This document shows, piece by piece, positions 1 through 64,000 of a DNA stretch of 64,000 bases (positions within the stretch are counted from its first letter, which is position 1; each line of letters opens with the position of its first letter). Below the pieces are notes generated by a model that did not search any database, was not told where the DNA came from, and worked only from the letters and a program-made list of their open reading frames with translations. Source of the stretch: Eubacteriales bacterium (lineage in GTDB: Bacteria; Bacillota; Clostridia; Oscillospirales; CAG-272); assembly GCA_045540755.1 (NCBI GenBank), contig JAZQHV010000082.1, positions 24,952-88,951 on the forward strand, given 5' to 3'. The position numbers and the translations under genes were made by a program.

Positions 1-382
1 AAAGGGAAGGCGAGCAGAGATATCTGCCCGAAAACAGATAGGCATCATCCTCCGGGTGCAGGTAGTTTACTACCGTGCCGACGGTCTCCCCCGTCCGCGC
101 AAGGCGCACGCGGCTCTTTTTTTCACCGGCGGCAACAAAAAATTCGTAATCGGTATCTGTTTGCAACCCCATAATGTCAAAAGCAGTATCGGGAGTTTCG
201 CCGCATATCGAAAATGCTTCCTCGCCGCGCACACGGCAGAAGACCGTGTATGTTTCGCCGATATCCAGCCATTCAAAGTGAATAGTGGTTTTAGAGGGGG
301 CAATGCGACAAATATAAATATCGCCCGTTTCCCACAAAAAGGGTTTGTAGGGAGTATAGCTCCACGTGCTTTGTCCTTGCAT
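1..382 (-). CDS. hypothetical protein, N-terminal 127 codons only (gene runs off left edge)
   Basis: ATG at 382-380 is preceded by GGAGG (392-388, 5-nt spacer) that overlaps the end of the upstream aldolase gene. The frame stays open to position 1 (MQGQSTWSYTPYKPFLWETGDIYICR...). It is absent from the ORF track because there is no stop in the window. No family recognised. Confidence 0.55.
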   Translation of the reverse strand, partial: MQGQSTWSYTPYKPFLWETGDIYICRIAPSKTTIHFEWLDIGETYTVFCRVRGEEAFSICGETPDTAFDIMGLQTDTDYEFFVAAGEKKSRVRLARTGETVGTVVNYLHPEDDAYLFSGRYLCSPSL

Positions 383-392
383 AGTAACCTCC

Positions 393-1301
393 TTATATGC
401 CTACAGTCTGCCGCGCGATCTCGGTGAGTCTGTACACGTCCTCGAGTTCATGTGCAAGAGCAGGGAGCGTGGTGTCCTTGACCGAGCGGCAGACGTCTGT
501 AATGGGAAGTCCCTCGTATTTTGCAAGATAGCGCTTGGCGCAGATAGGATAGCACCGCGCTTCGATGACCGAGAGCATACCGAGATACTTGTCGAGCGTG
601 TCTGCACGCGGGTCGTCGCGGTGCTCATACATCCAGACGTACAGATCCGGGTGAAAATTTGCCATCACACCCGAAAAGCCGTTGTAGCCAAAGCGGAGCG
701 AGTCGAGGAGCGTTGCGCAGTTGGCATTGTACAACCCGAAGTCCTTGTCAAATGCCGAGCGGAGCTTCTCACGGCGGCACATGACTTCCGTGTCGCAGGC
801 GGTATCCTTGAGAAAACGGAAGCGCCCTGTTTTCACAACAGCCTCAAATTCGCGGTCGGTCAGGTGTTGCCAGTGCGGATAAGGGCACTCGTAAAAGCCG
901 AGCGCGATCTCTTCGGGGATCTCGCGGCAGATGCGTTCCAGATTCCGCAAAAATTCGTCCTCGCTTTCGCCAAGACGGTTGCGCAGGAATACAAGCCCGT
1001 CCGCACCAATGTCGGCAATGCGTTTTGCCTCTTCGATCTGAGTATCAATTCTCTCCGTGGTCATGCCCGACACGACCACGGGGATCTTTCCCTTGTACTT
1101 TTCCATTGTCAGTCTGCCGATGGCGAGTTTTTCCTCCATGGTGAGGAAAAACATCTCGGTTGATTGGCAAACAGCAAACATACCGTGCACACCGCGCGCA
1201 AGATACCAGTCGAGCAGAGCGCTTTGTGCGCCGAGGTCTACGGCACCGTTTGTATCGTAAGCGACGAGCATCGTCGGAATAATTCCACCTTGCAGTTTCA
1301 T
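393..1301 (-). CDS. DapA/NanA-family (class I aldolase type) protein
   Basis: 302-aa ORF with family-typical length and motifs, including a candidate Schiff-base Lys in RFRFLKDTACD. Tightly linked to the downstream partial ORF. Confidence 0.75.
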   Translation of the reverse strand: MKLQGGIIPTMLVAYDTNGAVDLGAQSALLDWYLARGVHGMFAVCQSTEMFFLTMEEKLAIGRLTMEKYKGKIPVVVSGMTTERIDTQIEEAKRIADIGADGLVFLRNRLGESEDEFLRNLERICREIPEEIALGFYECPYPHWQHLTDREFEAVVKTGRFRFLKDTACDTEVMCRREKLRSAFDKDFGLYNANCATLLDSLRFGYNGFSGVMANFHPDLYVWMYEHRDDPRADTLDKYLGMLSVIEARCYPICAKRYLAKYEGLPITDVCRSVKDTTLPALAHELEDVYRLTEIARQTVGI

Positions 1302-1310
1302 GTTGTCTCC

Positions 1311-2165
1311 TTATTGTCTGGTAGTATCTTTTCTGTATTGGCTAAGGGTACAGCCCTCCTTGTTGCGGAAAAAGCGTGCCAGCGAATATTCGCTTGTAAA
1401 GCCGCTCAAAAAAGCAATTTCGTGCAGGGCGTATTCGGTCGTGGCGAGCAGCTCACGGATATAGAAGCACCGTTCCTCGTCGAGGATTTGCCGCGGTGTC
1501 TTTCCGACTGCTTTTACGGTAATGCGGCTTAGATGACGGCGGCTGAGATGAAATGTCTCGGAAAGATCGTTTACTGTTGGAAAGTTACTGCCAAGACGGC
1601 TGCGAATGAAGGTATATATACGCTCAACAAGCTCATTTTGACCGTCGGATTTGATCCGCGGCGGCGTTCCGAGTTCTGCTGCGGGAAGAATCAGTTGTAA
1701 AAGTTCAAAGAAAAACGCTTCGGTCAGGCAGCGGATCTGCAGCCCCGCTATGGACGGTTTCCCACCGGGAAGCAGGATGAGCAGTTCAGCCATCTGCCGC
1801 AGAATCAAGGATTCCTTGCAAACACCGAGAGGAATGTGGAACAATGCATCCGCCAATACGGCGTCAGTGAGTTGTACATCAAACGCAAACACCAATTTCC
1901 GCGTATGCGGCAGTGCGGCGAAGATTTCATGATAGTTCTCGGGCGGTACAAGCAGAAGATCTCCGGCACTCAGGTGATGCATTTCTCCTGCAACACGAAA
2001 ATCCATTCCGCCGTCCAGTACGTATTGCAGCTCATACAGTTTGTGCTTTGCGTTGGCGGTTAACAGACTTTCGTTATCCGACAGGACCTGTCGAAGCCAA
2101 GCAACGGTCAATGTCCCAAAATCGCCATTTATTTTAATGTAATAGCGACTTAACTTTTTTTGCAT
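1311..2165 (-). CDS. AraC-family transcriptional regulator (cupin + HTH)
   Basis: 284 aa. N-terminal cupin-like region (LLLVPPENYHEI). C-terminal AraC double HTH (LSRRHLSRITVKAVGKTPRQIL...IAFLSGFTSEYSLARFFRNKEGCTLSQYRK). Confidence 0.85.
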   Translation of the reverse strand: MQKKLSRYYIKINGDFGTLTVAWLRQVLSDNESLLTANAKHKLYELQYVLDGGMDFRVAGEMHHLSAGDLLLVPPENYHEIFAALPHTRKLVFAFDVQLTDAVLADALFHIPLGVCKESLILRQMAELLILLPGGKPSIAGLQIRCLTEAFFFELLQLILPAAELGTPPRIKSDGQNELVERIYTFIRSRLGSNFPTVNDLSETFHLSRRHLSRITVKAVGKTPRQILDEERCFYIRELLATTEYALHEIAFLSGFTSEYSLARFFRNKEGCTLSQYRKDTTRQ

Positions 2166-2322
2166 ATATACGTTTCCATTCCTGTTAAATCTTTGGTTTT
2201 ATTGTATCACAGTTGATTGGCATATACAAGAGTATGTCCTGTTTTGTTATTTTTTTGTCCTGTAGCGTGATTGCCCTGCAGTATACAAGTATGCTATCAT
2301 GAAAGCACAGGAGGCGAAGAAT

Positions 2323-5300
2323 ATGAAACGAAAGATAATTGCGCTTTTGATTGCTTCAATTTTGAGTGTATCCGTCTCTGCTGCAGAGATCACCGTCTGG
2401 AATCGTGAGATCGAGCATCCCGCGACGGAGGCGAATACAGGAAACATGAACAGTATCCCGTATAACAATCCGGATGCTGTCATGGATCTGGAAGCGGGAA
2501 CATGGGTAAAACCCGCCGTAATGGATTATGACGGAGACGGATATTGGGATATCGTTGCCGGCGGTACCGGAATCGGATACAGCGGTACTTACGTGTTTTA
2601 CGGTGATAAGGATTCTGCAGAAACTTTGCTGATGAGCAAGGCGGATAGGGTTGCTGATTCGAAGAGGTACCTGTTTGCTACCTATTTGTATGACAAAATT
2701 GAGAAAGATGGGAAATATACCTATGCATATCAGGACACGGTGTTGTTTTACAACAGCCCCTATGCTTTTTCTGATTTCGAGAATACCCAATATACAAACG
2801 GAGTTCCCCATGGGGCGGATGTGCAATGGCCGTACGCGCAAACCCGTGATAATGCGCGGAGCCTTGTGGATTTTGACGGCGATGGCGTGTACGACCTGAT
2901 CCGTGCAGTAGACAGTTGGACAGAGTACGGCGGTCTTACCGGCAATGCTTACACGGCTGACGGCACTTGGGGAGACGGAGACGATCCGTTGCACGGCTTT
3001 GTGATGTGGGCAAAGAACTATGGCACAAACGAAGCCCCAAGCTATGCAAAAACGGGCACGACGATCTGTGTGAACGGGGACATCGACACCCCAATTGACA
3101 CCTATGGTGGCGCGTATCCGAATTTTTATGATTTTGACGGCGACGGCGACCTTGACCTTATTTGCAGCAATTTTGTTGACGACATTCTCTACTATCAAAA
3201 TGTAGGCAGTGCCACCGCTCCTGTCTATGCAGAGGGCGTTCAGGTGCTGCAGGTAGAGCTATGTATGCCTGCGACAACGGTATTTGACTGGGACGGCGAC
3301 GGTGACTTCGACCTTTTGATCGGCGAGGAGGACGGCAGGATCGGTTATTATGCCAATACGGGTGTGTTTGCCGAAAACGGTGCCCCTGTTTTTGAACCTT
3401 GCCGTTATTTTCAAACGCCTGCCGATACGCTTTCTGTCGGTATGTTGAATACGCCGTTTTCCATTGACTGGGACAGTGACGGTGATGAGGACCTCTTTTC
3501 GGGGGATTCTGCCGGCTTTTTCAACTATGTGCAAAATTTGAGTATAGAAGAAGACCGAAGCTTGACCGATCCTTCTTTTGCACCGCCCGTGCGCCTGACT
3601 GATGAAAATGGCAACGTGATCCGCATTCTTGCAGGACGTGAAGGCTCTGTGCAGGGACCGTCCGAGGAGAAATGGGGTTACACGGTTATTTCCATGGGCG
3701 ACTGGGACGGAGATGGGGATGCGGACATCCTTGCCAATAGCATTTGGGGCAAGATCGTATGGCTGGAAAACCGCGGAAGCGATGCAGCAGACCCCACGCT
3801 GGATTTCTCTGCACCGAAAAGAGTAGAGGTGGACGATCCCACGCCTGAAAAGCCCTTGTGGAACTGGTGGGATCCCGAACCCTATGAGTTGGTTACCCAG
3901 TGGCGCACCACGCCGTACATGATTGATCTGCCGATCAAGGATACGGACGGGGACGGCAAACTTGACGGGGACGGGCTGATGGATATTGTTATGCTGGACA
4001 GCCACGGCTATCTTGCATTTTATGAGCGCTTTGTAGACGAGAATGGCGTGCGGAAGCTGAAAGCACCACAGCACGTCTTCTTAGACGATGGCGGCAAAAG
4101 CCTCTCTATGACCTCCAACACCAAGGGCTCCAGTGGTCGCAGAAAGATTCTTTTGACAGATTGGGACGGAGACGGTGATCTGGACATCATCCAGAACAGC
4201 AGCTATACGGTCCGCTGGTTTGAAAATATCGGCGATGCTGAAACGCCCTATAAGTTTACCGATTTCGTTTGCCTGTATGACGAACGTGATATTGCACAGC
4301 ATTCCACCTGTCCTACAGTATGCGATTGGAATCAGGACGGTGTTCCCGATCTGATCATCGGTGCGGAGGACGGACATTTCTACTATTTCACCAACCGCAC
4401 GGAGCAATACGATCCTTCTGCAAAGAATGACGGCATTGATGCACATCTCGTTGCACATTGGGACTTCATCGGCGAAACCTTGGAGGAAAGGCTGAAAGAC
4501 AAGGCGGCAGACTCGGCATATACGGCAAGCACTACGGCAGACGACCTTACGGTTGTTGGCGGTGTTACCGTAGAGGACGGGATCGCTACCCTGGATGCAA
4601 ATGCAGGAACCTATCTGAATGCGGGAAATCTTGCCGACGTCAATCAGCCGGGGCCGATGACCGTGTTTATGCGTGTCAAACTGGTAGGGGAAACCATTAC
4701 GGATTCCTTTATCGGACTTGCGGACAAACGTGTATTTAAAACGGGTGATGATGCGAAGAACCGCGCCTATGCCTTCGGTATCTGGAAGGACTGGGGCGTT
4801 ACAGGGATCGCCCGCACGACGATACACCGTACGGGAACGCTTTTTCCTGCAAATCTTTGGCGTGAACTTGCCTTCGTCGTGGACAAAAACGCGGACGGAT
4901 ATATTACCATCACGCCGTATCTGTCAAACGGACCGTATACCGATTCTTCTTCGGACTTTGCCGCACTGACCAAAAAGACAACATCGCTTACTGCGTTAAG
5001 CACTGCAAGCATAGGGGATTTGCTGCTCGGCAGAAATCCGGATAAACTTGCGTCCGGTGTTGAGGTCGTTTTTGACGATGTACGCATTTACAATACAGCC
5101 TTGACTGCTGCGGAAATGGCGTCTATTCTGGAGTCGCCGATTTCGCTTGCCCTTGCATCGCTTTCCATAGACGGTGCGAATCTGCTCCCCGTCTTTACTC
5201 CCGAAAAGGCCGCATATACCGCGCGTGTTGCTGCCGGTGTGGAATCGGTTACCGTGCGTGCAAGTGCGGGGCAGGCTGTTATTCTCACGGTAAACGGCAC

Positions 5301-6720
5301 GGCACTCACGGACGGTGCGATCACCCTGCCGCTTGCTACGGGAGAGAATCTGATCACAGTACGCTCTGCACTGCCGGATGATGCTGCCTGCTACAATGAG
5401 TACACTGTTACCGTTACACGCGAGGATGATGGCGTGGATCTCACGGGTACGCTCGTCGGCAAATGGGATTTTGAGGGGTTGACACAAGCCGAGCAGCTCG
5501 CCGACAAAGGCGACAACAGCAGCAGTACGCCGCTTTCTGTCTATGACGGTGTTCATGAGATCAACGCCGTATGCGTAGAAAGAGGCATGGTAATATACAA
5601 GAAGGGCACGATTTCCTATCTTGTCGCCGAAGGCACCCAAGAACTGTCCATTACGGGCGACCTGACGTTGGTGGCGCGTGTAAAACTGGACGGGCACACA
5701 CCGGGGCACGGCATCATCGACCATAGAAATCTGTCGGATCCCTCCGTGCGCCCATATGCGATGTATCAGGGCTATAACGTCAGCGACCGGAGCCGCTTTG
5801 GTATCGGCGGACAGATCTCCAATACCACTTCGCACACGAAGACCGTGAGGGAGAATATGCACAGTAGCGCAAAGCTCGGCGAGTGGGTGACGCTTGCAAC
5901 GGTCGTTCGGAACGTGGAAGGAAAGATGACGATGTATCTGTATGCCTCTACGTGTGAAGATCCCACGAGCGGTGCGGATTTTGTTTTGTTGCATACGCCG
6001 CAGTCGATCTCTCCGAGTTCACTGGAGGCAACGAGCTATCCGCTTTACATCGGTAATAATCCGAGTATGACTACGTTGTACGATACCATGTATATTGATG
6101 AAGCGCGGATCTACAACGTGGCGTTGACTATGGAACAGCTTGGTGCATTGCAGATGCATGTGAAGGATACCGCCTCCATGGAAACGCTTATCCTTTATGC
6201 AAAGGAGATTTCTCGGCGTGACTACACGGAGGAGTCCTACACGGATATGCTTGCCGCACTTTCTGCCGCAAAGGCGGCACAAGGGGAGGAGATCACGCCT
6301 GCGTATCATTCTCTTGCCGACGCGATCCATGCACTCGTTCCGGTGTATCCACTAGTCATCACGCCTGCATCACTTGCAGATCTCGTTCTTTTGGCAAAGG
6401 GCGAAACGGAGGAAACGCTGGGGAAAGAGAGATATGCTTTGGTCCGGGCACGGATCGACGAGGCAGAGACCCTTTTACAGTCAACGGTATCTCCTTTGCC
6501 CGAGCCGCCCGCACTCCGCACAGCGTATCTTGCGTTGCGTTTGGCATTGGAAACGGTGCCCGGTGACGTGGACGGAGACGGAGAGGTTGATATCAAGGAT
6601 GCAATGATGGGCTTGCGGTTGTTGTTGAACGCAGAATATGACAGCCTTGCGGATGTAAACAATGACGGCTCCTTGACACTAATAGATATTATTCGTATTT
6701 TAAACCTGTCAATCGAATAA
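2323..6720 (+). CDS. secreted FG-GAP/VCBS beta-propeller - LamG x2 - cadherin-like - FIVAR-like - dockerin protein
   Basis: Start trimmed to the ATG at 2323 (AGGAGG at 2309-2314, 8-nt spacer). Signal peptide MKRKIIALLIASILSVSVSAAE. Nine DxDxDG-type repeats (DFDGDGDLDL, DWDGDGDFDLLIGEEDG, DWDSDGDEDLF, DWDGDGDADIL, DWDGDGDLDII, DWNQDGVPDLIIGAEDG...). Two LamG-type tails (DDVRIYNTALTAAEM, IDEARIYNVALTMEQL). C-terminal dockerin GDVDGDGEVDIKDAMMGL...DVNNDGSLTLIDIIRIL. Confidence 0.85.
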   Translation: MKRKIIALLIASILSVSVSAAEITVWNREIEHPATEANTGNMNSIPYNNPDAVMDLEAGTWVKPAVMDYDGDGYWDIVAGGTGIGYSGTYVFYGDKDSAETLLMSKADRVADSKRYLFATYLYDKIEKDGKYTYAYQDTVLFYNSPYAFSDFENTQYTNGVPHGADVQWPYAQTRDNARSLVDFDGDGVYDLIRAVDSWTEYGGLTGNAYTADGTWGDGDDPLHGFVMWAKNYGTNEAPSYAKTGTTICVNGDIDTPIDTYGGAYPNFYDFDGDGDLDLICSNFVDDILYYQNVGSATAPVYAEGVQVLQVELCMPATTVFDWDGDGDFDLLIGEEDGRIGYYANTGVFAENGAPVFEPCRYFQTPADTLSVGMLNTPFSIDWDSDGDEDLFSGDSAGFFNYVQNLSIEEDRSLTDPSFAPPVRLTDENGNVIRILAGREGSVQGPSEEKWGYTVISMGDWDGDGDADILANSIWGKIVWLENRGSDAADPTLDFSAPKRVEVDDPTPEKPLWNWWDPEPYELVTQWRTTPYMIDLPIKDTDGDGKLDGDGLMDIVMLDSHGYLAFYERFVDENGVRKLKAPQHVFLDDGGKSLSMTSNTKGSSGRRKILLTDWDGDGDLDIIQNSSYTVRWFENIGDAETPYKFTDFVCLYDERDIAQHSTCPTVCDWNQDGVPDLIIGAEDGHFYYFTNRTEQYDPSAKNDGIDAHLVAHWDFIGETLEERLKDKAADSAYTASTTADDLTVVGGVTVEDGIATLDANAGTYLNAGNLADVNQPGPMTVFMRVKLVGETITDSFIGLADKRVFKTGDDAKNRAYAFGIWKDWGVTGIARTTIHRTGTLFPANLWRELAFVVDKNADGYITITPYLSNGPYTDSSSDFAALTKKTTSLTALSTASIGDLLLGRNPDKLASGVEVVFDDVRIYNTALTAAEMASILESPISLALASLSIDGANLLPVFTPEKAAYTARVAAGVESVTVRASAGQAVILTVNGTALTDGAITLPLATGENLITVRSALPDDAACYNEYTVTVTREDDGVDLTGTLVGKWDFEGLTQAEQLADKGDNSSSTPLSVYDGVHEINAVCVERGMVIYKKGTISYLVAEGTQELSITGDLTLVARVKLDGHTPGHGIIDHRNLSDPSVRPYAMYQGYNVSDRSRFGIGGQISNTTSHTKTVRENMHSSAKLGEWVTLATVVRNVEGKMTMYLYASTCEDPTSGADFVLLHTPQSISPSSLEATSYPLYIGNNPSMTTLYDTMYIDEARIYNVALTMEQLGALQMHVKDTASMETLILYAKEISRRDYTEESYTDMLAALSAAKAAQGEEITPAYHSLADAIHALVPVYPLVITPASLADLVLLAKGETEETLGKERYALVRARIDEAETLLQSTVSPLPEPPALRTAYLALRLALETVPGDVDGDGEVDIKDAMMGLRLLLNAEYDSLADVNNDGSLTLIDIIRILNLSIE

Positions 6721-6721
6721 A

Positions 6722-6760
6722 TAAAAAAATACAGGCAGCTTACGGCTGCCTGTATTTTTT
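6722..6760. terminator. bidirectional intrinsic terminator
   Basis: Stem acaggcagc / gctgcctgt (6731-6739 / 6745-6753) flanked by an A-run and a T-run. Sits between convergent genes. Confidence 0.75.
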
Positions 6761-7667
6761 ATTCCAGAACCTTGAGTCCTTTTGCACGCAGGATGTCCTT
6801 GGCGCGCTCGATCTCCGCCTGCTCGGGGAGAGGTGCGCTTTCGGCATCGAGGTCGTAGGGCATTTCGATCGAAGCGTATTTCATGCTCGAAAGGCTGTGG
6901 TAGGGAAGCACACGCACGCCCTTGAGTGCGTGCAACGTTGCGAGAAAATCCGCGATCTTTTCGATCTCGCCGCTGTTCTGCTTCGGCACGTAGGGAATGC
7001 GGACCTCCATCAGCTTACCCATGCGGTCGAGATAGCGGATGTTGTCGAGAATGCACTCGTTCGGCTGTCCCGTGAGTGCCTTGTGCAGATCGGAGTCGAT
7101 CGCTTTGACGTCCACAAGGAAGGTGTCGGTGTAGGGAAGCACGCGGTCGAGCTGCTCGCGCGTGGCGAACAGGCAGGTGTCCACTGCGGTGTTGATACCC
7201 TCCGCCTTCAGACGTTGCAACAGTGCGCCACAGAACTCCGATTGCATGAGCGGCTCGCCGCCCGATATGGTTACACCGCCGCCTGAGTTCTCGTAGAATT
7301 CGCGGTCGGAAAGGAGCTTTGGCAGAATGTCCTCCACCGTGACACGCTCGCCGTAAAAGATGAGCGCATCGGCAAGGCACTCGCTTGCGCACTTGCCGCA
7401 GGCACGGCATTTTTCGCGGTCAAAGCGATGTACGCCGCCCTCCATGACGTGTGCGCCATAGGGACAGATCTCCGCGCAACGACCGCAGGAGATGCATTTG
7501 TTTTCATAGTATCCGAGCTCGCTTTTCGGAGCGATGCTTTCGGGATTGTGGCACCACTTGCAATGCAAAGGACACCCTTTGACGAACAGGGTGGTGCGCA
7601 GACCGTCACCGTCGTGGATCTCAAAGCGTTTGAGATTGACGATGCGTCCAAGCGTATTTGCCATCAT
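6759..7667 (-). CDS. glycyl-radical enzyme activating protein (radical SAM)
   Basis: 302 aa. CX3CX2C motif CPLHCKWCHNPES plus two ferredoxin-like clusters (CISCGRCAEICP, CRACGKCASEC). Its ATG overlaps the GRE stop (TGATG). Confidence 0.9.
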   Translation of the reverse strand: MMANTLGRIVNLKRFEIHDGDGLRTTLFVKGCPLHCKWCHNPESIAPKSELGYYENKCISCGRCAEICPYGAHVMEGGVHRFDREKCRACGKCASECLADALIFYGERVTVEDILPKLLSDREFYENSGGGVTISGGEPLMQSEFCGALLQRLKAEGINTAVDTCLFATREQLDRVLPYTDTFLVDVKAIDSDLHKALTGQPNECILDNIRYLDRMGKLMEVRIPYVPKQNSGEIEKIADFLATLHALKGVRVLPYHSLSSMKYASIEMPYDLDAESAPLPEQAEIERAKDILRAKGLKVLE

Positions 7668-9859
7668 CAGCCCTCCGCGTTTTCACACTGACGGATCAGA
7701 TCGTTCTGCTCTGCCTCAGTCAACTCGACGAAGTAGACGTTCCAACCGCAAAGACGAACCTGCAAGGTCTTGTACTTTTCAGGCTCCTTCTGCGCCGCGC
7801 GCAGAACGTTGGGAGAAAGCACGTTCATCTGGATCGCAAAGCCGCCGCGTTGCATGTTGGTCTTGACGAGTGCGCTCATTGCCATGAGACCGCTCTCGCC
7901 CTCTGCGGCAGAACTGTGGAGCATGATATCGAGTACCGTGCCGTCGGGCACCTTGGTGTAATCCACCGATGTTGCCGAGCGGATGAGCGCGGTAACGCCC
8001 TCCTTATCCATGGCGGTGACGGCACACATGTTTTTCGAAAGCATTTCGCCGTGCTTGCGTCCGTCGGGCGAAGCGGTCATGCGTTCGCCAAAGGAAATAC
8101 GGTAGTCGATGGAGAAGAGACCGAGACGGAATACGCCGCCGCGGTGGTTGGGTTTGCCGTTGATCTCCGAAGCAACGTAGTCTACGATGTCCTTGCCGTA
8201 TGCATCGACTTCGGCGATGCCGTTGCCGTATTTCGGGAATGCCTGGCGTACTTCACGCAGAAGCAGTTCGTGACCCTCCCAGTTGTTTTTCAGGATCTCT
8301 GCAAGTTCGGAGAGCGTCATACGCTTCTGATCGTAAACAAGCTTTTTGACCGCAGTGAGCGCGTCTACCGTGCTTGCTACACTGAAGACAACGATCGAGG
8401 AGTTGCTGTAGACTGCGCCGCCGTCGTACACGTCACGGCCACGCTCGATCGCGCTTGCAAAGGTAGAAGAAAGCAACGGTGCCTGGCTGACGTAGGGGCA
8501 ATAGTCCTCTACGGCGCAGATCTTTTCCATGGTGGCGTCGATCAGGCTCTTGATCTGTGCTTTGACGGCAGTATAGAACTCGTCAAAGGTCTTGTAACTG
8601 TCGGGATCGGCGCGTACAGAGCCGATCGGACGATCCAAATAGGGGTCAACGCCCGCATACAGGACGGTGAGCAGTGCCTTGGACATATTGACTCTGCCCG
8701 CGCAGGTCCAGGGCATCTCTTTGCCGAGGGCGCAGGGCTCGTAACAGCCGATGACGGTGTAGTTGCGCGCATCCTCGGGAGAGTCGCCGATACCGATCAG
8801 CGCCTTTTCGATCACGTTGTCGTTGACGAAAACAAAACTGCTGCGACCCATGCGGATCGAGCGGAGCACGAGCTGCAAAAACTCGTCGGGCATTTCGTCA
8901 TACCAACGGATATGGATCTTCGGGTCGTGGATATCCAGTGCCGTGTATTCCTCTACGATCAGATAGGAAAGCTCGTTGATACCCGAGGAGCCGTCCGGCA
9001 GTCTGCCGCCGAGGAAGAACGGGATGTTCGCGGTAATGTGCATCGAGTGGAACTTGTGGAAGTAGTAGCGGAAGAGCTCGCGCGCCTGTTCCTTTGTGAG
9101 TTTGCCGCTCTCGATATCGCGTTTGTAGAAGGGATAGAAGAGTCGGTCGAGACCGCCTACCGAGCGGATCGCCTCGCCCTCTACGTGCGTTTGCAGGTTA
9201 TAGAAGATCATGGAAAGCTGCATGGCCGCCAGCAGGTCGCGCGGAGCGCCCACCGTAAGCGAACGCAGACTGTCGGAGATGAAAAGCATCTTTTCGCCGC
9301 CGAGTTTCGCCGTTGCGTCGGCAAAGCGACCTACAAGGTGGATCGCCGATTCCAGCGTCGTGATTACGCAGTTGTAAAAAAGATCCTGCTCCGCGGTCTT
9401 TTCGCCGTTCTCCTTTGCCGCCTTTGCGCGGGCAAGCAGACCCGGAAGGCCCAAAGTCATAACGGCATCCCAGTCGGGTGAGCAGTGGCCGAGGTCGAGG
9501 CTGCCGGTAAACGCGAGCCCCTCAACTTCTGCGTCGTACTTTTCGATCACGTCGTTTAACGACTTCTTTTCATGACGCAGGCTACGGATCCAGCGGTCAC
9601 GGATCCTCGTGATGATATAGTCGTGACGCAAACGCTCGGGGAAAAAATCCCCCTCACGCACATCAAGTTGTGCCTTGTGCAGTACGGTCTCCAGCATCTT
9701 TGTTTTTGCCAACATGCGGTTGTCGGCATACTCTTTTTCAATAGAAAGGCATTCGTCAAGCAACGCTTCGGGCGTGACACCGCTGGTTTCGTCCCATTTG
9801 CGAACGTCGTACAGCGAAGCGATCTCAGCGCGGTCCTTTTCAAAATTTCCCCAGATCAT
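7667..9859 (-). CDS. glycyl-radical enzyme, dehydratase/PFL2-like fold, substrate unknown
   Basis: Start trimmed to the ATG at 9859 (GGAGG then 8 nt), giving 730 aa. C-terminal glycyl motif LQVRLCGWNVYF. Cys loop VIGCYEPCA. GRE-typical RSVGGLDRLFYPFY and NELSYL segments. Confidence 0.9.
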   Translation of the reverse strand: MIWGNFEKDRAEIASLYDVRKWDETSGVTPEALLDECLSIEKEYADNRMLAKTKMLETVLHKAQLDVREGDFFPERLRHDYIITRIRDRWIRSLRHEKKSLNDVIEKYDAEVEGLAFTGSLDLGHCSPDWDAVMTLGLPGLLARAKAAKENGEKTAEQDLFYNCVITTLESAIHLVGRFADATAKLGGEKMLFISDSLRSLTVGAPRDLLAAMQLSMIFYNLQTHVEGEAIRSVGGLDRLFYPFYKRDIESGKLTKEQARELFRYYFHKFHSMHITANIPFFLGGRLPDGSSGINELSYLIVEEYTALDIHDPKIHIRWYDEMPDEFLQLVLRSIRMGRSSFVFVNDNVIEKALIGIGDSPEDARNYTVIGCYEPCALGKEMPWTCAGRVNMSKALLTVLYAGVDPYLDRPIGSVRADPDSYKTFDEFYTAVKAQIKSLIDATMEKICAVEDYCPYVSQAPLLSSTFASAIERGRDVYDGGAVYSNSSIVVFSVASTVDALTAVKKLVYDQKRMTLSELAEILKNNWEGHELLLREVRQAFPKYGNGIAEVDAYGKDIVDYVASEINGKPNHRGGVFRLGLFSIDYRISFGERMTASPDGRKHGEMLSKNMCAVTAMDKEGVTALIRSATSVDYTKVPDGTVLDIMLHSSAAEGESGLMAMSALVKTNMQRGGFAIQMNVLSPNVLRAAQKEPEKYKTLQVRLCGWNVYFVELTEAEQNDLIRQCENAEG

Positions 9860-10060
9860 AGTATTACCTCCGATCTTATCCGGACGGGCTCCTCCCGCCA
9901 TGTTTCCATATTTCTCTAATTTTAGAGTAACGCAGACCGAACAAAAAGTAAATGCAACTTTCGGTTATATTTATACTTTTCGACTTACTATTTTTGCATC
10001 ATCCCTTGATTTTTTTTACATTTTTTGATTAAATAAAAACAAAAGGGGAGGTGTAGCACA

Positions 10061-10861
10061 ATGGAACTTTTGGATCTGCGTCCTCGTATTGGTACCTTTT
10101 ATCAGGTGGTGGAGGGCACGATCGATCGAGTATTCATCCCTGCGGTCGCTCCGCGCCCTACTTCCGGGCTTATTTTTATATTGGAAGGCTCAATGCGTTA
10201 CCGCTTTACGGATGAAAGTGAGTTGGTCGCCACGGAAGGGGACATTTTGTTTCTTGCGCGCGGATCATTCTATTCGATGGAGCTTGTTACCGGGCCGTAT
10301 CGGTTTGTCTTTGCAAATTTTGACTTTGTTGACGGTACGGAGAATTTGCACTCTTCTGTCTTTTCGATGCAGAATGCGCGCGTGATGGAGAGCCAATTCC
10401 GCCGCATGTTGGAAAAATGGCGCCTGCAAAAGCCGGGTGCCGAGGAGGATTGCCTTTCCATCCTCTATGCCGTGTATGCCGAGCTGTTGCGTCAGCGCAC
10501 GGCGGCGTATATTCCCGCGACCAAGCGCACACGTTTGGATGCGGCGCTGCAATATATCTCCGATAACTTCGCCAATGAGGGACTCAAGGTGGAGGACGCC
10601 GCAAAAGCGGCGGGTATGGGGGAATCACACTTCCGCCGCCTGTTCAAGAGTGCTTACGCCGTTTCTCCCATTAAGTACATCTGCCTTCTGCGTGTTAACC
10701 GTGCCAAGGAGTATATCCGGTACTCCGGCGATTCCTTTGCAGAGATCGCACAGAACTGCGGCTTTGCAAGCGTCTACTATTTCAGCCGCATCTTCAAAAA
10801 GGAAGCCGGCTGCACCCCCGGCGAATATCGCGCCAAACACAAGGAATTCCCCGAAATATAA
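10061..10861 (+). CDS. AraC-family transcriptional regulator
   Basis: 266 aa. C-terminal HTH pair (ESHFRRLFKSAYAVSPIKYICLLRVNRAKEYI...FASVYYFSRIFKKEAGCTPGEYR). Divergent from the GRE operon across a 200-bp spacer. Confidence 0.85.
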   Translation: MELLDLRPRIGTFYQVVEGTIDRVFIPAVAPRPTSGLIFILEGSMRYRFTDESELVATEGDILFLARGSFYSMELVTGPYRFVFANFDFVDGTENLHSSVFSMQNARVMESQFRRMLEKWRLQKPGAEEDCLSILYAVYAELLRQRTAAYIPATKRTRLDAALQYISDNFANEGLKVEDAAKAAGMGESHFRRLFKSAYAVSPIKYICLLRVNRAKEYIRYSGDSFAEIAQNCGFASVYYFSRIFKKEAGCTPGEYRAKHKEFPEI

Positions 10862-10896
10862 AAAGAAGTCGTCCAAGCGGACGACTTCTTTGCATT
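10861..10896. terminator. bidirectional intrinsic terminator
   Basis: Stem gaagtcgtcc / ggacgacttc (10865-10874 / 10879-10888) with a flanking A-run and T-rich tail. Sits between the convergent AraC and putP genes. Confidence 0.7.
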
Positions 10897-12459
10897 TTAC
10901 GCTTCTACGTTGCCGGTGCGGACGGCTTCGAAATCTGCCTCGACTTCTTTGGAGGGAGCCTTGGTCAGGAGCGAAACGACGACGATGCAGACCGCGGAGA
11001 AGATGAATGCGGGGAGCAGCTCATAGATGCCCCATGCACCGCCGAGCGGCTTGATGACAAGCTTCCAGAGGAAGACCATGCCTGCGCCGCTGACCATGCC
11101 GGCGATTGCGCCCGCTCTGGTCGTGCGCTTCCAGAAGAGGGAGAAGAGCATCAGCGGGCCGAAGGTCGCGCCGAAGCCTGCCCATGCAAAGGATACGATC
11201 TGGAAGATGACGCTGTTTTCATCCAGCGCGATCACGATTCCGATGAGCGCAAGCACGAGCAGTGTGATGCGGGATACCCACATGACCTGCTTGTCGGTCG
11301 CGTTCTTCTTGCAGATGCCCTGGAAAATGTTCTTCGAGAATGCGGATGCCGCGATCAGCAGATAGGAGTCGGACGAGCTGATGGTTGCGGCAAGGATACC
11401 TGCCATAACGAAGCCTGCGAGGATCGCGGGCAGGGAACTGGTCGAAAGGGTGATAAAGATGTTTTCAGCGGCGGAGGCGGTCAGGTGCGCTACGGGGAAG
11501 AGCTGACGGCCTACGAGACCGATGAATACTGCAACGGCAAGGGAAATAACGACCCAGATCATGGCAATGCGGCGGGAGCGCTTGAGCTCGTCCTCCTTGC
11601 GGATCGCCATAAAGCGGAGCAGGACCTGCGGCATACCGAAGTAGCCGAGACCCCAAGCCATCATGGAGCAGATGGAGAGGAGACCGTAGGGCGCGGGATC
11701 GCCGAATACGGGTGCGCCGTCAGCAACGACCTGTACGCCGTTTTCCACAGTCGGCGTTGCCAGACCGAAGAAGTCGAGGAAACCGGGGATCGCCTTTGCG
11801 TTTTCAATCACTGCGCCGAAGCCGCCTGCATTGACCGTGCTGATGATGACGATAACCGTCAGCGCGGTGATCATGACGATCGCCTGCATGAAGTCGGAAA
11901 TACTTTCAGCGAGGAAGCCGCCAAGGAGCGTGTAGATCAGTACGAATACCGCGCCGATCAGCATCATTGCCTTGTAATTCAGACCGAAGAGCGAGGAGAA
12001 CAGCTTGCCGCAGGTGACAAAGCAGCTTGCCGCATAGACGGTGAAGAAGACAAGGATAAATGCCGCCGCGATAAAGAGGATGACCTTTTTCTTCTCGCGG
12101 AATCGGTTGGAGAAGAACTCGGGCAGGGTGATCGCGTTGTTGGCACGCACGCTGTAGCGGCGCAGGCGCTTGGAGACGATCAGCCAGTTGAAATATGTAC
12201 CCACCGCGAGGCCGATGGCAGTCCATGCCGCATCGGCAAGGCCGCACCAGTAGGCAACGCCGGGCAGACCCATCAGCAGCCAGCCGCTCATATCCGAGGC
12301 TTCGGCACTCATCGCCGTGACCCAAGGACCGAGCGAGCGACCGCCGAGGTAATATTCCTCGGAGCTCTTGTTGGCTCTCTTGGCGTACAAGACACCGATC
12401 AGGATGACAGCGGCCATATAGATGACCATCGCTATCAGAATCTGTAACGTATCGTTCAT
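10897..12459 (-). CDS. putP: sodium/proline symporter (SSS family)
   Basis: 520 aa. Close motif-by-motif resemblance to PutP (YYLGGRSLGPWVTAMSAEASDMSGWLLMGLPG, WGLGYFGMPQVLLRFMAI, SYAWAGFGATFGP). Confidence 0.8.
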   Translation of the reverse strand: MNDTLQILIAMVIYMAAVILIGVLYAKRANKSSEEYYLGGRSLGPWVTAMSAEASDMSGWLLMGLPGVAYWCGLADAAWTAIGLAVGTYFNWLIVSKRLRRYSVRANNAITLPEFFSNRFREKKKVILFIAAAFILVFFTVYAASCFVTCGKLFSSLFGLNYKAMMLIGAVFVLIYTLLGGFLAESISDFMQAIVMITALTVIVIISTVNAGGFGAVIENAKAIPGFLDFFGLATPTVENGVQVVADGAPVFGDPAPYGLLSICSMMAWGLGYFGMPQVLLRFMAIRKEDELKRSRRIAMIWVVISLAVAVFIGLVGRQLFPVAHLTASAAENIFITLSTSSLPAILAGFVMAGILAATISSSDSYLLIAASAFSKNIFQGICKKNATDKQVMWVSRITLLVLALIGIVIALDENSVIFQIVSFAWAGFGATFGPLMLFSLFWKRTTRAGAIAGMVSGAGMVFLWKLVIKPLGGAWGIYELLPAFIFSAVCIVVVSLLTKAPSKEVEADFEAVRTGNVEA

Positions 12460-12524
12460 GTGTAACCCTCCTGCGGGAATGCTTTTTTACATTAGCGCGC
12501 TAAAGCGAAATGTATATTGCTATT

Positions 12525-12554
12525 ACTATAGCACACCCAAACGGTAAAAATCAA
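12525..12554 (-). promoter_or_regulatory. putative sigma-A promoter of putP
   Basis: On the minus strand: TTGATT, 18 nt, TGcTATAGT (extended -10). Confidence 0.45.
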
Positions 12555-12665
12555 CCCTTTTTGCATAATTCTTTGGATTTTCTTGCAAAAAAATGCAAAA
12601 AACATGCCTTTTTTAGCTTTGCATTCCGCAAAATGGATTTTTTGCCCATGTGCTTTTGCAGGGAA

Positions 12666-12694
12666 TTGCATTTTCCGTGTCTCTGTGGTATACT
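12666..12694 (+). promoter_or_regulatory. putative sigma-A promoter of the PPTase gene
   Basis: TTGCAT (12666-12671), 17 nt, TGgTATACT (-10 at 12689-12694). Confidence 0.5.
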
Positions 12695-12716
12695 GATACC
12701 AAAGGAGGTGACCGCT

Positions 12717-13355
12717 GTGACGGAGGTATATATTGCGCGTGTGGATGCACTGTGTGACGATGCGGTTTTCACCGCGCGGTATGCACAAGCACCGGCAGAG
12801 CGCAGAGCAAAGATCGATGCCTTGCGGCATGCGGCGGACAAGCGTCTCTCCCTTGGCGTATGGCTTTTGCTGGCGGCGGCGCTCCGTAAGCGCGGTATCA
12901 CCGTGCCGCACCTTGCTTATGACGAAAACGGCAAGCCATACCTCGCCGACTGCCCCTCATTGCACGTCAGCCTTTCCCATTCGGGCGAGGCGGTGATGTG
13001 CGCCGTCTCGGACGGTGAAGTCGGCTGTGACATCGAGCGCCTCGGCGATGCGGATATTTCTCTTGCGGCACGTTGGTTTCACCCCGCAGAGCAGGCAAGG
13101 CTTTTTTTCGCACCGACGGAGGAGCGTCGAGCTCTCTTTTACCGTATTTGGACGGCGAAAGAGAGCTTTGCCAAATGCACGGGGCGGGGGATCGCGCACG
13201 GAATGCGCGACTTTTTCTTGGAGCCTGCGGGCACCGTCCACTGCGGCGAAAAGCAGTATCATATAAAATATGTAGATTTTGATGGCTATGCTGCCTGTGT
13301 CTGCACGGAGGCACAAGAGGATATTGACGCGACTCGGGATATTGTGTTATACTAA
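12717..13355 (+). CDS. Sfp-type 4'-phosphopantetheinyl transferase
   Basis: GTG at 12717, 8 nt after AAAGGAGG. Motifs GKPYL, SLSHSGEAVMCAVS, VGCDIE, WTAKESFAKCTGRG. Confidence 0.75.
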   Translation: MTEVYIARVDALCDDAVFTARYAQAPAERRAKIDALRHAADKRLSLGVWLLLAAALRKRGITVPHLAYDENGKPYLADCPSLHVSLSHSGEAVMCAVSDGEVGCDIERLGDADISLAARWFHPAEQARLFFAPTEERRALFYRIWTAKESFAKCTGRGIAHGMRDFFLEPAGTVHCGEKQYHIKYVDFDGYAACVCTEAQEDIDATRDIVLY

Positions 13356-13382
13356 ATAAAACCAACTTTCAAGGAGAAGATC

Positions 13383-14852
13383 ATGTATCAGAAGGACATA
13401 CATAAGGTCTGGCTGGCGACAGGAGAAAAGCGTGTATATCTTGAGCCGTCGATGGCAAACCGTCACGGTCTCATCGCGGGCGCTACCGGCACAGGTAAGA
13501 CCGTAACGCTTAAGGTGCTTGCCGAATCCTTCAGTGACATGGGCGTGCCCGTGTTTGTTGCGGACATCAAGGGCGATCTGTCGGGTATGTGTACCGAGGG
13601 TAAGGAAAACAAGCACATCCGCCGCAGTATCGACACCATGGGGCTGACAGATTATACCTATTGCAAATATCCCGTGCAATTCTGGGACGTCTACGGTAAA
13701 AAGGGACTCCCCGTGCGTACGACCATTTCCGAGATGGGCCCTGAACTGCTTGCAAGACTGCTTGGTCTCAACGATACGCAGAGTGGCGTGCTCCGCATTG
13801 TGTTCCGTGTTGCGGATGAGCGCGGACTGCTCCTCATCGACCTCAAGGATCTGCGCGCCATGCTACAGTACGTCGGCGACAACGCAAGCGAGTTCAAGCT
13901 GACCTACGGCAACGTTTCCGCACAGTCGGTCGGTGCGATCCAGCGTGCACTCCTTACATTAGAGGATGCGGGCGGCGAGCAGTTCTTCGGCGAGCCCTCT
14001 CTTTCGCTTTCCGATTGGTTTGCGTGGGACGAAAACGGCAGAGGTTATATGAATATTCTCGAATGTGCCGAGCTGTTTCAGAATCCGCTTCTGTACGGCA
14101 CGTTCTTACTTTGGATGCTGTCGGAGATCTACGATATGCTCCCCGAGGCGGGCGACCTTGACAAGCCGAAGTTCGCCTTCTTCTTTGATGAGGCACATCT
14201 GCTCTTTGACGATGCGCCGAAGGCGCTTGTGGATAAGGTAGAGCAGGTCGCGCGTCTGATCCGCTCCAAGGGCGTCAGCGTTTGGTTCATCACGCAGAAT
14301 CCCACCGACATTCCCGACAGTGTGCTCGGACAGATCGGTAACCGTGTTCAGCATGCGCTTCGCGCTTACACGCCGCACGATCAGAAGGCACTGCGTGCCG
14401 CGGCAAATTCCTTCCGCGCAAACGAGGCGTTCGACACCGCCGAGGCGATCCAGTCGCTCGGCACGGGCGAGGCGCTCGTCTCCGTACTGGATGAAAAGGG
14501 CATTCCCACCGTTGTAGAACGCGCCAACATTCTCCCGCCGCGTAGCAGTATGTCCGCTATTGAGGAGGTGCTTTTGCAGGCGACCGTGCTTTCGAGCGCG
14601 TATCATGACAAGTACGCTAAGGAAGTGGACAACGAATCGGCATATGAGGTTTTGACCGAGGAGACTGCCGAAAAGGAGAAGGAAGCCACTGAGGCAATGG
14701 AAAAAGCCAAAAAGGAAAAAGAAAAGAAAAAGACCACGGGCAGAAAGAAGACGTCGACCATTGAAAGAATGGTCAACAGCACTGCCAACACCATTGGTCG
14801 CGAGATCGGCAAAAAAATCGTCCGCGGTATTTTCGATACCTTTTTCAAATGA
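13383..14852 (+). CDS. HerA-like/DUF853 (YjgR-type) P-loop ATPase
   Basis: 489 aa. Walker [13 protein letters not shown]. Walker B-like [12 protein letters not shown]. Lys/Glu-rich C-terminal tail. Confidence 0.8.
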
Positions 14853-14854
14853 GC

Positions 14855-14886
14855 AAAAATAGCACCCCGACGGGGTGCTATTTTGC
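14855..14886. terminator. bidirectional intrinsic terminator
   Basis: Stem tagcacccc / ggggtgcta (14860-14880) flanked by an A-run and a T-run. Confidence 0.7.
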
Positions 14887-14893
14887 TGTGCTT

Positions 14894-15571
14894 TCAGATA
14901 TCTTCGCGAAAAATTTTCATTTCGTTTTTCTTTACAGCCTCTATAAAATCCTGTTCGCTGAAAATGGGGTTTTCACAGCACATTCCTGCAAGACGTGTCA
15001 TTTTGCCGCCTGCGTGATTGTCTGATCCTGCGAACGCAATCAAATTGTAGAACTCGGCGTAAATTTGCGCCATTTTGTTTTCTTCGTCTGTTCTGCTTGC
15101 GTTTATCACTTCCACACCGTGCACGCATCTCGGAAACAGTCTGATATGGTCAATGTATGCGCATTCTCTGCAAGGGTGTGCCTGTATCACAAGAGCGCCG
15201 TTATCGATAAGATATTTTAATTCCTCGCTTTTTTTCATCTCCTGAATTTGCGGATGTGCAAGGTACCACTCTTTATCTAAGCCGTAAATCAGAAAATCCG
15301 TGCCCTTGTAGGACATTTCAGCACCGCAAAATACTTTGATGCCAATTTCCGCCCCGATTTTTACACCGTCTTCAAAATCCGAAAAAAAGAAATGAATCTT
15401 CTCGGGATAAGGCATATCCTTATCCGCGTTTATATTGCCGTCAAGGAAATGATTCGTTATAAAAACACCGTCATATCCCAAGCTCTTATAAAACTCCAGG
15501 GATTCTCTGACATTTGCTTTTGCACATCGGCTTACCGGATATGTGTGCAGGTGTGTTTCGTATTTATACAT
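14894..15571 (-). CDS. PHP-domain metal-dependent phosphoesterase
   Basis: 225 aa. N-terminal YETHLHTYPVSRCA and later HP/DNH motifs typical of the PHP family. Visibly lower GC than its neighbours. Confidence 0.75.
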   Translation of the reverse strand: MYKYETHLHTYPVSRCAKANVRESLEFYKSLGYDGVFITNHFLDGNINADKDMPYPEKIHFFFSDFEDGVKIGAEIGIKVFCGAEMSYKGTDFLIYGLDKEWYLAHPQIQEMKKSEELKYLIDNGALVIQAHPCRECAYIDHIRLFPRCVHGVEVINASRTDEENKMAQIYAEFYNLIAFAGSDNHAGGKMTRLAGMCCENPIFSEQDFIEAVKKNEMKIFREDI

Positions 15572-15780
15572 GTAATCCTTTCTCCTGTAACATTTTAGCG
15601 CAAGATGAAAAGGAATTGGCGGTTTTACCGTCGTTCCTTTCGGTTGTCGGTTGCGTCTCTGCTTTTATAGAAGATTATATACAGGCATCAACTGGAATGT
15701 CAAGTCCATAAATAAATAAAGCTTTTAAGCATATGCAGTCCGATTTAGACTGTCTGTTTTTTTGTAGGCCTTCTAAGCAA

Positions 15781-15820
15781 AGCAAAAGAAGCGTAACTTT
15801 GTATCAAAATTACGCTTCTT
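15781..15820 (-). terminator. stem-loop with short U-tract after tRNA-like unit 1
   Basis: 10-bp stem (15787-15796 / 15810-15819) with a 13-nt loop, followed on the minus strand by TTTTGC. Confidence 0.45.
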
Positions 15821-15823
15821 TTC

Positions 15824-15924
15824 TGGCGCAGGGAGTGGGATTCGAGACCCACAAAGCGTCGCAAGCGACGCTTGATCCCTCGCTGTCGCGATGGAGGTGT
15901 GTTCAAATCAACCACCCCCACGCC
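15824..15924 (-). other. tRNA-Ser 3'-end-bearing unit 1 (no cloverleaf)
   Basis: Ends (minus strand) in GTGGGTCTCGAATCCCACTCCCTGCGCCA, matching the tRNA-Ser T-arm, acceptor 3' strand and CCA. There is no GCAGGGA 5' partner. Instead, 5' GGCGUGGGGG can pair with UCCCUGCGCC using 3 G-U pairs that are valid only on the minus strand. Confidence 0.5.
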
Positions 15925-15926
15925 GA

Positions 15927-15956
15927 GAAAAAGAAAAAGGCACCCCAACGGGCGCC
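15927..15956 (-). terminator. intrinsic terminator after unit 2
   Basis: Minus strand reads GGCGCCC-GUUG-GGGUGCC followed by UUUUUCUUUUU. Confidence 0.65.
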
Positions 15957-15966
15957 ATTTTCCTTT

Positions 15967-16063
15967 TGGCGCAGGGAGTGGGATTCGCCCGCCTGCGGGC
16001 GGAGCGGTGGTCGGCTCTGACTGCCACCGGCAGTCATTCACTACCGACCCTTCGAATCCCACC
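15967..16063 (-). other. tRNA-Ser 3'-end-bearing unit 2 (no cloverleaf)
   Basis: Ends in GCGGGCGAATCCCACTCCCTGCGCCA. A 10-bp perfect inverted repeat gtgggattcg (15978-15987) / cgaatcccac (16053-16062) encloses two internal hairpins. Confidence 0.5.
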
Positions 16064-16073
16064 TTTTACTATC

Positions 16074-16105
16074 AAACAAAAAACAGATGGGCTACAGCCC
16101 ATCTG
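16074..16105 (-). terminator. intrinsic terminator of tRNA-Ser
   Basis: 9-bp stem (16084-16092 / 16097-16105) followed on the minus strand by TTTTTTGTTT. Confidence 0.75.
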
Positions 16106-16113
16106 CTTTTCGT

Positions 16114-16200
16114 TGGCGCAGGGAGTGGGATTCGAACCCACGCGGGTTGCCCCAAACGGTTTTCAAGACCGCCGCGTTATGACCACTTCGCTATCCCTGC
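16114..16200 (-). tRNA. tRNA-Ser (anticodon UGA), CCA encoded
   Basis: Manual cloverleaf. Acceptor GCAGGGA/UCCCUGC. 3-bp D stem GCG..CGC. Anticodon arm GCGGU-CUUGAAA-ACCGU. Long variable arm. T arm GUGGG-UUCGAAU-CCCAC. Discriminator G plus CCA. 87 nt. Confidence 0.9.
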
Positions 16201-16217
16201 ATATTTGCAACATGGAT

Positions 16218-16245
16218 ATTGTACCACAAATTGCAGAAAAGTCAA
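16218..16245 (-). promoter_or_regulatory. putative sigma-A promoter of tRNA-Ser
   Basis: Minus strand reads TTGACT, 16 nt, TGgTACAAT, ending about 17 nt before the tRNA 5' end. Confidence 0.55.
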
Positions 16246-16277
16246 GAGCGAAAAAACTTTTACCGTGCAGAAAAACA

Positions 16278-16306
16278 TTGACACGGGTGCAGTTTTTTTG
16301 TACAAT
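16278..16306 (+). promoter_or_regulatory. putative sigma-A promoter of the SPFH operon
   Basis: TTGACA (16278-16283), 17 nt, TACAAT (16301-16306). Confidence 0.6.
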
Positions 16307-16343
16307 AAAATTAGAAAAAATCTTGCAAAGAGAGGTAATACAT

Positions 16344-17609
16344 ATGGGACTTATTAAGGCGGCAATCGGCGCTATCGGCGGCGCACTCGGCGATCAGTGG
16401 CTGGAAGCGATCGAAGCGGACAACATGAGCGACTCCACCGTGTTTACGCGCGGCAGACTCGTGAACAGCTCCGACCGTTCCTCCAACAAAAAGGGCACCG
16501 AAAACGTCATCAGCGACGGCTCTGTGATCCACGTGTACCCCGGTCAGTTCATGATGCTGGTCGAGGGCGGCAAGATCATCGACTACACTGCGGAGGAGGG
16601 CTACTACAAGGTAGACAACAAGTGCGCCCCCTCGCTCTTCAACGGTCAGTTCGGTGCGGCGCTCAAGGACGTTTGGGAGCGCTTTAAGTTCGGCGGCACG
16701 CCCTCCTATGCGCAGAAGGCGTACTTCATCAATCTGCAGGAGATCAAGGGAATCAAATTCGGCACGCCCACCGCGCTCAACTATTTTGACAACTTCTACA
16801 ATGCCGAGCTGTTCTTGCGCGCACACGGCACGTATTCCATCAAGGTAACCAATCCGATCCTGTTCTATACCGAGGCAATCCCGAAGAACGAGGATCATGT
16901 TGACATCACCGATATCAACGAGCAGTATCTTTCCGAGTTCCTCTCCGCATTGCAGGCGGCGATCAACAAGATGTCGGTAGACAACATTCGCATCTCGCAC
17001 GTTGCCTCGAAGTCGGTCGAGCTGTCGAAGTACATGGCAGATGAACTGGACGCTGACTGGAAGCAGATGCGCGGCTTTGAGGTGCAGGCGGTCGGTATTG
17101 CAAGCATCTCCTACGACGAGGAGTCGAAGAAGCTTATTGAAATGCGCAATCAGGGCGCAATGCTTTCCGATCCCACCGTGCGCGAAGGCTACGTGCAAGG
17201 CTCGATCGCACGCGGCTTTGAGGCTGCCGGATCCAATACGGGCGGCAGCGCGCAGGCGTTTATGGGCATGGGAATGGGCATGGGTGCCGCAGGCAACTTT
17301 ATGGGCTCCATGAGCGAGACCAACCGCGCCCAGATGCAGCAGCAGGCTGCGCAGGCGCAGGCGGCTCCCGCAGCCAACACCTGGAAGTGCGTATGCGGCC
17401 GCGAATGCACGGGCAACTTCTGCCCGCAGTGCGGCGCAAAGAAGCCCGCAGCGTCCGCTGCATGGACATGCGCGTGCGGAAGCGAGTGCACGGGTAATTT
17501 CTGCCCGCAGTGCGGTGCAAAAAAGCCGCAGGGCTGGGTATGCCCCGATTGCGGCACCAAGAATGAGGGAAAGTTCTGCCAGAACTGCGGACGGAAAAAC
17601 GAGGCGTAA
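16344..17609 (+). CDS. SPFH/YdjI-like protein with three C-terminal zinc ribbons
   Basis: Start trimmed to the ATG at 16344, because the track ORF begins inside the tRNA region. N-terminus MGLIKAAIGAIGGALGDQWLE. C-terminus has 3x CxCG..FCPQCG / CPDCG..FCQNCG. Confidence 0.8.
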   Translation: MGLIKAAIGAIGGALGDQWLEAIEADNMSDSTVFTRGRLVNSSDRSSNKKGTENVISDGSVIHVYPGQFMMLVEGGKIIDYTAEEGYYKVDNKCAPSLFNGQFGAALKDVWERFKFGGTPSYAQKAYFINLQEIKGIKFGTPTALNYFDNFYNAELFLRAHGTYSIKVTNPILFYTEAIPKNEDHVDITDINEQYLSEFLSALQAAINKMSVDNIRISHVASKSVELSKYMADELDADWKQMRGFEVQAVGIASISYDEESKKLIEMRNQGAMLSDPTVREGYVQGSIARGFEAAGSNTGGSAQAFMGMGMGMGAAGNFMGSMSETNRAQMQQQAAQAQAAPAANTWKCVCGRECTGNFCPQCGAKKPAASAAWTCACGSECTGNFCPQCGAKKPQGWVCPDCGTKNEGKFCQNCGRKNEA

Positions 17610-17612
17610 GCC

Positions 17613-18680
17613 ATGTCTGTTGTAGCATATAAATGCCCAAGCTGCGGCGCAGGCATTGGCTTTGATGCGGAAAAGCAGAAATTCGTTTGCGAATACTGCC
17701 TTTCTGCGTATACGGAGGCGGAGTTGCAGGCGCAGACCCCCTCCGAGTCCGAGACCGAGCCTGAAATGGAAAGCGCAGCACAGCGGGAAGCGGAGAACGC
17801 GGAATTCTGCGAAAATCTGCTTTCTTACACCTGCAAGAACTGCGGCGCAGAGGTTTTTGCCGATGCGGACACCGTAGCGGATTTCTGCGTATACTGCCAC
17901 AACCCCATCGTCTGTGACGGTCGGCTTTCGGGGCAGTGGAAGCCGCAAAAGATCGTTCCCTTTGCCTACGATAAGGAGCAGGCACAGACAAAATTTTTGG
18001 AGTTCGCTTCGAAAAAGTGGTTCGTGCCGAGGGATTTCTTCTCCACTGCGCAGGTGGAAAAGATCCGCGGCGTGTACTATCCTTTCTGGTTGACCGATGC
18101 GGACATCACTGCGGCGGCAAGCGCGCGTGCCGAGCGTGTGCGCTCGTACCGATCGGGCGACTATCGCATTACCGAGACTGCGCACTATACGCTGTACCGT
18201 AAGGGAGACATCCACTTTGAGGATGTCACCACGGGGGCGTACACAGGCGAGGACAAGGCGATGCTGGAGGGAATTCTGCCGTACCCCACCGAGGCGCTGC
18301 AGGAATTCTCCATGCCGTACCTCTCAGGCTTTCTTGCCAAAAAGCGCAACGTGGAAAGTGACGGTGTGCGGGATGAGGTCAAACGCCGTGTGGACGGCTA
18401 TGCCACAGAGATGCTCCGCGACACGATGAACGGCTACACGGCCGTGCATTCGGTCGGCGCAAACGTGCAGTACAACAAGCTGCATTGGGACTATGCGCTC
18501 CTGCCGATCTGGCTATTGACGTATACCAAGGGCGGCAAGACCTACACCTACGCCATGAACGGACACACGGGCAAGGTGTACGGTGAGATTCCGATCAGCG
18601 GCAAAAAACTTTTGCTTTTGTTCCTTGCGATCGTCCTTGCGGCGGCGGTTCTCGGTGTGATCGGAGGGTTGCCGCTATGA
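17613..18680 (+). CDS. YdjG-like zinc-ribbon membrane protein
   Basis: 355 aa. Motifs CPSCG...CEYC and CKNCG...CVYC. One C-terminal TM helix (LLLLFLAIVLAAAVLGVIGGL). Starts 4 nt after the upstream stop. Confidence 0.7.
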   Translation: MSVVAYKCPSCGAGIGFDAEKQKFVCEYCLSAYTEAELQAQTPSESETEPEMESAAQREAENAEFCENLLSYTCKNCGAEVFADADTVADFCVYCHNPIVCDGRLSGQWKPQKIVPFAYDKEQAQTKFLEFASKKWFVPRDFFSTAQVEKIRGVYYPFWLTDADITAAASARAERVRSYRSGDYRITETAHYTLYRKGDIHFEDVTTGAYTGEDKAMLEGILPYPTEALQEFSMPYLSGFLAKKRNVESDGVRDEVKRRVDGYATEMLRDTMNGYTAVHSVGANVQYNKLHWDYALLPIWLLTYTKGGKTYTYAMNGHTGKVYGEIPISGKKLLLLFLAIVLAAAVLGVIGGLPL

Positions 18681-19489
18681 AAAAACTGATTCCGATCCTG
18701 CTTTGTCTCGTCCTTGCGATCTCGGCATCGGCATACGTGTACGACAATGCCGATCTGTATACCGACGAGGAGGAGGCGATCATCGTTTCCGAAGCGGAGG
18801 CCGTCTATGCACAAAGCGGTCTGCGCTGTGTGATCCTGACCGATTTCGGCATCGGCGATATTACCGCCGAGCTTCCGGAATATACGGAGGGCGCTGTGGA
18901 TATGGCGCTTCTCACCATTGACATGTCGGCGCGTGAGTTCTATCTGTATCAGTATAACGGCGAGGACGGCGAAAGTGCGTTCTGCATTTCCACCGACGAG
19001 TCGGACGGCGTTCTGGACGGCATTTTGCCCGATATGGCAGACGGGGAATACCTCTTCGCCGCGCTGACTTATCTGGAAATGACTGCGGATGCTTTTACGG
19101 ACGCGGATGTTTTTACCCCTGCCGTTACCGATGACGAGTACGTGTACGTGGAGTACCCCGAATACGGATGCGACGTTTACGAGGAGCCGCAAGGCTTTGA
19201 TTGGGAAGTTCTTTGCATGCTGGTCGTCGGCGGCGCAGTCGTCGGCGGTATCGTGGTGCTCTGTGTCTGGCTCTCCTATAAAAAGAAGGTGCACGGCGCC
19301 ATTTATCCGCTTGGCGAGTACGCAAATCTGCAGATGCAGGAAAGCCTTGACAACTATATCCATACCACCCGCACGCGTGTGCGCGTTTCGGATTCTTCCT
19401 CCGGCAGCCATAGCAGCGGAAGCGGCTTTAGTGGCGGCGGATCCCGCGGCGGCGGTGGCGGCGCCCGCATGGGCGGCCGTAAATTTTAA
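18677..19489 (+). CDS. TPM-domain (YdjH/YgcG-like) membrane protein
   Basis: 270 aa. Signal peptide, TPM-like VYDNADLYTDEEE..., a TM helix and a Gly-rich tail SGGGSRGGGGGARMGGRKF. ATGA overlap with the upstream gene. Confidence 0.7.
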   Translation: MKKLIPILLCLVLAISASAYVYDNADLYTDEEEAIIVSEAEAVYAQSGLRCVILTDFGIGDITAELPEYTEGAVDMALLTIDMSAREFYLYQYNGEDGESAFCISTDESDGVLDGILPDMADGEYLFAALTYLEMTADAFTDADVFTPAVTDDEYVYVEYPEYGCDVYEEPQGFDWEVLCMLVVGGAVVGGIVVLCVWLSYKKKVHGAIYPLGEYANLQMQESLDNYIHTTRTRVRVSDSSSGSHSSGSGFSGGGSRGGGGGARMGGRKF

Positions 19490-19503
19490 AATAAGGAGCC
19501 ATT

Positions 19504-19540
19504 GGCGTACCTGCTTTATCGCAGGTACGCCTTCTTTATC
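19504..19540 (+). terminator. intrinsic terminator
   Basis: 11-bp stem ggcgtacctgc / gcaggtacgcc followed by a T-rich tail. Confidence 0.65.
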
Positions 19541-19644
19541 GTTGTGCAGCAAAATATGTGGTATAATAAACAAGTCCATAATCTCTGCAAGGACAATAGC
19601 AGTATCCGTATGCTAAAATGTAAGCACAGAAAGGAGATGACTTT

Positions 19645-20847
19645 ATGGAAAACAAAAACTTAATTGACAAAGCCATCGGGTTTATACAAAAGAATCCAAA
19701 AGACAATCTGTCGCTACAGAGCATTGCAGATAATGCAGGTTTCTCGTTAACCTACTTTGATGCAATCTTCAGACAGCATACGGGATACAGCCCCGTGGAA
19801 TACTCTCGTATTTACAAACTCACGAGAAGCGCACTTGAACTTCGCAGAACACAAAAGACCGTACTTGAAATTGCTCTTGACTTCGGCTATGCAAGTCCCG
19901 AAAGTTTCACTCGCGCCTTCAAAAACTTTTACGGTATCACACCGAGTGAATACCGTGAAAAGTATTCTGGAGAGGCAGTCACTTGGCATGACCTTTCCGG
20001 TAAAATTGCAATTAGCCATTTCAGACGAAGTTTTCCCGAATTAAACGTATCGGATATTGATCTCGCCCTTGACTTTTGCTTTACTCATAATCCGCTCAAA
20101 TATGCTGAGGACATTGTAGGAATGACTGTTGCAGAATCTGAAATTCTCACACTTGGTGATCCCGAATCACTTGAACATTTTGTTTATGTATCGGATTACA
20201 ATTCCGTAGAGCCTGCCGTAATGCTTATCTGCGAAACAGAGGCAGATGCGCTGCCTTATTTGAAACTCTTAGGCAAACTCACAAACCCGAGATTTTCTGT
20301 ACGCAGATCGGTTGATACGGAATGGGCTCTCTTTGATGCCGAAGTAGCAAAGTTAGGACTTACCTGCCGTTACGGATATGATATGATCTATCCCAAAGAT
20401 ACGGTTGCTGTTCCTGAATATGAAGGTATGGGAATTCGCTTGCTCACCATAGAAGAAATGCCTTTGATAAAAAACTTCAAGCAAAGCGGTGGATGTGCAG
20501 AATGCCATGTCAGAGCGATCCAAATTCACTTTGACGGAAAAGGCAACGCTGGTATGAAACCGATGGGTGTATTTGAAAATGGAGAGCTTGTCTGTCTTGC
20601 AATGCCTACACTTGACCAAATTCGTGAATTCAGAAAATACGACATAGGAGTTATTTTTACGATTAATTCAGCAAATGAAGAAAAAGCTATTGATTTGATC
20701 TGGAAGTATGCGATCGACACTTGCTTGAAAGATAATGCTATCATTGGAAACGCTAACTCGGACGAGGATGACTCACCTCTTGGAGTAGCCGCTTGCGAGC
20801 GCGTTGGTCTTGTAAAAGTAGCTAAAAATTGCGGTTATCATAAATGA
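19645..20847 (+). CDS. AraC-type HTH (N-terminal) protein with GNAT-like C-terminal region
   Basis: 400 aa. The AraC HTH pair is at the N-terminus (LSLQSIADNAGFSLTYFDAIFRQHTGYSPVEY...FGYASPESFTRAFKNFYGITPSEYR). The GNAT assignment of the C-terminus is tentative. Lower GC than surroundings. Confidence 0.7.
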   Translation: MENKNLIDKAIGFIQKNPKDNLSLQSIADNAGFSLTYFDAIFRQHTGYSPVEYSRIYKLTRSALELRRTQKTVLEIALDFGYASPESFTRAFKNFYGITPSEYREKYSGEAVTWHDLSGKIAISHFRRSFPELNVSDIDLALDFCFTHNPLKYAEDIVGMTVAESEILTLGDPESLEHFVYVSDYNSVEPAVMLICETEADALPYLKLLGKLTNPRFSVRRSVDTEWALFDAEVAKLGLTCRYGYDMIYPKDTVAVPEYEGMGIRLLTIEEMPLIKNFKQSGGCAECHVRAIQIHFDGKGNAGMKPMGVFENGELVCLAMPTLDQIREFRKYDIGVIFTINSANEEKAIDLIWKYAIDTCLKDNAIIGNANSDEDDSPLGVAACERVGLVKVAKNCGYHK

Positions 20848-20935
20848 TTCTCGCCCCACCTTGCGCGGGGCTTTGCTTTTGTGTCCGCAAAAGCAGTGCT
20901 TGTCAGGAAAATTGACAAGGCATAGATGAACATAA

Positions 20936-21068
20936 AAAAGGCTCCCTTGTGTAAAGGGAGCTGTCACCGAAGGTGACTGAGGGATTGTTTTTTTGGTAGA
21001 ATTTTGTTTTTTACAATCCCTCCGTCTCGCTTGCGCGAGCCACCTCCCTTTACACAAGGGAGGCTCAT
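20936..21068. repeat. nested imperfect palindrome (REP/MITE-like intergenic element)
   Basis: 19-bp perfect inverted repeat at 20942-20960 / 21044-21062. Inner inverted repeat gagggattgt (20979-20988) / acaatccctc (21013-21022). Each arm carries its own small hairpin, and the centre is T-rich. Confidence 0.6.
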
Positions 21069-21218
21069 TACCGCCCGACAGTACACCTCAAAGGTGTAAC
21101 ACACTATACCTTGCAGAGAAAGGCGTATGAAAAGGAGTATGAACAAATCGTCCGTACTCCTTTTGCTTTTTTCGGCAGGTAAAACCTGCTTTATTGAAGG
21201 AGCCTTTTGGCTCCTTTT

Positions 21219-21992
21219 TTATTGTAGTGACATATTTCCTGCAAGGGTATCCTTGGCGATGCCGACGGCTTCGCGTGCCATATAGTGGATAAGCAGGGCA
21301 TCGAGATACCGCGAGGCAATGCCGCTGACCTCTCTGCCCGAGACCTCCTCGGCAATACGCACTGCGCGAAAGACGTGAAAATTGTTGGTCACAACGCCAA
21401 AGGAGGCGCCCGCCTCCATCAGCGCAAGGCTATAGCGGATATTTTCATTGGTGGAGGTGGATTTATCCTCCATAAGAAGACGGCTTTCGTCGATGCCGCG
21501 GGCGACGAGGGTGTCAAACATACACTGTGCCTCGCTCATCGGCTCGTCTGCACCCTTGCCGCCCGAAAGGATAGCGACCGTATCGGGATTTGAGTGCAGG
21601 TACTCCTCGGCGGCATCAATGCGCCAGTAGAGCGGCTTTGACGGCACGCCGTTTTTATTGACACGCGCGCCCAGTACCACGATGTAGTCGAGTCCGTCCT
21701 CACCTTTGGCGCCCATTTCGGAAATAATAAAGCCCTCCAGCACGGCAAACACGGCGAAAATCAGCACCAGTACCGCGCAGATCGACCGAAACAGCCATTT
21801 GGGAAGCGGCAATCGTCCGTACTTTTTGGTCAGTGCCGCGCAGACAAGGCATAGCACGCCTGCCGCGCCCCAAAGCCAGAGCAGGGAAAAGGCGAAGCCG
21901 ACAAAGAGCGCTTCAATAACGTAATACGCAATAAATGCAATGCCGAGCAGCAGCCAGATATTCTTTTTGATCTTAGTTTTTTTATCCATCAT
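21219..21992 (-). CDS. YdcF/DUF218-family membrane protein
   Basis: Start trimmed to the ATGATG at 21992, which overlaps the upstream stop (ATGA). N-terminal TM helices, then IVVLGARVNKNG...ILSGGKGADEPMSEA...STSTNENI. Confidence 0.75.
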   Translation of the reverse strand: MMDKKTKIKKNIWLLLGIAFIAYYVIEALFVGFAFSLLWLWGAAGVLCLVCAALTKKYGRLPLPKWLFRSICAVLVLIFAVFAVLEGFIISEMGAKGEDGLDYIVVLGARVNKNGVPSKPLYWRIDAAEEYLHSNPDTVAILSGGKGADEPMSEAQCMFDTLVARGIDESRLLMEDKSTSTNENIRYSLALMEAGASFGVVTNNFHVFRAVRIAEEVSGREVSGIASRYLDALLIHYMAREAVGIAKDTLAGNMSLQ

Positions 21993-22654
21993 TCTTTTAT
22001 GATCGCTCCGCCGCAGTCGCACAGGGGTTCGTCTGAGAGCGAAACGGCTCTGTAGCCGTTTTTCTCTATGCACGCCCGGATGCTTGCGGCATCTGTATGT
22101 GTATCGATATTCCCAAAGAAATATACTGTGTTTTCCAATATAAACGAGGCGCCGCCGATAAAGCCGTAGGCATACGGCGCCAGGGAGATCCCGCCTTCGC
22201 GTATGCACAGTACCTCGCAAAACGGCTCTGCCGCCTTGGCAATGCCGCGGTCGGCGGTAATGATCTGTTTGTCACCCAGCACAAGTGTGGAGCATTTTGC
22301 ATACCCCTGCCGCACGTCCACGATCTCCATGCCGCACGCAAGTGCATATGCCTGCACGACCTTGGAAAAGGCTTTTTTGTTGCAGAACAGACGGTTGCCG
22401 AGCGTAAAGCCGTTAAACAGTACGTCCTTGGGGTACGCTTTGCCGAACGTCTCCCCTGTATCGGTACAGCCGAGCACTTTTGCGGTCTTTCCTGCCGAAA
22501 AAGTCCTGCCGCAAACCGTGACGGCAAGGATATCGGGGTGTGCGCCGAGCGGCAACGCAAGCGATGGCTCCGGCGGGAGCACCGAAAAGGGAACATGCAG
22601 TTTTTCAAGAGTATCCTTTTGCTTTTCGGATACCGTAGAGCCGATATAGAGCAT
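21989..22654 (-). CDS. hypothetical protein (family not recognised)
   Basis: Start trimmed to the ATG at 22654 (GGAGGAAGT upstream). 221 aa (MLYIGSTVSEKQKDTLEKLHVPF...CDCGGAIIKE). Translationally coupled to the DUF218 gene. Confidence 0.6.
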   Translation of the reverse strand: MLYIGSTVSEKQKDTLEKLHVPFSVLPPEPSLALPLGAHPDILAVTVCGRTFSAGKTAKVLGCTDTGETFGKAYPKDVLFNGFTLGNRLFCNKKAFSKVVQAYALACGMEIVDVRQGYAKCSTLVLGDKQIITADRGIAKAAEPFCEVLCIREGGISLAPYAYGFIGGASFILENTVYFFGNIDTHTDAASIRACIEKNGYRAVSLSDEPLCDCGGAIIKE

Positions 22655-22664
22655 ACTTCCTCCG

Positions 22665-22698
22665 CGGAAAAAAAGAAGGCAGACGAAACTGTCTGCCT
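22665..22698 (-). terminator. intrinsic terminator of rpmB
   Basis: Stem aaggcaga / tctgcctt followed on the minus strand by CTTTTTTT. Confidence 0.7.
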
Positions 22699-22718
22699 TG
22701 TTTTCAGAAAACGTTTTC

Positions 22719-22907
22719 TTAGATAGCGCGCTCGACCTTGCCGGAACGGAGACAACGGGAACAAACGTAAACGGTCTTGTTGGTACCGTTAACAACTGCC
22801 TTCACCTTTCTGATGTTGGGCTTCCAGGTTCTGTTGGTCTTACGGTTCGAGTGAGAAACGTTGTGGCCAAAGGTAACACCCTTGTTGCATACGCTGCACT
22901 TTGCCAT
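22719..22907 (-). CDS. rpmB: 50S ribosomal protein L28
   Basis: 62 aa. MAKCSVCNKGVTFGHNVSHSNRKTNRTWKPNI... is a canonical L28 sequence. GGAGGT RBS. Confidence 0.95.
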   Translation of the reverse strand: MAKCSVCNKGVTFGHNVSHSNRKTNRTWKPNIRKVKAVVNGTNKTVYVCSRCLRSGKVERAI

Positions 22908-23040
22908 GTGAATTGCACCTCCTAAAATAGCGGTAATTTATATTATTATTTATAAAACAACTTTACGGACATCCGATATTATAGCATAGCGATTCTGAAA
23001 AAGCAAGAGAAAATCGCAATTTTTTTGAAAAAGTTTCATA

Positions 23041-24330
23041 TTATTTCAAGATGCCTTCTATATAAGTTGCACAAGCCTTGGTCAGCCTTACCTCATGTAG
23101 CTCGCCGTGCAAGGGAACGTCACTGTGTACGCGCACTTCGATAAAGGAGGCGGTATGCCCGCTCCACATGCCGTCCACCGTCTGTTCAAAGAGCACGGTC
23201 TGCATGGGACGCAGGGCGATCTCCTCTTTGAAGAGCTCGTCGGTGATGGAGGCACAAAGCGCGATCAGCCTTTGTGAGCGATCGTGCTTTACTGCTTCGG
23301 GTACCTGATTCGGCATTACTGCGGCGGGTGTGCCCGCACGCTTGGAATACTTGAAGATATGCGTTTGCAAAAAGCGCGCTTCCTTGACAAAGGCGACCGT
23401 CTCTGCAAAATCGGCATCGGTCTCGCCGGGGAAGCCGACGATAAAGTCGGTGGTGAGTTGCAAAGCAGGGATCGCCTTGCGCAGGGCGCGGATGCACTCC
23501 AGCGCCATTTCGGCATTGTACTTGCGGCGCATGGCGGCAAGCGTGCGGGAACAGCCGCTCTGCATGGAAAGGTGAAAATGCGGCGTCAGCTTTTTCAGTT
23601 TTTTGATCTTCTCGATAAACGCGGGGCGCATCAGCGTCGGCTCCAGCGAACCAAGGCGTATGCGCTCGATGCCGTCAATTTTTTCCACTTCGTACAGCAG
23701 ATCGGCAAGGCTTTCGCCCGTGTCTCTGCCGAAGGAGGCGGTCTCAATGCCCGTCAGCACCACCTCGCGCACGCCGTTTTTCGCAAGTCCGCGTACCTCG
23801 GCGACCGTGTCGGCAATGGATTTAGAGCGCACCAGACCGCGCGCATCGGGGATCTTGCAGTAGGCACAGCGGTTTTCACAGCCGTCCTCGATCTTGACGT
23901 ATGCGCGTGTACGCGGTGCATGGGTGATGCACATCGACTCAAAGGGCGCGTTTTCCAGCGGAGAGACCTCGATCTTCGGGATGTTTTCGCCTGCCAGCAG
24001 AGCAACGGCGCGTTCTACAAGCCGCAGCTTGTCCCGCGTGCCGCTGACATAGTCAACGCCTTCAATGGCGGCAAGTTCCTCGGGCGCGACCTGCGCGTAA
24101 CAGCCGCAAACCAGGATCTTGGCATGCGGCGCACTTTTGACAAGGCGGCGGATCAGCTGACGGCACTTACGGTCGCCCTCCGCAGTTACGGTGCAGGTGT
24201 TGATGATATGCACGTCGGCGGTATGGTCCCCTTCGGCAAAGCCACGCGCGAGCGCCGCTTCGAGGATCGCCTCGCTTTCGTATTGGCTGACCTTGCAACC
24301 GAGTGTATGGACTTTCATGGTGTAAGGCAT
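23041..24330 (-). CDS. mtaB: tRNA methylthiotransferase MtaB (radical SAM MTTase)
   Basis: 429 aa. N-terminal UPF0004 domain (HTLGCKVSQYESE), radical SAM CENRCAYC, and a C-terminal TRAM-like region. Confidence 0.8.
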   Translation of the reverse strand: MPYTMKVHTLGCKVSQYESEAILEAALARGFAEGDHTADVHIINTCTVTAEGDRKCRQLIRRLVKSAPHAKILVCGCYAQVAPEELAAIEGVDYVSGTRDKLRLVERAVALLAGENIPKIEVSPLENAPFESMCITHAPRTRAYVKIEDGCENRCAYCKIPDARGLVRSKSIADTVAEVRGLAKNGVREVVLTGIETASFGRDTGESLADLLYEVEKIDGIERIRLGSLEPTLMRPAFIEKIKKLKKLTPHFHLSMQSGCSRTLAAMRRKYNAEMALECIRALRKAIPALQLTTDFIVGFPGETDADFAETVAFVKEARFLQTHIFKYSKRAGTPAAVMPNQVPEAVKHDRSQRLIALCASITDELFKEEIALRPMQTVLFEQTVDGMWSGHTASFIEVRVHSDVPLHGELHEVRLTKACATYIEGILK

Positions 24331-24480
24331 CGCATTTCACCGCCTTTCTTTTTCGAACGCATCTATTTTAACATACTTTATAAAATCTGTAAATAAAAAT
24401 CGAAAAATAACTTGCTTATATCCGCATATGCGTGCTATAATAAGGATAATGAAATATTAAAAACAAGGGAGAACAAAACC

Positions 24481-25110
24481 ATGAGCAAACTGCAAGTATT
24501 TGACCATCCCCTGATCGCACATAAGGTGTCCATCATGCGTCAGACCGAGACCGGCTCCAAGGATTTCCGCGAGCTGCTCAACGAGATCGCCATGCTGATG
24601 GGCTACGAGGTCACCCGCGACCTGCCTCTCGAGGATTACACCATCGAAACGCCTCTGGAGACCATGGTAGCAAAGAGAATTTCGGGCAAGAAGCTCGCGA
24701 TCGTACCGATCCTGCGCGCAGGTCTCGGCATGGTAGACGGACTTCTCAAACTGATTCCCGTTGCCAAGGTAGGCCACATCGGTCTGTATCGCGATCCCGA
24801 TACGCATATGCCCGTTGAGTATTACTTCAAGATGCCCGAGGACATCGAGAGCCGTATCGTTATCGTGGTTGACCCCATGCTGGCAACCGGCGGCAGTGCG
24901 ATCGATGCGATCTCCATGCTGAAAAAACGCGGCGTTACCAACATCCGCTTTATGTGCCTTGTTGCCGCACCCGAAGGTGTAAAGGCTCTGCAGGAGGCGC
25001 ATCCCGACGTGGATATTTACGCGGCGGCGCTCGACCGCGAGCTTAACGACCACAAGTACATCCTGCCCGGTCTTGGCGACGCAGGCGACAGAATTTTCGG
25101 TACAAAATAA
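24481..25110 (+). CDS. upp: uracil phosphoribosyltransferase
   Basis: 209 aa from the ATG at 24481. Motifs [48 protein letters not shown]. Confidence 0.95.
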
Positions 25111-25245
25111 AGAATCACTTCAAAATGCAGGCATTTTGAAGTGGAGGGGCTCGAATGCTCGCGCGTCGCTCGACCGCGACCGAGCCGTTAAGGAGTTTGA
25201 AAGTCGGCGCATGTCCGCCTTTCAAACAGAATTAAATTTTATAAA

Positions 25246-25274
25246 GATGGGGTTTGCAAAAACCCCATCTTTTT
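25246..25274 (+). terminator. intrinsic terminator abutting the next gene's RBS
   Basis: Stem gatggggtt / aaccccatc followed by TTTTT. GGAGG at 25277-25281 and the ATG at 25285 follow directly. Confidence 0.7.
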
Positions 25275-25284
25275 CGGAGGCTAC

Positions 25285-26253
25285 ATGCGCGAACTCACGA
25301 TAGGAAAAAACGATGCGGGACAACGGCTGGACAAGTTCCTCACCAAAACGCTTTTCGGTATGCCCCCGGCGCTGATGTACCGTTTGATCCGTCAGAAAAA
25401 GATCAAGGTCAACCGCAAGCGTGCCGAAAACGGGCAGATGCTTTGCGAGGGCGATACCTTGCAGCTTTTTATTGCTGAAGAATTTTTTGAAGGCGGCGAA
25501 AAGGGCGGAGACAAGGACGAATTGCTCCGCGTGCGTCCCAAACTCGACATCGTTTACGAGGATGAAAACATCCTTTTGCTGTCCAAGCGCCCCGGCGTGC
25601 TGGTGCACGACGACAAGGAGGGGCAGAACAACACGCTTTTATTCCATGCCAAGGCGTATCTCTATCAGCGCGGGGAATACGATCCCGAGGCAGAGCAGTC
25701 CTTTGCGCCTGCGCTTTGCAACCGTATCGACCGCAACACGGGCGGCATCGTCATTCTTGCCAAGAATGCGGAGGCGCTCCGCGTGATGAACGAAAAGATC
25801 CGCGACGGCGAGACCTCCAAGTTCTATCTTTGCGCGGTGCACGGCATCCTGCGCAAAAAGAGCGACACGCTCCACGCGTGGCTGAAAAAGGATTCGAGGA
25901 CCAATATGGTCAAGATCTACGACGGGCAGAATAAGCCCAAGGATGCCAAAAGTATCGGTACAAAGTACAAGGTGCTTGCCGAAAAGGACGGAAACTCACT
26001 GCTTGAGGTCGAGCTGCTCACGGGCAGAACGCATCAGATCCGCGCACAGTTTTCGTATATCGGGCATCCCCTCCTCGGCGACGGAAAATACGGCGTAAAC
26101 CGCGAGGACCGCACCAAGGGGTACAAGTATCAGGCGCTGTATTCCTACCGTCTGCGCTTTGATTTTGCCGACCGGACAGGGCCGCTCGGCTATCTCTGCG
26201 GCAAGGAATTTTCCATACCGAAATCGTCGGTATGGTTCACGGAAGACTTTTAA
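25285..26253 (+). CDS. RluA-family pseudouridine synthase
   Basis: 322 aa. S4-like N-terminus, catalytic region NRIDRNTGGIVILAK, and HQIRAQFSYIGHPLLGDGKYG. Confidence 0.85.
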   Translation: MRELTIGKNDAGQRLDKFLTKTLFGMPPALMYRLIRQKKIKVNRKRAENGQMLCEGDTLQLFIAEEFFEGGEKGGDKDELLRVRPKLDIVYEDENILLLSKRPGVLVHDDKEGQNNTLLFHAKAYLYQRGEYDPEAEQSFAPALCNRIDRNTGGIVILAKNAEALRVMNEKIRDGETSKFYLCAVHGILRKKSDTLHAWLKKDSRTNMVKIYDGQNKPKDAKSIGTKYKVLAEKDGNSLLEVELLTGRTHQIRAQFSYIGHPLLGDGKYGVNREDRTKGYKYQALYSYRLRFDFADRTGPLGYLCGKEFSIPKSSVWFTEDF

Positions 26254-26271
26254 ATTAAAGGAGAAAATACA

Positions 26272-26742
26272 ATGGTACAGATCGAAATGGAAAACGGCGG
26301 CATCATCAAGGTCGAGCTCGACCACGAGGCTGCCCCCGTTACTGCGGCAAACTTTGAGAGCCTCGTCAAGGAAGGCTTCTACGACGGACTCATCTTCCAC
26401 CGCGTTATCAAGGGCTTTATGATCCAGGGCGGCGACCCCACGGGCACCGGTTGCGGCGGCTCGGGCAAGAATATCGTCGGTGAGTTCGCGATGAACGGTC
26501 ATCAGAACCCCATCAGCCACGTGCGCGGCGTTATCTCGATGGCGCGTTCGCAGAACCCCAATTCCGCATCCTCGCAGTTCTTCATCATGCACGCGGATGC
26601 GCACTACCTTGACGGTCAGTATGCCGCATTCGGCAAGGTCGTTGAGGGCATGGAGGTCGTAGACGAGATCGCAGAGGTCGCAACCGACTACTCCGACCGT
26701 CCCCGCATCGACATGGTTATGAAAAAGGTAACGATCATCTAA
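26272..26742 (+). CDS. ppiB: cyclophilin-type peptidyl-prolyl isomerase
   Basis: 156 aa. Motifs FHRVIKGFMIQGGDP and SMARSQNPNSASSQFFI. Confidence 0.9.
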   Translation: MVQIEMENGGIIKVELDHEAAPVTAANFESLVKEGFYDGLIFHRVIKGFMIQGGDPTGTGCGGSGKNIVGEFAMNGHQNPISHVRGVISMARSQNPNSASSQFFIMHADAHYLDGQYAAFGKVVEGMEVVDEIAEVATDYSDRPRIDMVMKKVTII

Positions 26743-26745
26743 AGA

Positions 26746-26777
26746 GAAAGCCACACATCAGCGATGTGTGGCTTTTG
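26746..26777. terminator. bidirectional intrinsic terminator
   Basis: Stem ccacacat / atgtgtgg (26751-26758 / 26764-26771) followed by CTTTTG. Confidence 0.6.
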
Positions 26778-26779
26778 TA

Positions 26780-27217
26780 TTATGCGTCTTTCTGTTGCTT
26801 TTGCTGCAGCATGGCGTTGACCTTGTTTGTATTCCGCTTGGTGACAGAATAGATGATCGCCCAGATAACCAGATAGCCGAGCACAAAGATCCCGGAAAAG
26901 ATCAGGATCGGCATCATGCCCGCCTCCAGCCAGTCGTTGAGCAGATACGTGGCCAAATAGCCGACGTACAAAACGCCGCCGTGCAGGAGAATGGCAACCG
27001 CCAGCGGCAGTCGCTCGACCCCGTAAACGGCATTCATGCCGCCTGCGATAAAGGCGAGTGCGGACAGGGAAAAGATTCCCGTGCAGACCTGACCAACGGT
27101 CAGCATTTCCACCGCGCCGCACTGTTGCAGGATCAGATACACAACTGCAAGCACAAGCGGACCCATGCCGCAGGCGATCGCGCCTCTCTTCAAAAAGTCA
27201 AAAATAAATTTTTTCAT
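26780..27217 (-). CDS. DUF3021-like small membrane protein
   Basis: 145 aa with four predicted TM helices. ATGA-type overlap with the upstream LytTR gene, which is a known gene pairing. Confidence 0.6.
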   Translation of the reverse strand: MKKFIFDFLKRGAIACGMGPLVLAVVYLILQQCGAVEMLTVGQVCTGIFSLSALAFIAGGMNAVYGVERLPLAVAILLHGGVLYVGYLATYLLNDWLEAGMMPILIFSGIFVLGYLVIWAIIYSVTKRNTNKVNAMLQQKQQKDA

Positions 27218-27657
27218 CTTCCTTCATACCTCCTTTTGATTTCCGCAAAACACCGTCTGGAAACGTACTCCCGATATCCGCATCGGAACACGGCATCCAC
27301 ACCTCCGTTGAACACGGCGGCAAATCGCAGGATGCGATGCTCGTTGGCAAGGGTGGATTTGTTGATGCGGATAAAGTAAGAGGGAAGCAGGCTTTCCAGA
27401 TCGCGGAGTCTGTCCTGCAAGCGGTACTGCCTGCCGTCACTGTCGATGGCAATGACCTTTCTGTTTAGCACGGTGATGCATTCGATCTCCGAAAAAGCCA
27501 GCTTTCGCATTTCCTCGTCCCGATATCCCATCAGGTGATCTGCGCCCGAATCGTTACGGACGAGATTCTCAATTTGTTGTGTCAGCGCGGACGGTGCATG
27601 CACCACCGCAATGATCTCTTCTTCCGCTTCTTTGTTGATGACGAGTCTGTATTTCAT
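27214..27657 (-). CDS. LytTR-family DNA-binding protein
   Basis: 147 aa. The C-terminal half matches the LytTR pattern (FIRINKSTLANEHRILRF). Confidence 0.75.
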   Translation of the reverse strand: MKYRLVINKEAEEEIIAVVHAPSALTQQIENLVRNDSGADHLMGYRDEEMRKLAFSEIECITVLNRKVIAIDSDGRQYRLQDRLRDLESLLPSYFIRINKSTLANEHRILRFAAVFNGGVDAVFRCGYREYVSRRCFAEIKRRYEGR

Positions 27658-27761
27658 CGCCGCAGCTCCTTTCTGTTTGGATTTGCAAAACCATTATAGC
27701 AGACCCAAACGGAAAAATGTTGTTTTTTTGTCTCTTCGGTCATTCTCTGCGCTTCATCGGT

Positions 27762-27801
27762 ATAAGAAAAAGCCGATACCCGTTTTATGCGGGTATCGGC
27801 T
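27762..27801 (-). terminator. intrinsic terminator of the serpin operon
   Basis: 11-bp stem agccgataccc / gggtatcggct followed on the minus strand by TTTTTCT. Confidence 0.75.
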
Positions 27802-27805
27802 TAGT

Positions 27806-29080
27806 TTATTTTGCGGTTTCGTATCTGCCGACGAACAAAAGTTCGCCGCTTGTGTTGTCGCGGATGGCGAAATAGAAGGGCTTGTCTGCCGTAAATTCGA
27901 TCGGTTCCGTGGGTTTCATTGCCGAGGTCAGCTTTACGAGGATCGCGGTGACTGCCGCGGCTTCCGTACCGTTTTCGTCCAGCTTGACGTAGGTCTTTTG
28001 CAATGCATCGCTGACGTAAAGGTTGCCGTCAAGGGCACCCAAGTCCATCATCGCGCCAAGGTCGGCACGCTCACCGTCAAAGGCATCCACCATGCCGAGG
28101 GCAATGAGGATATCGCGCAAGGACAGCGAATATTCCATCTCAAATTTCGGGAGCTTTACGTGTACGCGCTCTCTTGCAAAGGGCGCGTTCTTTGTGAGAA
28201 ACGCATCCACGTCCAGCGTTGCCGCAGGATCGTCGCAGAGCATTACGTACATGCTGAAGGAATAGCGCGCATCGGCAAGGTACGTCTCGTTTTCGCCGGC
28301 ACGGCCGTAGTCGATCTGCACGGCACGCACGCCGTCGCCCTCGTAGTAGCCGAAGCTATCGGTCTTCTGCATGAAGGGCAGAGTGCCGATACTGCCGTCA
28401 AGGTTGTAGAACTCGCCGTTTGCCGTTGCCGCTTCGGGGAATCTTTCTGCCCACGCCGCTTTGAAGTAGACGGCATTGACAAGCGCTGTCGCAAACTGTC
28501 TGTGCTCCTCGGAGAGGATGGAGGGGATCTTTTCGTGCGTCTTGTCGTTGACCCACGCATTGACCTCTTCTACCGAATTTGCATCGGTCACCTCGCGTAC
28601 CTCGGCGGCGTAAAAGTCCTGCATGGCGTCCTGATAGCCGACGAGGAACTTACCCTTGCCGCCAAAGCTGCTCTGGTTCAACCAAAGCGAATTTGCGGTC
28701 TCAAGGCTCATGACGCCTGCGTAGCTTTCATAGCGTGCAAGCAGTTCCTTGACTTCCGCATTGAAGACGTCAAGATCGGCGATCTGCAACATGTCGAGGA
28801 TCTGCTGTCTCGTTTCGCCGCGTGCGCCGTTTGCAAGGAGGGCAAGGCAGAGCTTTGCCGAGTAAGGGGATACCATACGGTTACCGTCCGATACGGTCAG
28901 CCGCATCAGGTTGTCTGCAAAGCTTGCATCCGCCTTTGGCGGCGGCAGAACAAGCGATTCTCCCGCAAGCTCGGTGCAGATCGGGTCTGTCACCGTTGTT
29001 TCTGCGGGCGGAACCGTGCCGCAAGCCGACAAGCCAAGCGTCAGCAGAAGCAGCGCGGCAAGAAAACGCTTATTTTTCAT
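27806..29080 (-). CDS. serpin-family lipoprotein (inhibitory-type hinge)
   Basis: Start trimmed to the ATG at 29080. Lipobox LTLGLSACG. Hinge GTEAAAVTA. Serpin C-terminus FTADKPFYFAIRDNTSGELLFVGRY. Confidence 0.85.
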   Translation of the reverse strand: MKNKRFLAALLLLTLGLSACGTVPPAETTVTDPICTELAGESLVLPPPKADASFADNLMRLTVSDGNRMVSPYSAKLCLALLANGARGETRQQILDMLQIADLDVFNAEVKELLARYESYAGVMSLETANSLWLNQSSFGGKGKFLVGYQDAMQDFYAAEVREVTDANSVEEVNAWVNDKTHEKIPSILSEEHRQFATALVNAVYFKAAWAERFPEAATANGEFYNLDGSIGTLPFMQKTDSFGYYEGDGVRAVQIDYGRAGENETYLADARYSFSMYVMLCDDPAATLDVDAFLTKNAPFARERVHVKLPKFEMEYSLSLRDILIALGMVDAFDGERADLGAMMDLGALDGNLYVSDALQKTYVKLDENGTEAAAVTAILVKLTSAMKPTEPIEFTADKPFYFAIRDNTSGELLFVGRYETAK

Positions 29081-29999
29081 CTTTGTTCTCACTTTCAATT
29101 TTTGCTTTCTTCTTATGCTTGACGGATACAACGACGATGACCGTGATCACGCCGATGATGACCGCGTAGGGGAAGAAATAGATCAGCCCGAACAGAACGC
29201 TCTCGCCAAACTCGGCAAAGCCCTCGCCCGAATCCTTGACCGTTTCACCGAGACGGTCGCCAAAGGTCTTGGGGGCAGGGGAGGTGTACTTGGTCACCTC
29301 GTTCAGGTTCAGATAGAAGGTTGCGTACTTCACGTCGTTATCAATGGTGCGCTGTGCGTTGGTCAGCGACTCGATCTCGTACTGTACGTCGCAAAGACGG
29401 GTCTCGATCTTCAGCATCTCCTCCACGGTTGCCGCCTTTTCGAGCATGGTAAAGAGGCGCTCCTCCTGAATGCGCAGAGCGCGCAGGCGGTTTTCGTTGT
29501 CGTAGTAACGCTCGGTCATGTTGTCGACCGTGTTGCGGATAGAGGCTACGTTGAAGTTTTCCGAAAGCCCCGTGAGGAAGGTGTCGTAATGCTCTTGGGG
29601 AATGCGCACCGTCATGGAGAGTGCACGGTAGCCCACGCTGTCGAGATTGCTTGCGTTTTCGGAGACGATGATGCCGCCGAGCGAAGCGATCGTCTTATGC
29701 AGGGAATCGTTTGCCGCTTCGAATTCCTCGGTCTCAAGCCCGACGTGCGAGGTGTAGACCAGCTTTTGCTCGACGGTGTTGACAACGCCGCCCGTGGCAG
29801 CCGAGCCGTAGGAAAGCGACTCTGCCTTTACCTCTTCCATCATGACCGTGCCGGCATCGTCCATCTCGGCGGCGTAGCTGTAGTAGACCTCACCGCGTGC
29901 AGGCGCAGAGGTCTTGTTGTCCATGGCAACGCCCGAGCCGCATGCGGACAGAAGCGTGCACAAAGCGAGACACAGGGAAACGAGGGTCAGTTTTTTCAT
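29070..29999 (-). CDS. DUF4349-like lipoprotein with C-terminal TM anchor
   Basis: 309 aa. Lipobox LLSACG, a coiled-coil-like middle region, and a C-terminal TM helix (LIYFFPYAVIIGVITVIVVVSV). Its stop overlaps the serpin start by 11 nt. Confidence 0.65.
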   Translation of the reverse strand: MKKLTLVSLCLALCTLLSACGSGVAMDNKTSAPARGEVYYSYAAEMDDAGTVMMEEVKAESLSYGSAATGGVVNTVEQKLVYTSHVGLETEEFEAANDSLHKTIASLGGIIVSENASNLDSVGYRALSMTVRIPQEHYDTFLTGLSENFNVASIRNTVDNMTERYYDNENRLRALRIQEERLFTMLEKAATVEEMLKIETRLCDVQYEIESLTNAQRTIDNDVKYATFYLNLNEVTKYTSPAPKTFGDRLGETVKDSGEGFAEFGESVLFGLIYFFPYAVIIGVITVIVVVSVKHKKKAKIESENKDEK

Positions 30000-30012
30000 G
30001 GCAGATTCTCCT

Positions 30013-30420
30013 TTACTTCTTAAAGATCAGGAACTTGGAGAGAACGTAATTTGCGATGACCACAAACACCGAGATGGCGATCTTGACGAGCCAGTCGTTC
30101 CAGTGCAGGAGCTCCACAAAGAGGGAAAAACCGCCCACCTCGACAAAGCCCGAGAGAACTCGCGCACCAAAAAAGGTCAGAAACTCACGCAGAATATGCT
30201 CGTCGCTTTTGTGTCGGAAAACGAAGAATTTGTTGGTGAAAAAAGCGAAGAGCACTGCCGCAAGCCATGCGACCGCATTGGCAAGGCTCTTGTTCATGTT
30301 CTCGGCAACGCCCGTCATCAGGGCATACGTTCCCCAGTTGACAAGCGTGGTCATGCCGCCGAAAAACAGATACGAGATCTGCTCACGGTATTTTTTGAAA
30401 AGTTCTCTTACAATTTCCAT
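30013..30420 (-). CDS. GtrA-family membrane protein
   Basis: 135 aa with four TM helices. N-terminal YLFFGGMTTLVNWGTYALM. Confidence 0.7.
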   Translation of the reverse strand: MEIVRELFKKYREQISYLFFGGMTTLVNWGTYALMTGVAENMNKSLANAVAWLAAVLFAFFTNKFFVFRHKSDEHILREFLTFFGARVLSGFVEVGGFSLFVELLHWNDWLVKIAISVFVVIANYVLSKFLIFKK

Positions 30421-30453
30421 TTGCCTGTTAGTCGATCAAAAATCGAAAAATCC

Positions 30454-31035
30454 TCACTGCTTGGTTTGTTGTACTTTTTCCTGGAATTCTTTGAGAGAAG
30501 AGATCATGTTCAGCGCGTCGAGCAGGGCGTTTGCGGTCATGCCGCTCGGCAGGTCGTAGGCGGCGGCGAGAACGTCGCGCTTTTCGACGCTGTTTTCCCC
30601 GCCCGAAAGTCCTGCAAGATAGAGATCGCGCTTGGTAATCGGGGTACGGGTGACGGCACTTGCGTCCGCGTACTTGCGAAAGAGGTCGCGGAGTAGGTCG
30701 GCATCCATGCCCTCTACGCCGAGCGTGCCCTCCTTGGAGCCCTCTTTTTTTCGTTTTTCCTTGCCCTCGATCTTGGGGATGTATAGGTTGATGACCTTGC
30801 CCTCGGGAAGCATGCTTTTAATATGTGCGCGGATGACCTTGCCCGCGCCGTCACTGTCGCAGAGCAGGATCACACCGTTTTCGCAAAGACGGCGGATCAA
30901 AGCTTTTTTCTCGGCACTGTTGAAAATACCAAAACCGCCTGTGGTGATGACTTTGGCATCGAGGATCGAGTCGAGCTTGATCTTATCGTATTTGCCTTCC
31001 ACGATCACGGGGAGGGAGATCTTTATCTTTTCCAT
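30454..31035 (-). CDS. Toprim-domain protein (RNase M5-like N-terminus)
   Basis: 193 aa. Motifs PVIVEGKYDKIKL and LLCDSDGAGKVIR are Toprim-type. Confidence 0.6.
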   Translation of the reverse strand: MEKIKISLPVIVEGKYDKIKLDSILDAKVITTGGFGIFNSAEKKALIRRLCENGVILLCDSDGAGKVIRAHIKSMLPEGKVINLYIPKIEGKEKRKKEGSKEGTLGVEGMDADLLRDLFRKYADASAVTRTPITKRDLYLAGLSGGENSVEKRDVLAAAYDLPSGMTANALLDALNMISSLKEFQEKVQQTKQ

Positions 31036-31036
31036 A

Positions 31037-32077
31037 TCATGCCCTCGCTGCCTCGGCGACCAGAGCCTTTAACCGCGCATAGTCCTTGGTTTCGCTCTTG
31101 ATCGCAAGATCGGCATCTCGGCAAAGCGAAAGCACGTGGCTGATGCGTGTGAGACTGCTGTTTTTTGCCGCCGCCGCGTAGATCTTGGCGCGGTATTCGT
31201 TCATCTTGAGCTTTTTGGCGATGTCGGGAACGTACATGCCGCCGTCCATCGCCGCCTTGACGCGGTAGAGGTCGATGTAGGTGGAATAGATACCCGCAAA
31301 GGCGATGGCGGGACGGATGTGCTTTTGCTCCATGAGGGTGAGGATCTCCATTGCCTCGTCCGTCTTGCCCGCAAGCACCGCGTTGGAGAGGGCAAACGGT
31401 TCGAGCTCCTTCGTCGTACAGCAGACGTAGGCGATATCCTTTTTCTCCAAGGTGTCGCGTCCGTGCGCATGCAGATACGCACACAACTTGTCGATCTCGC
31501 CCACAAGCGTCATCATGTCACTGCCCGTTTGCTTGACGAGCAGATCCAAAGTAAAGCTGTCTGCGTCGATCTTATCCTTGGCAAAGTGCTTACCCGCCCA
31601 GACCACAAGGTCTCTTTGCGAGGCGCGCGGCAGGTATGCCATTTTTGCGACCTTGTCCAGCTTTTTATACAGAGCGGAAGGCTTTTTGATCTGTGCGCCC
31701 TTTGCCGTGCCGTAGTCGAGTGCGCCGTCGGCAAGGTTCATCACGATCACGGCGTGGTCATAGTCCGCCGCCTCGGCGAGAAAGTCGATTACCGCCTCGA
31801 CCTCTGCCGCCTTCAGCTCCGAAAAATTGAACTCGGTCAGCTCAATGAGCTTTTTATCCTCGAAAACGGGCGGGGTCGCCAGTGCGTCAAACGCCGCATC
31901 CGCTGTAAAGCCCTTGGCAGGGAAAACGGCGTGGTTGAAAAGGGCATACGGCGAATCGCCGAGGACGCCCTCGCGGATCTTTGACGCGTAAAAACGCTTC
32001 AGATAATCCTCTTCACCAAACAGAACGTATACACCGCTTGGCGCTTTGTATTCTTTTTTGATGTCGATCTCTGCCAT
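31037..32077 (-). CDS. holA: DNA polymerase III delta subunit
   Basis: 346 aa. N-terminal VYVLFGEEDYLK and overall delta-subunit layout. Usual neighbourhood. Confidence 0.8.
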   Translation of the reverse strand: MAEIDIKKEYKAPSGVYVLFGEEDYLKRFYASKIREGVLGDSPYALFNHAVFPAKGFTADAAFDALATPPVFEDKKLIELTEFNFSELKAAEVEAVIDFLAEAADYDHAVIVMNLADGALDYGTAKGAQIKKPSALYKKLDKVAKMAYLPRASQRDLVVWAGKHFAKDKIDADSFTLDLLVKQTGSDMMTLVGEIDKLCAYLHAHGRDTLEKKDIAYVCCTTKELEPFALSNAVLAGKTDEAMEILTLMEQKHIRPAIAFAGIYSTYIDLYRVKAAMDGGMYVPDIAKKLKMNEYRAKIYAAAAKNSSLTRISHVLSLCRDADLAIKSETKDYARLKALVAEAARA

Positions 32078-32086
32078 GCTGTTTCC

Positions 32087-32581
32087 TTACTTTACAGTGA
32101 GCGTAATATGTGTTTTTTCGGCGAGGATGCCGTTCATTTCCACAAGGTATTCGGCAACCATCTTGCCGCCCTCAAAGGAGAGTCCGTTCTCCAGCGTGAT
32201 GGTGTTGATGCACATCTCGATGGGAAAATAGGGGGTCTCGTACATGCAGAGGTGGCGCTTGCCCTCTTCAAAGACCAGCGCGGTCGAGACAGTACCCTCA
32301 CGCAGGATGCTGACAAGTGTCGGCTCTTTTTTATCGAAAACGACCTTGGTGGTGGCGCCCTCCATGCCCGTGATCTCGGACTCGTCGTATTCGATCTCGA
32401 TCTTGCCGCCCTTGTCGGCTATGGTGCAGTCGGTGGTCAGTGTGGTGCAGTCGGCTTCGCCGTCTACAGCCATGGCGATCTCGCCGTCCGCCCCCGTGAT
32501 GGTGCTGTCGCCGTTGTCCTCAAATTGCAGGACTTTGGAGACCAGCTTTAGTTTTGCAAATCTTTTTTTGATGCCTTTCAT
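32087..32581 (-). CDS. DUF1934-like beta-barrel protein
   Basis: 164 aa. The pattern matches the YwiB/DUF1934 family. Confidence 0.6.
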   Translation of the reverse strand: MKGIKKRFAKLKLVSKVLQFEDNGDSTITGADGEIAMAVDGEADCTTLTTDCTIADKGGKIEIEYDESEITGMEGATTKVVFDKKEPTLVSILREGTVSTALVFEEGKRHLCMYETPYFPIEMCINTITLENGLSFEGGKMVAEYLVEMNGILAEKTHITLTVK

Positions 32582-32657
32582 GTCTTTTCCTATACTGAAA
32601 CGTTTGTTTTTTCAAATACTATCAATACAGTATATCATATTTTGAAAGGAAAATAAA

Positions 32658-33059
32658 GTGGCTGTACGAAAAACATTTTGGATTCTTTGCATTATCGTCG
32701 TTTTGCTCGCGATTCCTGTGCTTTCGACTGAGGCAGAGGTGCAGTACCTCGCCGAGGCGATTGCCGCCTTTGGCGACGAGCCGTACGTGGTGCGCGTTGC
32801 TTACGGTGAACTGCTCTTAAATCGGCTGGACAGCGACCGCTTTCCCGATACACTGTCTGCCGTGCTCTACAGTATGTACGGTGACCGTATCCCACGCGGA
32901 AAGCCCACCGAAAGTGACCGCCGCGCCGCCGCGACCGCCTACCGCCGTCTTCGCTTTGCGGACGGGGCGCTTTTTGTGCGCCGATGGAGCGAAGTAGAAA
33001 ACACGCCGCTCATGTTACGGAGCGGCGTGCGGTTTTACGATTGGTTCTTTTATATATGA
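32658..33059 (+). CDS. SleB/Hydrolase_2-like cell wall hydrolase domain protein
   Basis: GTG start at 32658. Signal/TM segment followed by EPYVVRVAYGELLLNRLDSDRFPDTLSAVLY. Confidence 0.6.
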   Translation: MAVRKTFWILCIIVVLLAIPVLSTEAEVQYLAEAIAAFGDEPYVVRVAYGELLLNRLDSDRFPDTLSAVLYSMYGDRIPRGKPTESDRRAAATAYRRLRFADGALFVRRWSEVENTPLMLRSGVRFYDWFFYI

Positions 33060-33082
33060 CGAATATATGTGAGAACCTTTCC

Positions 33083-35179
33083 TTAAAAGGTTCTCGTATC
33101 TTCTTTGTTCTCCTCCACGATTTCCATATAGATCCGTCTGCGCAGGACGTTGGCTTCTGTGATGCGGATACGCAGGGGCATGCCCAGTTTATACTGGGTG
33201 TGACCGCAACCGAGCGTCTGCGTTTCCTCGCGATACTTGAACTGTTCGCCGAGTGCTTCAATGGGAATGAGCCCTTCGCAGGTGTTTTCCAACTCGCAGA
33301 AGAGACCGAACGGTGTGACCGAGCTGATCACGGCGTCAAATTCCTTGCCGACCTCTTTTTCCATAAAGATGACCTTGTACAGATCCTCGATGTCGCGTTC
33401 AGCACTCATGGCTTTGAGCTCGTTTTCACTGGAGGTCATTGCACTTTCGGCGGCAAATTTGGTGTAGCGCTTTTTTGCGGCATCATTGCCGTTTTCTGCC
33501 GCGTATTTCAGGATGCGATGCACCGAAAGGTCGGGATAACGGCGGATGGGTGAGGTAAAATGGCAGTAATATTCCAGCCCGAGACCGAAGTGATCGTCCC
33601 GCGTCTCACTGTACTTGGCTTTCATCTGTGCGCGCAAGGTTACGCGCGAAAGCACGTTTTCCATGCCCTTTTCGGCGGCCTCAGCAAGGACGGGGGCAAA
33701 CGCCGATACCGTCAACTTTTTGACGCGCAGGGGCAGAGTGGAGAGACCTGCATTTTGCACGAACGTGCGGTAGACCGACATTTTTTCCTCGCTTGGCGCC
33801 TCGTGCACACGAAAGACACAGGGAAGCGAGCGCGCACACATATAGCGTGCCACCGCCTCGTTTGCAGTCAGCATAAATTGCTCGATCATGCGTTCCGCTT
33901 CTCCGCGCTCGCGCTTGACGATATCCACGGGCATGCTGTTTTCATCCAGCACAAAGCGCGCCTCCGCACTTTCCAACTCCAATACGCCACGCGCCTTTGC
34001 GCGTTCCTCCAGTAGTTTGAAAAGCGGATACATCACCGTCAGCGTTTTGTAAACAGGCTTGTACTTTGCGTAATATTTCGAGCGCGATTTTTTTGCAAGT
34101 AGGTCGTTGACCTCACTGTATACGCCGCGTACCTTGGAGCGGATGATTGCGTTTTCCACGCGACAGCCGACGATCGCGCCGTTTTTGTCCAGGTCAATGA
34201 ACGCGGAAAGGGTGTATTTGTCGGTGTCCGCATTCAGCGAGCAAACGCCGTTGGACAGACATTCGGGCAGCATCGGCACGACCTTGTCGATGAAGTACAC
34301 GCTGGTGCCGCGGGCAAACGCCTCTTTGTCGGTCGGCGTGCCGTAGCGCACGTAGTGGGAAACGTCGGCGATGTGTACGCCGAGAGTGTAGCCGCTTTCG
34401 GTCTTTTCGAGCGAAATGGCGTCGTCAAGGTCCTTGGCATCAGCACCGTCGATGGTAAAGATGGCGGCGCTACGCAGATCGAGTCGTCCGTCGGTCGAGA
34501 TCGGTTCTTTCGCGGCTTCCTCGGCGCACCGCTTTGCCTCAATGGGGAATTCGGTGCGGATACCCTTTTCGATCAGGATGGATTCGTAGTTTGCCCCCAG
34601 CGAAAGCGCTTTGCCAAGGTCGCGCAGGATCTCGCCCTTCGGCGGTCGCTTGCCACTGCCGTAGTCGAGTAAGCGTACCTCTACCTTGTTGCCGAGCGGG
34701 ATGTCAAAGACGTCGTCTACTTCGGCTTCAAAGTGCAGGCGCGGATCATCGGGAATCACGCGATAGGGCGAAAAACGCCTGCCGAGCAGATGCGCATCAA
34801 TGATCAGTGTGCCGCAGAATTCGGTCACGCCGCGTGAAAGGATCCCGGTGACCTCGCCCTCAATGTGATACTTGCCGCCCGCCTCTTTGCGGAGAGCGCT
34901 TTTCTTTACGCTGACGGCAACGCGGTCGCCCGCAAGAGCGCCACCCGTCAGCCTTGCGGGAATAAAGACGTCCTCGGCAAGACCGTAGTCTTGGTCCGCT
35001 GTGACAAATCCAAAGCCGCGTTCCGCCGCCGAAAAGATGCCTTCAATGCGGACAGTGGGGGCAGGGGACTTTGCCGCAAAATAATCCTGCGGCGCACCGC
35101 GACGGCGGCGCTGTCCGTTTTTGGCATATCGTTTTGCCGCCTTGCTTTTCGCAAACGGCTTGCTGTTTTTCTTTCTCAT
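33083..35179 (-). CDS. rnr: ribonuclease R
   Basis: 698 aa. Cold-shock-like N-terminal region, RNB core (FTIDGADAKDLDDAISL, HFGLGLEYYCHFTSPIRRYPDL) and a C-terminal S1 domain. Confidence 0.9.
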   Translation of the reverse strand: MRKKNSKPFAKSKAAKRYAKNGQRRRRGAPQDYFAAKSPAPTVRIEGIFSAAERGFGFVTADQDYGLAEDVFIPARLTGGALAGDRVAVSVKKSALRKEAGGKYHIEGEVTGILSRGVTEFCGTLIIDAHLLGRRFSPYRVIPDDPRLHFEAEVDDVFDIPLGNKVEVRLLDYGSGKRPPKGEILRDLGKALSLGANYESILIEKGIRTEFPIEAKRCAEEAAKEPISTDGRLDLRSAAIFTIDGADAKDLDDAISLEKTESGYTLGVHIADVSHYVRYGTPTDKEAFARGTSVYFIDKVVPMLPECLSNGVCSLNADTDKYTLSAFIDLDKNGAIVGCRVENAIIRSKVRGVYSEVNDLLAKKSRSKYYAKYKPVYKTLTVMYPLFKLLEERAKARGVLELESAEARFVLDENSMPVDIVKRERGEAERMIEQFMLTANEAVARYMCARSLPCVFRVHEAPSEEKMSVYRTFVQNAGLSTLPLRVKKLTVSAFAPVLAEAAEKGMENVLSRVTLRAQMKAKYSETRDDHFGLGLEYYCHFTSPIRRYPDLSVHRILKYAAENGNDAAKKRYTKFAAESAMTSSENELKAMSAERDIEDLYKVIFMEKEVGKEFDAVISSVTPFGLFCELENTCEGLIPIEALGEQFKYREETQTLGCGHTQYKLGMPLRIRITEANVLRRRIYMEIVEENKEDTRTF

Positions 35180-35191
35180 AATTTTCCTTTT

Positions 35192-35230
35192 GCAAAAAAA
35201 TATCCGCTTTTAGTATACACCAAAAGCGGA
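35192..35230 (-). terminator. intrinsic terminator after secG
   Basis: 10-bp stem atccgctttt / aaaagcggat followed on the minus strand by ATTTTTTTGC. Confidence 0.7.
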
Positions 35231-35248
35231 TCGTTCAGTCTGTTCTGT

Positions 35249-35635
35249 TTACTGTGCGTCGGTCTCTGCGGGAGCCGCGGTGGTCTCGGGAGCAACAGTG
35301 GTCTCTGCGGGGGCCTCGGTCGTTACAACAACGCCCTCGTAGCCCTCAGCACCGCTGAGTCCAACGTCCGGAACGGTAACGTTGAAGTTCACGTCGGGCT
35401 GGATTGCGTATACTGCAATAACGATCAGTACAAATACGATTGCAACAATGGTGGTTGCCTTGGAAAGGATCTTGTCGATGGTCTTGCCCTTGGTCTTGCC
35501 AAAGAAGGTCTCAGCGCCGCCTGCGATGGTGCCGGAAAGGCCCTTCTGCTTGCTCTGCTGCATAAGAACAGCAATGATCAGGAACAGTGCCGCGATCAAA
35601 AGAACGATACCAAGTACGATTTCAAGTGTAGTCAT
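35249..35635 (-). CDS. secG: preprotein translocase subunit SecG with extended Pro/Thr/Ala/Glu-rich C-terminal tail
   Basis: Start trimmed to the ATG at 35635, giving 128 aa. SecG core MTTLEIVLGIVLLIAALFLIIAVLMQQSKQKGLSG...IVAIVFVLIVIAVYA. Followed by about 50 extra residues ending TTEAPAETTVAPETTAAPAETDAQ. Confidence 0.8.
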   Translation of the reverse strand: MTTLEIVLGIVLLIAALFLIIAVLMQQSKQKGLSGTIAGGAETFFGKTKGKTIDKILSKATTIVAIVFVLIVIAVYAIQPDVNFNVTVPDVGLSGAEGYEGVVVTTEAPAETTVAPETTAAPAETDAQ

Positions 35636-35852
35636 GATGTAATCTATCCTCCGGGATTTTGAAAAATCTAAAAAAGCGCATTTATGCAATGCGGATTTTA
35701 TTTTAGCACATCTAAATCAAAAAAGCAATAGCATTTTTGAAAATAATGAAAAAATCTTACCAAAAAATTTCACCCTGCGACACGTTTTTCATATTGTAAT
35801 TATGAAACAGATATGGTACAATGAAGAAAATTCCATTTTCAGGAGGAACATC

Positions 35853-36809
35853 ATGGCAGTACGCTTTCAAAACCCCATTCTGGAATACGGCGCAGACCCG
35901 TTCGTCGTTCTGTTTGAGGGCAAATATTATTATGTTTATTCGCACAAGGACCGTCAGTTGCAGGTAAGCTGTGCGGACAATCTGCATCAGCTCACCCGCG
36001 AGGGCAAGGTCGTTTTCGCTCCCGAGGACGGCTTGGAGTATTCCCGCGAGCTCTGGGCACCTGAGATCCACTATATCAACGGTGATTGGTATCTCTACGT
36101 TGCGGCGGATAACGGCAATAACTTCAATCACCGTATGTACGTGCTGAAGTCGGGGAACGGCCGTCCCGACGGCGAGTACGAGATGGTCGGCAAGATCACC
36201 ACGCCCGACGACCATTGGGCGATCGACGGTACGGTCATCCAGTACAAGGGGGAGCTGTACTTCTCTTGGTCGGGCTGGGAGGGCGATGAGAACATCGCGC
36301 AGAACATCTACATCGCAAAGATGAAGTCTCCCACCGAGATCGAGGGCGAGCGTGTTCTGCTTTCAAAGCCTGAATACGAATGGGAAAAACGCCATTGCGG
36401 CGTTTGTGAGTGGGACGGCAAGTACCGCCCGCTCATCAATGAGGGACCGCAGATCCTGTACAAGGACGATACCGTACATATTATTTATTCCGCATCGGGA
36501 AGCTGGAGCCAGTATTACTGCCTTGGCAGACTGACCTTCCGCGGCGGCGACATCATGGATCCGAAGTGCTGGGAAAAGCATCCCGAGCTTGTCTTTTCGC
36601 AGAGCGAGGGTACGCACGGCACCGGTCACTGCTCGTTCACGACTACGAAGGACGGAAAGACCGACGTGCTGGTGTACCATGCAATGCGTACTCCCAACGG
36701 CGGTTGGGGCGCAAGAGGTGTGCGTGCGCAGACCTTCACCTGGGAGGGTGATGTTCCCGTATTCGGCAAGGCGGCAGGTCTTGAGGACTGGATCGAGATC
36801 AGCGAATAA
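35853..36809 (+). CDS. glycoside hydrolase family 43 protein
   Basis: Start trimmed to the ATG at 35853 (AGGAGG upstream). Motifs GADPFVV, LWAPEIHYING, AIDGTV, INEGPQI. Confidence 0.85.
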   Translation: MAVRFQNPILEYGADPFVVLFEGKYYYVYSHKDRQLQVSCADNLHQLTREGKVVFAPEDGLEYSRELWAPEIHYINGDWYLYVAADNGNNFNHRMYVLKSGNGRPDGEYEMVGKITTPDDHWAIDGTVIQYKGELYFSWSGWEGDENIAQNIYIAKMKSPTEIEGERVLLSKPEYEWEKRHCGVCEWDGKYRPLINEGPQILYKDDTVHIIYSASGSWSQYYCLGRLTFRGGDIMDPKCWEKHPELVFSQSEGTHGTGHCSFTTTKDGKTDVLVYHAMRTPNGGWGARGVRAQTFTWEGDVPVFGKAAGLEDWIEISE

Positions 36810-36827
36810 TTATAAAGAGGTAATACC

Positions 36828-37709
36828 GTGAAATACATTCTGGAAAACGATAAACTGCAAGTCGTTGTCAACTCGTTTGCGGCAGAGTTGCAGGGCATCC
36901 GTTTCAAGGAAACGGGTCTTGAATACATGTGGCAACCGGGCGCGGAGATCTGGAACAACCGTTCCATTCTCCTGTTCCCCAATCCCGGTCGTATCGCGCA
37001 CGATCGCATCATCGTCGGTGGCAAGGTATATCCCGCAACCATGCACGGCTTTGCAAAAGATATGGAGTTTACCGCGGCAGAGGTCAGCGCAGAAAAGCTG
37101 GTGCTGGAACTTGCGGCAAACGATGATACGCGCTTCTATTTTCCCTATGAGTTTTTGTTCCGTGTGACCTTTGTGCTACAGGGTGACGTTTTGGAGCAAC
37201 GCTTTGACGTTGTCAATAAGGATAACAAGGACATGTACTTCTGCCTGGGCGCACACCCCGGCTTCTACTGCCCGATCGAACTTGGCGAGAGCGGTGACGA
37301 CTACGTGCTCCGCTTTGACCCGCCACAGCAGATGCTTCGTACTGAGACTGAGGCGGGTACCCGTCTTCTGACGGGCAAGACAACGCCCGTAGAACTTGAA
37401 AACGGTACGGATATGTTCGTTGGTGAAAAGTTCTTCAACGACGATCCGAAACTGTTTTCGAATGTCAAGGCAGATACCATCACGCTTCTGTCCAAAAAGT
37501 CGGGCAGATTTGTGGAAATGGGCATCAAGGACTTCCCGTACATGTGTATCTGGGGCGTGCCCGATAAGATGCAGATCTTAAGCATCGAGCCGTGGTGCGG
37601 AACGAGTGACCTCACCGACACCGACCACGTCTGGGAGCACAAGCTCGGCATTGAAAAGGCGGAGATCGGTGCAACCTGGACACGTACACTCACATTCCGC
37701 GTAGGTTAA
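36828..37709 (+). CDS. aldose 1-epimerase family protein
   Basis: GTG start at 36828, 7 nt after AAGAGG. 293 aa. Motifs LFPNPGRI, HGFAKD, LGAHPGF. Confidence 0.8.
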   Translation: MKYILENDKLQVVVNSFAAELQGIRFKETGLEYMWQPGAEIWNNRSILLFPNPGRIAHDRIIVGGKVYPATMHGFAKDMEFTAAEVSAEKLVLELAANDDTRFYFPYEFLFRVTFVLQGDVLEQRFDVVNKDNKDMYFCLGAHPGFYCPIELGESGDDYVLRFDPPQQMLRTETEAGTRLLTGKTTPVELENGTDMFVGEKFFNDDPKLFSNVKADTITLLSKKSGRFVEMGIKDFPYMCIWGVPDKMQILSIEPWCGTSDLTDTDHVWEHKLGIEKAEIGATWTRTLTFRVG

Positions 37710-37752
37710 AATATATAGGAAAAGGGGGGTGCCATCGGCAACCGCCTTTTGC

Positions 37753-39909
37753 TTATCTTGTTGCAATTGCAATCGTCTTCAGCGTATCCGCAGGAGAATA
37801 CGGGTCTAAATGGAACGTGTAGGTATATGTGCCCTCATCCCAGCTTGCACCGTAGCCAAGCCCCCATTTTTCGCCGTTGACCGTAAAGGAATCTGTGGCA
37901 AAGGGGATGTCGGCGATGATGCAGATCAGTGATGCCGAAACCGATACCTCGCGCACACCCTTTGGAAGCGTCGCACTCGCAAGTGCGCCGTCTGCAAAGG
38001 TCAGGAGAAGATCGCCCTCTTGCGCTTTGTCCGTATCAACGGTCATGCAGTAATTCGGACGGACGGGGAGCAGGGAGGTGCGGTCAAGCTCGACTGTAAA
38101 AATGGTCGCAACGTATGCGTGTCCCGAAAGGTAGAGCGTGACGGTGTCCGTGTTCACACCGATGCCGTTGAGTACGACCGACTGATCAAAGCCGCCGAGT
38201 TTCTGGAAGTAGAATGTGTTCTTGTTTTGCGTGACCGCCTCGCCGCCGAGCATTTCGCTGTACGTGGCTTCCCCCGTGCCGTAACCCGCACTGCCGAGGT
38301 CATATGACCACAGTGCGCCGTTCTTGGCTTTTTCGATGTTCACACCCATGCGCGCCGCGTATTCGTCCATTGTCAGCGCACGGTCGTTTGCAACGTCAAA
38401 GTAGTACGTCTTGCGGCCACTGCCTCCCTCGGTACCCTGTCTGCCGATATGACTGTCCACGGTGATCGCCATAGCGCCGTCTGCATAGGCAAAATCATAG
38501 GAAACGTTGTAGATCTTGTAGTCGTCGCCCTTTTCCAACTCGCGGATGATGGGATCGTAGTCGGCGGCGATCGTCTGATTGAATGCCTCTGCCGCCGCTG
38601 TACCCGTTGTCAAACGCGGATAGGTGATCGACTGCTTGCCGAGTATGCCGCCACTATAGACGTTATAGGCATCACGGATATAGTTGCACGCATCCGCAAT
38701 GGGAGGCGCATCCGCAGGGTCAATGTAGAGCACGATGCTTTCCAACTTGTCGTACGCTGTGTAGCCGTCATAGTAAAAGTCGAAGACGTCGCCCGCGCTG
38801 CTCCAGCGCTTCGGTACGCCGCCGTTGACCGAGAGCAGAGCATCGTTCAGCTCTGCAAAGTACGGGATGCACACCTTATGTGCCTTTACGGTGATGCGGT
38901 TGTCGGCAAATGCCGCAGGAGCGGTCGCGCTGACGATCTTCCCGCCCTCAAACAGGATCTCGATGCGGTCGGTGTCCGCTGCGGTGAGCGCAACCACGGC
39001 CTCATAGTTCGGACGGATGGGTTCCAGCGTTTCGCGGTCCAGTGTTACGGTAAAGGTGTTGGTCGTGTACATAGAACCACTGAAATAAAGGATAACGGTC
39101 TCGGGCTGAACAAGGGCGCCGTCCAGCTTCACCGAGTCTGCGAACTTGGTAAACCGCTGAAAATAAAGCACGTTTTCCGCAGTCGCGCCAAGGATCTCGG
39201 TATCGCCCGGCAGACGGAAGTTTACGTCTGCACCGTGGTCGGTCATTTCTCCGCCGTAGTCGGCGGTGTAGCCCGCGCGCGCAAGGTCATAGGACCAGAG
39301 TGCGCCCGAAAGTGCCGCTTCTTTGTCGACATCCATCGAGGCAAGATACTCGTCCACGGTCAGTTCGCGGTCGTTTAAGCCGTCATAGTAGAAGAAACGC
39401 TGGGTCGTGCCGCCCTCGGAGTACTGCCAGCCGCCGAATTCGGTATAGTGGAACATCAGGGTGTGATAGTCCTTGCCTGTGTATGCGGCGTTGTAGCCGA
39501 TACGGTACAGCTCGTTGGCCTCTTTGTCGCTACGGAGCTTTTCCACCATCGGTGCGTAGAGCAAGCGGATCTTTTCGTTCAGCGCGGTGGCACCCGGTGC
39601 ATCCGAAAGCACGCGTGTATACGCAATGGAATGCTTAAAATTGAAGTTGCCGCCGTAAAAGTGATCCTTTGCCTGCTTTTCGATCTTGTCTGCCTCTTCA
39701 AAGGCGACCTGCAGAATCGGTGCAGGCGGCTCGGTCACCGCAGTCGTTTCGGGGGCGGTGGTCTCGGGGATCGCTGAGGTCTCGGGTGCCGCGGTAGTCT
39801 CGGGCGCTGCGGTGGTCGCGGGTATCTCCGTTGTCACGGGAGGCACTGTCTCGCCGCAGGAGACAAGCAACAGCGCGAGGATGAGAATGCAAGTGAACAG
39901 TTTACGCAT
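37753..39909 (-). CDS. lipoprotein with internally duplicated ~310-aa module, function unknown
   Basis: 718 aa. Lipobox LLLVSCG. Low-complexity linker (APETTAAPETSAIPETTAPETT). Two homologous halves (ALWSYDLARAGYTADYGGE...LDRETLEPIRPNYEAVV and ALWSYDLGSAGYGTGE...LDRTSLLPVRPNYCMTV). Confidence 0.75.
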   Translation of the reverse strand: MRKLFTCILILALLLVSCGETVPPVTTEIPATTAAPETTAAPETSAIPETTAPETTAVTEPPAPILQVAFEEADKIEKQAKDHFYGGNFNFKHSIAYTRVLSDAPGATALNEKIRLLYAPMVEKLRSDKEANELYRIGYNAAYTGKDYHTLMFHYTEFGGWQYSEGGTTQRFFYYDGLNDRELTVDEYLASMDVDKEAALSGALWSYDLARAGYTADYGGEMTDHGADVNFRLPGDTEILGATAENVLYFQRFTKFADSVKLDGALVQPETVILYFSGSMYTTNTFTVTLDRETLEPIRPNYEAVVALTAADTDRIEILFEGGKIVSATAPAAFADNRITVKAHKVCIPYFAELNDALLSVNGGVPKRWSSAGDVFDFYYDGYTAYDKLESIVLYIDPADAPPIADACNYIRDAYNVYSGGILGKQSITYPRLTTGTAAAEAFNQTIAADYDPIIRELEKGDDYKIYNVSYDFAYADGAMAITVDSHIGRQGTEGGSGRKTYYFDVANDRALTMDEYAARMGVNIEKAKNGALWSYDLGSAGYGTGEATYSEMLGGEAVTQNKNTFYFQKLGGFDQSVVLNGIGVNTDTVTLYLSGHAYVATIFTVELDRTSLLPVRPNYCMTVDTDKAQEGDLLLTFADGALASATLPKGVREVSVSASLICIIADIPFATDSFTVNGEKWGLGYGASWDEGTYTYTFHLDPYSPADTLKTIAIATR

Positions 39910-39922
39910 GGTATGCTCCTTT

Positions 39923-41698
39923 CTATTCGGAAATCACAAATTCGGTAGAAACGGGGGAAAACTTTCCGTCCGCAAAGGCAAAATCAATCTCGATCGAGCC
40001 GTAGAAGGTCGTTTCTCCAAGCTGACAGGGGAGGGAGCGGTGTAGAACACCGTTTTCGATGGAATCGTAGTAGAAATTCTGTGTGACCACGTAGTCAAAC
40101 AGGGGCTCTTTGTTGCCGAAAATGCTCTTCTCAATGGTGTACGTATCTTCGCCGACCGTCAAGCGGAAGGCATCGGCATCGGCGGTGGAGGAAAAGCTTG
40201 CCCACACGCCGTTGTAGTCCACGTCGTACTCGGCAAGGGTCACGCCGTCAAATACCCGGGCGTGCGACCAATGCACCGTGCCGCCGTTTACAAAGGTCAG
40301 TATCACGTCGGGATATCCGTCACCCGTGAGGTCCGCGACCGTGGCGGTCGGCGGTGCATCAAAGGAATTGTGCTCTTTGAAGGTCTTGACGTAGTCGCCC
40401 ACCGTCAGCTGCAACTCCGAGCCGAGAGAATGCTTGCGCAGAACGGTGACCGAGACCTCCTCGGCAGAGATCTTTTTAAGCGTGCGGCATACGGATTCGT
40501 AATTGCCGTATACGCCGTCGAGCATGGCGCTTGCTTTCTCTGTTTCAAAAGGGAAATGCAGCGCGAGCGTCTGTTTGGGCATTTCGTAGCGGTTGCCGAA
40601 GGCGTTTTCGTGGATGCTTTGCATGCCGCTTGGGAAAGAGATGCTTGTCAGCGACGTGCAGAAGAATGCGCGCTCGCCGATGTGCTCCACACACTCGGGC
40701 ACGGTATAGTGCCCGCTCCTGCCAACGGGAAAAGCAACGAGCGTTCTTCTGTCAGGGGTGAAGACCACGCCGTCAATCGAGATAAAACGTGCGTGCTTGA
40801 CGTCCTCAATATGCAGGTCGGTCAGCGTGCGGCGCAGACTGTCCAGCGGTACGTTGTAGGAAAGGATGTCCTCAAGCTCCGCATCCATTGGGAAGGTAAA
40901 TGCCGTAATGGGGCGCTTTGTCATGTAAAAGTCGCCCTCGGCGACACCGCTATAGCCCAGGGGTACGGGGACGTTTCCACCCTCGGCAAGGTATGTCGCA
41001 GAGTAGGTCGTGTAGACCTCATCCGTGCCCTCATAGCCGCAAAAGCCGTAGCGGTTGCGTTGCACGTAGGACATGCCGAGCGTATTCTTTCCCGCGCCGT
41101 ACTCCACGATCTCATGCTCGTTCAGTTCGGGAAAGATCTTGGCAAGATTTCCCGACGGGTCGGGGATGCCCACGTTGCCGCCGCGCACGCGGAGGGTGAT
41201 ACCGCCGATCGGGTATTCGGGTGTGATCGTGCTGTGCGGGAGCGTGGTGCCAACGGCGGTCAGCGTGCGGGGCAGAGAGAGCTCGGTGAGCCCCATGCAG
41301 CCCGCAAACGCGCCCTCTGACAGTTTTTGCACGCTGTCGGGGAGGTATACGCTTTCGATCTTACAGTTTGCAAATGCGTTTTCCCCGATGATCAGCGTGC
41401 CTGCGGGAATGTCATAGTGCCCCGACCGCCCACGCGGAAAGGCAACGAGTGTTTGCAGACCTTTGGTAAAGATCACGCCGTCCACCGCGGTGTAATTGGG
41501 GTTATCCTCGGCAACGGCAAGGGAAAGGACGCTTGCGTTCATATCCGAAAACTGCTCGTTTCCCGTCGGAAAGAACAACTCCGTGATCGGATAGGTGGGG
41601 ATGGGAGCTTCCGTTTCCACAGGCGGCTCGACCTCGCCGCAGGCGACGAGCAGAAGCGCGAGTGCGAGAAGCAGGATAACAGAATTGCGTTTGGTCAT
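39923..41698 (-). CDS. BspA-type leucine-rich-repeat lipoprotein
   Basis: 591 aa. Lipobox LLLVACG. Two LRR blocks (IGENAFANCKIESVYLPDSVQKLSEGAFAGCMGLTELSLP and IGERAFFCTSLTSISFPSGMQSIHENAFGN). Confidence 0.75.
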   Translation of the reverse strand: MTKRNSVILLLALALLLVACGEVEPPVETEAPIPTYPITELFFPTGNEQFSDMNASVLSLAVAEDNPNYTAVDGVIFTKGLQTLVAFPRGRSGHYDIPAGTLIIGENAFANCKIESVYLPDSVQKLSEGAFAGCMGLTELSLPRTLTAVGTTLPHSTITPEYPIGGITLRVRGGNVGIPDPSGNLAKIFPELNEHEIVEYGAGKNTLGMSYVQRNRYGFCGYEGTDEVYTTYSATYLAEGGNVPVPLGYSGVAEGDFYMTKRPITAFTFPMDAELEDILSYNVPLDSLRRTLTDLHIEDVKHARFISIDGVVFTPDRRTLVAFPVGRSGHYTVPECVEHIGERAFFCTSLTSISFPSGMQSIHENAFGNRYEMPKQTLALHFPFETEKASAMLDGVYGNYESVCRTLKKISAEEVSVTVLRKHSLGSELQLTVGDYVKTFKEHNSFDAPPTATVADLTGDGYPDVILTFVNGGTVHWSHARVFDGVTLAEYDVDYNGVWASFSSTADADAFRLTVGEDTYTIEKSIFGNKEPLFDYVVTQNFYYDSIENGVLHRSLPCQLGETTFYGSIEIDFAFADGKFSPVSTEFVISE

Positions 41699-41810
41699 AA
41701 AAACACTCCTTTCCGAATGGTCTTCTATAGTATATATCGTAAAAAAACACGGTTGGTCGCAGTTTTGTTCACATTTCTAATACCATTATCCCATATTTCT
41801 CCATATTCGT

Positions 41811-41856
41811 CAAGAAAAAACTTTCCCGAAGGATGGGCGTCCATCCTTCGGGAAAG
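41811..41856 (-). terminator. strong intrinsic terminator ending the GH32 operon
   Basis: 16-bp stem (41821-41836 / 41840-41855) followed on the minus strand by TTTTTTCTTG. Confidence 0.85.
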
Positions 41857-41862
41857 CTTGCT

Positions 41863-44850
41863 CTATTGCAGGGTATGTGCAGAGAAGTCGGCGATCTCTG
41901 CGGTGCCGATGGCGGTCAGTGAAAAGCCGTCGGCGCTCTTCGGCGGGAAGATAAAGTCGGCAAACACCCTACCGTCCGAGGTGAAGGCTTCGATCACGGA
42001 ATTGTCCAGCACCGTGCAAAGGGATACGAAGCCGTCTGCATCGGTCTGCACGGTAACGGAATGCGCCCCGCGCACGATCGCACCGGAGGCCTTTGCATCC
42101 AACGTGACACGAACCGCAGAGTCTGAAAGATATTCAAGCCGTATCGCCGTTTGACAGCCGTCACCCTCACGCATACCGAGCGTAAGGCTTGCTCCGTCAT
42201 GAAGGCGTGCCTTCAAGTCGAAAAGTGCGTACAATGCGTTTGCGTTTTCGATTGCAAGCGCTTCGTTTGTGAGCGTAATGTCGGATACGTTGCAGAGCAC
42301 GTCGGCTTTTGCCTGCTCCAACTCCTCAATGGGAGAAAAGTGGAGTACTGCTTTGCCGTTTTCGGTCACAAGTGCGGTTTCGCAGGGCATGGAAAGGATT
42401 CCGTGCCAGTATTTGTCCTCCAGCCGGAATGCGGAGGTCTGATCGCGCATCCAACTCATGAGGAGCGTGCGCCCTGCGGGATCGTTGTAGAAGTCCTGCG
42501 TAGCGTGATTGGCATCCGAGTAAAAGAGCGGTGCCACTTTTTCCTGCGTGGGGACAAAGCGGACGGAGTCGCCCTCCCACACGAGGTCACCTACGACGTA
42601 GAAGTCGCCGTCACCGATATAGACGTATTTTTTATTGGATGTATCTCCGTCGAGCGGCAGATGGAGCAGGGCGGGAAATTCGCTTTCGATCACGGTGCCG
42701 TCCGCATAGGTCATCACGCCCTGCGACGTCCATTGGATCAGGTCGGGCGAGGTGTACAGCGCAAAGGGACCGCCCGCGATCGCCATCAACCAGAGTTGCT
42801 TTTCCTCGATCCAAAGCACCTTGGGGTCGCGGAAATTTGCAAAATACGGCGAGGAGGCGATCACCGGATTGCCGCTGTATTTGGTGAAGGTATAGCCGCC
42901 GTCGGTGGAATAGGCGATCTCCTGGCGGAAGGGATTCGTAACCGTATAGAGTGCAACGACGCGGTTGTCGGGCGCTACGCTTTCGTCGAAGAGACCGCTC
43001 GTGTTTTCGCGATCTATCACTGCACAGCCGCTGTAGATCGCATCGCCGTCCGCAGGGCGGTCAATCGCGATCCCGTGATCCGTCCAATGTAAAAGGTCTT
43101 TGGAAACTGCGTGTCCCCAGACCTGATTACCCATGCGTAACTGCGTGGGATTCCATTGGTAATAGGCGTGGTATTCTCCCGTTTGCGCGTTATAGTGCAG
43201 GCCGTTTGGATCATTCATGAAATTTATGGGCGGCGTGACGTGCAGTTTCGGACGGTAGGTGTCTGTGTAGATAAGCTCTGTAGGGATGTCACGCCAAAGT
43301 GTAATCGTAGTTGTGGTCTTGCGGGCGTACCGGTCGCGCAGGTCGATCGCAAGGCGTGTTCTGCCGATGTCGGGCGTAAAGGTATATTTGCCTCCTGCAA
43401 GCTTTGTGTTGCCGAGCCTTGCCGTGTATCCGTCGGGGAGTGTCAGCGTGACTTCACCGTCGTATGCGCCGAGATCGACCGTTTGTGATACCGCGGCGGC
43501 AGAGAGCGGGAACTGCCGATCGCCTGCAGTGAGGGAAGTATCGCTTGCGAGCGGGATCACTTTGCCATCCACCGTGATCACGATGTCGCGGAAAGCGACC
43601 GAGGAACGGTAGGTATTAAAGCCGATGTAACCGCCTGCGAAGTCGGACTCGGTGCGCTCGAAGATGCATATGTTATCGAGGTAGTAGCGCACGGTACCGT
43701 CTGCATCCACGGTAAGACGCATGGCAAATTCGGTCTGCGAAAGTTGTGCCTCGGTGAGTGCGTGATTGGTGTCTGCACCGTTGGCAAACGTGCCCGTTTT
43801 TACGCTGAACAAACGTGCCACATTTTCCGCAACGGCAACGTTGGCACCGTACCAGCCCGCAGAGGGGGTGTCGGGATCGGTGACACCAAAGAGGATCGCA
43901 CCTGTTTTTCTGCCTCCGAGTACCTCAAGCGTTGCTTCCACGGAGAAGGGCGTTTTACGCGGCACGTATACGTCGGTCATGGCAAAGCGGTCGGCGGCGT
44001 TGGCATTGCTTGCGGTAAGCGTGCCGCCCGCAAAGCGCCAGTTCCCGTCTACGGTATGGATCGGCGAGACGGAAGGAAGCGCGCATTCGCCGACACGAAG
44101 GGAGATGTTTTTAAAGGCAACGTGGCTTCGGAAGGCATTGAAGCCGACGTAGCCGCCCGAAAGATCCGCCTCGTCATAAGCGGCAACAAAGCCGCCGTCC
44201 AGATAAAAGGAGATCCTGCCTCTTTCCGTAACGGCAACGCGAAGTGTGTAGGTATCCTTGGCAAGCTCGGCATCGGTGAGCCGTCTTTGCGTGGCGGTGC
44301 CTGCGCCGACCGTACCCGTGCCGTTGGCAAACAGGCGTGTATTCTTTGCGCCTTTGTCCACGTTGACGCAGTACCACGCAAGAGTCGGCACCTCGGGTGC
44401 GCACACGCCAAAGGTGATGCCGCCGCAATTGCCTTCGAGGATCTGCATGGTTGCTTCCAGTTCAAACGCGGTACCGCTCGGAATATAGATATCGCTCATG
44501 CCGAAGCCGTCACTGTTGTAGGAGATGCTGTTCAGCGTAAGCACGCCGTCGGTATAGCTCCAGGAAACGTTTTTAGGCGTAAAGGTCAATGCTTGCGAGA
44601 TATCGGTCATTCCGACGGGAGCGGGGCGGTTCAGTACGCGGCGAAGCAGGTAGAGGACGTCGCTGATTGCCGTTTTTCCGTCGCCGTCGAGATCGGTGGC
44701 TTCCTCGGCCGAATCTGTCATGGTAGCCTTGAGTACGTGGAGTACGTCTATTAAGTTTTCCTTGCCGTCACAGTTTAGATCACCGCTTCCCGCAAGGACG
44801 GTGAAGGAGAGCAAGAGGGAGAAGATAAGGAGCAGGAAGAATCTTTTCAT
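41863..44850 (-). CDS. secreted GH32 fructan hydrolase with N-terminal dockerin and two lectin-like (DUF1080/CBM66-like) modules
   Basis: Start trimmed to the ATG at 44850. Signal peptide MKRFFLLLIFSLLLSFTVLAG. Dockerin DLNCDGKENLIDVLHVL...DLDGDGKTAISDVLYLL. GH32 motifs FMNDPNGLHY, FRDPKV, SEFP. C-terminal beta-sandwich. Confidence 0.85.
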   Translation of the reverse strand: MKRFFLLLIFSLLLSFTVLAGSGDLNCDGKENLIDVLHVLKATMTDSAEEATDLDGDGKTAISDVLYLLRRVLNRPAPVGMTDISQALTFTPKNVSWSYTDGVLTLNSISYNSDGFGMSDIYIPSGTAFELEATMQILEGNCGGITFGVCAPEVPTLAWYCVNVDKGAKNTRLFANGTGTVGAGTATQRRLTDAELAKDTYTLRVAVTERGRISFYLDGGFVAAYDEADLSGGYVGFNAFRSHVAFKNISLRVGECALPSVSPIHTVDGNWRFAGGTLTASNANAADRFAMTDVYVPRKTPFSVEATLEVLGGRKTGAILFGVTDPDTPSAGWYGANVAVAENVARLFSVKTGTFANGADTNHALTEAQLSQTEFAMRLTVDADGTVRYYLDNICIFERTESDFAGGYIGFNTYRSSVAFRDIVITVDGKVIPLASDTSLTAGDRQFPLSAAAVSQTVDLGAYDGEVTLTLPDGYTARLGNTKLAGGKYTFTPDIGRTRLAIDLRDRYARKTTTTITLWRDIPTELIYTDTYRPKLHVTPPINFMNDPNGLHYNAQTGEYHAYYQWNPTQLRMGNQVWGHAVSKDLLHWTDHGIAIDRPADGDAIYSGCAVIDRENTSGLFDESVAPDNRVVALYTVTNPFRQEIAYSTDGGYTFTKYSGNPVIASSPYFANFRDPKVLWIEEKQLWLMAIAGGPFALYTSPDLIQWTSQGVMTYADGTVIESEFPALLHLPLDGDTSNKKYVYIGDGDFYVVGDLVWEGDSVRFVPTQEKVAPLFYSDANHATQDFYNDPAGRTLLMSWMRDQTSAFRLEDKYWHGILSMPCETALVTENGKAVLHFSPIEELEQAKADVLCNVSDITLTNEALAIENANALYALFDLKARLHDGASLTLGMREGDGCQTAIRLEYLSDSAVRVTLDAKASGAIVRGAHSVTVQTDADGFVSLCTVLDNSVIEAFTSDGRVFADFIFPPKSADGFSLTAIGTAEIADFSAHTLQ

Positions 44851-44867
44851 ACTTTGTTTCCTTTCTT

Positions 44868-46442
44868 TTACTCGTTTTTTTGCCAGATGGAGTGCAGTGC
44901 GTGTAATTCCAGAGAGGTGAAGGTGTAGCCGCCGTTTTTGGCTGTGAACTCTGCGTAAGGAAGATTCCGGTCGGGAATCGCGTTTTCGGTAATGCAGTAC
45001 ATGCAACTCTTGCCGCCGTCTGCATAGATCTCAAAGCCGAGGCGATCTATAAGGATCGTTACGTTCAGCGTGTCGCCGACGACACAGAGCGGGCAGACCT
45101 GCGTACCGCGCCAGGGAAAACGGAGCTCGTTTTTAGCAAGGTCAAGGGTGAGCACACGTCCGAAAAGCTTCACTTCGATCACGGCATCGCAGAGCGCCTC
45201 TCCCGAAATACGGATCAGATACGGTGCGTCCAAAAGCGGGATCCGGATGCTTTCTGCCGTTACGGTGAGGTCATTTCGTATTTCCGAATGGCAGTACAGG
45301 CTTTCCATTTCCCGCACGGGGCTGGCGGAGAGATAGCATTTTCCGCCGTGCTCCTCCATGGTATATTCCAGCGCGATCAGCTCGCCGCGGAATCGTTCGC
45401 TGTACATAGCGTTTCCGTAATTGTGCCAGACTGCACGGATGCATCTGCCGTCGGGCACACCCCAAAAGGAGATCGGAGAATGGTTCTTACTGCCGTAAAA
45501 CAGAGCTTTGAGCCCTTCCTTGATGACGAAATTGCCGTTTTCAACCTCCATCACAACGTAGTGATCGGTGTTGGAGGTCACGATGTATTTCGTCTTGCCT
45601 GTTTGGGATTTGAAGGGGAGGATATCGGGAAATTCTATTTCTCCCACCAGCGTATAGGTGAAGAATTTTTCCCAATGCACGAGATCGTTCGACCGATAGA
45701 AAGCATAGTCGTTGTCGTGGAGATAGAGCGCCATAACGTAACAGCTGAGCTCCTCGCAAAAAATGATCTTCGGATCGCGGTCTCCTTTAAATTCCCGCGG
45801 CAGGATCGCTTCTTCCTTATATTTGCGGATAGTGCGGAATCCGTCGGTGGATACCGCCATCCATTGCGCAAAGGGGCGCGTGGCGGTGTAGTACAAGATC
45901 GCCGCCTTTTGTGCTTCCGTGTTCAGCCCGAGCAGATTCTGCTCGTCCACAATGGCACAGCCCGAAAACTTATCTCCTGTTTCATCGGGGAAAAGAGCAA
46001 CGTTCCGCTCCTCCCAATGCACAAGGTCGCGGCTGACGGCGTGTCCCCAATGCATATTTTGCCATTCTATGCCCGCAGGATTGTACTGAAAGAACATATG
46101 GTATTCGCCGTTCAGATAGCATAGACCGTTGGGATCGTTCAGCCAGCCGTTTTTTGCCGTGAAATGTACTTGCGGCCGCAGGGGCTCCGCATACAGGTCG
46201 GGGAGATCGATCGTATCTGCCTCCCGAAGCTGCAGCTCCATCTGCGGAGAAACGGACAGCGTAAGCTCCCGCCCTGCAAAGCGGGCAACGTCGATATACG
46301 CATAAAAATCGGGGGCTATGCTGTCCAGCTTGATGTTGATGGCATAAAGCTCCTTGCCGTCCTCGGTCAACCTCAGGCGTTTGTAGGCTGTGGAATGGTT
46401 CACAGGGAATACCAGAAATCTTTTTTGTATACGGAGCCGCAT
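44868..46442 (-). CDS. intracellular GH32 beta-fructofuranosidase/sucrose-6-P hydrolase-like
   Basis: Start trimmed to the ATG at 46442 (GGAGGT upstream). No signal peptide. Motifs WLNDPNGLCYLNGEYHMFFQYNP, DRDPKI, EIEFPD. Confidence 0.85.
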   Translation of the reverse strand: MRLRIQKRFLVFPVNHSTAYKRLRLTEDGKELYAINIKLDSIAPDFYAYIDVARFAGRELTLSVSPQMELQLREADTIDLPDLYAEPLRPQVHFTAKNGWLNDPNGLCYLNGEYHMFFQYNPAGIEWQNMHWGHAVSRDLVHWEERNVALFPDETGDKFSGCAIVDEQNLLGLNTEAQKAAILYYTATRPFAQWMAVSTDGFRTIRKYKEEAILPREFKGDRDPKIIFCEELSCYVMALYLHDNDYAFYRSNDLVHWEKFFTYTLVGEIEFPDILPFKSQTGKTKYIVTSNTDHYVVMEVENGNFVIKEGLKALFYGSKNHSPISFWGVPDGRCIRAVWHNYGNAMYSERFRGELIALEYTMEEHGGKCYLSASPVREMESLYCHSEIRNDLTVTAESIRIPLLDAPYLIRISGEALCDAVIEVKLFGRVLTLDLAKNELRFPWRGTQVCPLCVVGDTLNVTILIDRLGFEIYADGGKSCMYCITENAIPDRNLPYAEFTAKNGGYTFTSLELHALHSIWQKNE

Positions 46443-46443
46443 G

Positions 46444-47328
46444 TCAGGACCTCCTTGTCTGTAATTGCTTGATCTTTTTCTCTGTTTCTTCGGAAAAGGC
46501 ATCTGCGCTGCCACATACCACCGCGCTGACGTCTGCGGCCAAAGCAAGGCAGGCATCTATCGGGTAGCCGCGCAGGTAGTGTGAAAGGAATGCTGCGGAA
46601 AAGGCATCGCCTGCGCCGACGGTGGATACCGCGACGGTGGGCGTTGCCACGCAACGGAAAAATGAGTTGGTACGGGCATCAAAGCAGAAAGCACCTTTTT
46701 CCCCCAGTGTGACGAGCAACACATGAATGTTTTTATACCGTGCACAAAGTCGGTGTGCGGCATCCTCGGCATAGGAGTACGTGCCGAGTGCGCAAGCGCA
46801 AACTGCGGGGAGCTCCTCCTCGCTGATCTTGCAGATGGATGCCGTGCAAAGGCAAAGCTCGACGGTCTCTTTCGTATAATACGGGGCGCGCAGATTCAGG
46901 TCGGTAAAGATATGCCTACAGGAAACTGTACGTAGGAGTTGTTGCAACACTGCGCGGTTGGACTCTTTTCGCAAGGCAAACGTTCCAAAGGCAAGTGCAT
47001 CAACGGGGAAGCGGATGTCCGGAAGGGGAATACGGTCAAACGCGGCAATTTCATCGTGCGTATAATGCGGATATCCGTCACGGCTGAACGTTACAACGCA
47101 TTTGGCTGTTCCAAGCGGTGCTCTTGCAATATATTCGGTTTGAAGGTGAAAGCGTTTGGCACGTTCAACAGCGGCATCGCCGAGCGCGTCCTTTCCCACC
47201 GCAGAAACGATCCAAGCTTTGTTTCCGAGTGCTGCCGCATGCACGGCAAAATTCAGCGGTGCGCCGCCAAGACGGTGATCTTCACCGTGTACGTCCCATA
47301 CGATCTCTCCAAAGGATACTATATTCAT
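46444..47328 (-). CDS. PfkB-family sugar kinase (fructokinase-like)
   Basis: Start trimmed to the ATG at 47328, giving 294 aa. Motifs GGAPLNFAVHAAALG and TVGAGDAFSAAFL. Confidence 0.8.
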   Translation of the reverse strand: MNIVSFGEIVWDVHGEDHRLGGAPLNFAVHAAALGNKAWIVSAVGKDALGDAAVERAKRFHLQTEYIARAPLGTAKCVVTFSRDGYPHYTHDEIAAFDRIPLPDIRFPVDALAFGTFALRKESNRAVLQQLLRTVSCRHIFTDLNLRAPYYTKETVELCLCTASICKISEEELPAVCACALGTYSYAEDAAHRLCARYKNIHVLLVTLGEKGAFCFDARTNSFFRCVATPTVAVSTVGAGDAFSAAFLSHYLRGYPIDACLALAADVSAVVCGSADAFSEETEKKIKQLQTRRS

Positions 47329-47338
47329 GGTTTTTCCG

Positions 47339-47893
47339 TTATTCCAGATTTGCATGGCGATCCCAAAGCATCGCAATATCGATATGCTTGCGATCGACGA
47401 TCATTTTGGCGAGAATGTCTCCGTACAAAAGCAAAAATTGCTCAAAAAGGCTGGTCATGATCTGCGCGGAGGGGATCTCGTCGTCACGGTGCAGCTTTGT
47501 ACCCGTGGGAACACGGAGTAAAAAATCTGCCGTTGCGGCGAGCGTGCTTTGCGGATTGGAACCGATCATCACGACTGCCGCACCGAGGCTTTTTGCCTTT
47601 TTTGCAATTTCCCGCGGGAGGATGGATTCGCCGCTGCCGGAAGCCGCCACGAGAAGATCCCCCTTGCCGATAGCAGGCTCGGTGATCTCACCGACGATAT
47701 GCGTTTCGATGCCGATGTGTGCCAACCGCTTTGCAATCGCTTGCAGGGAGAGCAAAACGCGGCCGACACCCACGAAAAACACGCGGCGTGCCGAAAGTAG
47801 CATGCCAATCAGCCGTTCGGTGTCCGCTTCGTTTACGGATAACAATGCAGTTTTACATTCCGCAAGAACCGTTTCTGCATAGTTTTTATACAT
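47339..47893 (-). CDS. SIS-domain sugar-phosphate isomerase (6-phospho-3-hexuloisomerase-like)
   Basis: Start trimmed to the ATG at 47893, giving 184 aa. Motifs VFFVGVGRVLLSLQAIAKRLAHIG, LLVAASGSGES, AAVVMIGSNPQS. Confidence 0.75.
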   Translation of the reverse strand: MYKNYAETVLAECKTALLSVNEADTERLIGMLLSARRVFFVGVGRVLLSLQAIAKRLAHIGIETHIVGEITEPAIGKGDLLVAASGSGESILPREIAKKAKSLGAAVVMIGSNPQSTLAATADFLLRVPTGTKLHRDDEIPSAQIMTSLFEQFLLLYGDILAKMIVDRKHIDIAMLWDRHANLE

Positions 47894-48584
47894 TATATTT
47901 CTCCTCAGCCTTTTGTAATATGTCCTGCAACCGCCGCAGGTTTTCTTCCCGCGTGCCGTCCGGAGAGAAGATCCCCTTGGTACCGCTGACAAACGTATGC
48001 ACGCCGAGCCGTGCCAAAGCTTCGGTTTCGGCAAAGCCGATCCTGCCGTCAGCTTCTATCTCCGGATCCAGGCCGTATTTTTTTGCATATGCTTGCAGCA
48101 ACAGGATCTTTTCTTCCGTTTGCGGATATATGCATTGCCCGTCCAGATGTGCGTAGCCTGCATCGATCCGCATCAGCAAAACAAAGTCACAAAGCGGGAG
48201 CAGATATTCTATGCTCCCGATTCCGATCTCGGGACTGATGGCGAGTCCTGCACGAACGCCTGCCGCACGGATTTTTCTAAGCAGAATGGAGGGGCGCGCC
48301 TCGGTTTCGGGATGAAAGCAGAGACGGTCGATCCCGCATTGCAGTAGCAAGTCAACGTACGGGGGATTATTTACGGACATCAGATGCACGTCCAGAGTCA
48401 TGCCGCATATATCGCGGAGCGCCTTGACCGTACCGATGCCGAGCGGCATATCGGGGCTGAAGATGCCGTCCATAACGTCTACGTGCAGCATCGTGCATCC
48501 GATCTCTTCCAGTGCCTTTACTTCCGCACGGATATTACAGAGATCCGTGCAGATCAGCGAGGGGGCTATATTTCTTTTTTGCAC
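47886..48584 (-). CDS. ribulose-phosphate 3-epimerase family protein (allulose-6-P epimerase-like)
   Basis: Preferred start is the GTG at 48584 (AAGGTGG then 8 nt); the track ATG at 48623 has no RBS. Motifs IAPSLICTDL, HVDVMDGIFSP, DVHLM. Overlaps the SIS gene by 8 nt. Confidence 0.75.
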   Translation of the reverse strand: MQKRNIAPSLICTDLCNIRAEVKALEEIGCTMLHVDVMDGIFSPDMPLGIGTVKALRDICGMTLDVHLMSVNNPPYVDLLLQCGIDRLCFHPETEARPSILLRKIRAAGVRAGLAISPEIGIGSIEYLLPLCDFVLLMRIDAGYAHLDGQCIYPQTEEKILLLQAYAKKYGLDPEIEADGRIGFAETEALARLGVHTFVSGTKGIFSPDGTREENLRRLQDILQKAEEKYNV

Positions 48585-48740
48585 AGTGTTCACCACCTTG
48601 CTTCCATTATACAAAAAGTGCATGGCGGCGCCTATTCAAAAAGCAAAGAAAAAAGTGGTATTTTTACAGATTATTATTCTGTTCCTATTGCTAAGCCCGA
48701 AAAAAACATGTAGAATACTCTATATAAAGAGGTGAAAAAC

Positions 48741-49568
48741 ATGGTAACGGAGCGATTGCAAAAAGAACATTGGATTAAAAACGATTTTGTGGACGTATCC
48801 CGCAAATGCCTTGCCGGAAACGTAGAAGAACATTGGCATGAGTTTTACGAACTGGAGCTGATCGTGCGCGGCGGGGGAACCTACACCATCGACGGGATCG
48901 CATATCCCATTCGGTGTGGCAATTTGTTTTTGATGAGTCCCAGTAGCTTTCACCGCATCACGTTTACCGAGGATACCGAGATCGTCAATCTGATGTTTGC
49001 CGCAGACGTTTGCAATGCGGACTTTTTATGCCGCTTGTTCTGCGAGGAGCCGCACTCTGTCATACGGCTTTACGGTGCGGAACTAAACTTTGTACAAACG
49101 CTGCTGGACGACATGGTAAAAAATGAATATGTTCCGTATCTGGTCGCCGCTTTGGATTGTTTGCTCGGCAAGCTGGTGCTTTTGTCCGCGCCCGAGCCTT
49201 TGCCTATCAAGGATGCGCAGATGCAACGCGCGATCCTCTACGTGCAGAATCACTTTCGGGAAAATGTTACCCTGGCAGAGGCAGCAAGGCTTGCTCACTA
49301 TTCGCCAAATTATTTCAGCAATCGGTTTAAGACGTATTTCGGGGTGACCTTTAAAGAGTATATACTCGGACTTCGCTTTTCTTTGGCAGAGAAGATGCTG
49401 GAGCGCACGGGGATTCCCGTTACGGAGATATGCTACTCTTGCGGCTTTGCTGATTTTTCCAACTTTTTTGCGGCGTTCAAAAAACGCTACGGGGCAACGC
49501 CGCGGGAATTTCGCTTGCAGAGCAGGGGAGGATCCTTTTCGGCAGAGGGATACAATTCCGAATTATAA
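48741..49568 (+). CDS. AraC-family transcriptional regulator (cupin + HTH), divergent from the GH32 operon
   Basis: The ATG at 48741 (AAAGAGG then 8 nt) is preferred over the GTG at 48732. C-terminal HTH pair (LAHYSPNYFSNRFKTYFGVTFKEYI...CGFADFSNFFAAFKKRYGATPREFR). Confidence 0.85.
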   Translation: MVTERLQKEHWIKNDFVDVSRKCLAGNVEEHWHEFYELELIVRGGGTYTIDGIAYPIRCGNLFLMSPSSFHRITFTEDTEIVNLMFAADVCNADFLCRLFCEEPHSVIRLYGAELNFVQTLLDDMVKNEYVPYLVAALDCLLGKLVLLSAPEPLPIKDAQMQRAILYVQNHFRENVTLAEAARLAHYSPNYFSNRFKTYFGVTFKEYILGLRFSLAEKMLERTGIPVTEICYSCGFADFSNFFAAFKKRYGATPREFRLQSRGGSFSAEGYNSEL

Positions 49569-49579
49569 GCAGAAAAAAC

Positions 49580-49608
49580 TTGCATTTTTGCTTGATTTAT
49601 GCTATCAT
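49580..49608 (+). promoter_or_regulatory. putative sigma-A promoter of pheST
   Basis: TTGCAT (49580-49585), 17 nt, TATCAT (49603-49608). Confidence 0.5.
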
Positions 49609-49660
49609 GACTCTATGTGAATAAATAAATTATATATAAAACAAAAGGAGGCGTTTCACT

Positions 49661-50677
49661 TTGAAGGAAATGCTTGAAAAAATCAAAGCCGAAGCGGCCG
49701 CAAAGCTCGGAGAGGCCAATGCCGATCTCGAAGCTATCCGTGTGCAGTATCTCGGCAAAAAGGGTGAGTTGACCGCCGTGCTCCGCGGCATGGGACAGCT
49801 GTCCGCAGAGGAGCGTCCGATCGTTGGCCAGCTTGCCAACGAGGTGCGCGCTTATATCGAAAACCTCATTGAGGAAAAGAAGGCTTCTGCCGCTGCGGAT
49901 GCAATGGCAAAGAAGCTGCTTGAGGAGAACGTAGACGTTACGATGCCCGTCGAGCCTGTGACCGTTGGCAGCCGCCATCCGCTTTCGCAGGTGCAGACTG
50001 AGCTTGAGGACATCTTTATCGGTCTCGGCTTTGAGATCGTTGAGGGACCCGAGGTCGAGTACGACTACTATAACTTCCAGGCACTCAACATTCCCGAAAA
50101 CCATCCTGCAAGAGACACGCAGGACACCTTCTACATCACCGACAACATCCTGCTGCGTTCGCAGACCTCGCCGATGCAGATCCGCGCCATGGAGCAGAAG
50201 AAGCCTCCGCTTCGCATCATCTCTCCCGGCAGAGTATACCGTTCGGACGCCGTAGACGCAACGCACTCGCCGCTGTTCCATCAGCTCGAGGGTCTCGTTG
50301 TAGACAAGGGCATCACCATGGGCGACCTCAAGGGCACGCTCGAGCTTTTTGCAAAGAAGATGTTCGGCGACGACACCAAGATCCGCTTCCGTCCCCACCA
50401 TTTCCCGTTCACCGAGCCGTCGGCTGAGGTTGACGTTTCCTGCTTTGTCTGCGGCGGTAAGGGCTGCAGCCTTTGCAAGGGCGAGGGCTGGATCGAGATC
50501 CTCGGCGCAGGTATGGTGCACCCCAACGTGCTTCGCGGATGCGGCATTGATCCCGACGTATACAGCGGCTTTGCCTTTGGTATGGGTATCGAGCGTATCG
50601 TTATGCGCAAGTACAACATTGACGACATGCGTAATCTCTATGAGAACGACGTTCGTTTCTTGAAACAGCTTGGTTAA
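49661..50677 (+). CDS. pheS: phenylalanine--tRNA ligase alpha subunit
   Basis: 338 aa. TTG start 9 nt after AAGGAGG (alternative ATG at 49670). Class II motifs [36 protein letters not shown]. Confidence 0.95.
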
Positions 50678-50690
50678 GGAGGTGCGGTAG

Positions 50691-53078
50691 ATGAATCTTT
50701 CGAGAAACTGGCTGGCGGATTTTGTAGACGTCAGCGACATTGAAAACAAGGCATATTGCGACCGCATGACCGATACCGGCTCCAAGGTAGAGGGCTTTGA
50801 GGTTCTCGGCGAGGATATTGACAACGTTGTCGTCGGTAAGATCCTCACCATTGCAAAGCATGAAAACTCTGACCATTTGCAGATCTGTTCCGTAGACGTC
50901 GGAGAGGGCGCACCCGTACAGATCGTTACGGGCGCACAGAATATTTTTGAGGGTGCGATCATTCCCGTTGCCAAGGCGTATTCCAAACTGCCCGGCGGCG
51001 TTGTGATCAAGCCCGGCAAGCTCCGCGGCGTGGAGTCGAACGGTATGCTGTGCTCCATTGGCGAGCTCGGTCTCACCACGCACGATATGCCGAATGCGGC
51101 AGAGGACGGCATCTTTATCATGGATGTAGCCTACGAGGAAAAGATCGGCACCGACATCCGCGAGGTGCTGATGCTTTCGGACAGCGTGGTCGAATTTGAG
51201 ATCACGCCCAACCGCCCCGACTGTCTTTCGGTCATCGGTCTCGCACGCGAGACCGCGGCTTCCTTTGACCGTGCACTGAACGTTCCCACTCCCTCTGTCA
51301 AGGAGGCAGGCGGCGATATTTCCGAATACCTGAAGGTCAAGATCGACGCGCCCGACCTTTGCCCCCGCTACACCGCGCGCGTTGTCAAGAACGTCAAGAT
51401 CGAGCCCTCACCGCTCTGGATGCGTATGCGTCTGCGCGCGGCAGGTGTACGCCCAATCAACAATATCGTTGACATTACCAACTACGTCATGCTGGAGTAC
51501 GGTCAGCCGATGCACGCATTTGACTACGCTTGTATCGACGGCAGTGCCATCACCGTTCGCACTGCGGCGAAGGACGAGAACTTCAAGTCGCTCGACGACA
51601 AGGACCACGTGCTCGAAGAGGGCATGCTTGTCATCGCTGACGACAAGAAGGCGGTTGCCCTTGCAGGCGTTATGGGCGGCGCAAACTCCGAGATCACCGA
51701 CGACACCAAGACCGTCGTTTTCGAGTCCGCAAACTTTTACGGTGCATCTATCCGTATTACCTCGCGCAAGCTCGGTATGCGTACCGAGTCTTCGGGTCGC
51801 TTTGAAAAGGGACTTGATCGCGAGAACACCTATGCGGCACTGGAGCGTGCTTGCGAGCTTGTCAACCTGCTCGGCGCAGGCGAGGTCGTCAGCGGCATCG
51901 TAGACGTATATCCCGGTAAGAAAGAAGCACACACCATCAAGCTTGAGTCCGAGCGCATCAATAAGTTCCTCGGCATCAACGCCTCCGAGCAGTTCATGCG
52001 TGACACGCTTGCAAAACTGGACTTCAAGCTCGACGGCGACACCGTTACCGTACCCTCCTACCGTGAGGACGTGGAGGGCATGCAGGACCTCGCAGAGGAA
52101 GTTGTCCGCATCTACGGCTACAATGAGATCGAGTCCACGGGTATCTCGGGTAGCATGACGCAGGGACAGAGAAGCGTATCGCAGAATTTTGAGGTCGGTA
52201 TGCACAAGCTTCTGCTTGGCATCGGTCTTGACGAGATCTGCACCTTCTCGTTCATCTCCCCCAAGTATTATGATAAGATCGGTCTCCCCGCAGAAGATGC
52301 GAAGAGAAACTCTATCGTGATCTCCAATCCGCTCGGCGAGGATACCAGCGTTATGCGTACCACCGCACTGCCGTCCATTATGGAGGTGCTGGCACGAAAT
52401 GCAAATTACTCCAACGAAAAGGTCGGTCTCTACGAGATCGCAACCACCTATACGCCCACCGAGGAGGGTAAGCTTCCCGATGAGCGTAAGGTTCTCACCC
52501 TTGGCTTCTACGGCAGAGGCGACTTCTTCACCATGAAGCAGTATTGCGAGACCGTTGCAAAGTATGCGCGCATCAAGGTCGAGTACGTCAAGGATACCGC
52601 AAATCCGTCCTACCATCCCGGCAGATGTGCCAACATCGTGCTGGCAGACGGCACCAAGCTCGGTACCATGGGTCAGATCCATCCGACCATAGCCGCAAAC
52701 TACGACATGGATATGCCCGTATTCGTGGCAGAGATCGACATGCCCACGCTGTTTGCGAACCGCGGCGCAGATCCCGAGTACAAGCACCTGCCTAAGTTCC
52801 CCGCATCCTCCCGTGACTTCTCGTTCGTATGCGACGAGGCGCTCGAGGTCGGTGCGATCGAAAAGGTCATGTACACCAGCGGTGTGAAGCTGCTTGAGGA
52901 CGTCAAACTGGTTGACATCTACCGCGGCACACAGATCGGCGAGGGCAAGAAGAGTGTTACCTTCCGCATCATTCTTCGTGCGGCAGACCGTACCCTCACC
53001 GTTGAGGAAGCGGACAAGGCAGCCAAGAAGATCCTTGGCAATATGGAGCGTCAACTCGGTATTACTATCCGTCAGTAA
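50691..53078 (+). CDS. pheT: phenylalanine--tRNA ligase beta subunit
   Basis: 795 aa. tRNA-binding N-terminus, B3/4 and B5 regions, and a ferredoxin-fold C-terminus (KSVTFRIILRAADRTLT). Confidence 0.95.
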   Translation: MNLSRNWLADFVDVSDIENKAYCDRMTDTGSKVEGFEVLGEDIDNVVVGKILTIAKHENSDHLQICSVDVGEGAPVQIVTGAQNIFEGAIIPVAKAYSKLPGGVVIKPGKLRGVESNGMLCSIGELGLTTHDMPNAAEDGIFIMDVAYEEKIGTDIREVLMLSDSVVEFEITPNRPDCLSVIGLARETAASFDRALNVPTPSVKEAGGDISEYLKVKIDAPDLCPRYTARVVKNVKIEPSPLWMRMRLRAAGVRPINNIVDITNYVMLEYGQPMHAFDYACIDGSAITVRTAAKDENFKSLDDKDHVLEEGMLVIADDKKAVALAGVMGGANSEITDDTKTVVFESANFYGASIRITSRKLGMRTESSGRFEKGLDRENTYAALERACELVNLLGAGEVVSGIVDVYPGKKEAHTIKLESERINKFLGINASEQFMRDTLAKLDFKLDGDTVTVPSYREDVEGMQDLAEEVVRIYGYNEIESTGISGSMTQGQRSVSQNFEVGMHKLLLGIGLDEICTFSFISPKYYDKIGLPAEDAKRNSIVISNPLGEDTSVMRTTALPSIMEVLARNANYSNEKVGLYEIATTYTPTEEGKLPDERKVLTLGFYGRGDFFTMKQYCETVAKYARIKVEYVKDTANPSYHPGRCANIVLADGTKLGTMGQIHPTIAANYDMDMPVFVAEIDMPTLFANRGADPEYKHLPKFPASSRDFSFVCDEALEVGAIEKVMYTSGVKLLEDVKLVDIYRGTQIGEGKKSVTFRIILRAADRTLTVEEADKAAKKILGNMERQLGITIRQ

Positions 53079-53083
53079 AAAAA

Positions 53084-53112
53084 GAAAAGACCGCTTTGCG
53101 GTCTTTTCTTTT
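53084..53112 (+). terminator. intrinsic terminator of pheST
   Basis: 11-bp stem gaaaagaccgc / gcggtcttttc followed by TTTT. Confidence 0.8.
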
Positions 53113-53205
53113 ACTTAGCATTGGAAATTTTATCCATTTCTATTGACAAACCCAGTTTTTGGAAGTATAATAATTCCAGTATATGGAAATCGAGGGGATG
53201 GAAAA

Positions 53206-53418
53206 ATGATAAGATGCGAGCTTTGCGAGGAGGAGATCGGAGATATCAGGGTATACGGATTCGTTTTTTTGGATGCGGTAAGCGGGGAAGAACTCTTTAC
53301 TGTGCGGGACGTTTTTACCGACCGTGCGCGGGCAGTCTCCTTTCGGGACACTGTCAACGCAAGCGAAGTGTGCCGCGAACACATCCGCGATATTATAGAA
53401 GATGCTATTGCTATTTGA
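53206..53418 (+). CDS. small hypothetical protein (70 aa)
   Basis: ATG at 53206 after GAGGGGA. Sequence MIRCELCEEEIGDIRVYGFVFLD... Immediately followed by a terminator. No family recognised. Confidence 0.45.
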   Translation: MIRCELCEEEIGDIRVYGFVFLDAVSGEELFTVRDVFTDRARAVSFRDTVNASEVCREHIRDIIEDAIAI

Positions 53419-53451
53419 AAAGCATCCGCCTTCATGGCGGATGCTTTTTTG
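53418..53451 (+). terminator. intrinsic terminator
   Basis: 10-bp stem agcatccgcc / ggcggatgct followed by TTTTT. Confidence 0.8.
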
Positions 53452-53526
53452 TAATTTATAAAAAAGCATTGAATAACCTTGCTGAATATGCTATTATTGT
53501 ACTATTGAAGCATTTGAGGTATTACT

Positions 53527-54453
53527 ATGATATACAACAACATTCTGGAGGCCATGGGAAACACGCCCATGATCCGACTGCAAAAGATGGTGGGCGCGGA
53601 CAGCGCAGACGTTCTGGTCAAATTTGAGGGGTTGAACGTGGGCGGCTCCATCAAAACGCGCACCGCTTATAATATGATCAAGGCCGCGCAGGCGGTGGGA
53701 AAGATCCACGAAAACACGGTCATCGTCGAGCCGACTAGCGGCAACCAGGGTATCGGACTTTCGCTTGTGGGCGCGGTGTTCGGCTACAAGACCAAGATCA
53801 TCATGCCCGACTCGGTCAGCGAGGAGCGCAGAAAACTCGTCAACCAGTACGGTGCCGAGGTCATTCTGGTGCACGATGCGGGCAATATCGGCGCGTGCAT
53901 TGAGGAGTGCCTGAATCTTGCTTTGAAAATGCAGGCGGAGGACCCCAACGTTTTTGTGCCGCAGCAGTTTGAAAATCCCGCAAATCCCGAGATCCAGCGT
54001 GAGCAGACGGGCATGGAGATCATCGAACAGGTGAACGGCCCCATCCACGGCTTTTGCTCGGGCATCGGTACGGGCGGTACTATCACGGGTATCGGCGAAA
54101 CACTGAAAAAGTACAATCCTGATATCAGGATCTGGGCAGTCGAGCCCGAAAACGCGGCAATTCTGTCGGGCGGCTCCATCGGCACGCACGTGCAGATGGG
54201 CATCGGCGACGGTGTCATCCCTGCGATCCTCAATCAAAGCATTTACGAGGATATCTGCATCATCAAGGATGAGGAGGCTATACAGACCTCCAAGGATCTC
54301 GCCGCCAAAGAGGGCATCCTCTGCGGCATTTCCAGCGGAACGAACGTTGCCGCCGCCATAAAGCTTGCCAAGGTGCTCGGTAAGGGTAAAACGGTCGTCA
54401 CCGTTCTCCCTGACACCGCCGAACGCTATTTCTCCACGCCTTTATTCGGATAA
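53527..54453 (+). CDS. cysteine synthase family (CysK/CysM-like) PLP enzyme
   Basis: 308 aa. PLP-Lys region reads GGSIKTRTAYNM where SVKDR is more usual. Other motifs TSGNQGIGLS and GIGTGGTITG. Confidence 0.8.
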   Translation: MIYNNILEAMGNTPMIRLQKMVGADSADVLVKFEGLNVGGSIKTRTAYNMIKAAQAVGKIHENTVIVEPTSGNQGIGLSLVGAVFGYKTKIIMPDSVSEERRKLVNQYGAEVILVHDAGNIGACIEECLNLALKMQAEDPNVFVPQQFENPANPEIQREQTGMEIIEQVNGPIHGFCSGIGTGGTITGIGETLKKYNPDIRIWAVEPENAAILSGGSIGTHVQMGIGDGVIPAILNQSIYEDICIIKDEEAIQTSKDLAAKEGILCGISSGTNVAAAIKLAKVLGKGKTVVTVLPDTAERYFSTPLFG

Positions 54454-54457
54454 GTGT

Positions 54458-54492
54458 AAAAAAGAAGTCGTCTTTGAGACGACTTCTTTTTT
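54458..54492. terminator. bidirectional intrinsic terminator
   Basis: Stem gaagtcgtc / gacgacttc flanked by an A-run and a T-run. Confidence 0.75.
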
Positions 54493-54976
54493 ACATTGTC
54501 TGCAGGTATTCTTCCGCGTCTTTACGGGAGTGAAAGATAAAAATGTGCTTGTCCGCGTACTTTTGTAAAAGTTCCAGCACCTGCGGGCGGCTTTCGCGCG
54601 CGTATTCTTTAATAAAGGTAAGAAACTCTTCGTCTTCCTCGGTTTCCACCCACGGCATATCGGTGCGCGGCTTGCCGCGGCGCTCACGGATGCCGTCAAG
54701 GCACACCTCGGTCGGATAGTCGAGGAAAAACACCGTGTCGCAAAGCGCAAGGCGCATCTCCATCGTGCCGCCGTAGTTGCCGTCGATGATCCACGCATCG
54801 GTCGCAAGCACGGCTTGCAGTCGCTCATGGAAGACGTCTTTTTCCACCGTGGTGCGGTCGGCATTCCAGTAGAGCATATCGAGGTGACAGAGGGGCAGGT
54901 CGTTTTTTTCGGCAAGCGCGCGGGCAAAGGTGCTTTTGCCACTGCCGGGACAGCCGATCACAAGAACCTTTTTCAT
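54491..54976 (-). CDS. P-loop NTPase (adenylate-kinase-like / topology-modulation FlaR-like)
   Basis: Start trimmed to the ATG at 54976 (ATGA overlap with the upstream gene). 161 aa. Walker A region [21 protein letters not shown]. Confidence 0.75.
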   Translation of the reverse strand: MKKVLVIGCPGSGKSTFARALAEKNDLPLCHLDMLYWNADRTTVEKDVFHERLQAVLATDAWIIDGNYGGTMEMRLALCDTVFFLDYPTEVCLDGIRERRGKPRTDMPWVETEEDEEFLTFIKEYARESRPQVLELLQKYADKHIFIFHSRKDAEEYLQTM

Positions 54977-55698
54977 TGAAAATCCTTCAGATATTCTGCG
55001 ACCGATCGCGTCATTTCCCGAGAGAAATCCGAGTTGTACTTGCGGTCGCAAAACGCTTGCATCCAATCGGTATACGCCTTGCCGAGCGGCTTTTTGCCAA
55101 ACAGGGAGCGTAGCTCCGTACCGTCCATTTCGCGGTAGCCGTTTTCATGCACGATGTGCTGCATGTCCGCACGCTCGGGCTTTTGGCGCGTCATTTGTTG
55201 CTCGGTCGGATAGCCAAACACCAGCATGGCGGCAGGAAATACGTATTTGGGAAGGTGCAATGTTTCGCGGTGGATCTCGCAGTTTTCCATGATGTCGCCG
55301 ATATAGCAGGAACCGATGCCAAGGCTCTCGGCGGCGGTCACCGCATTCTGTGCGGCGATATTCGTGTCGCTTACGGCAAGCAGAAGGTCGCCGACGCCGA
55401 GATCACGCGGCGCACTGCCTGCATCGAGAAATGCATCGTACCACTTTTTGCAGTCGGCGCAGAAGATCAGCACCATTTTCGCCGTGGCGATAAAGGGCTG
55501 ATTGTCGCAACTGACCGCAAGCCTGTCCTTTAAACCTTGATCGGTCACGTCGATGATGGTATAGAGCTGTTGATTGCCTGCGGTCGGTGCCTCCACCGCC
55601 GCACGCAGGATCGCCTCTTTATCTTCCGCGGAGATCTCCTTTTCTGTGAATACGCGCACCGACTTCCGCGCGTACAGTTGCTTTAAGGTCTCATTCAT
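54973..55698 (-). CDS. nitroreductase-family protein
   Basis: 241 aa. Motifs [13 protein letters not shown] and APTAGNQQ. Confidence 0.8.
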
Positions 55699-56780
55699 GC
55701 TTGTTCACCGTTGTCAAAAAAGGTCATTTGCATCGAGGGCGTCTCCTTTTGCTGTGTAGGAAAGGGGATGCCGAGATGTTCATAGGCAAGGCGGGTGACG
55801 CAACGGCCACGCGGCGTGCGCGAGAGATAGCCGATCTGCATCAGGTACGGCTCGTAAACGTCCTCGAGGGTGATGGCCTCCTCACCGACGGTTGCAGCAA
55901 GGGTATCAAGACCGACGGGGCCGCCGCCGTAGAATTTGATGATGGCTTCGAGCATACGGCGGTCGGTGTTGTCAAGACCGAGCTCGTCGATCTCCAGTGC
56001 GGCAAGTGCTTCCTTGGCGACTCCCTCTGTGATCTTGCCCTCCGCCTTGACGGTGGCAAAGTCGCGCACTCGCTTTAAGAGACGGTTGGCGATACGCGGT
56101 GTGCCGCGACTGCGCGATGCAATTTCGATTGCGCCCGATTCCTCCATTTCCACGTTCAGGATCTCGGCGGAGCGCTTGACGATCTGTGCCAGTTCCTCGG
56201 TGGTGTACAACTCGAGCTTGAGCAGAACGCCGAAACGGTCGCGGAGCGGCGTGGTCAGCTGTCCCGCGCGCGTGGTCGCGCCGATCAGGGTGAAGCGCGC
56301 AAGCGGAATGCGGATCGAGCGTGCCGAGGGACCCTTGCCCACGATGATATCGAGGGCGTAGTCCTCCATGGCGGGGTAGAGGATCTCCTCGACCGTGCGC
56401 GGCAGGCGGTGGAGCACGTCGATAAAGAGCACGTCGCCCTCCGAAAGGTTGGTGAGCAGTGCGGCAAGGTCGCCCTGCTTTTCGATGGCGGGGCCGGAGG
56501 TAGTGCGGATGTTTACGCCCATTTCGGATGCAATGATGTTGGAAAGTGTGGTCTTGCCGAGGCCGGGAGGGCCGTAGAGCAAAACGTGATCCAGGCTTTC
56601 GCCGCGGATCTTGGCGGCATCAATGTAGATCTTTAGATTGTCCTTTGCCTTTGCCTGCCCGACGTAGTCGTCGAGCGTTTTCGGACGCAGGGAGACCTCG
56701 GTCTCCGCGTCCATGGCGGTGTAGGAGGTCTCTACGATGCGATTTTCAAAGTCCATGTCTTCGCTGTAAAAGCTGTCCAT
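55695..56780 (-). CDS. ruvB: Holliday junction branch migration ATPase RuvB (atypical Walker B)
   Basis: 361 aa. Motifs [54 protein letters not shown]. Walker B reads [11 protein letters not shown]. Confidence 0.9.
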
Positions 56781-56792
56781 CGTGTTTCCTCC

Positions 56793-57404
56793 TTATTTCA
56801 TAAACTGTGCGAGAGCCGCACGGATGATATCGCCCGATTCCATACCGTCGGTCGCGATCTTGGAGAGCACACCGTTTATCTCGGCACGGCTGTAGCCGAG
56901 TGCCACAAGTGCCTCTGCCGCCTCGGTAAGCTTACTGCTCTTTTTCGGTGCGGCGACTGTGGTGCCGACCGTGACCGCAGGTGTGTCACCCGCGTAGGAG
57001 AGTTTGTCCTTCAACTCCAGTACGATGCGTGCGGCACCCTTGGTACCGATGCCGTTGGCACGCGCGATCGCCTTGGTGTCCTCAGTGGTTACGGCACGGG
57101 CAAGCCCGTCGGGCGTGAACGCCGAGAGGACACCCATCGCCGCCTTGGGACCGATGCCCGAAACGGTGAGCAGAAGCTTGAAGGTGGAGAGCTCCTCCTC
57201 GGTGTAAAAGCCGAACAGCTCTACGTCATCCTCACGCACTGCCATATAGGTGTAGAGCTTGACACGGTCGGTACGGGATGCGGCGCGGTCGAGCTCGGAG
57301 AGCGTATTCTGCGAGATCGTCAGCTTGTAGCCGACGCCGCCGCAGTCGATCACGCAAAGTCCTGCCTCGCGGAGGGCTAAGGTTCCGGAAATATAGTAAA
57401 ACAT
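56793..57404 (-). CDS. ruvA: Holliday junction DNA helicase subunit RuvA
   Basis: 203 aa. Motifs MFYYISGTL...VIDCGGVGYKL and FKLLLTVSGIGPKAA (HhH). Confidence 0.9.
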   Translation of the reverse strand: MFYYISGTLALREAGLCVIDCGGVGYKLTISQNTLSELDRAASRTDRVKLYTYMAVREDDVELFGFYTEEELSTFKLLLTVSGIGPKAAMGVLSAFTPDGLARAVTTEDTKAIARANGIGTKGAARIVLELKDKLSYAGDTPAVTVGTTVAAPKKSSKLTEAAEALVALGYSRAEINGVLSKIATDGMESGDIIRAALAQFMK

Positions 57405-60229
57405 CAGTTTTCTTCCTTTGTCGTTTCTGGATTGTCGTTTTCAGGGGCAGGGGGCGCTTCTTCGGTCAGCGAAGCAATTGATTCGGCGATTGCCGCCGCA
57501 CGGATCGCTTTTTTCTTTTTTGCGGCAGTTGTGCAGACAATAGCAAGCAGTACCGCCGCACTCACGGCGGTGATACCGATGCCGGTATACAACTGCTTCG
57601 GCACGTAGCGGATCTCGATATCATGCGTACCTGCGGAGGCATCGAAGGCAACCAGTGCCTGTAGATTCTTGTAGACCTCGACCTCCTCACCGTCCACCCA
57701 TGCGCGCCAGTTTGCGTCGTAAGGGATCGAGGTGAATACGGTGGTGCGGTCCTCGGGAAGCGTCAGCGTGCCGACAAAACGTGTGTCGCTCCACTCGTCA
57801 AGGTCAAGCTGATACTCGGCGAGCTCCGTAAAGCTTTCCTCGTACACAGGCGTGTTCACGTACCAGAGCAGAGGCTCGTCCGCACGGATGTATACGCGGT
57901 CTGCCTTGAGCGTCAGCGCCACGGAAACGTCGTCGCCTTCGTCGTGCCAGCCAAGCGAGATCATACGGTCGGTCTCATTGGCGAGCGCTGTGCCGCAGTC
58001 GCGGCCGTTGACCAGTACGCTGACCTCACGCGGATAATCGGTGGGAATATACAGATAGTATTGATTGCTTACCTCGGCGGTAAATTCGTAATACAGCGAG
58101 GCGGAATTGTCTGCGTTGATGGGTTTGTACAGCTCGTGTCCCGTGGTGTAGGCATAATTGAGGTTGGTGTCGCGCAGGTCGATGTTTTCCACTGCCGAAA
58201 ACAGCTCCACGGGCGCATCCTTGCCGAGCATCGCGCCCGCAAGGGCGTTCATGCGCTCCGGTGGCGTATAGTAGGCGTCAAAGGGGGCATACTCACCGTT
58301 TGCTATTGCCTCGTCATAGTTCTTGGGATAGGCAAGGTGTACGTCCTTTACACGCTCGTTTACCGCGTAGGCGATCGAAAGCGCGTGTGGGTTTTCGTAT
58401 ACGGTGGTAGCATTGCCCTCATAGCGCGGGATGTAGCCCTCGGGTACGTCGTATTCGGGATCGGCGATCACGTACTTCATCGCCATAAAGGAATCGAACG
58501 GAGCGGTGCCGCCGTAATACTTTGACCAGTGCGATTTGGAGGAAAGCCCCATGTAGCGCAAAAAGTCGATGGTCTCACGGTTAAGCGTGGAGGTCGAATT
58601 GGTGAAGCCGCGGATGCCGAGCAGCATCGGGGTGTTGATCAGCGGATGCAAGGTCTTGTCGAAGCGGTAGAATCCGTCGTCGTTTTCGAGGATCCAATCG
58701 GCGCTGTCTTCAAACTTCTTTTTGTTGTCGAGGAAGGAGTCGCGCGTGGAATAGACAACGTCGTCGTCGAGGAAGCAGATCGTGCAGATGCCCGAGACGA
58801 GCAGTTCGGCAGAGATCAGCACCAGCACTACACTTTCTGCGGCGCGCCGATAGGCACGACTGCGGAAGAGTGCGAGAGCACCGGCGAGTGCGCCCATAAA
58901 GAGGAGCGTGACGTAGAAGCAGAGCAGATCGCGGTTCAAGACGATCTTTTCTTCATAAAAGGAGCAGACCTTCTGACAGACGAGCACCGTAAGGAGCCAT
59001 CCGCTCGTCGTTGCACAAAGCTGTGCGGAGGAAAAAGAGCGGATCTCGGCAAACGCCTTTGCCGCCGCAACGATCAGGATAAAGACCAGCATAAAGCTGT
59101 AGCGGTAGTTGAGCCAGTTCGGCTCCTGCATACCGTGCCAGAACTCATCGATCATATCGATTGAGAAAGAGAAGACAAAAATGCCGATCAGCGCCGCCGT
59201 GCCGACCTTTTCGGAAAGGGAGACGCGCTTTGCCATGAAAAAGAGGGGGAGGAGCAGTACCGAAAGCAGACCGCAGTAGATAATGGGCAGTCCTTCGGGG
59301 CGCACGGTGTCATATGCGTTTAAGAAGAGGCGGCTGACGAGGTCGAGCAGATCGAAACGCGGCTCAAACTCGTATACGGGGTTTGAAAAAGCGGTCTTGC
59401 CGAAGGAGAGGGAATAGTAGGTCGGCAGAATGATACATGCCGCAAGTCCGATGGCAAGTGCCGAAAAGATACCCATGCGGACAAGCGAACGCAGGAACGG
59501 TGCTTTCCCCACTTTGGTTTTGACTACGCAGAAATAGGCGTAGAAGAAGTACACAAAGCAGAAGATACACATCATGAAACCGATGTAGAAGTTGGAGAAG
59601 ATCGCCAGTGCCAACGAGAGCGTAAAGAGCAGGTATCTGCGAATGCCGTATTTTTTGTTTTCGATCAGCGTTTCAATGCCGAGCGCAACGAGCGGGAGCA
59701 GATACATACAGTCGATCCACATCGTGTTGTGCTGATAGGTGATGCCGTAGCCCGAGAGGGCGTACAATGTGCCGAAGATCACGCGGGAGCGTGCCGAGCC
59801 GATCCCGTGCTTTTCCAGGTAGTACGCAAGGGTCATGCCGCACAGACCGCACTTGGTCGTAAAGAGCACGAGCAAGGCGTCGAGAAGCATGTTTTCGGGA
59901 AAGAGTGCGACGATCCAGGAGAGGGGACTCGACAGATAGTAGGCAAAGATGCCGAGGAATTCGCCGCCTGCCGCGCGGGAGAAAGAGTAGAGAAGGCTAC
60001 CGTCGCCGTGGAGCGCGTTGCGCAGAGCGCCGAAAAAGTAGATGTATTGCGCGTTCAGATCCAGTACCAGCACCGATTCTCTGCCGAACGGGAACACGCC
60101 GAACAGAAAATAGACGGTGTACATCAGAAGGCATGGGAGGGCAAACGCGGCGAAGAGGCCGAGACGGCGGTTTCGTTTGTGCAGGCGCTCGGACTCGCGG
60201 ATATCGGGTAAAACAAGATTAGGATTCAT
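57404..60229 (-). CDS. YfhO-family polytopic membrane protein
   Basis: 941 aa with many N-terminal TM helices. The YfhO-like start is VLDLNAQYIYFF. A large extracytoplasmic C-terminal part follows. Confidence 0.75.
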   Translation of the reverse strand: MNPNLVLPDIRESERLHKRNRRLGLFAAFALPCLLMYTVYFLFGVFPFGRESVLVLDLNAQYIYFFGALRNALHGDGSLLYSFSRAAGGEFLGIFAYYLSSPLSWIVALFPENMLLDALLVLFTTKCGLCGMTLAYYLEKHGIGSARSRVIFGTLYALSGYGITYQHNTMWIDCMYLLPLVALGIETLIENKKYGIRRYLLFTLSLALAIFSNFYIGFMMCIFCFVYFFYAYFCVVKTKVGKAPFLRSLVRMGIFSALAIGLAACIILPTYYSLSFGKTAFSNPVYEFEPRFDLLDLVSRLFLNAYDTVRPEGLPIIYCGLLSVLLLPLFFMAKRVSLSEKVGTAALIGIFVFSFSIDMIDEFWHGMQEPNWLNYRYSFMLVFILIVAAAKAFAEIRSFSSAQLCATTSGWLLTVLVCQKVCSFYEEKIVLNRDLLCFYVTLLFMGALAGALALFRSRAYRRAAESVVLVLISAELLVSGICTICFLDDDVVYSTRDSFLDNKKKFEDSADWILENDDGFYRFDKTLHPLINTPMLLGIRGFTNSTSTLNRETIDFLRYMGLSSKSHWSKYYGGTAPFDSFMAMKYVIADPEYDVPEGYIPRYEGNATTVYENPHALSIAYAVNERVKDVHLAYPKNYDEAIANGEYAPFDAYYTPPERMNALAGAMLGKDAPVELFSAVENIDLRDTNLNYAYTTGHELYKPINADNSASLYYEFTAEVSNQYYLYIPTDYPREVSVLVNGRDCGTALANETDRMISLGWHDEGDDVSVALTLKADRVYIRADEPLLWYVNTPVYEESFTELAEYQLDLDEWSDTRFVGTLTLPEDRTTVFTSIPYDANWRAWVDGEEVEVYKNLQALVAFDASAGTHDIEIRYVPKQLYTGIGITAVSAAVLLAIVCTTAAKKKKAIRAAAIAESIASLTEEAPPAPENDNPETTKEEN

Positions 60230-60431
60230 GATTTTCTCCGTTATTGGTGGTTTGTACGTTGCGGATCGCCTTTTCCAACTTCTCGCGCGGGAGCGTCATG
60301 TCCCGACCGCAACCGAGACAGATCACACGTACGTCACTGCCGATGCGGGCAACGCGCATTCGATTGGTTCCGCAGGGGTGCGGCTTTTTCAGTTCGAGAA
60401 TATCGTCTACCTGCAGACGTATGATGTGCAT
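60219..60431 (-). CDS. DUF951-family small protein
   Basis: 70 aa. Motifs ELKKPHPCGTNRMRVARIGSDVRVICLGCGRDM. Overlaps the YfhO start by 11 nt. Confidence 0.75.
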   Translation of the reverse strand: MHIIRLQVDDILELKKPHPCGTNRMRVARIGSDVRVICLGCGRDMTLPREKLEKAIRNVQTTNNGENHES

Positions 60432-60546
60432 GACCGTACCTCCGAAAACGTAATTATAATTATTATAACATAATTATAGTATGTTTTTCCATAGAATCCG
60501 AGAAAAAATATTTTTTTCGGGTATACTGTTCGGGGGTGAAAAAGGA

Positions 60547-61443
60547 ATGTGGCTTTTACAAAAGGAATTTTGCATGGCATTTGCAGATGTGTCCGAGGGA
60601 CTTGCTTTGTACGATCTGTATGCTGCGGATGGGGACAAGATGCGGTTACTTATGGCGGCGGCCGCCGCCGAGGCAGGGGAAACGCACCCCTTTGCTTCGG
60701 CGCTCACCGAGGCGGCAAAACGGCTTTGCATCGGTCTGCCGGTCGCGGAGGAGCGCACGCATTATGCGGGATACGGCATTTCGGTGTGCATCGGTGAAGA
60801 TGCGTATTTTTTCGGGAATGCCAAAGGATTGCGCCGCCTTTCGGTACCGATCCCGTATGTCGTGCGGCGCGCCGACCTCCACGGTTGTGCCGTTCTCTAT
60901 GCGGTGCGCAATGCCGAGTTCTGCGGCTTTTTTCTCTTTCGCCCTGCGGCAGCACCGATGGCGGAGACGGTGCTTGGTAGTCTGCGCGCCATGGGAAAGA
61001 ACTGCTTTTTGCTTGGCGGCGGTCGGTCTGCAGAGCTGCTTGCACGGTCGCTCGGGATGACGCACTTTTCCTCCGAAAAGGACTTGCAAGAACGCAAAAA
61101 GCATGCTAAAATAAGGATGATCGGCGGCGAGGAGATCCCTGTGCTTTACGGGAGGCTCGCCGCTTTCAAACGAATATTTTCCCGCCTGCGGGCGGAGACA
61201 CTTTTGGAGGATACGGATATGTTTGGAAAAGTGAATTATACAATGCAGATCAAAGGTATGAGCTGTGCACATTGCTCGGCACGTGTCAAGACCGCTCTGG
61301 AGTCACTACGCGGCGTCAGTGCAGACGTCTCGCTGGAGGAGAAGACAGCGCGCATCAAGTGTCCCGCCTCTCTGGACGCGGAAAAACTGAAGAACGCAGT
61401 GACCGAGGTCGGCTTTACCGTCGTTTCTCTCGAGCGCGTATGA
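60547..61443 (+). CDS. open frame: degenerate Cu-ATPase N/P-domain-like region fused in frame to an HMA (CopZ-like) domain
   Basis: N/P-domain-like segments ETHPFASALTEAA, GYGISVCIGEDAYFFGNAKGL, LRAMGKNCFLLGGGRSAELLARSLGM, IRMIGGEEIPVLYG. HMA region MQIKGMSCAHCSARV. An alternative HMA-only start exists at 61219 (GGAGG then 8 nt). The 5' boundary is uncertain (track start 60481). Confidence 0.5.
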   Translation: MWLLQKEFCMAFADVSEGLALYDLYAADGDKMRLLMAAAAAEAGETHPFASALTEAAKRLCIGLPVAEERTHYAGYGISVCIGEDAYFFGNAKGLRRLSVPIPYVVRRADLHGCAVLYAVRNAEFCGFFLFRPAAAPMAETVLGSLRAMGKNCFLLGGGRSAELLARSLGMTHFSSEKDLQERKKHAKIRMIGGEEIPVLYGRLAAFKRIFSRLRAETLLEDTDMFGKVNYTMQIKGMSCAHCSARVKTALESLRGVSADVSLEEKTARIKCPASLDAEKLKNAVTEVGFTVVSLERV

Positions 61444-62084
61444 GACGCTTTTTTACACTTTGTCTCTGCCTTGCCTGCCTGCTTGCGCTTGGCGGATGCG
61501 GGCTCTACGACCTGCTCGGTATAGACACGCATGATTATGCGGCAGAGCCGATGTTGCAGGCACTGCCAACGGATGGGGAGGTCGCCGCAGAACTGCTTTC
61601 CATGATCCCGATGATGGTGCAGAATACTCCGCATCTCATTCCTTTTGACAGCCCGGATGATGCCGCAGAGGCGTATCGTAACGGCATACTCTGCTTCCTT
61701 CTGGAACGCAATTATTCCAAATATAATGCCAACAACGCTTTGATTGCCGAGACCAGAGAGAGTTATCCTGCCTATGAGATCACGACGGTGATCCCCGCGG
61801 TGGATTTTGAAAGCACCGTTTACCGCTATTTCGGCGGGACGACCAGTGTGGAGAACCGCTCCACCGACTTGTTTCTGTATCTCGGTAAGGTGGATGCCTA
61901 TGTTTCGGTCGGCATTGGCGTGGATGACGGTGCCGAGATCGGGATCACCGAACTGTACGAGACCGAGAATACCTACGTTTGCACCTTTTCTGCCACAATG
62001 TACGGCACTGAGGCGGGACCATACCGCTTGCTTTGCATGAAGCGTGAAGACGGTACCTTTTACATGAAAACACTGACCAACTGA
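61440..62084 (+). CDS. lipoprotein, function unknown
   Basis: The ATG at 61440 overlaps the upstream stop (ATGA). Lipobox LLALGGCG. 214 aa. Confidence 0.7.
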   Translation: MRRFFTLCLCLACLLALGGCGLYDLLGIDTHDYAAEPMLQALPTDGEVAAELLSMIPMMVQNTPHLIPFDSPDDAAEAYRNGILCFLLERNYSKYNANNALIAETRESYPAYEITTVIPAVDFESTVYRYFGGTTSVENRSTDLFLYLGKVDAYVSVGIGVDDGAEIGITELYETENTYVCTFSATMYGTEAGPYRLLCMKREDGTFYMKTLTN

Positions 62085-62111
62085 AAGAGGCGGATATCCG
62101 CCTCTTTTTTT
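62084..62111 (+). terminator. intrinsic terminator
   Basis: Stem agaggcgg / ccgcctct followed by TTTTTT. Confidence 0.8.
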
Positions 62112-62114
62112 GTG

Positions 62115-62192
62115 GAACTTGCAAATATCATGCAGAACTTGCAAATATCCTCTTTAAAAATTACAAATATTCATGAGAATATTACAGATATT
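62115..62192 (+). promoter_or_regulatory. four phased direct repeats (candidate operator/activator sites)
   Basis: GAACTTGCAAATATC occurs twice (62115-62129 and 62135-62149). ATTACAAATATT is at 62160-62171 and ATTACAGATATT at 62181-62192. The TTRCARATATY cores start at 62119, 62139, 62161 and 62182. Confidence 0.5.
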
Positions 62193-62212
62193 AAGATTCC
62201 AAATGAGCTGTG

Positions 62213-62241
62213 TTGCGAAAACTTCGAAAAACTGGTATAAT
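62213..62241 (+). promoter_or_regulatory. putative sigma-A promoter of the GH127 gene
   Basis: TTGCGA (62213-62218), 17 nt, TGgTATAAT (-10 at 62236-62241). Confidence 0.55.
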
Positions 62242-62277
62242 TTTTATAAACCTATTGAACGATCTTTGGAGGACACT

Positions 62278-64000
62278 ATGAAAAAAACAAGCCTTGCGAT
62301 AATACTTTTTTGCCTGCTTTTACTGTCGGTGTCGTTCGTTTCGGCGGCAGGGGCGACTCCGCTCCTTTCTGTAGAGCAGAACTATGTGGCAACGCTTCCG
62401 CTCGGCACCGGGCTTTCGGTTGCCCAAACGGTACTGCCCGAAACTGCGATGGCGACTGTGCAGGAGACAAAGGCGTTCGATACGGTGACGCCTGCGACGT
62501 ATACCTTTGACAGTGCGGTCGGCGACGGCTGGACGTTGCTTTCGGATGCGATCACCGTAAACGACGGTGCTTTGCAGTTTGAAAGTGCTCCCAATATCAA
62601 GGCGGTTGTCGGCAGTGAGGGCATGACCGATTACATTGTGGAGTGCGACATCACCTTTGCGGACGTGCCGACCTCCAATGCGGGTTTGATGTTCCGCACA
62701 ACGGGGGCGACCGATAAAGGTGCGGATTCCTACAATGGTTACTACGTCGGCATCGGTGAGACAGACGGCACCTTCGGCGTGGTCATCGGCTATGCAGACG
62801 GTGCATGGCACCAGCTCGCGCTTAAGGAGCACACTGTTGCGGCAAATGTACGGTACACCTTGCGTGTATTGGTATACGATTCGGTATTCCATGTGCAACT
62901 GCAGGCGGGCGCTGATGCGGAATTTGAGACGGTGTACAGCGGGGAAGCACCCCTGTATGCAAACGGAAACGTCGGTTTGCGTTCTTTTAGGCAGGCGTTT
63001 ACGGTCGACACCTTCAAGATCGGCGAGATCAGCGATGCCGCGCTTGCCGAGATCGGTGTCATGCGCACAAAAACGGTGCCTGTTCCGATCGCAGAGTGGA
63101 GCTCTGTTGATTATGACGGAAGCACCGCCGGCAGATACGAATTTATCGGTACGCTTGGCGACAGCGGATACGCAAATCCGGATGCGTTGTCTGCCAAAGC
63201 GACTGTGACAGTCAAGGAGGCACCTACCATGGTGGATTTCACACACTCGGTTCCTTTTTCGCAGGTAACCGTAGAAGATACGTACTGGAGTAATCTGCAA
63301 AAGCAGTTCATTTGCAAGGTAATTCCCGTGGCGATCCGCAATATCAGTACGCAGACGGGCGGCATGGAGAATTTCCGTGTTGCCTCTGAATACCTTGCAA
63401 CCAAGAGCGGTAACTATACGACCACGGACGCGCCCGGCCATGGCGGTGCGATCTACGTAGACTCGGATGACTATAAGGTCATCGAGGCCATGTGCTATGC
63501 GTTGCAGTTGGATGCAAAGGGCGACGAAGAGATGCTTGCCGGTCAGGCGGCGATTAAGGCGGAACTTGAAAAGTGGATTCCGTGGATCGTCGGCTCGCAG
63601 GAAGCTGACGGCTATCTTTATACCCCCTATACTCTTACGTACGTTAACAGCAAAAGAAGTGCGGATATGCGTTTTACGGGCCGTACAGACGATATGCCCG
63701 TGCATACCGATGGCACTCTTTATGATACTGTTGGTACTGAAGAGTATGCGTCCCGTGTCAACATGGACAATCACGAGCTCTACTGCGCAGGTCACTTTTA
63801 CGAGGCTGCAGTCGCGCATTACCGTGCAACCGGGGACTTCAGACTTCTGGACGTAGCGGTCAAAAACGCCGACCTCGTTGCGCGCACCTGTGGCACGGGC
63901 GAGGGGCAGGCATATGTTGTTCCGGGACATCAGGAGATCGAGCTTGCGCTCATCAAGTTGGCAAATCTTTGCTCGGAGATCGGTACCGCGAACGGTATAG
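62278..64000 (+). CDS. secreted GH127 (beta-L-arabinofuranosidase/DUF1680-like) protein with N-terminal lectin-like module, 3' end outside window
   Basis: Hand-translated. ATG at 62278 after GGAGGA. Signal peptide MKKTSLAIILFCLLLLSVSFVSAAG. Open to position 64000 (574 codons). GH127-type motifs NHELYCAGHFYEAAVAHYRATGD and VPGHQEIELALIKL. Missing from the ORF track because there is no stop in the window. Confidence 0.8.
   Translation, partial: MKKTSLAIILFCLLLLSVSFVSAAGATPLLSVEQNYVATLPLGTGLSVAQTVLPETAMATVQETKAFDTVTPATYTFDSAVGDGWTLLSDAITVNDGALQFESAPNIKAVVGSEGMTDYIVECDITFADVPTSNAGLMFRTTGATDKGADSYNGYYVGIGETDGTFGVVIGYADGAWHQLALKEHTVAANVRYTLRVLVYDSVFHVQLQAGADAEFETVYSGEAPLYANGNVGLRSFRQAFTVDTFKIGEISDAALAEIGVMRTKTVPVPIAEWSSVDYDGSTAGRYEFIGTLGDSGYANPDALSAKATVTVKEAPTMVDFTHSVPFSQVTVEDTYWSNLQKQFICKVIPVAIRNISTQTGGMENFRVASEYLATKSGNYTTTDAPGHGGAIYVDSDDYKVIEAMCYALQLDAKGDEEMLAGQAAIKAELEKWIPWIVGSQEADGYLYTPYTLTYVNSKRSADMRFTGRTDDMPVHTDGTLYDTVGTEEYASRVNMDNHELYCAGHFYEAAVAHYRATGDFRLLDVAVKNADLVARTCGTGEGQAYVVPGHQEIELALIKLANLCSEIGTANGI

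Follow-up and report, generated by a model that had tools for sequence, protein, structure and literature searches.

A compact GCYEP-type glycyl radical enzyme of a Clostridia genome: a candidate radical eliminase or isomerase of carbohydrate catabolism

Introduction

Which reaction is catalysed, and on which substrate, by a compact, oxygen-sensitive glycyl radical enzyme (GRE) that is encoded with its own activase next to an AraC-family regulator in a genome of the Clostridia? To our knowledge, the radical chemistry of GREs lies beyond that of any other anaerobic enzymes. Earlier assignments of GRE clades have opened up gut pathways such as the conversion of choline to TMA, hydroxyproline metabolism, the conversion of isethionate to H2S, and anhydroglycolysis. 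The clade considered here is notable for its large size, its distinct motif signature, its tandem paralogues with different pockets, and its position among glycan-degrading genes. If it were assigned, a new radical step in the anaerobic breakdown of carbohydrates or plant acids would probably come to light, and annotation pipelines would have a defined family to use where they now write "formate C-acetyltransferase". The locus lies in a stretch of 64,000 nucleotides from a Eubacteriales bacterium (contig JAZQHV010000082.1), hereafter called the window. The initial annotation, made from the letters of the window, had proposed a subfamily with an unassigned substrate and had guessed weakly at a proline- or hydroxyproline-like compound.

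Gene organisation of the locus

Table 1. Features of the GRE locus and its surroundings (positions in the window)
Feature	Position	Strand	Basis or remark
BNR_2 (sialidase-fold) gene, 5' part, cut by the window edge	1..382	-	Aligned to L001; Pfam BNR_2 1.2e-09
Divergent DHDPS/NAL-family class I aldolase or dehydratase, 302 aa	393..1301	-	PF00701 1.5e-20
AraC2, AraC-family regulator with cupin ligand-binding domain	1311..2165	-	Directly 5' of the DHDPS-family gene
Giant protein, 1473 aa; FG-GAP, laminin-G, cadherin-like, dockerin	2299..6720	+	Pfam
Bidirectional hairpin terminator, 16-bp stem	6724..6760		Closes both the operon and the giant gene that converges on it
GRE-activating radical-SAM enzyme, 302 aa	6759..7667	-	TIGR02494; Radical_SAM and Fer4 Pfam; overlap read directly
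GRE, 730 aa	7667..9859	-	Pfam; RBS and start codon; AF2; family invariants
Divergent GRE-AraC1 intergenic region, AT-rich, 201 bp	9860..10060		Sequence read
AraC1, AraC-family regulator, 266 aa	10061..10861	+	HTH_18 5.6e-23; HTH_AraC 1.4e-19
Bidirectional hairpin terminator, 13-bp stem, palindromic, A/T runs	10862..10891		Between convergent AraC1 and putP
PutP-type Na+/solute symporter, 520 aa	10897..12459	-	TIGR02121

The open reading frame of the GRE spans 7667..9901(-) and encodes 744 aa when counted from its first ATG. The shorter call given in Table 1 is correct because GGAGG sits 7 nt 5' of the ATG at 9859 and homologues are 717–735 aa long. The compact length first reported is thus genuine, and a mis-called start, named at that time as a possible flaw, is ruled out. 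The glycyl motif LQVRLCGWNVYF (residues 699–710) and the Cys loop VIGCYEPCA (residues 369–377) are present as originally described, and the catalytic set comprising Gly705, Cys372-Tyr373-Glu374 (the CXE motif), and His125 is kept. Pfam recognises a PFL-like domain (9.7e-106) and a Gly_radical domain (PF01228, 3.9e-20). The fold is a ten-stranded barrel predicted with high confidence by AF2 (pLDDT 94.6, pTM 0.92), and it matches solved eliminase and isomerase GREs at a Foldseek TM of 0.85–0.89. Having the glycyl radical domain, the Cys loop and barrel fold, and a dedicated activase, the protein is a member of the PFL-like GRE superfamily.

The GRE and activase genes are intact, and the stop of the former overlaps the start of the latter (TGATG, read as GGC TGA TG ATG GCA), as had been noticed before; GGAGGG precedes the overlap. 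The activase scores 326.6 bits on TIGR02494 (cut-off 174.35). It carries the previously noted CX3CX2C motif (C32-x3-C-x2-C39) together with two ferredoxin-like CX2CX2CX3C motifs, C58-x2-C-x2-C-x3-C68 and C87-x2-C-x2-C-x3-C97. AraC1 is divergent from the GRE gene, as was stated originally. The gap between them is presumed to be an AraC-dependent control region for the GRE operon, and no strong sigma-70 consensus was found in it.

On the other side of the operon, the giant FG-GAP gene converges with the activase gene and encodes a presumably secreted or surface-located protein with no PDB sequence relative and no informative NCBIfam match. It lies within a 5.4-kb segment that is present in one further locus of this species (L092) and absent from another (L001). 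The spacing of the DHDPS-type gene varies: it directly follows the activase gene in L001, whereas in the window and in L092 the two are 5.4 kb apart. In the window, a terminator and these 5.4 kb separate the GRE operon from the DHDPS-type and BNR_2 genes, and a terminator and a promoter stand between operon and DHDPS-type gene in L001 too. The DHDPS-type protein contains the YxxPY (YECPY) and LKDT (FLKDT) motifs, equivalents of the catalytic Tyr and the Schiff-base Lys. Its PDB relatives, at about 1e-9, are DHDPS, the 2-keto-3-deoxy-acid aldolase YagE, and L-KDA dehydratase; it reaches no NCBIfam equivalog cut-off, and no database record of the exact protein was found. The BNR_2 protein has a full length of 456 aa in L001 and L092, shows weak GH93-like matches, and has no hydrophobic signal sequence when its N-terminus is read by eye.

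A clade apart from characterised GREs

Judged from sequence comparison, the GRE belongs to a clade separate from every characterised GRE. Its identity to all solved GREs is 20–29%, and it falls far below the cut-off of every NCBIfam equivalog for characterised GREs. For instance, it scores 356.6 bits on TIGR01774 (PFL2/glycerol dehydratase subfamily; cut-off 678.2), on which a paralogue from another locus (L012) obtains 333.3 bits, 317 bits on the HypD model NF043068 (cut-off 1100), and 265 bits on the CutC model TIGR04394 (cut-off 1050). The scores on the HpfG/HpsG models NF048009 and NF048011 (308 and 253 bits), the PflD-type model NF007437 (257 bits), the HPAD and IAD models NF033715 and NF033718 (185 and 161 bits), and the PFL model TIGR01255 (88 bits) are likewise below cut-off, with cut-offs of 994–1150 bits for these models and that of CutC. 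In a neighbour-joining (NJ) tree, family members (at least 39% identical) and solved GREs (at most 29%) stand apart, and the GRE does not branch within a characterised clade. Membership of any characterised GRE type is therefore rejected by the cut-offs, the PDB identities and the tree together. One structure deposited as "Glycyl radical protein" (9RCO) was also considered and proved to be a propanediol dehydratase. Literature searches on the present clade, or on GREs with sugar acids as substrates, returned no report.

The family, defined by its specific motifs GCYEP and VCGWN, was found at 593 or more loci in species-representative genomes. Its hosts are nearly all uncultured gut or rumen Clostridia, plus a few Armatimonadota. 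Among 56 aligned members, Gly705, Cys372, Glu374, and His125 are invariant, and so is the Tyr of the Cys loop, which the initial annotation had singled out as a mark of the subfamily; Cys372-Tyr373-Glu374, and with it the CXE motif of 1,2-eliminases and isomerases, is thus found in 56 of 56. Compactness is a family trait as well, and results from a shorter N-terminus and a 12–13-residue deletion in the loop that carries Phe333 in glycerol dehydratase (GD) and Ser334 in HypD. The distinct subfamily proposed at the outset is accordingly not only supported by the model scores, the low identity, the clade of its own, and the invariant Tyr, but strengthened by them.

The Gly-loop core Q-V-R-x-C-G-W-N is family-wide among the 56 members (QVRLCG705W in the window), and extra cysteines are conserved at positions 384 (51/56), 386 (29/56), and 704 (55/56). 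Such cysteines near the Cys loop and beside the radical glycine raise the question of other GRE chemistry, namely C–C cleavage, decarboxylation, or an RNR-like reductive dehydroxylation via Cys384/Cys386 and Cys704. A Cys directly ahead of the radical Gly is also seen in class III RNRs, and no known GRE class lies closer to the family than any other. However, the invariant CXE Glu and His are hallmarks of eliminases and isomerases, decarboxylases and X-succinate synthases give lower profile scores (247–298 vs. 371–464 bits), the GRE of the window has Trp instead of Cys at position 384, and no small subunits are encoded nearby. Other chemistry of this kind is considered quite improbable.

Substrate pocket

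The family is split into several pocket subtypes, often present as tandem paralogues, and arginines covary between these subtypes; the family clearly appears to have several specificities. The subtype of the window is characterised by Arg232, Arg389, and Arg587, whose placement in the pocket is putative. Arg389 aligns with the carboxylate-binding Tyr450 of HypD. The substrate of this subtype is possibly anionic, for example a sugar acid, an ulosonic acid, or a cyclitol carboxylate. Arg232 may instead be structural, as it could stand in for the conserved Arg that other GREs have in their GRxDQ motif, at the position of Gly236 here.

The pocket also bears on whether the enzyme could be a diverged dehydratase of small diols (glycerol, 1,2-propanediol, or ethylene glycol) that clears diols produced when fucose, rhamnose, or other sugars are fermented. 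GD and propanediol dehydratase (PD) are the top sequence and fold matches, their Cys/Glu/His triad is kept, and some family members have rhamnosidase-like and fucosidase genes close by. Yet among the GD substrate residues only the equivalent of His164 is retained. His281/Ser282 of GD correspond to Glu229-Ala230-Ile231, where the register around 229–232 shifts by one between two alignments, Asp447 is replaced by Cys386 and Tyr640 by Phe582, and the Phe333 loop is deleted. Moreover, the identity to GD and PD is low, the TIGR01774 score is far under its cut-off, and no genes for a microcompartment, an aldehyde dehydrogenase, or a 1,3-propanediol dehydrogenase accompany the operon. One or two small diols would not call for so many pocket subtypes and tandem paralogues. 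A role as small-diol dehydratase is thus rather unlikely.

The adjacent symporter gene had motivated the guess that the GRE is a dehydratase or lyase of proline or hydroxyproline supplied by PutP. The symporter does exceed the PutP equivalog cut-off, although barely (521.3 vs. 515.5 bits), the top matches to the GRE include HypD and HpzG, and the second-best NCBIfam match of the activase is the HypD activase model (313 bits, cut-off 425). Against this, the GRE fails the HypD model by a wide gap. Of the essential HypD residues, Asp278, Tyr450, and Thr645 have given way to Ala230, Arg389, and Ile584, Ser334 is lost with its loop, and the mapping of Asp339/Phe340 is ambiguous. The putP gene is convergent and lies behind a terminator. 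It was seen only in loci of this species, as a fragment in L001 and in L092, and is missing from every other examined locus outside this species, among them that of a relative with 88% identity. As noted earlier, there is no P5C reductase among the annotated genes within about 10 kb. The original description of putP as a separate unit holds for the hairpin terminator between it and AraC1; the promoter ascribed to it is an upstream consensus match (TTGATT-18-TGnTATAGT), and such matches are no commoner than in shuffled sequence. PutP is probably unrelated to the GRE system, being a separate transcription unit without conserved linkage. The proline or hydroxyproline reading is largely refuted by the present analysis and is regarded as extremely improbable.

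Genomic neighbourhood across the family

The neighbourhoods of 89 family loci were compared. AraC is the most conserved neighbour, lying divergent from the GRE gene in 56 loci; 50 or more have an activase gene, and 14 a second GRE paralogue. Conservation of the GRE-activase-AraC(-putP) arrangement, suggested at first as a check, is seen for AraC and the activase and not for putP. No conserved pathway neighbour was found across the 89 loci beyond AraC, the activase, and paralogues. The substrate is not readable from context because only AraC and the activase are kept family-wide.

The operonic neighbours nevertheless have a common flavour. They consist mostly of glycosidases (GH43, GH20, GH78-like, GH3, GH88, and GH130), a sulfatase, SASA and GDSL esterases, an SGL lactonase, a pectate-lyase-like protein, and transporters of the sugar ABC, MFS, and EamA types. 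Proximal gene sets contain BNR_2 (five times), GH43 and GH2 (three times each), and rhamnosidase and sulfatase (twice each). Among the families listed for the distal control set, no GH family reaches two matches. This enrichment of CAZymes is rough, as a crude ORF picker was used and the 25 commonest families per set were listed; GFO/IDH and fucose-isomerase-like genes also occur in the distal control, and the host genomes are generally rich in sugar genes. Since the family resides among sugar-degrading genes, a sugar-derived substrate is probable rather than proline, and the GRE probably acts on a carbohydrate-derived polyhydroxy compound.

Two further candidate partners were considered. The idea that BNR_2 proteins are a single conserved partner was rejected: in this species the protein (456 aa) is apparently cytoplasmic, a 1045-aa BNR_2 protein belonging to a 65%-identity clade is secreted, and the recurrence is at the level of fold and not of orthology because the two share Asp-box repeats only. 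In two loci (L014 and L015), a DHQase-I-like gene with its own AraC adjoins the GRE module, as a further possible Schiff-base partner; its product has no PDB sequence relative, and the aroD model gives only 38 bits.

Proposed reaction

The roles of the catalytic Cys, Glu, His, and Gly have been described for GD- and HypD-type GREs (PMC13450708, PMC7077986). By analogy, the reading that on balance appears probable is an AraC-activated operon in which the GRE acts as a 1,2-eliminase or ring-opening isomerase on a carbohydrate-derived polyhydroxy compound. AraC1 would sense the substrate or a precursor and activate the two-gene operon. The activase, with its SAM cluster and two auxiliary [4Fe-4S] clusters, would take a hydrogen from Gly705, and the stored glycyl radical would generate a thiyl radical at Cys372. 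As in CXE-type GREs, this thiyl radical would remove hydrogen from a hydroxyl-bearing substrate carbon and Glu374 would deprotonate the substrate hydroxyl to give a ketyl radical. His125 would assist the departure of the neighbouring C–O (or C–N) leaving group, and Cys372 would give the hydrogen back to form a carbonyl product, so that the net outcome would be a 1,2-dehydration or elimination, or a ring-opening isomerisation. The keto product may be passed on to the DHDPS-type Schiff-base enzyme (aldolase or dehydratase) encoded nearby; the isomerases YbiW and PflD, whose products are handed to downstream aldolases, provide a precedent.

That precedent invites a narrower version, in which the GRE is an isomerase of the YbiW/PflD/HplG type that cleaves an intramolecular C–O (ether) or C–N bond beside a carbinol, turning an anhydro-sugar or cyclic substrate into an isomeric ketone for an aldolase to split. 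The CXE motif and His are common to isomerases, PflD (419 bits) and YbiW (391 bits) are among the strong profile matches, and the carbohydrate context with class I aldolase-type genes nearby parallels the YbiW/PflD logic. However, identity to PflD is about 26%, no nearer than to the dehydratases, and elimination and isomerisation are not separable from sequence alone. A phosphorylated anhydro-sugar is unlikely because no PTS or kinase is consistently linked. As a whole, the narrower version is judged unlikely.

The eliminase or isomerase reading on carbohydrate-derived compounds can also be extended, tentatively, to the whole GCYEP family. Its members could be multi-specificity radical carbohydrate-active enzymes in the polysaccharide-utilisation loci of Gram-positive gut anaerobes. 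They would be the first GREs to act directly on unphosphorylated sugars, sugar acids, cyclitol carboxylates, and even glycosidic or ether linkages, with subtypes tuned to different glycan-derived substrates and, in the present case, with a keto product delivered to the DHDPS-type enzyme. This extension is possible and is offered with limited confidence.

Comparison with known systems

CutC (5FAU, 5A0U) has the eliminase fold and the CXE motif, and its profile score of 381–412 bits is near that of other eliminases; it differs by an identity of 22–25% and by microcompartment and cut genes, none of which accompany the GRE. PFL2 of Archaeoglobus fulgidus (2F3O), an enzyme of debated function, is the second-best profile match (452 bits) and is also fairly compact (776 aa). 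It shares with the GRE the Gly-loop context G-W-x-x-YFVEL (RVAGWSAYFVELS vs. RLCGWNVYFVELT). Differences are its 28% identity, its GCVE Cys loop, its archaeal and hyperthermophilic origin, and its branching outside the GRE family in the NJ tree. The shared Gly-loop context is an unusual one.

HypD (6VXC/6VXE) and HpyG/HpzG (8ID1/8IOF) have in common with the GRE the CXE motif, the conserved His, a GKE that follows the Cys loop, and a similar overall fold (TM about 0.87), at an identity of 21–28%. Cys434, Glu436, and His160 of HypD align with Cys372, Glu374, and His125. The "anhydroglycolysis" isomerases YbiW/PflD (8ID7, 8ID0, 8YJO) process carbohydrates, possess CXE and His, and deliver ketone products to downstream aldolases, just as a class I aldolase-type gene lies near the present GRE. 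They differ in their identity of 22–26%, in the lack of a PTS or sugar-phosphate context around the GRE, and in that the aldolase candidate here is of the DHDPS family.

The best sequence and fold match is GD (DhaB1 of Clostridium butyricum; 1R8W/1R9D). GD and PD (5I2A/5I2G) resemble the present system in the ten-stranded barrel and in an activase of their own that is encoded alongside and has two auxiliary clusters. Identity is 25–29%, the GRE is about 55 residues shorter, and GCYEP and VCGWN are found in place of GCVEP and VAGYS. Nevertheless, Gly763, Cys433, Glu435, and His164 of GD have their equivalents in Gly705, Cys372, Glu374, and His125 of the GRE.

Operon organization and gene calls

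The AraC1/GRE-activase locus, in which an AraC-family regulator (AraC1) faces a glycyl radical enzyme (GRE), is a real and intact system. The ORF containing the GRE spans 744 codons, and 730 aa is the right product call because a GGAGG, read in the sequence, lies 7 nt upstream of ATG 9859 and homologues measure 717–745 aa among the 120 matches listed, the full-length ones mostly 717–735 aa. The start proposed in the initial annotation is thus borne out. The protein carries PFL-like (9.7e-106) and Gly_radical (3.9e-20) Pfam domains, and direct reading located both the glycyl motif LQVRLCGWNVYF (residues 699–710) and the Cys loop VIGCYEPCA (residues 369–377) that had been described. The GRE stop codon and the start of the following 302-aa gene share an A (GGC TGA TG), which is the TGATG overlap noted earlier. 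This gene encodes a glycyl-radical activase (TIGR02494, 326.6 bits vs. cut-off 174), and the reported CX3CX2C motif and two ferredoxin-like clusters (CX2CX2CX3C) were read in its product. AraC1 was said to lie divergently 200 bp upstream of the GRE; the gap measures 201 bp. Palindromic hairpins with flanking A/T runs bracket the AraC1/GRE-activase unit and set apart the convergent PutP-type symporter (TIGR02121, 521.3 bits vs. cut-off 515.5), in agreement with the terminator placed there.

The GRE gene contains a 607-codon antisense ORF, which was taken for a compositional artefact and rejected as a gene; other genes, too, are overlapped by long shadow ORFs of this kind. Some activases in other loci (cluster c5) were mis-called because shadow ORFs misled the crude ORF picker. 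AraC regulators are unusually dense in the operon region, a third one (400 aa, HTH domain N-terminal) lying about 9 kb from the operon. The phosphopantetheinyl transferase/HerA pair beyond putP also flanks putP in L092, a MAG contig of the same species, and a link of this pair to the GRE is not evident.

Coordinates of features in the window and in related loci
Feature	Sequence	Position	Strand	Remark
BNR_2 gene, sialidase fold	window	left of DHDPS gene		5' part at window edge; no apparent signal peptide
Divergent DHDPS-family gene	window	393..1301	-	Pfam
AraC2	window	1311..2165	-	Pfam
Large protein	window	2299..6720	+	Pfam: FG-GAP, laminin-G, cadherin-like, dockerin
5.4-kb segment	window	1314-6758		
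Counterpart of 5.4-kb segment	L001	4396-4471		
Hairpin	window	6724-6760		
Activase	window	6759-7667	-	
ORF containing GRE	window	7667..9901	-	
GRE	window	7667-9859	-	
Antisense ORF	window	7658-9481	+	
Gly-loop context (residues 699-713)	window	~7720-7765		
Residue 384	window	~8708-8710		
AraC1	window	10061..10861	+	
Hairpin	window	10862-10891		
putP	window	10897-12459	-	
4'-Phosphopantetheinyl transferase and HerA-like ATPase	window	12510-14852		ACPS domain; HerA_C 1.6e-209
Third AraC-family gene	window	19645-20847	+	
[FeFe]-hydrogenase large subunit	L092	20877-22193		adjoins BNR_2; just outside window's left edge
Type-I-dehydroquinase-like region	L014	10045-11820		
Type-I-dehydroquinase-like region	L015	11154-12929		
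Type-I-dehydroquinase-like gene	L003	294-1226		

A distinct GRE subfamily

Judged from its sequence, the window GRE belongs to the GCYEP family, a large and functionally unassigned clade defined by its motifs. Scanning one genome per species by motif yielded at least 599 matches, at least 593 of them confirmed as relatives. The best 80 of these all come from MAGs, namely of Clostridia (e.g. Oscillospiraceae, Acutalibacteraceae, Lawsonibacter, and Faecousia) and a few Armatimonadota, sampled from digesters and the guts of ruminants, chickens, horses, and humans. Across 56 sequences of 36–100% identity, His125, Arg232, Gly371-Cys-Tyr-Glu-Pro375, Glu381, Arg573-Gly-Gly, Asp644, and Gln700-Val-Arg-x-Cys-Gly705-Trp-Asn-x-Tyr-Phe are invariant. 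This makes family signatures of the CXE-motif Tyr, already suspected to mark a subfamily, and of the Cys-Gly-Trp that surrounds the radical glycine. The compactness first noticed in a single protein proved to be a family-wide trait: glycerol dehydratase (GD) has about 36 residues more in its N-terminal region, and the loop linking the HSMH and LGG segments is shortened by 12–13 residues. In other eliminases this loop bears an active-site Phe (GD Phe333, CutC Phe389, and Phe338 of propanediol dehydratase, PD), and in HypD it holds Ser334.

The window GRE scores far under the cut-off of every curated characterised-GRE model: TIGR01774 (356.6 bits vs. 678), HypD (317 vs. 1100), HpfG (308 vs. 1000), CutC (265 vs. 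1050), PflD-type (257 vs. 1109), HPAD (185 vs. 1150), and PFL (88 vs. 994). Among solved structures GD is its top sequence match (6e-81), closely followed by HypD, Archaeoglobus fulgidus PFL2 (AfPFL2), HpzG, CutC, and PD. A profile built from the 56 members gives a flat series of scores against solved GREs, i.e. GD 464, AfPFL2 452, HypD 442, PD 435, PflD 419, HpzG and CutC 412 each, and HplG 371 bits, and decarboxylases and X-succinate synthases score lower. The AlphaFold model derived from the 56-member alignment is confident (pLDDT 94.6, pTM 0.92) and superimposes on all eliminase/isomerase GREs with a TM of 0.85–0.89 at 20–25% identity, no single one standing out. In a neighbour-joining tree, the family forms one clade (39–100% identical to the window protein) with GD, PD, HypD, PflD, and AfPFL2 outside it at 25–29% identity; these five are the only solved GREs in the tree, their sequences were copied from HMMER output, and the tree is supporting rather than decisive. 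Membership of a characterised GRE class was rejected on the missed cut-offs, the identities of 20–29%, and the separate clade, and the distinct subfamily proposed initially is upheld. A 2026 review of the superfamily covers all characterised PFL-like GREs and states that whole clades still lack annotation; a literature search for the GCYEP clade found nothing.

The Gly-loop context G-W-x-x-Y-F-V-E-L is common to the window GRE and AfPFL2 (2F3O: RVAGWSAYFVELS), whose function is debated, whereas GD, PD, HypD, and PflD have AGY in this loop.

Active site and pocket subtypes

In alignments with GD and HypD, Gly705, Cys372, and Glu374 fall on the corresponding glycine, cysteine, and glutamate, and His125 falls on GD His164 and HypD His160; their catalytic roles are described in PMC13450708 and PMC7077986. 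The residues common to CXE-type GREs are retained. The substrate-specific residues are replaced: HypD Asp278 by Ala230, Tyr450 by Arg389, and Thr645 by Ile584, and GD Asp447 by Cys386 and Tyr640 by Phe582, the five mappings agreeing in single-sequence and profile alignments. The two alignments differ in the register of residues 229–232 against GD and in the shortened-loop mapping (GD Tyr339, HypD Asp339, and Phe340), both of which are uncertain. A diverged small-diol dehydratase would suit the top rank of GD and would have to accommodate the loss of these GD residues, making it quite unlikely.

Variable positions split the family into several pocket signatures. The window type, x-G-A-N-x-[C/W]-C-R-[Y/W]-R at positions 230, 236, 277, 278, 378, 384, 386, 389, 586, and 587, carries Arg389 and Arg587, instead of which a second type (RR[F/Y]DWCGG..) carries Arg230 and Arg236. 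An Arg at the position of the carboxylate-binding Tyr and arginines shifting between subtypes hint that the substrate bears an anionic group; Arg232, by contrast, may make up for the Arg missing from the GRxDQ motif. A different GRE chemistry that draws on the extra cysteines is very unlikely, the CXE-type residues being in place.

Residue 384 is Cys in 51 of the 56 members; the window protein and the two relatives nearest to it have Trp here, which matches GD Trp445 and may act as a specificity switch within the subtype.

Further pocket types belong to tandem second paralogues with one activase for the pair (L012, L019, L034, L035, L038, L041, and L070), a pattern that suggests substrate diversification with an activase common to both copies. 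Tandem paralogues with unlike pockets (e.g. NAANACLRWI then QGWGKTFTAF) also include L089; they are often arranged GRE-GRE-activase and sometimes have an AraC each.

Genomic neighbourhood

Crude gene calling and clustering of 89 loci placed an AraC gene in 56, divergent in most, an activase in at least 50 (some mis-called as antisense ORFs), and a second family paralogue in 14; no other recurring neighbour emerged from these calls. Conservation of the neighbourhood thus holds for AraC and activase and fails for putP, which occurs only in the window's species (the L001 fragment and L092); neither the 88%-identical relative L002 nor any other locus examined has it. The proline or hydroxyproline substrate once guessed from putP adjacency is not sustained, with putP species-limited and HypD Asp278, Tyr450, and Thr645 replaced, and hydroxyproline is the most improbable of the readings weighed.

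Co-directional, tightly spaced GRE neighbours are mostly carbohydrate-related. They include glycoside hydrolases (GH43, GH20, GH78-like in two loci, GH3, GH88, and GH130), a rhamnogalacturonase-like pectate-lyase fold with an MFS transporter (two loci), a sulfatase with an amidohydrolase (two loci), SASA and GDSL esterases, SGL lactonase (two loci), ABC sugar-binding and permease proteins, EamA transporters, and GFO/IDH/MocA and Zn-dependent dehydrogenases. Of the 216 genes lying no more than two positions from the GRE, the most frequent families include BNR_2 (5), GH43 and GH2 (3 each), and rhamnosidase, sulfatase, and 3-keto-disaccharide hydrolase (2 each). The control of 115 genes at least six positions away has, among the families listed, no glycoside hydrolase family represented at least twice, and includes GFO/IDH and fucose-isomerase-like genes. 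The enrichment near the GRE is real, though quantified only roughly.

Left of the operon, gene order in L092 is identical to the window. L001, of the same species, has a 100% identical GRE and 96–99% identical flanks and lacks the 5.4-kb segment that bears AraC2 and the large protein gene. Its activase is therefore directly followed by the DHDPS and BNR_2 genes, with a separate terminator and a TGnTATAAT promoter in between. Tyr and Lys motifs are retained in the DHDPS-type protein, which among solved structures comes closest to DHDPS, the 2-keto-3-deoxy-acid aldolase YagE, and L-KDA dehydratase (~1e-9). The segment is a strain-level presence/absence polymorphism, and the terminator hairpin after the activase differs between the two forms.

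In seven loci of a 63–67%-identical clade, at most about 20 bp after the activase comes the gene of a secreted 1030–1047-aa protein, which combines copper-amine-oxidase-N1 stalk domains with a sialidase-like propeller; Asp-boxes are its sole common feature with the window species' 456-aa BNR_2 protein. In L014 and L015, another AraC and a DHQase-I-like gene come next. Such a divergent type-I-dehydroquinase-like gene adjoins the GRE module in the 65% clade (38 bits on aroD vs. cut-off 139; own AraC in two loci). Zn-dependent and GFO/IDH dehydrogenases, a CitMHS carboxylate transporter, and a Mem_trans protein stand beside it in L003, and this setting could point to a cyclitol-carboxylate (quinate-like) route.

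Proposed mechanism and comparison with known systems

Upon a sugar-derived inducer, AraC1 would switch on the GRE-activase operon, and the activase would install the radical on Gly705. The Cys372 thiyl radical would then take the carbinol hydrogen, Glu374 would deprotonate the hydroxyl, and His125 would help the vicinal leaving group depart, giving a ketone or aldehyde via dehydration or ring opening. This AraC1-induced radical elimination or ring opening of a sugar-derived substrate is the best reading, rated a little above even confidence. The analysis establishes the genes, the catalytic residues, the fold, and the separation of the clade, whereas the class of substrate, the mode of regulation, and the later aldolase step are inferred. 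The favoured substrate is probably a carbohydrate-derived polyhydroxy acid, such as sugar acids, ulosonic acids, or quinate-like cyclitol carboxylates.

Schiff-base TIM-barrel enzymes recurring by the GRE module in a few loci would fit a keto or keto-acid product passed to an aldolase step, in parallel to YbiW and PflD, whose products feed an aldolase. A YbiW/PflD-like isomerase would share this parallel and is unlikely. Its size, the diversification of its paralogues, its coupling to AraC, and its setting in glycan loci make the family well worth pursuing in the search for radical carbohydrate chemistry. As a category the system is not new, since pairs of GRE and activase, like GRE clades without annotation, are well known.

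Follow-up and report, generated by a model that had tools for sequence, protein, structure and literature searches.

Introduction

Integrases that target the 3′ ends of tRNA genes reportedly leave attL and attR behind as direct repeats, the T-loop being one of the sublocations used. An identity block that runs from the T-loop to CCA is the classical crossover footprint of a tyrosine integrase. Repeats of tRNA 3′ ends are usually taken for the integration scars of phages or islands, and are then ignored. The locus described here, within a window of 64,000 nucleotides (the whole stretch of DNA that was analysed) from an uncultured gut bacterium of the Clostridia, has such repeats behind a tRNA-Ser gene, and between them lies conserved, covarying, structured sequence.

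A sequence-only reading of this locus had proposed three origins for the two units that follow the tRNA: stacked att-type scars of integrative elements that were later deleted, decayed tandem tRNA copies, or expressed tRNA-like small RNAs with a CCA end. We find that the units are conserved structured elements built on copies of the tRNA 3′ end and not recombination debris. A search of the full-text literature returned no relevant account of the motif or of related concepts.

Results

Three copies of a tRNA-Ser 3′ end

The 21-mer TGGCGCAGGGAGTGGGATTCG (plus strand; CGAATCCCACTCCCTGCGCCA as read on the minus strand) occurs exactly three times in the window, at 15824, 15967 and 16114, with spacings of 143 and 147 bp as previously described. 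No match to it was found in 100 dinucleotide-preserving shuffles, even with up to three mismatches permitted. The 21-mer, hereafter the core, extends from C56 of the T-loop to CCA and is a direct repeat, present three times, of the 3′ segment of the tRNA. Only the copy at 16114 belongs to a complete cloverleaf: the sole tRNA that ARAGORN calls in the 64-kb window is tRNA-Ser(UGA) at 16114–16200 on the minus strand, which scores 61.9 bits with Rfam RF00005 (gathering threshold 29 bits). Units 1 and 2 gave no tRNA match with ARAGORN or with RF00005, even at E ≤ 10. The features of the locus, in the direction of tRNA transcription, are as follows.

16218–16245, minus strand: sigma-70-type promoter of the tRNA-Ser gene (TTGACT-16-TACAAT with TG)
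16114–16200, minus strand: tRNA-Ser(UGA), class II, with encoded CCA (ARAGORN, Rfam); its last 21 nt, 16114–16134, are core copy 1
16078–16111, minus strand: terminator T1, a symmetric hairpin GCAGATGGGC-TGTA-GCCCATCTG followed by a U-tract
15967–16065, minus strand: unit 2 (type A; covariance model R1 match at 15987–16065, 67 bits; alignments A3 and A4; fold z = −4.3)
16063–16053 with 15987–15967, minus strand: P1 of unit 2, in which the 5′ arm GGTGGGATTCG pairs with core copy 2
16045–16035 with 16019–16013, minus strand: the two strands of the invariant loop GGTAGTGAATG/CAGAGCC of unit 2, with hairpin P3 between them; the loop and P2 both lie inside P1
16002–15989, minus strand: hairpin P4 of unit 2
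15930–15965, minus strand: terminator T2 (hairpin 15956–15939), GGCGCCC-GTTG-GGGTGCC followed by TTTTTCTTTTT
15824–15925, minus strand: unit 1 (type B), a tRNA-like element derived from tRNA-Ser and devoid of an anticodon, with core copy 3 at 15824–15844 (covariance model R2, 115 bits; pair counts; RNAalifold)
15784–15822, minus strand: terminator T3, an 18-bp hairpin, orthologous in loci L018 and L154
15674–15703, minus strand: promoter of the downstream PHP-domain gene, marking the end of the tRNA locus, outside the units

The stem-loop and U-tract said to follow each core copy are those of T1, T2 and T3: a sense-strand terminator lies 3′ of every unit, and each of the three consists of a GC-rich hairpin with a U-tract. 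T1 was scored on the plus strand, at 16084–16105; its hairpin is symmetric and is followed on the minus strand by UUUUUUGU. T2 is homologous to the terminator found directly 3′ of the tRNA in relatives without unit 2. Promoter-like sites on the minus strand are two only, at 16245–16218 (tRNA) and 15703–15674 (next gene), and neither unit is preceded by one, which bears out the proposal that the true tRNA alone has a promoter.

The tRNA gene is flanked by a divergent SPFH-domain gene (16344–17609, plus strand) and by the PHP-domain gene (15571–14894, minus strand), and the array as a whole has SPFH, PHP and HerA-like genes as neighbours. When the whole locus was compared by BLAST with cultured phages and plasmids, the tRNA itself was the only match and the unit bodies were unmatched. 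The exact 21-mer has no match in IMG/VR, hence no known viral attP carries this core, and the tandem-core pattern has none in the JGI metagenomes.

Unit 1 is a maintained derivative of tRNA-Ser

Read 5′ to 3′, unit 1 opens with a strand that is complementary to its acceptor and T-arm. Hairpins H2 and H3 follow, at the positions of the anticodon arm and variable arm, then a T-arm whose loop is 8 nt long, and last the 3′ strand of the acceptor with GCCA. It folds far better than shuffled sequences (z = −5.2). Its closing helix is the one previously proposed, in which the 5′ segment GGCGUGGGGG pairs with UCCCUGCGCC through three G–U pairs among others, and the 5′ strand covaries with the core, the corresponding segments in locus L078 being GGAGAUGGGAGG/CCUUCCUCUCC. 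In its 5′ region the unit has an inverted, diverged copy of the final ~28 nt of the tRNA, for which two pairings are possible, one as an acceptor strand and the other as an arm of a long hairpin.

Homologues of type B are found in L066, L011, L018, L154/155, L078, L158–160, L009 and L010, all of them at the tRNA-Ser/SPFH locus, which places the family at the orthologous position in at least seven related lineages. The type-B region together with T3 is ~76% identical between the window and L018, L011 and L154, as against ~75% for the adjoining SPFH coding DNA, and sequence past T3 is unrelated among these four. In relatives, then, the unit is not random, non-conserved filler but is conserved to the same degree as the coding DNA beside it.

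The structure is also maintained. In an alignment of nine type-B sequences, H2 has all of its cells (100%) paired and three compensatory pairs, H3 likewise has three compensatory pairs, and the T-arm is 93% paired with two. None of 500 shuffles matched the covariation score, and pairing fell from ~80% to ~45% when the partners were slid against each other. RNAalifold independently recovered a partial acceptor, H2, H3 and the T-arm from the orthologues, its consensus favouring the local T-arm over the long hairpin. Pairing proved strand-specific, as had been suggested from the G–U pairs of the closing helix: on the tRNA-sense strand, G–U/U–G occupies 28 cells and A–C/C–A 5.

The loop at the anticodon-arm position is 3–4 nt long (GACA, AUCA, GUUA, GGCA or GUA), so decoding by type B is impossible. 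We accordingly rejected the idea that unit 1 is an unusual decoding tRNA of the allo-tRNA or tRNA-Sec type, its loop at this position being both short and variable. Covariance model R2 detects type B only at tRNA-Ser/SPFH loci and none in phage loci. The model also matches true tRNA-Ser genes at 20–25 bits, a match that is perhaps driven mostly by the shared T-arm and acceptor and is weak evidence of overall homology.

These results divide the proposal of decayed tandem tRNA copies. It is borne out in part for the origin of unit 1, whose acceptor, two hairpins and T-arm lead us to infer descent from a copy of tRNA-Ser. Decay is another matter: the stems are maintained and no covariance model scores either unit as a tRNA pseudogene, which together rule out ordinary pseudogenes. 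Type B is, we conclude, a tRNA-like element that derives from tRNA-Ser and is inherited vertically, its structure being maintained on the sense strand.

Unit 2 carries a motif shared with phages

Unit 2 is a widespread three-way-junction motif placed inside a helix of the tRNA 3′ end and its complement. The closing helix GUGGGAUUCG/CGAAUCCCAC is, as reported before, a perfect 10 bp enclosing two hairpins, and the unit folds much better than shuffles (z = −4.3). The window and locus L007 share GGUAGUGAAUG-hairpin-CAGAGCC with compensatory changes in the stems, and these two are the only copies that covariance model R1 finds when run over the window plus ~0.5 Mb of related loci. The whole segment of tRNA, T1, unit 2 and T2 is homologous between them, with the same divergence as the flanking genes, which argues for vertical descent of unit 2.

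Further copies lie in viral contigs, a motif scan of which returned 32 loci, ~20 of them real type-A copies in 17 contigs; the pattern is loose, tens of chance matches are expected at that collection size, and ~12 of the 32 are such. Real members were picked by their hairpin, P2, P4 and conserved flanks; they have conserved P2, P3 and P4 with a GCGAAGC element upstream. Among 20 type-A sequences, 10 of the 17 pairs in P2/P3 are compensatory, and the asymmetric internal loop GGUAGUGAAUG/CAGAGCC is identical in all 20 copies. Nearly all pairs in the type-A stems are Watson–Crick, leaving the strand test few cells to compare. The loop may be K-turn-like, with a U–G-closed stem, an AGU bulge and tandem G·A pairs. 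Judged by the features of a K-turn (C-stem, 3-nt bulge, tandem sheared G·A/A·G pairs and NC-stem), it fits GGU-AGU-GA...GA-GCC with an invariant U–G closing pair, but has one extra A before the NC-stem.

Generic copies, those away from tRNA ends, sit in phage structural modules beside capsid, YopX and DUF859 genes, in the same sense as the upstream gene in 11 of 15 cases. Up to three copies occur per contig, in phage contigs only. A high-copy repeat of the source genome was considered as an identity for type A and rejected, the window having no second copy. BLAST of a generic copy against cultured phages and plasmids gave no match, and clustering of the ORFs within 3 kb revealed no family common to unrelated contigs that might be a conserved protein partner.

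In two other loci, type A is fused to other tRNA 3′ ends and its 5′ arm is complementary to the local tRNA end. In L048 the C-terminus of an integrase is followed by a tRNA 3′ fragment and a terminator, and then by a type-A unit that ends in another copy of the tRNA end and has a terminator behind it; L035 has two tandem modules of terminator, type A and core.

A mirror unit at the tRNA 5′ end

In L154, L186 and L187 the promoter and the tRNA are separated by a mirror unit, in which a direct copy of the tRNA 5′ end is followed by hairpins and an inverted copy. Its fold is a closing helix with two hairpins. A scan of viral contigs for this motif produced chance matches in coding DNA only. In searches against Rfam 15, neither type A nor type B nor the 5′ unit matched a family above noise.

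Such an arrangement lends some weight to the alternative that the units are functionless by-products of local inverted-plus-direct duplication of tRNA ends through template switching (tandem inversion duplication), the switch occurring at a palindromic terminator or T-arm, quasi-palindrome correction keeping the hairpins paired and gene conversion homogenizing the direct copies. Compensatory change in short palindromes is indeed possible without selection, by template-switch correction of quasi-palindromes. The order at the 3′ side (tRNA end, palindromic terminator, inverted copy, direct copy, terminator) is in keeping with this, as is the mirrored order of direct copy, inverted copy and real tRNA at the 5′ side. 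H2 and H3 moreover have a common TCGC...GCGA core in several lineages, and the units are dispensable, variable in copy number and without promoters. We nevertheless consider this explanation improbable. It leaves unexplained the invariant type-A internal loop, which is the same in 20 copies from very different contexts; the 28:5 excess of G–U over A–C on one strand points to a one-strand constraint rather than to symmetric DNA processes; and conservation across genus-level divergence equals that of coding DNA.

The core recombines and serves genuine integrative elements

A 21-mer scan of one genome per species yielded at least 33 loci, many in Clostridia/Oscillospiraceae MAGs from gut and rumen. 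Further orthologous loci were supplied by scanning metagenomes with the SPFH protein and by contigs that encode homologues of this protein. Synteny is kept in relatives on the SPFH side, and nearly every genome has something different downstream of the tRNA; synteny was also looked for through the PHP gene and is not conserved there. Several orthologous loci have one or two units 3′ of the tRNA, drawn from two unrelated families, and about seven have no unit or a remnant only (for example L008, L014, L073, L075 and L186). The units are dispensable.

Locus L066 comes from a strain that is 98.4% identical to the window over 4 kb. Its order is tRNA, core, T2, unit 1, core and T3, such that exactly T1, unit 2 and one core are missing. 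Its two cores share the same three substitutions, having ACTCTCC in place of the window's TCCCTGC, with the 5′ strand and body of the unit unchanged, and hence the cores recombine or convert with the tRNA. In L018 the ACTCTCC version is in the unit only. The L158 unit is almost identical to that of L078, yet stands behind a different tRNA-Ser allele, and L073 has the L158-type allele and terminator without any unit; the tRNA allele itself has therefore been exchanged between lineages. Near-identical tandem modules are present in L010, L035 and L158. Taken together, these loci establish that the direct repeats recombine, by deletion, duplication and conversion. Recombination or gene conversion among the repeats holds the 21-nt core identical to the tRNA, and the same recombination deletes or duplicates whole modules.

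The core doubles as an attachment site for genuine integrative elements. L031 and L032 resemble the attL and attR of an element in one MAG, and the same foreign DNA adjoins the core in L153, which is from the window's species, and in L187–189. An integrase gene adjoins a core in L048, and a truncated large serine recombinase lies directly 3′ of the distal core in L009. In L005 the crossover is in the anticodon loop.

The proposal of stacked att scars thus rested on sound premises, the core being a real integration site and modules being gained or lost exactly at it, as in L066. The scars themselves are not supported as proposed, because of the conservation, the covariation and the invariant motif: what lies between the cores is not element DNA in decay but two conserved structured families. 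A related explanation makes the units miniature integrative modules, in which terminator, body and core amount to a minimal element of attP type or to the ends of a deleted element joined together, a tyrosine integrase acting in trans inserts and excises them at the tRNA 3′ end, and the structured bodies are recombination arms. The exact direct repeat from T-loop to CCA and the precise, core-bounded difference in L066 are as it would have them, the core is a proven site of integration (L031/L032, L153, L187–189, L048 and L009), and each module supplies the tRNA with a new terminator, as real elements do. Homologous deletion between 21-bp repeats, however, accounts for L066 equally well. The cores are separated by only 122–126 bp, and neither the array nor its surroundings contain an integrase. 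Type B has turned up at no place other than the orthologous locus and nowhere in 2.9 million viral contigs, a scan of which for the H2 motif gave chance matches in coding DNA only. The matching divergence of unit 2 and flanking genes between the window and L007 points to vertical descent, and the P arm of a genuine element (L032) is AT-rich with arm-type repeats, unlike the units. Finally, the core of the L158 unit mismatches the resident tRNA, so that this unit has no flanking direct repeat. On balance, miniature integrative modules seem unlikely.

Structured RNAs as the favoured explanation

Among the origins put forward at the outset, tRNA-like small RNAs with a CCA end appear to be the best match to the structural evidence. 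We tentatively favour, at somewhat less than even confidence, the explanation that the units are structured RNAs with a tRNA-like 3′ helix, transcribed by read-through. Both would be transcribed from the tRNA promoter through the preceding terminator. The fold of each would include a long terminal helix, with GCCA at its end, in imitation of the acceptor/T-stem stack. Each would be closed off by its own terminator, and would be matured and stabilized like a tRNA top-half.

Several features count against this explanation. Neither unit has a promoter, and each has a good intrinsic terminator on its 5′ side, so RNA levels would be low unless termination is leaky. They are dispensable. In L018, L154 and L066 only 5 of the 7 pairs of the acceptor-like helix are present, and L009 and L010 have a 17-nt insertion within the T-loop; neither the imperfect helix nor the insertion suits a molecule that tRNA enzymes would read. 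The identity block extends from within the T-loop to CCA, as would an integrase footprint. The hairpins have many C-GNA-G triloops, and GCGAAGC is present, both of which are typical of stable DNA hairpins.

The last of these features agrees with a different function for the fold, as a single-stranded DNA recombination site akin to an integron attC or the attP(+) hairpin of CTX phage, the stem rebuilding an attB duplex and the array being an integron-like row of cassettes anchored on the tRNA. The stem formed by each unit, itself an imperfect inverted repeat, copies the attB duplex and has conserved bulges, there is one core per module boundary, tRNA included, the GNA triloops and GCGAAGC mini-hairpins are of DNA type, and folding is strand-specific. 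Yet we regard such sites as very improbable. There is no integron-type integrase nearby, the cassettes would hold a terminator only, and the folding (sense) strand is not the lagging-strand template, as judged by GC skew. Type B is inherited vertically, and the consensus of its orthologues favours a local T-arm over the long hairpin.

The structured-RNA explanation can be extended to a 'tRNA-end hairpin' class of Y-shaped RNAs that flank tRNAs and are closed by a helix of a tRNA terminus copy and its complement, with a scope of tRNA-Ser genes of uncultured Oscillospirales-type Clostridia and some phage-targeted tRNAs. This extension is doubtful. Under it, RNase P and the CCA machinery would process types A and B into mimics of tRNA top-halves that have no anticodon. 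They could serve as non-decoding seryl acceptors or, alternatively, as decoys for factors that read the acceptor/T-arm of tRNA-Ser (integrases, tRNA-targeting toxins or phage factors). For its part, the type-A core would constitute a novel RNA motif, K-turn-like and able to bind protein, that phages have as well.

Discussion

Type B is an anticodon-less tRNA derivative that has been maintained beside its parent gene across genera, and type A an invariant motif that recurs in gut and rumen phage genomes. If transcribed, the units would represent a novel sort of tRNA-like RNA, or else a novel regulatory or decoy element linked to a tRNA, and would make the concerted evolution of a tRNA with its mimic accessible to study. 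Were they to act as DNA sites, they would be the counterpart of attC hairpins anchored on a tRNA. As RNA or as DNA, they are currently missed by annotation pipelines.

The units resemble several known systems in part. With attL/attR they share the exact repeat from T-loop to CCA, a core that real elements use in relatives, and the loss or gain of a module exactly at the repeat. They differ in that the repeats are only 143–147 bp apart, with no integrase and no element DNA, and in that the intervening bodies are vertically inherited families of conserved structure. Unit 1 also has much of a tRNA pseudogene or tandem duplicate: its acceptor-like helix and T-arm, the long hairpin where a variable arm would stand, the encoded CCA and a terminator of its own. 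Unlike a pseudogene, it has neither anticodon loop nor D-arm and its stems are kept by compensatory change.

Repeats of the REP/REPIN/MITE type are likewise multi-copy, intergenic, hairpin-rich and mostly 3′ of genes, as generic type A is, and a GTAG head before the hairpin adds to the likeness. What sets type A apart is its invariant asymmetric internal loop, the single copy in the window and the finding of no link to RAYT or a transposase. Integron attC and CTX attP(+) sites are matched by a ~100-nt imperfect inverted repeat whose stem mimics the target duplex, by one core per boundary and by attC-type folding, seen as long-hairpin minimum free energy structures for the units of the window, L066, L078 and L158. 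Neither the window nor the orthologous loci have a recombinase beside the array or gene cassettes, and the evidence for the units leans towards RNA or vertical inheritance, in which they differ from these sites.

With the tRNA-like domain of tmRNA, YrlA/Y RNAs and minihelices, the units have in common a terminal helix of the acceptor/T-stem type that ends in NCCA, and a non-tRNA insert in place of the rest of the molecule. They are unlike tmRNA and YrlA in having no Rfam match and no rsr, smpB or other partner genes in sight. Each known system compared has at least one defining feature that the units lack, and we rate them as tRNA-derived, tRNA-like elements.

Variation and foreign DNA at the tRNA-Ser(UGA) locus

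The acceptor stem of tRNA-Ser(UGA) varies among close relatives at one orthologous locus, and strains with 98% identity are no exception. Positions 1–70 of a related locus, L066, were compared with window positions 16113–16180, and L073, L075, L078 and L158 were also included. The versions at this locus are GCAGGGA/TCCCTGC, GGAGAGG/CCTCTCC, GGAGGGT/ACCCTCC and ?/ACTCTCC. Such variation suggests that alleles are often replaced at this hotspot.

The core, a 21-mer running from the T-loop to the CCA end of the tRNA, adjoins foreign DNA in several loci. One such sequence, ATGAAACGGAGTTAACTTTCGAACATTTTTATTGG..., lies next to it both in L153 (1–140), from the window's own species, and downstream of the tRNA in L187–189, from a species with an SPFH protein 80% identical. 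An rve-family transposase comes after this sequence in L187 and L189. The sequence is probably an element specific for the core. A recombinase fragment adjoins the core in another locus:

L009:2211–3012, (+) strand, large serine recombinase, C-terminal half (Recombinase + Zn_ribbon_recom)

The fragment starts precisely where the distal core copy ends on its 3′ side, and is in frame through the core; the N-terminal half of the recombinase was not found within the 3.5 kb of L009 sequence.

Units on both sides of the tRNA

In the window, a divergent region of ~140 bp holds the promoters of both the tRNA and the neighbouring SPFH gene, a back-to-back layout that is kept in relatives:

16278–16306, (+) strand, near-consensus promoter of the SPFH gene
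16218–16245, (−) strand, near-consensus promoter of the tRNA

In some loci an insert of 90–115 nt, a mirror-image 5′ unit, separates the tRNA from its promoter:

L154:2757–2880, (−) strand, mirror-image 5′ unit; also upstream of the tRNA in L186 and L187–189

The first 10–24 nt of the unit repeat the tRNA 5′ end in direct orientation (taking in the leader in L187), and its end is the inverted complement of the first ~20 nt of the tRNA; the unit folds into two covarying hairpins and a closing helix (z = −4 to −5.8). It was not found in the window, Rfam or viral contigs.

More diverged or truncated units lie 3′ of tRNA-Ser in other MAGs:

L004:2175–2308
L005, downstream of the core
L006:4040–4149
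L014, near 380–400

These start with ATTCGAACCC, an inverted T-arm, or have the T-arm-like end GGGGGTTCTGAATCCCAC, and the unit families may be more numerous than the two analysed.

Related sequences in phage and archaea

The core of the type-A unit (GGUAGUGAAUG-hairpin-CAGAGCC with helices P2 and P4) occurs among the IMG/VR contigs L034–L065 as a structured, uncharacterised repeat; a single phage contig has as many as 3 copies, and they lie in intergenic spacers of structural modules. One example is L039:

4406–4530, type-A copy
9044–9168, type-A copy
12666–12790, type-A copy

L039 also has many GC-rich repeats of other kinds, for example GACTGAGGGGTCGCC...GGGAAAAGA.

Nine Bathyarchaeia MAG loci (L001, L003, L013, L016, L021, L025, L026, L028 and L030) have no units downstream of tRNA-Ser(UGA). 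The 3′ 21-mer of their tRNA genes is exactly that of the Clostridia, and the acceptor stems of the two groups are very similar.
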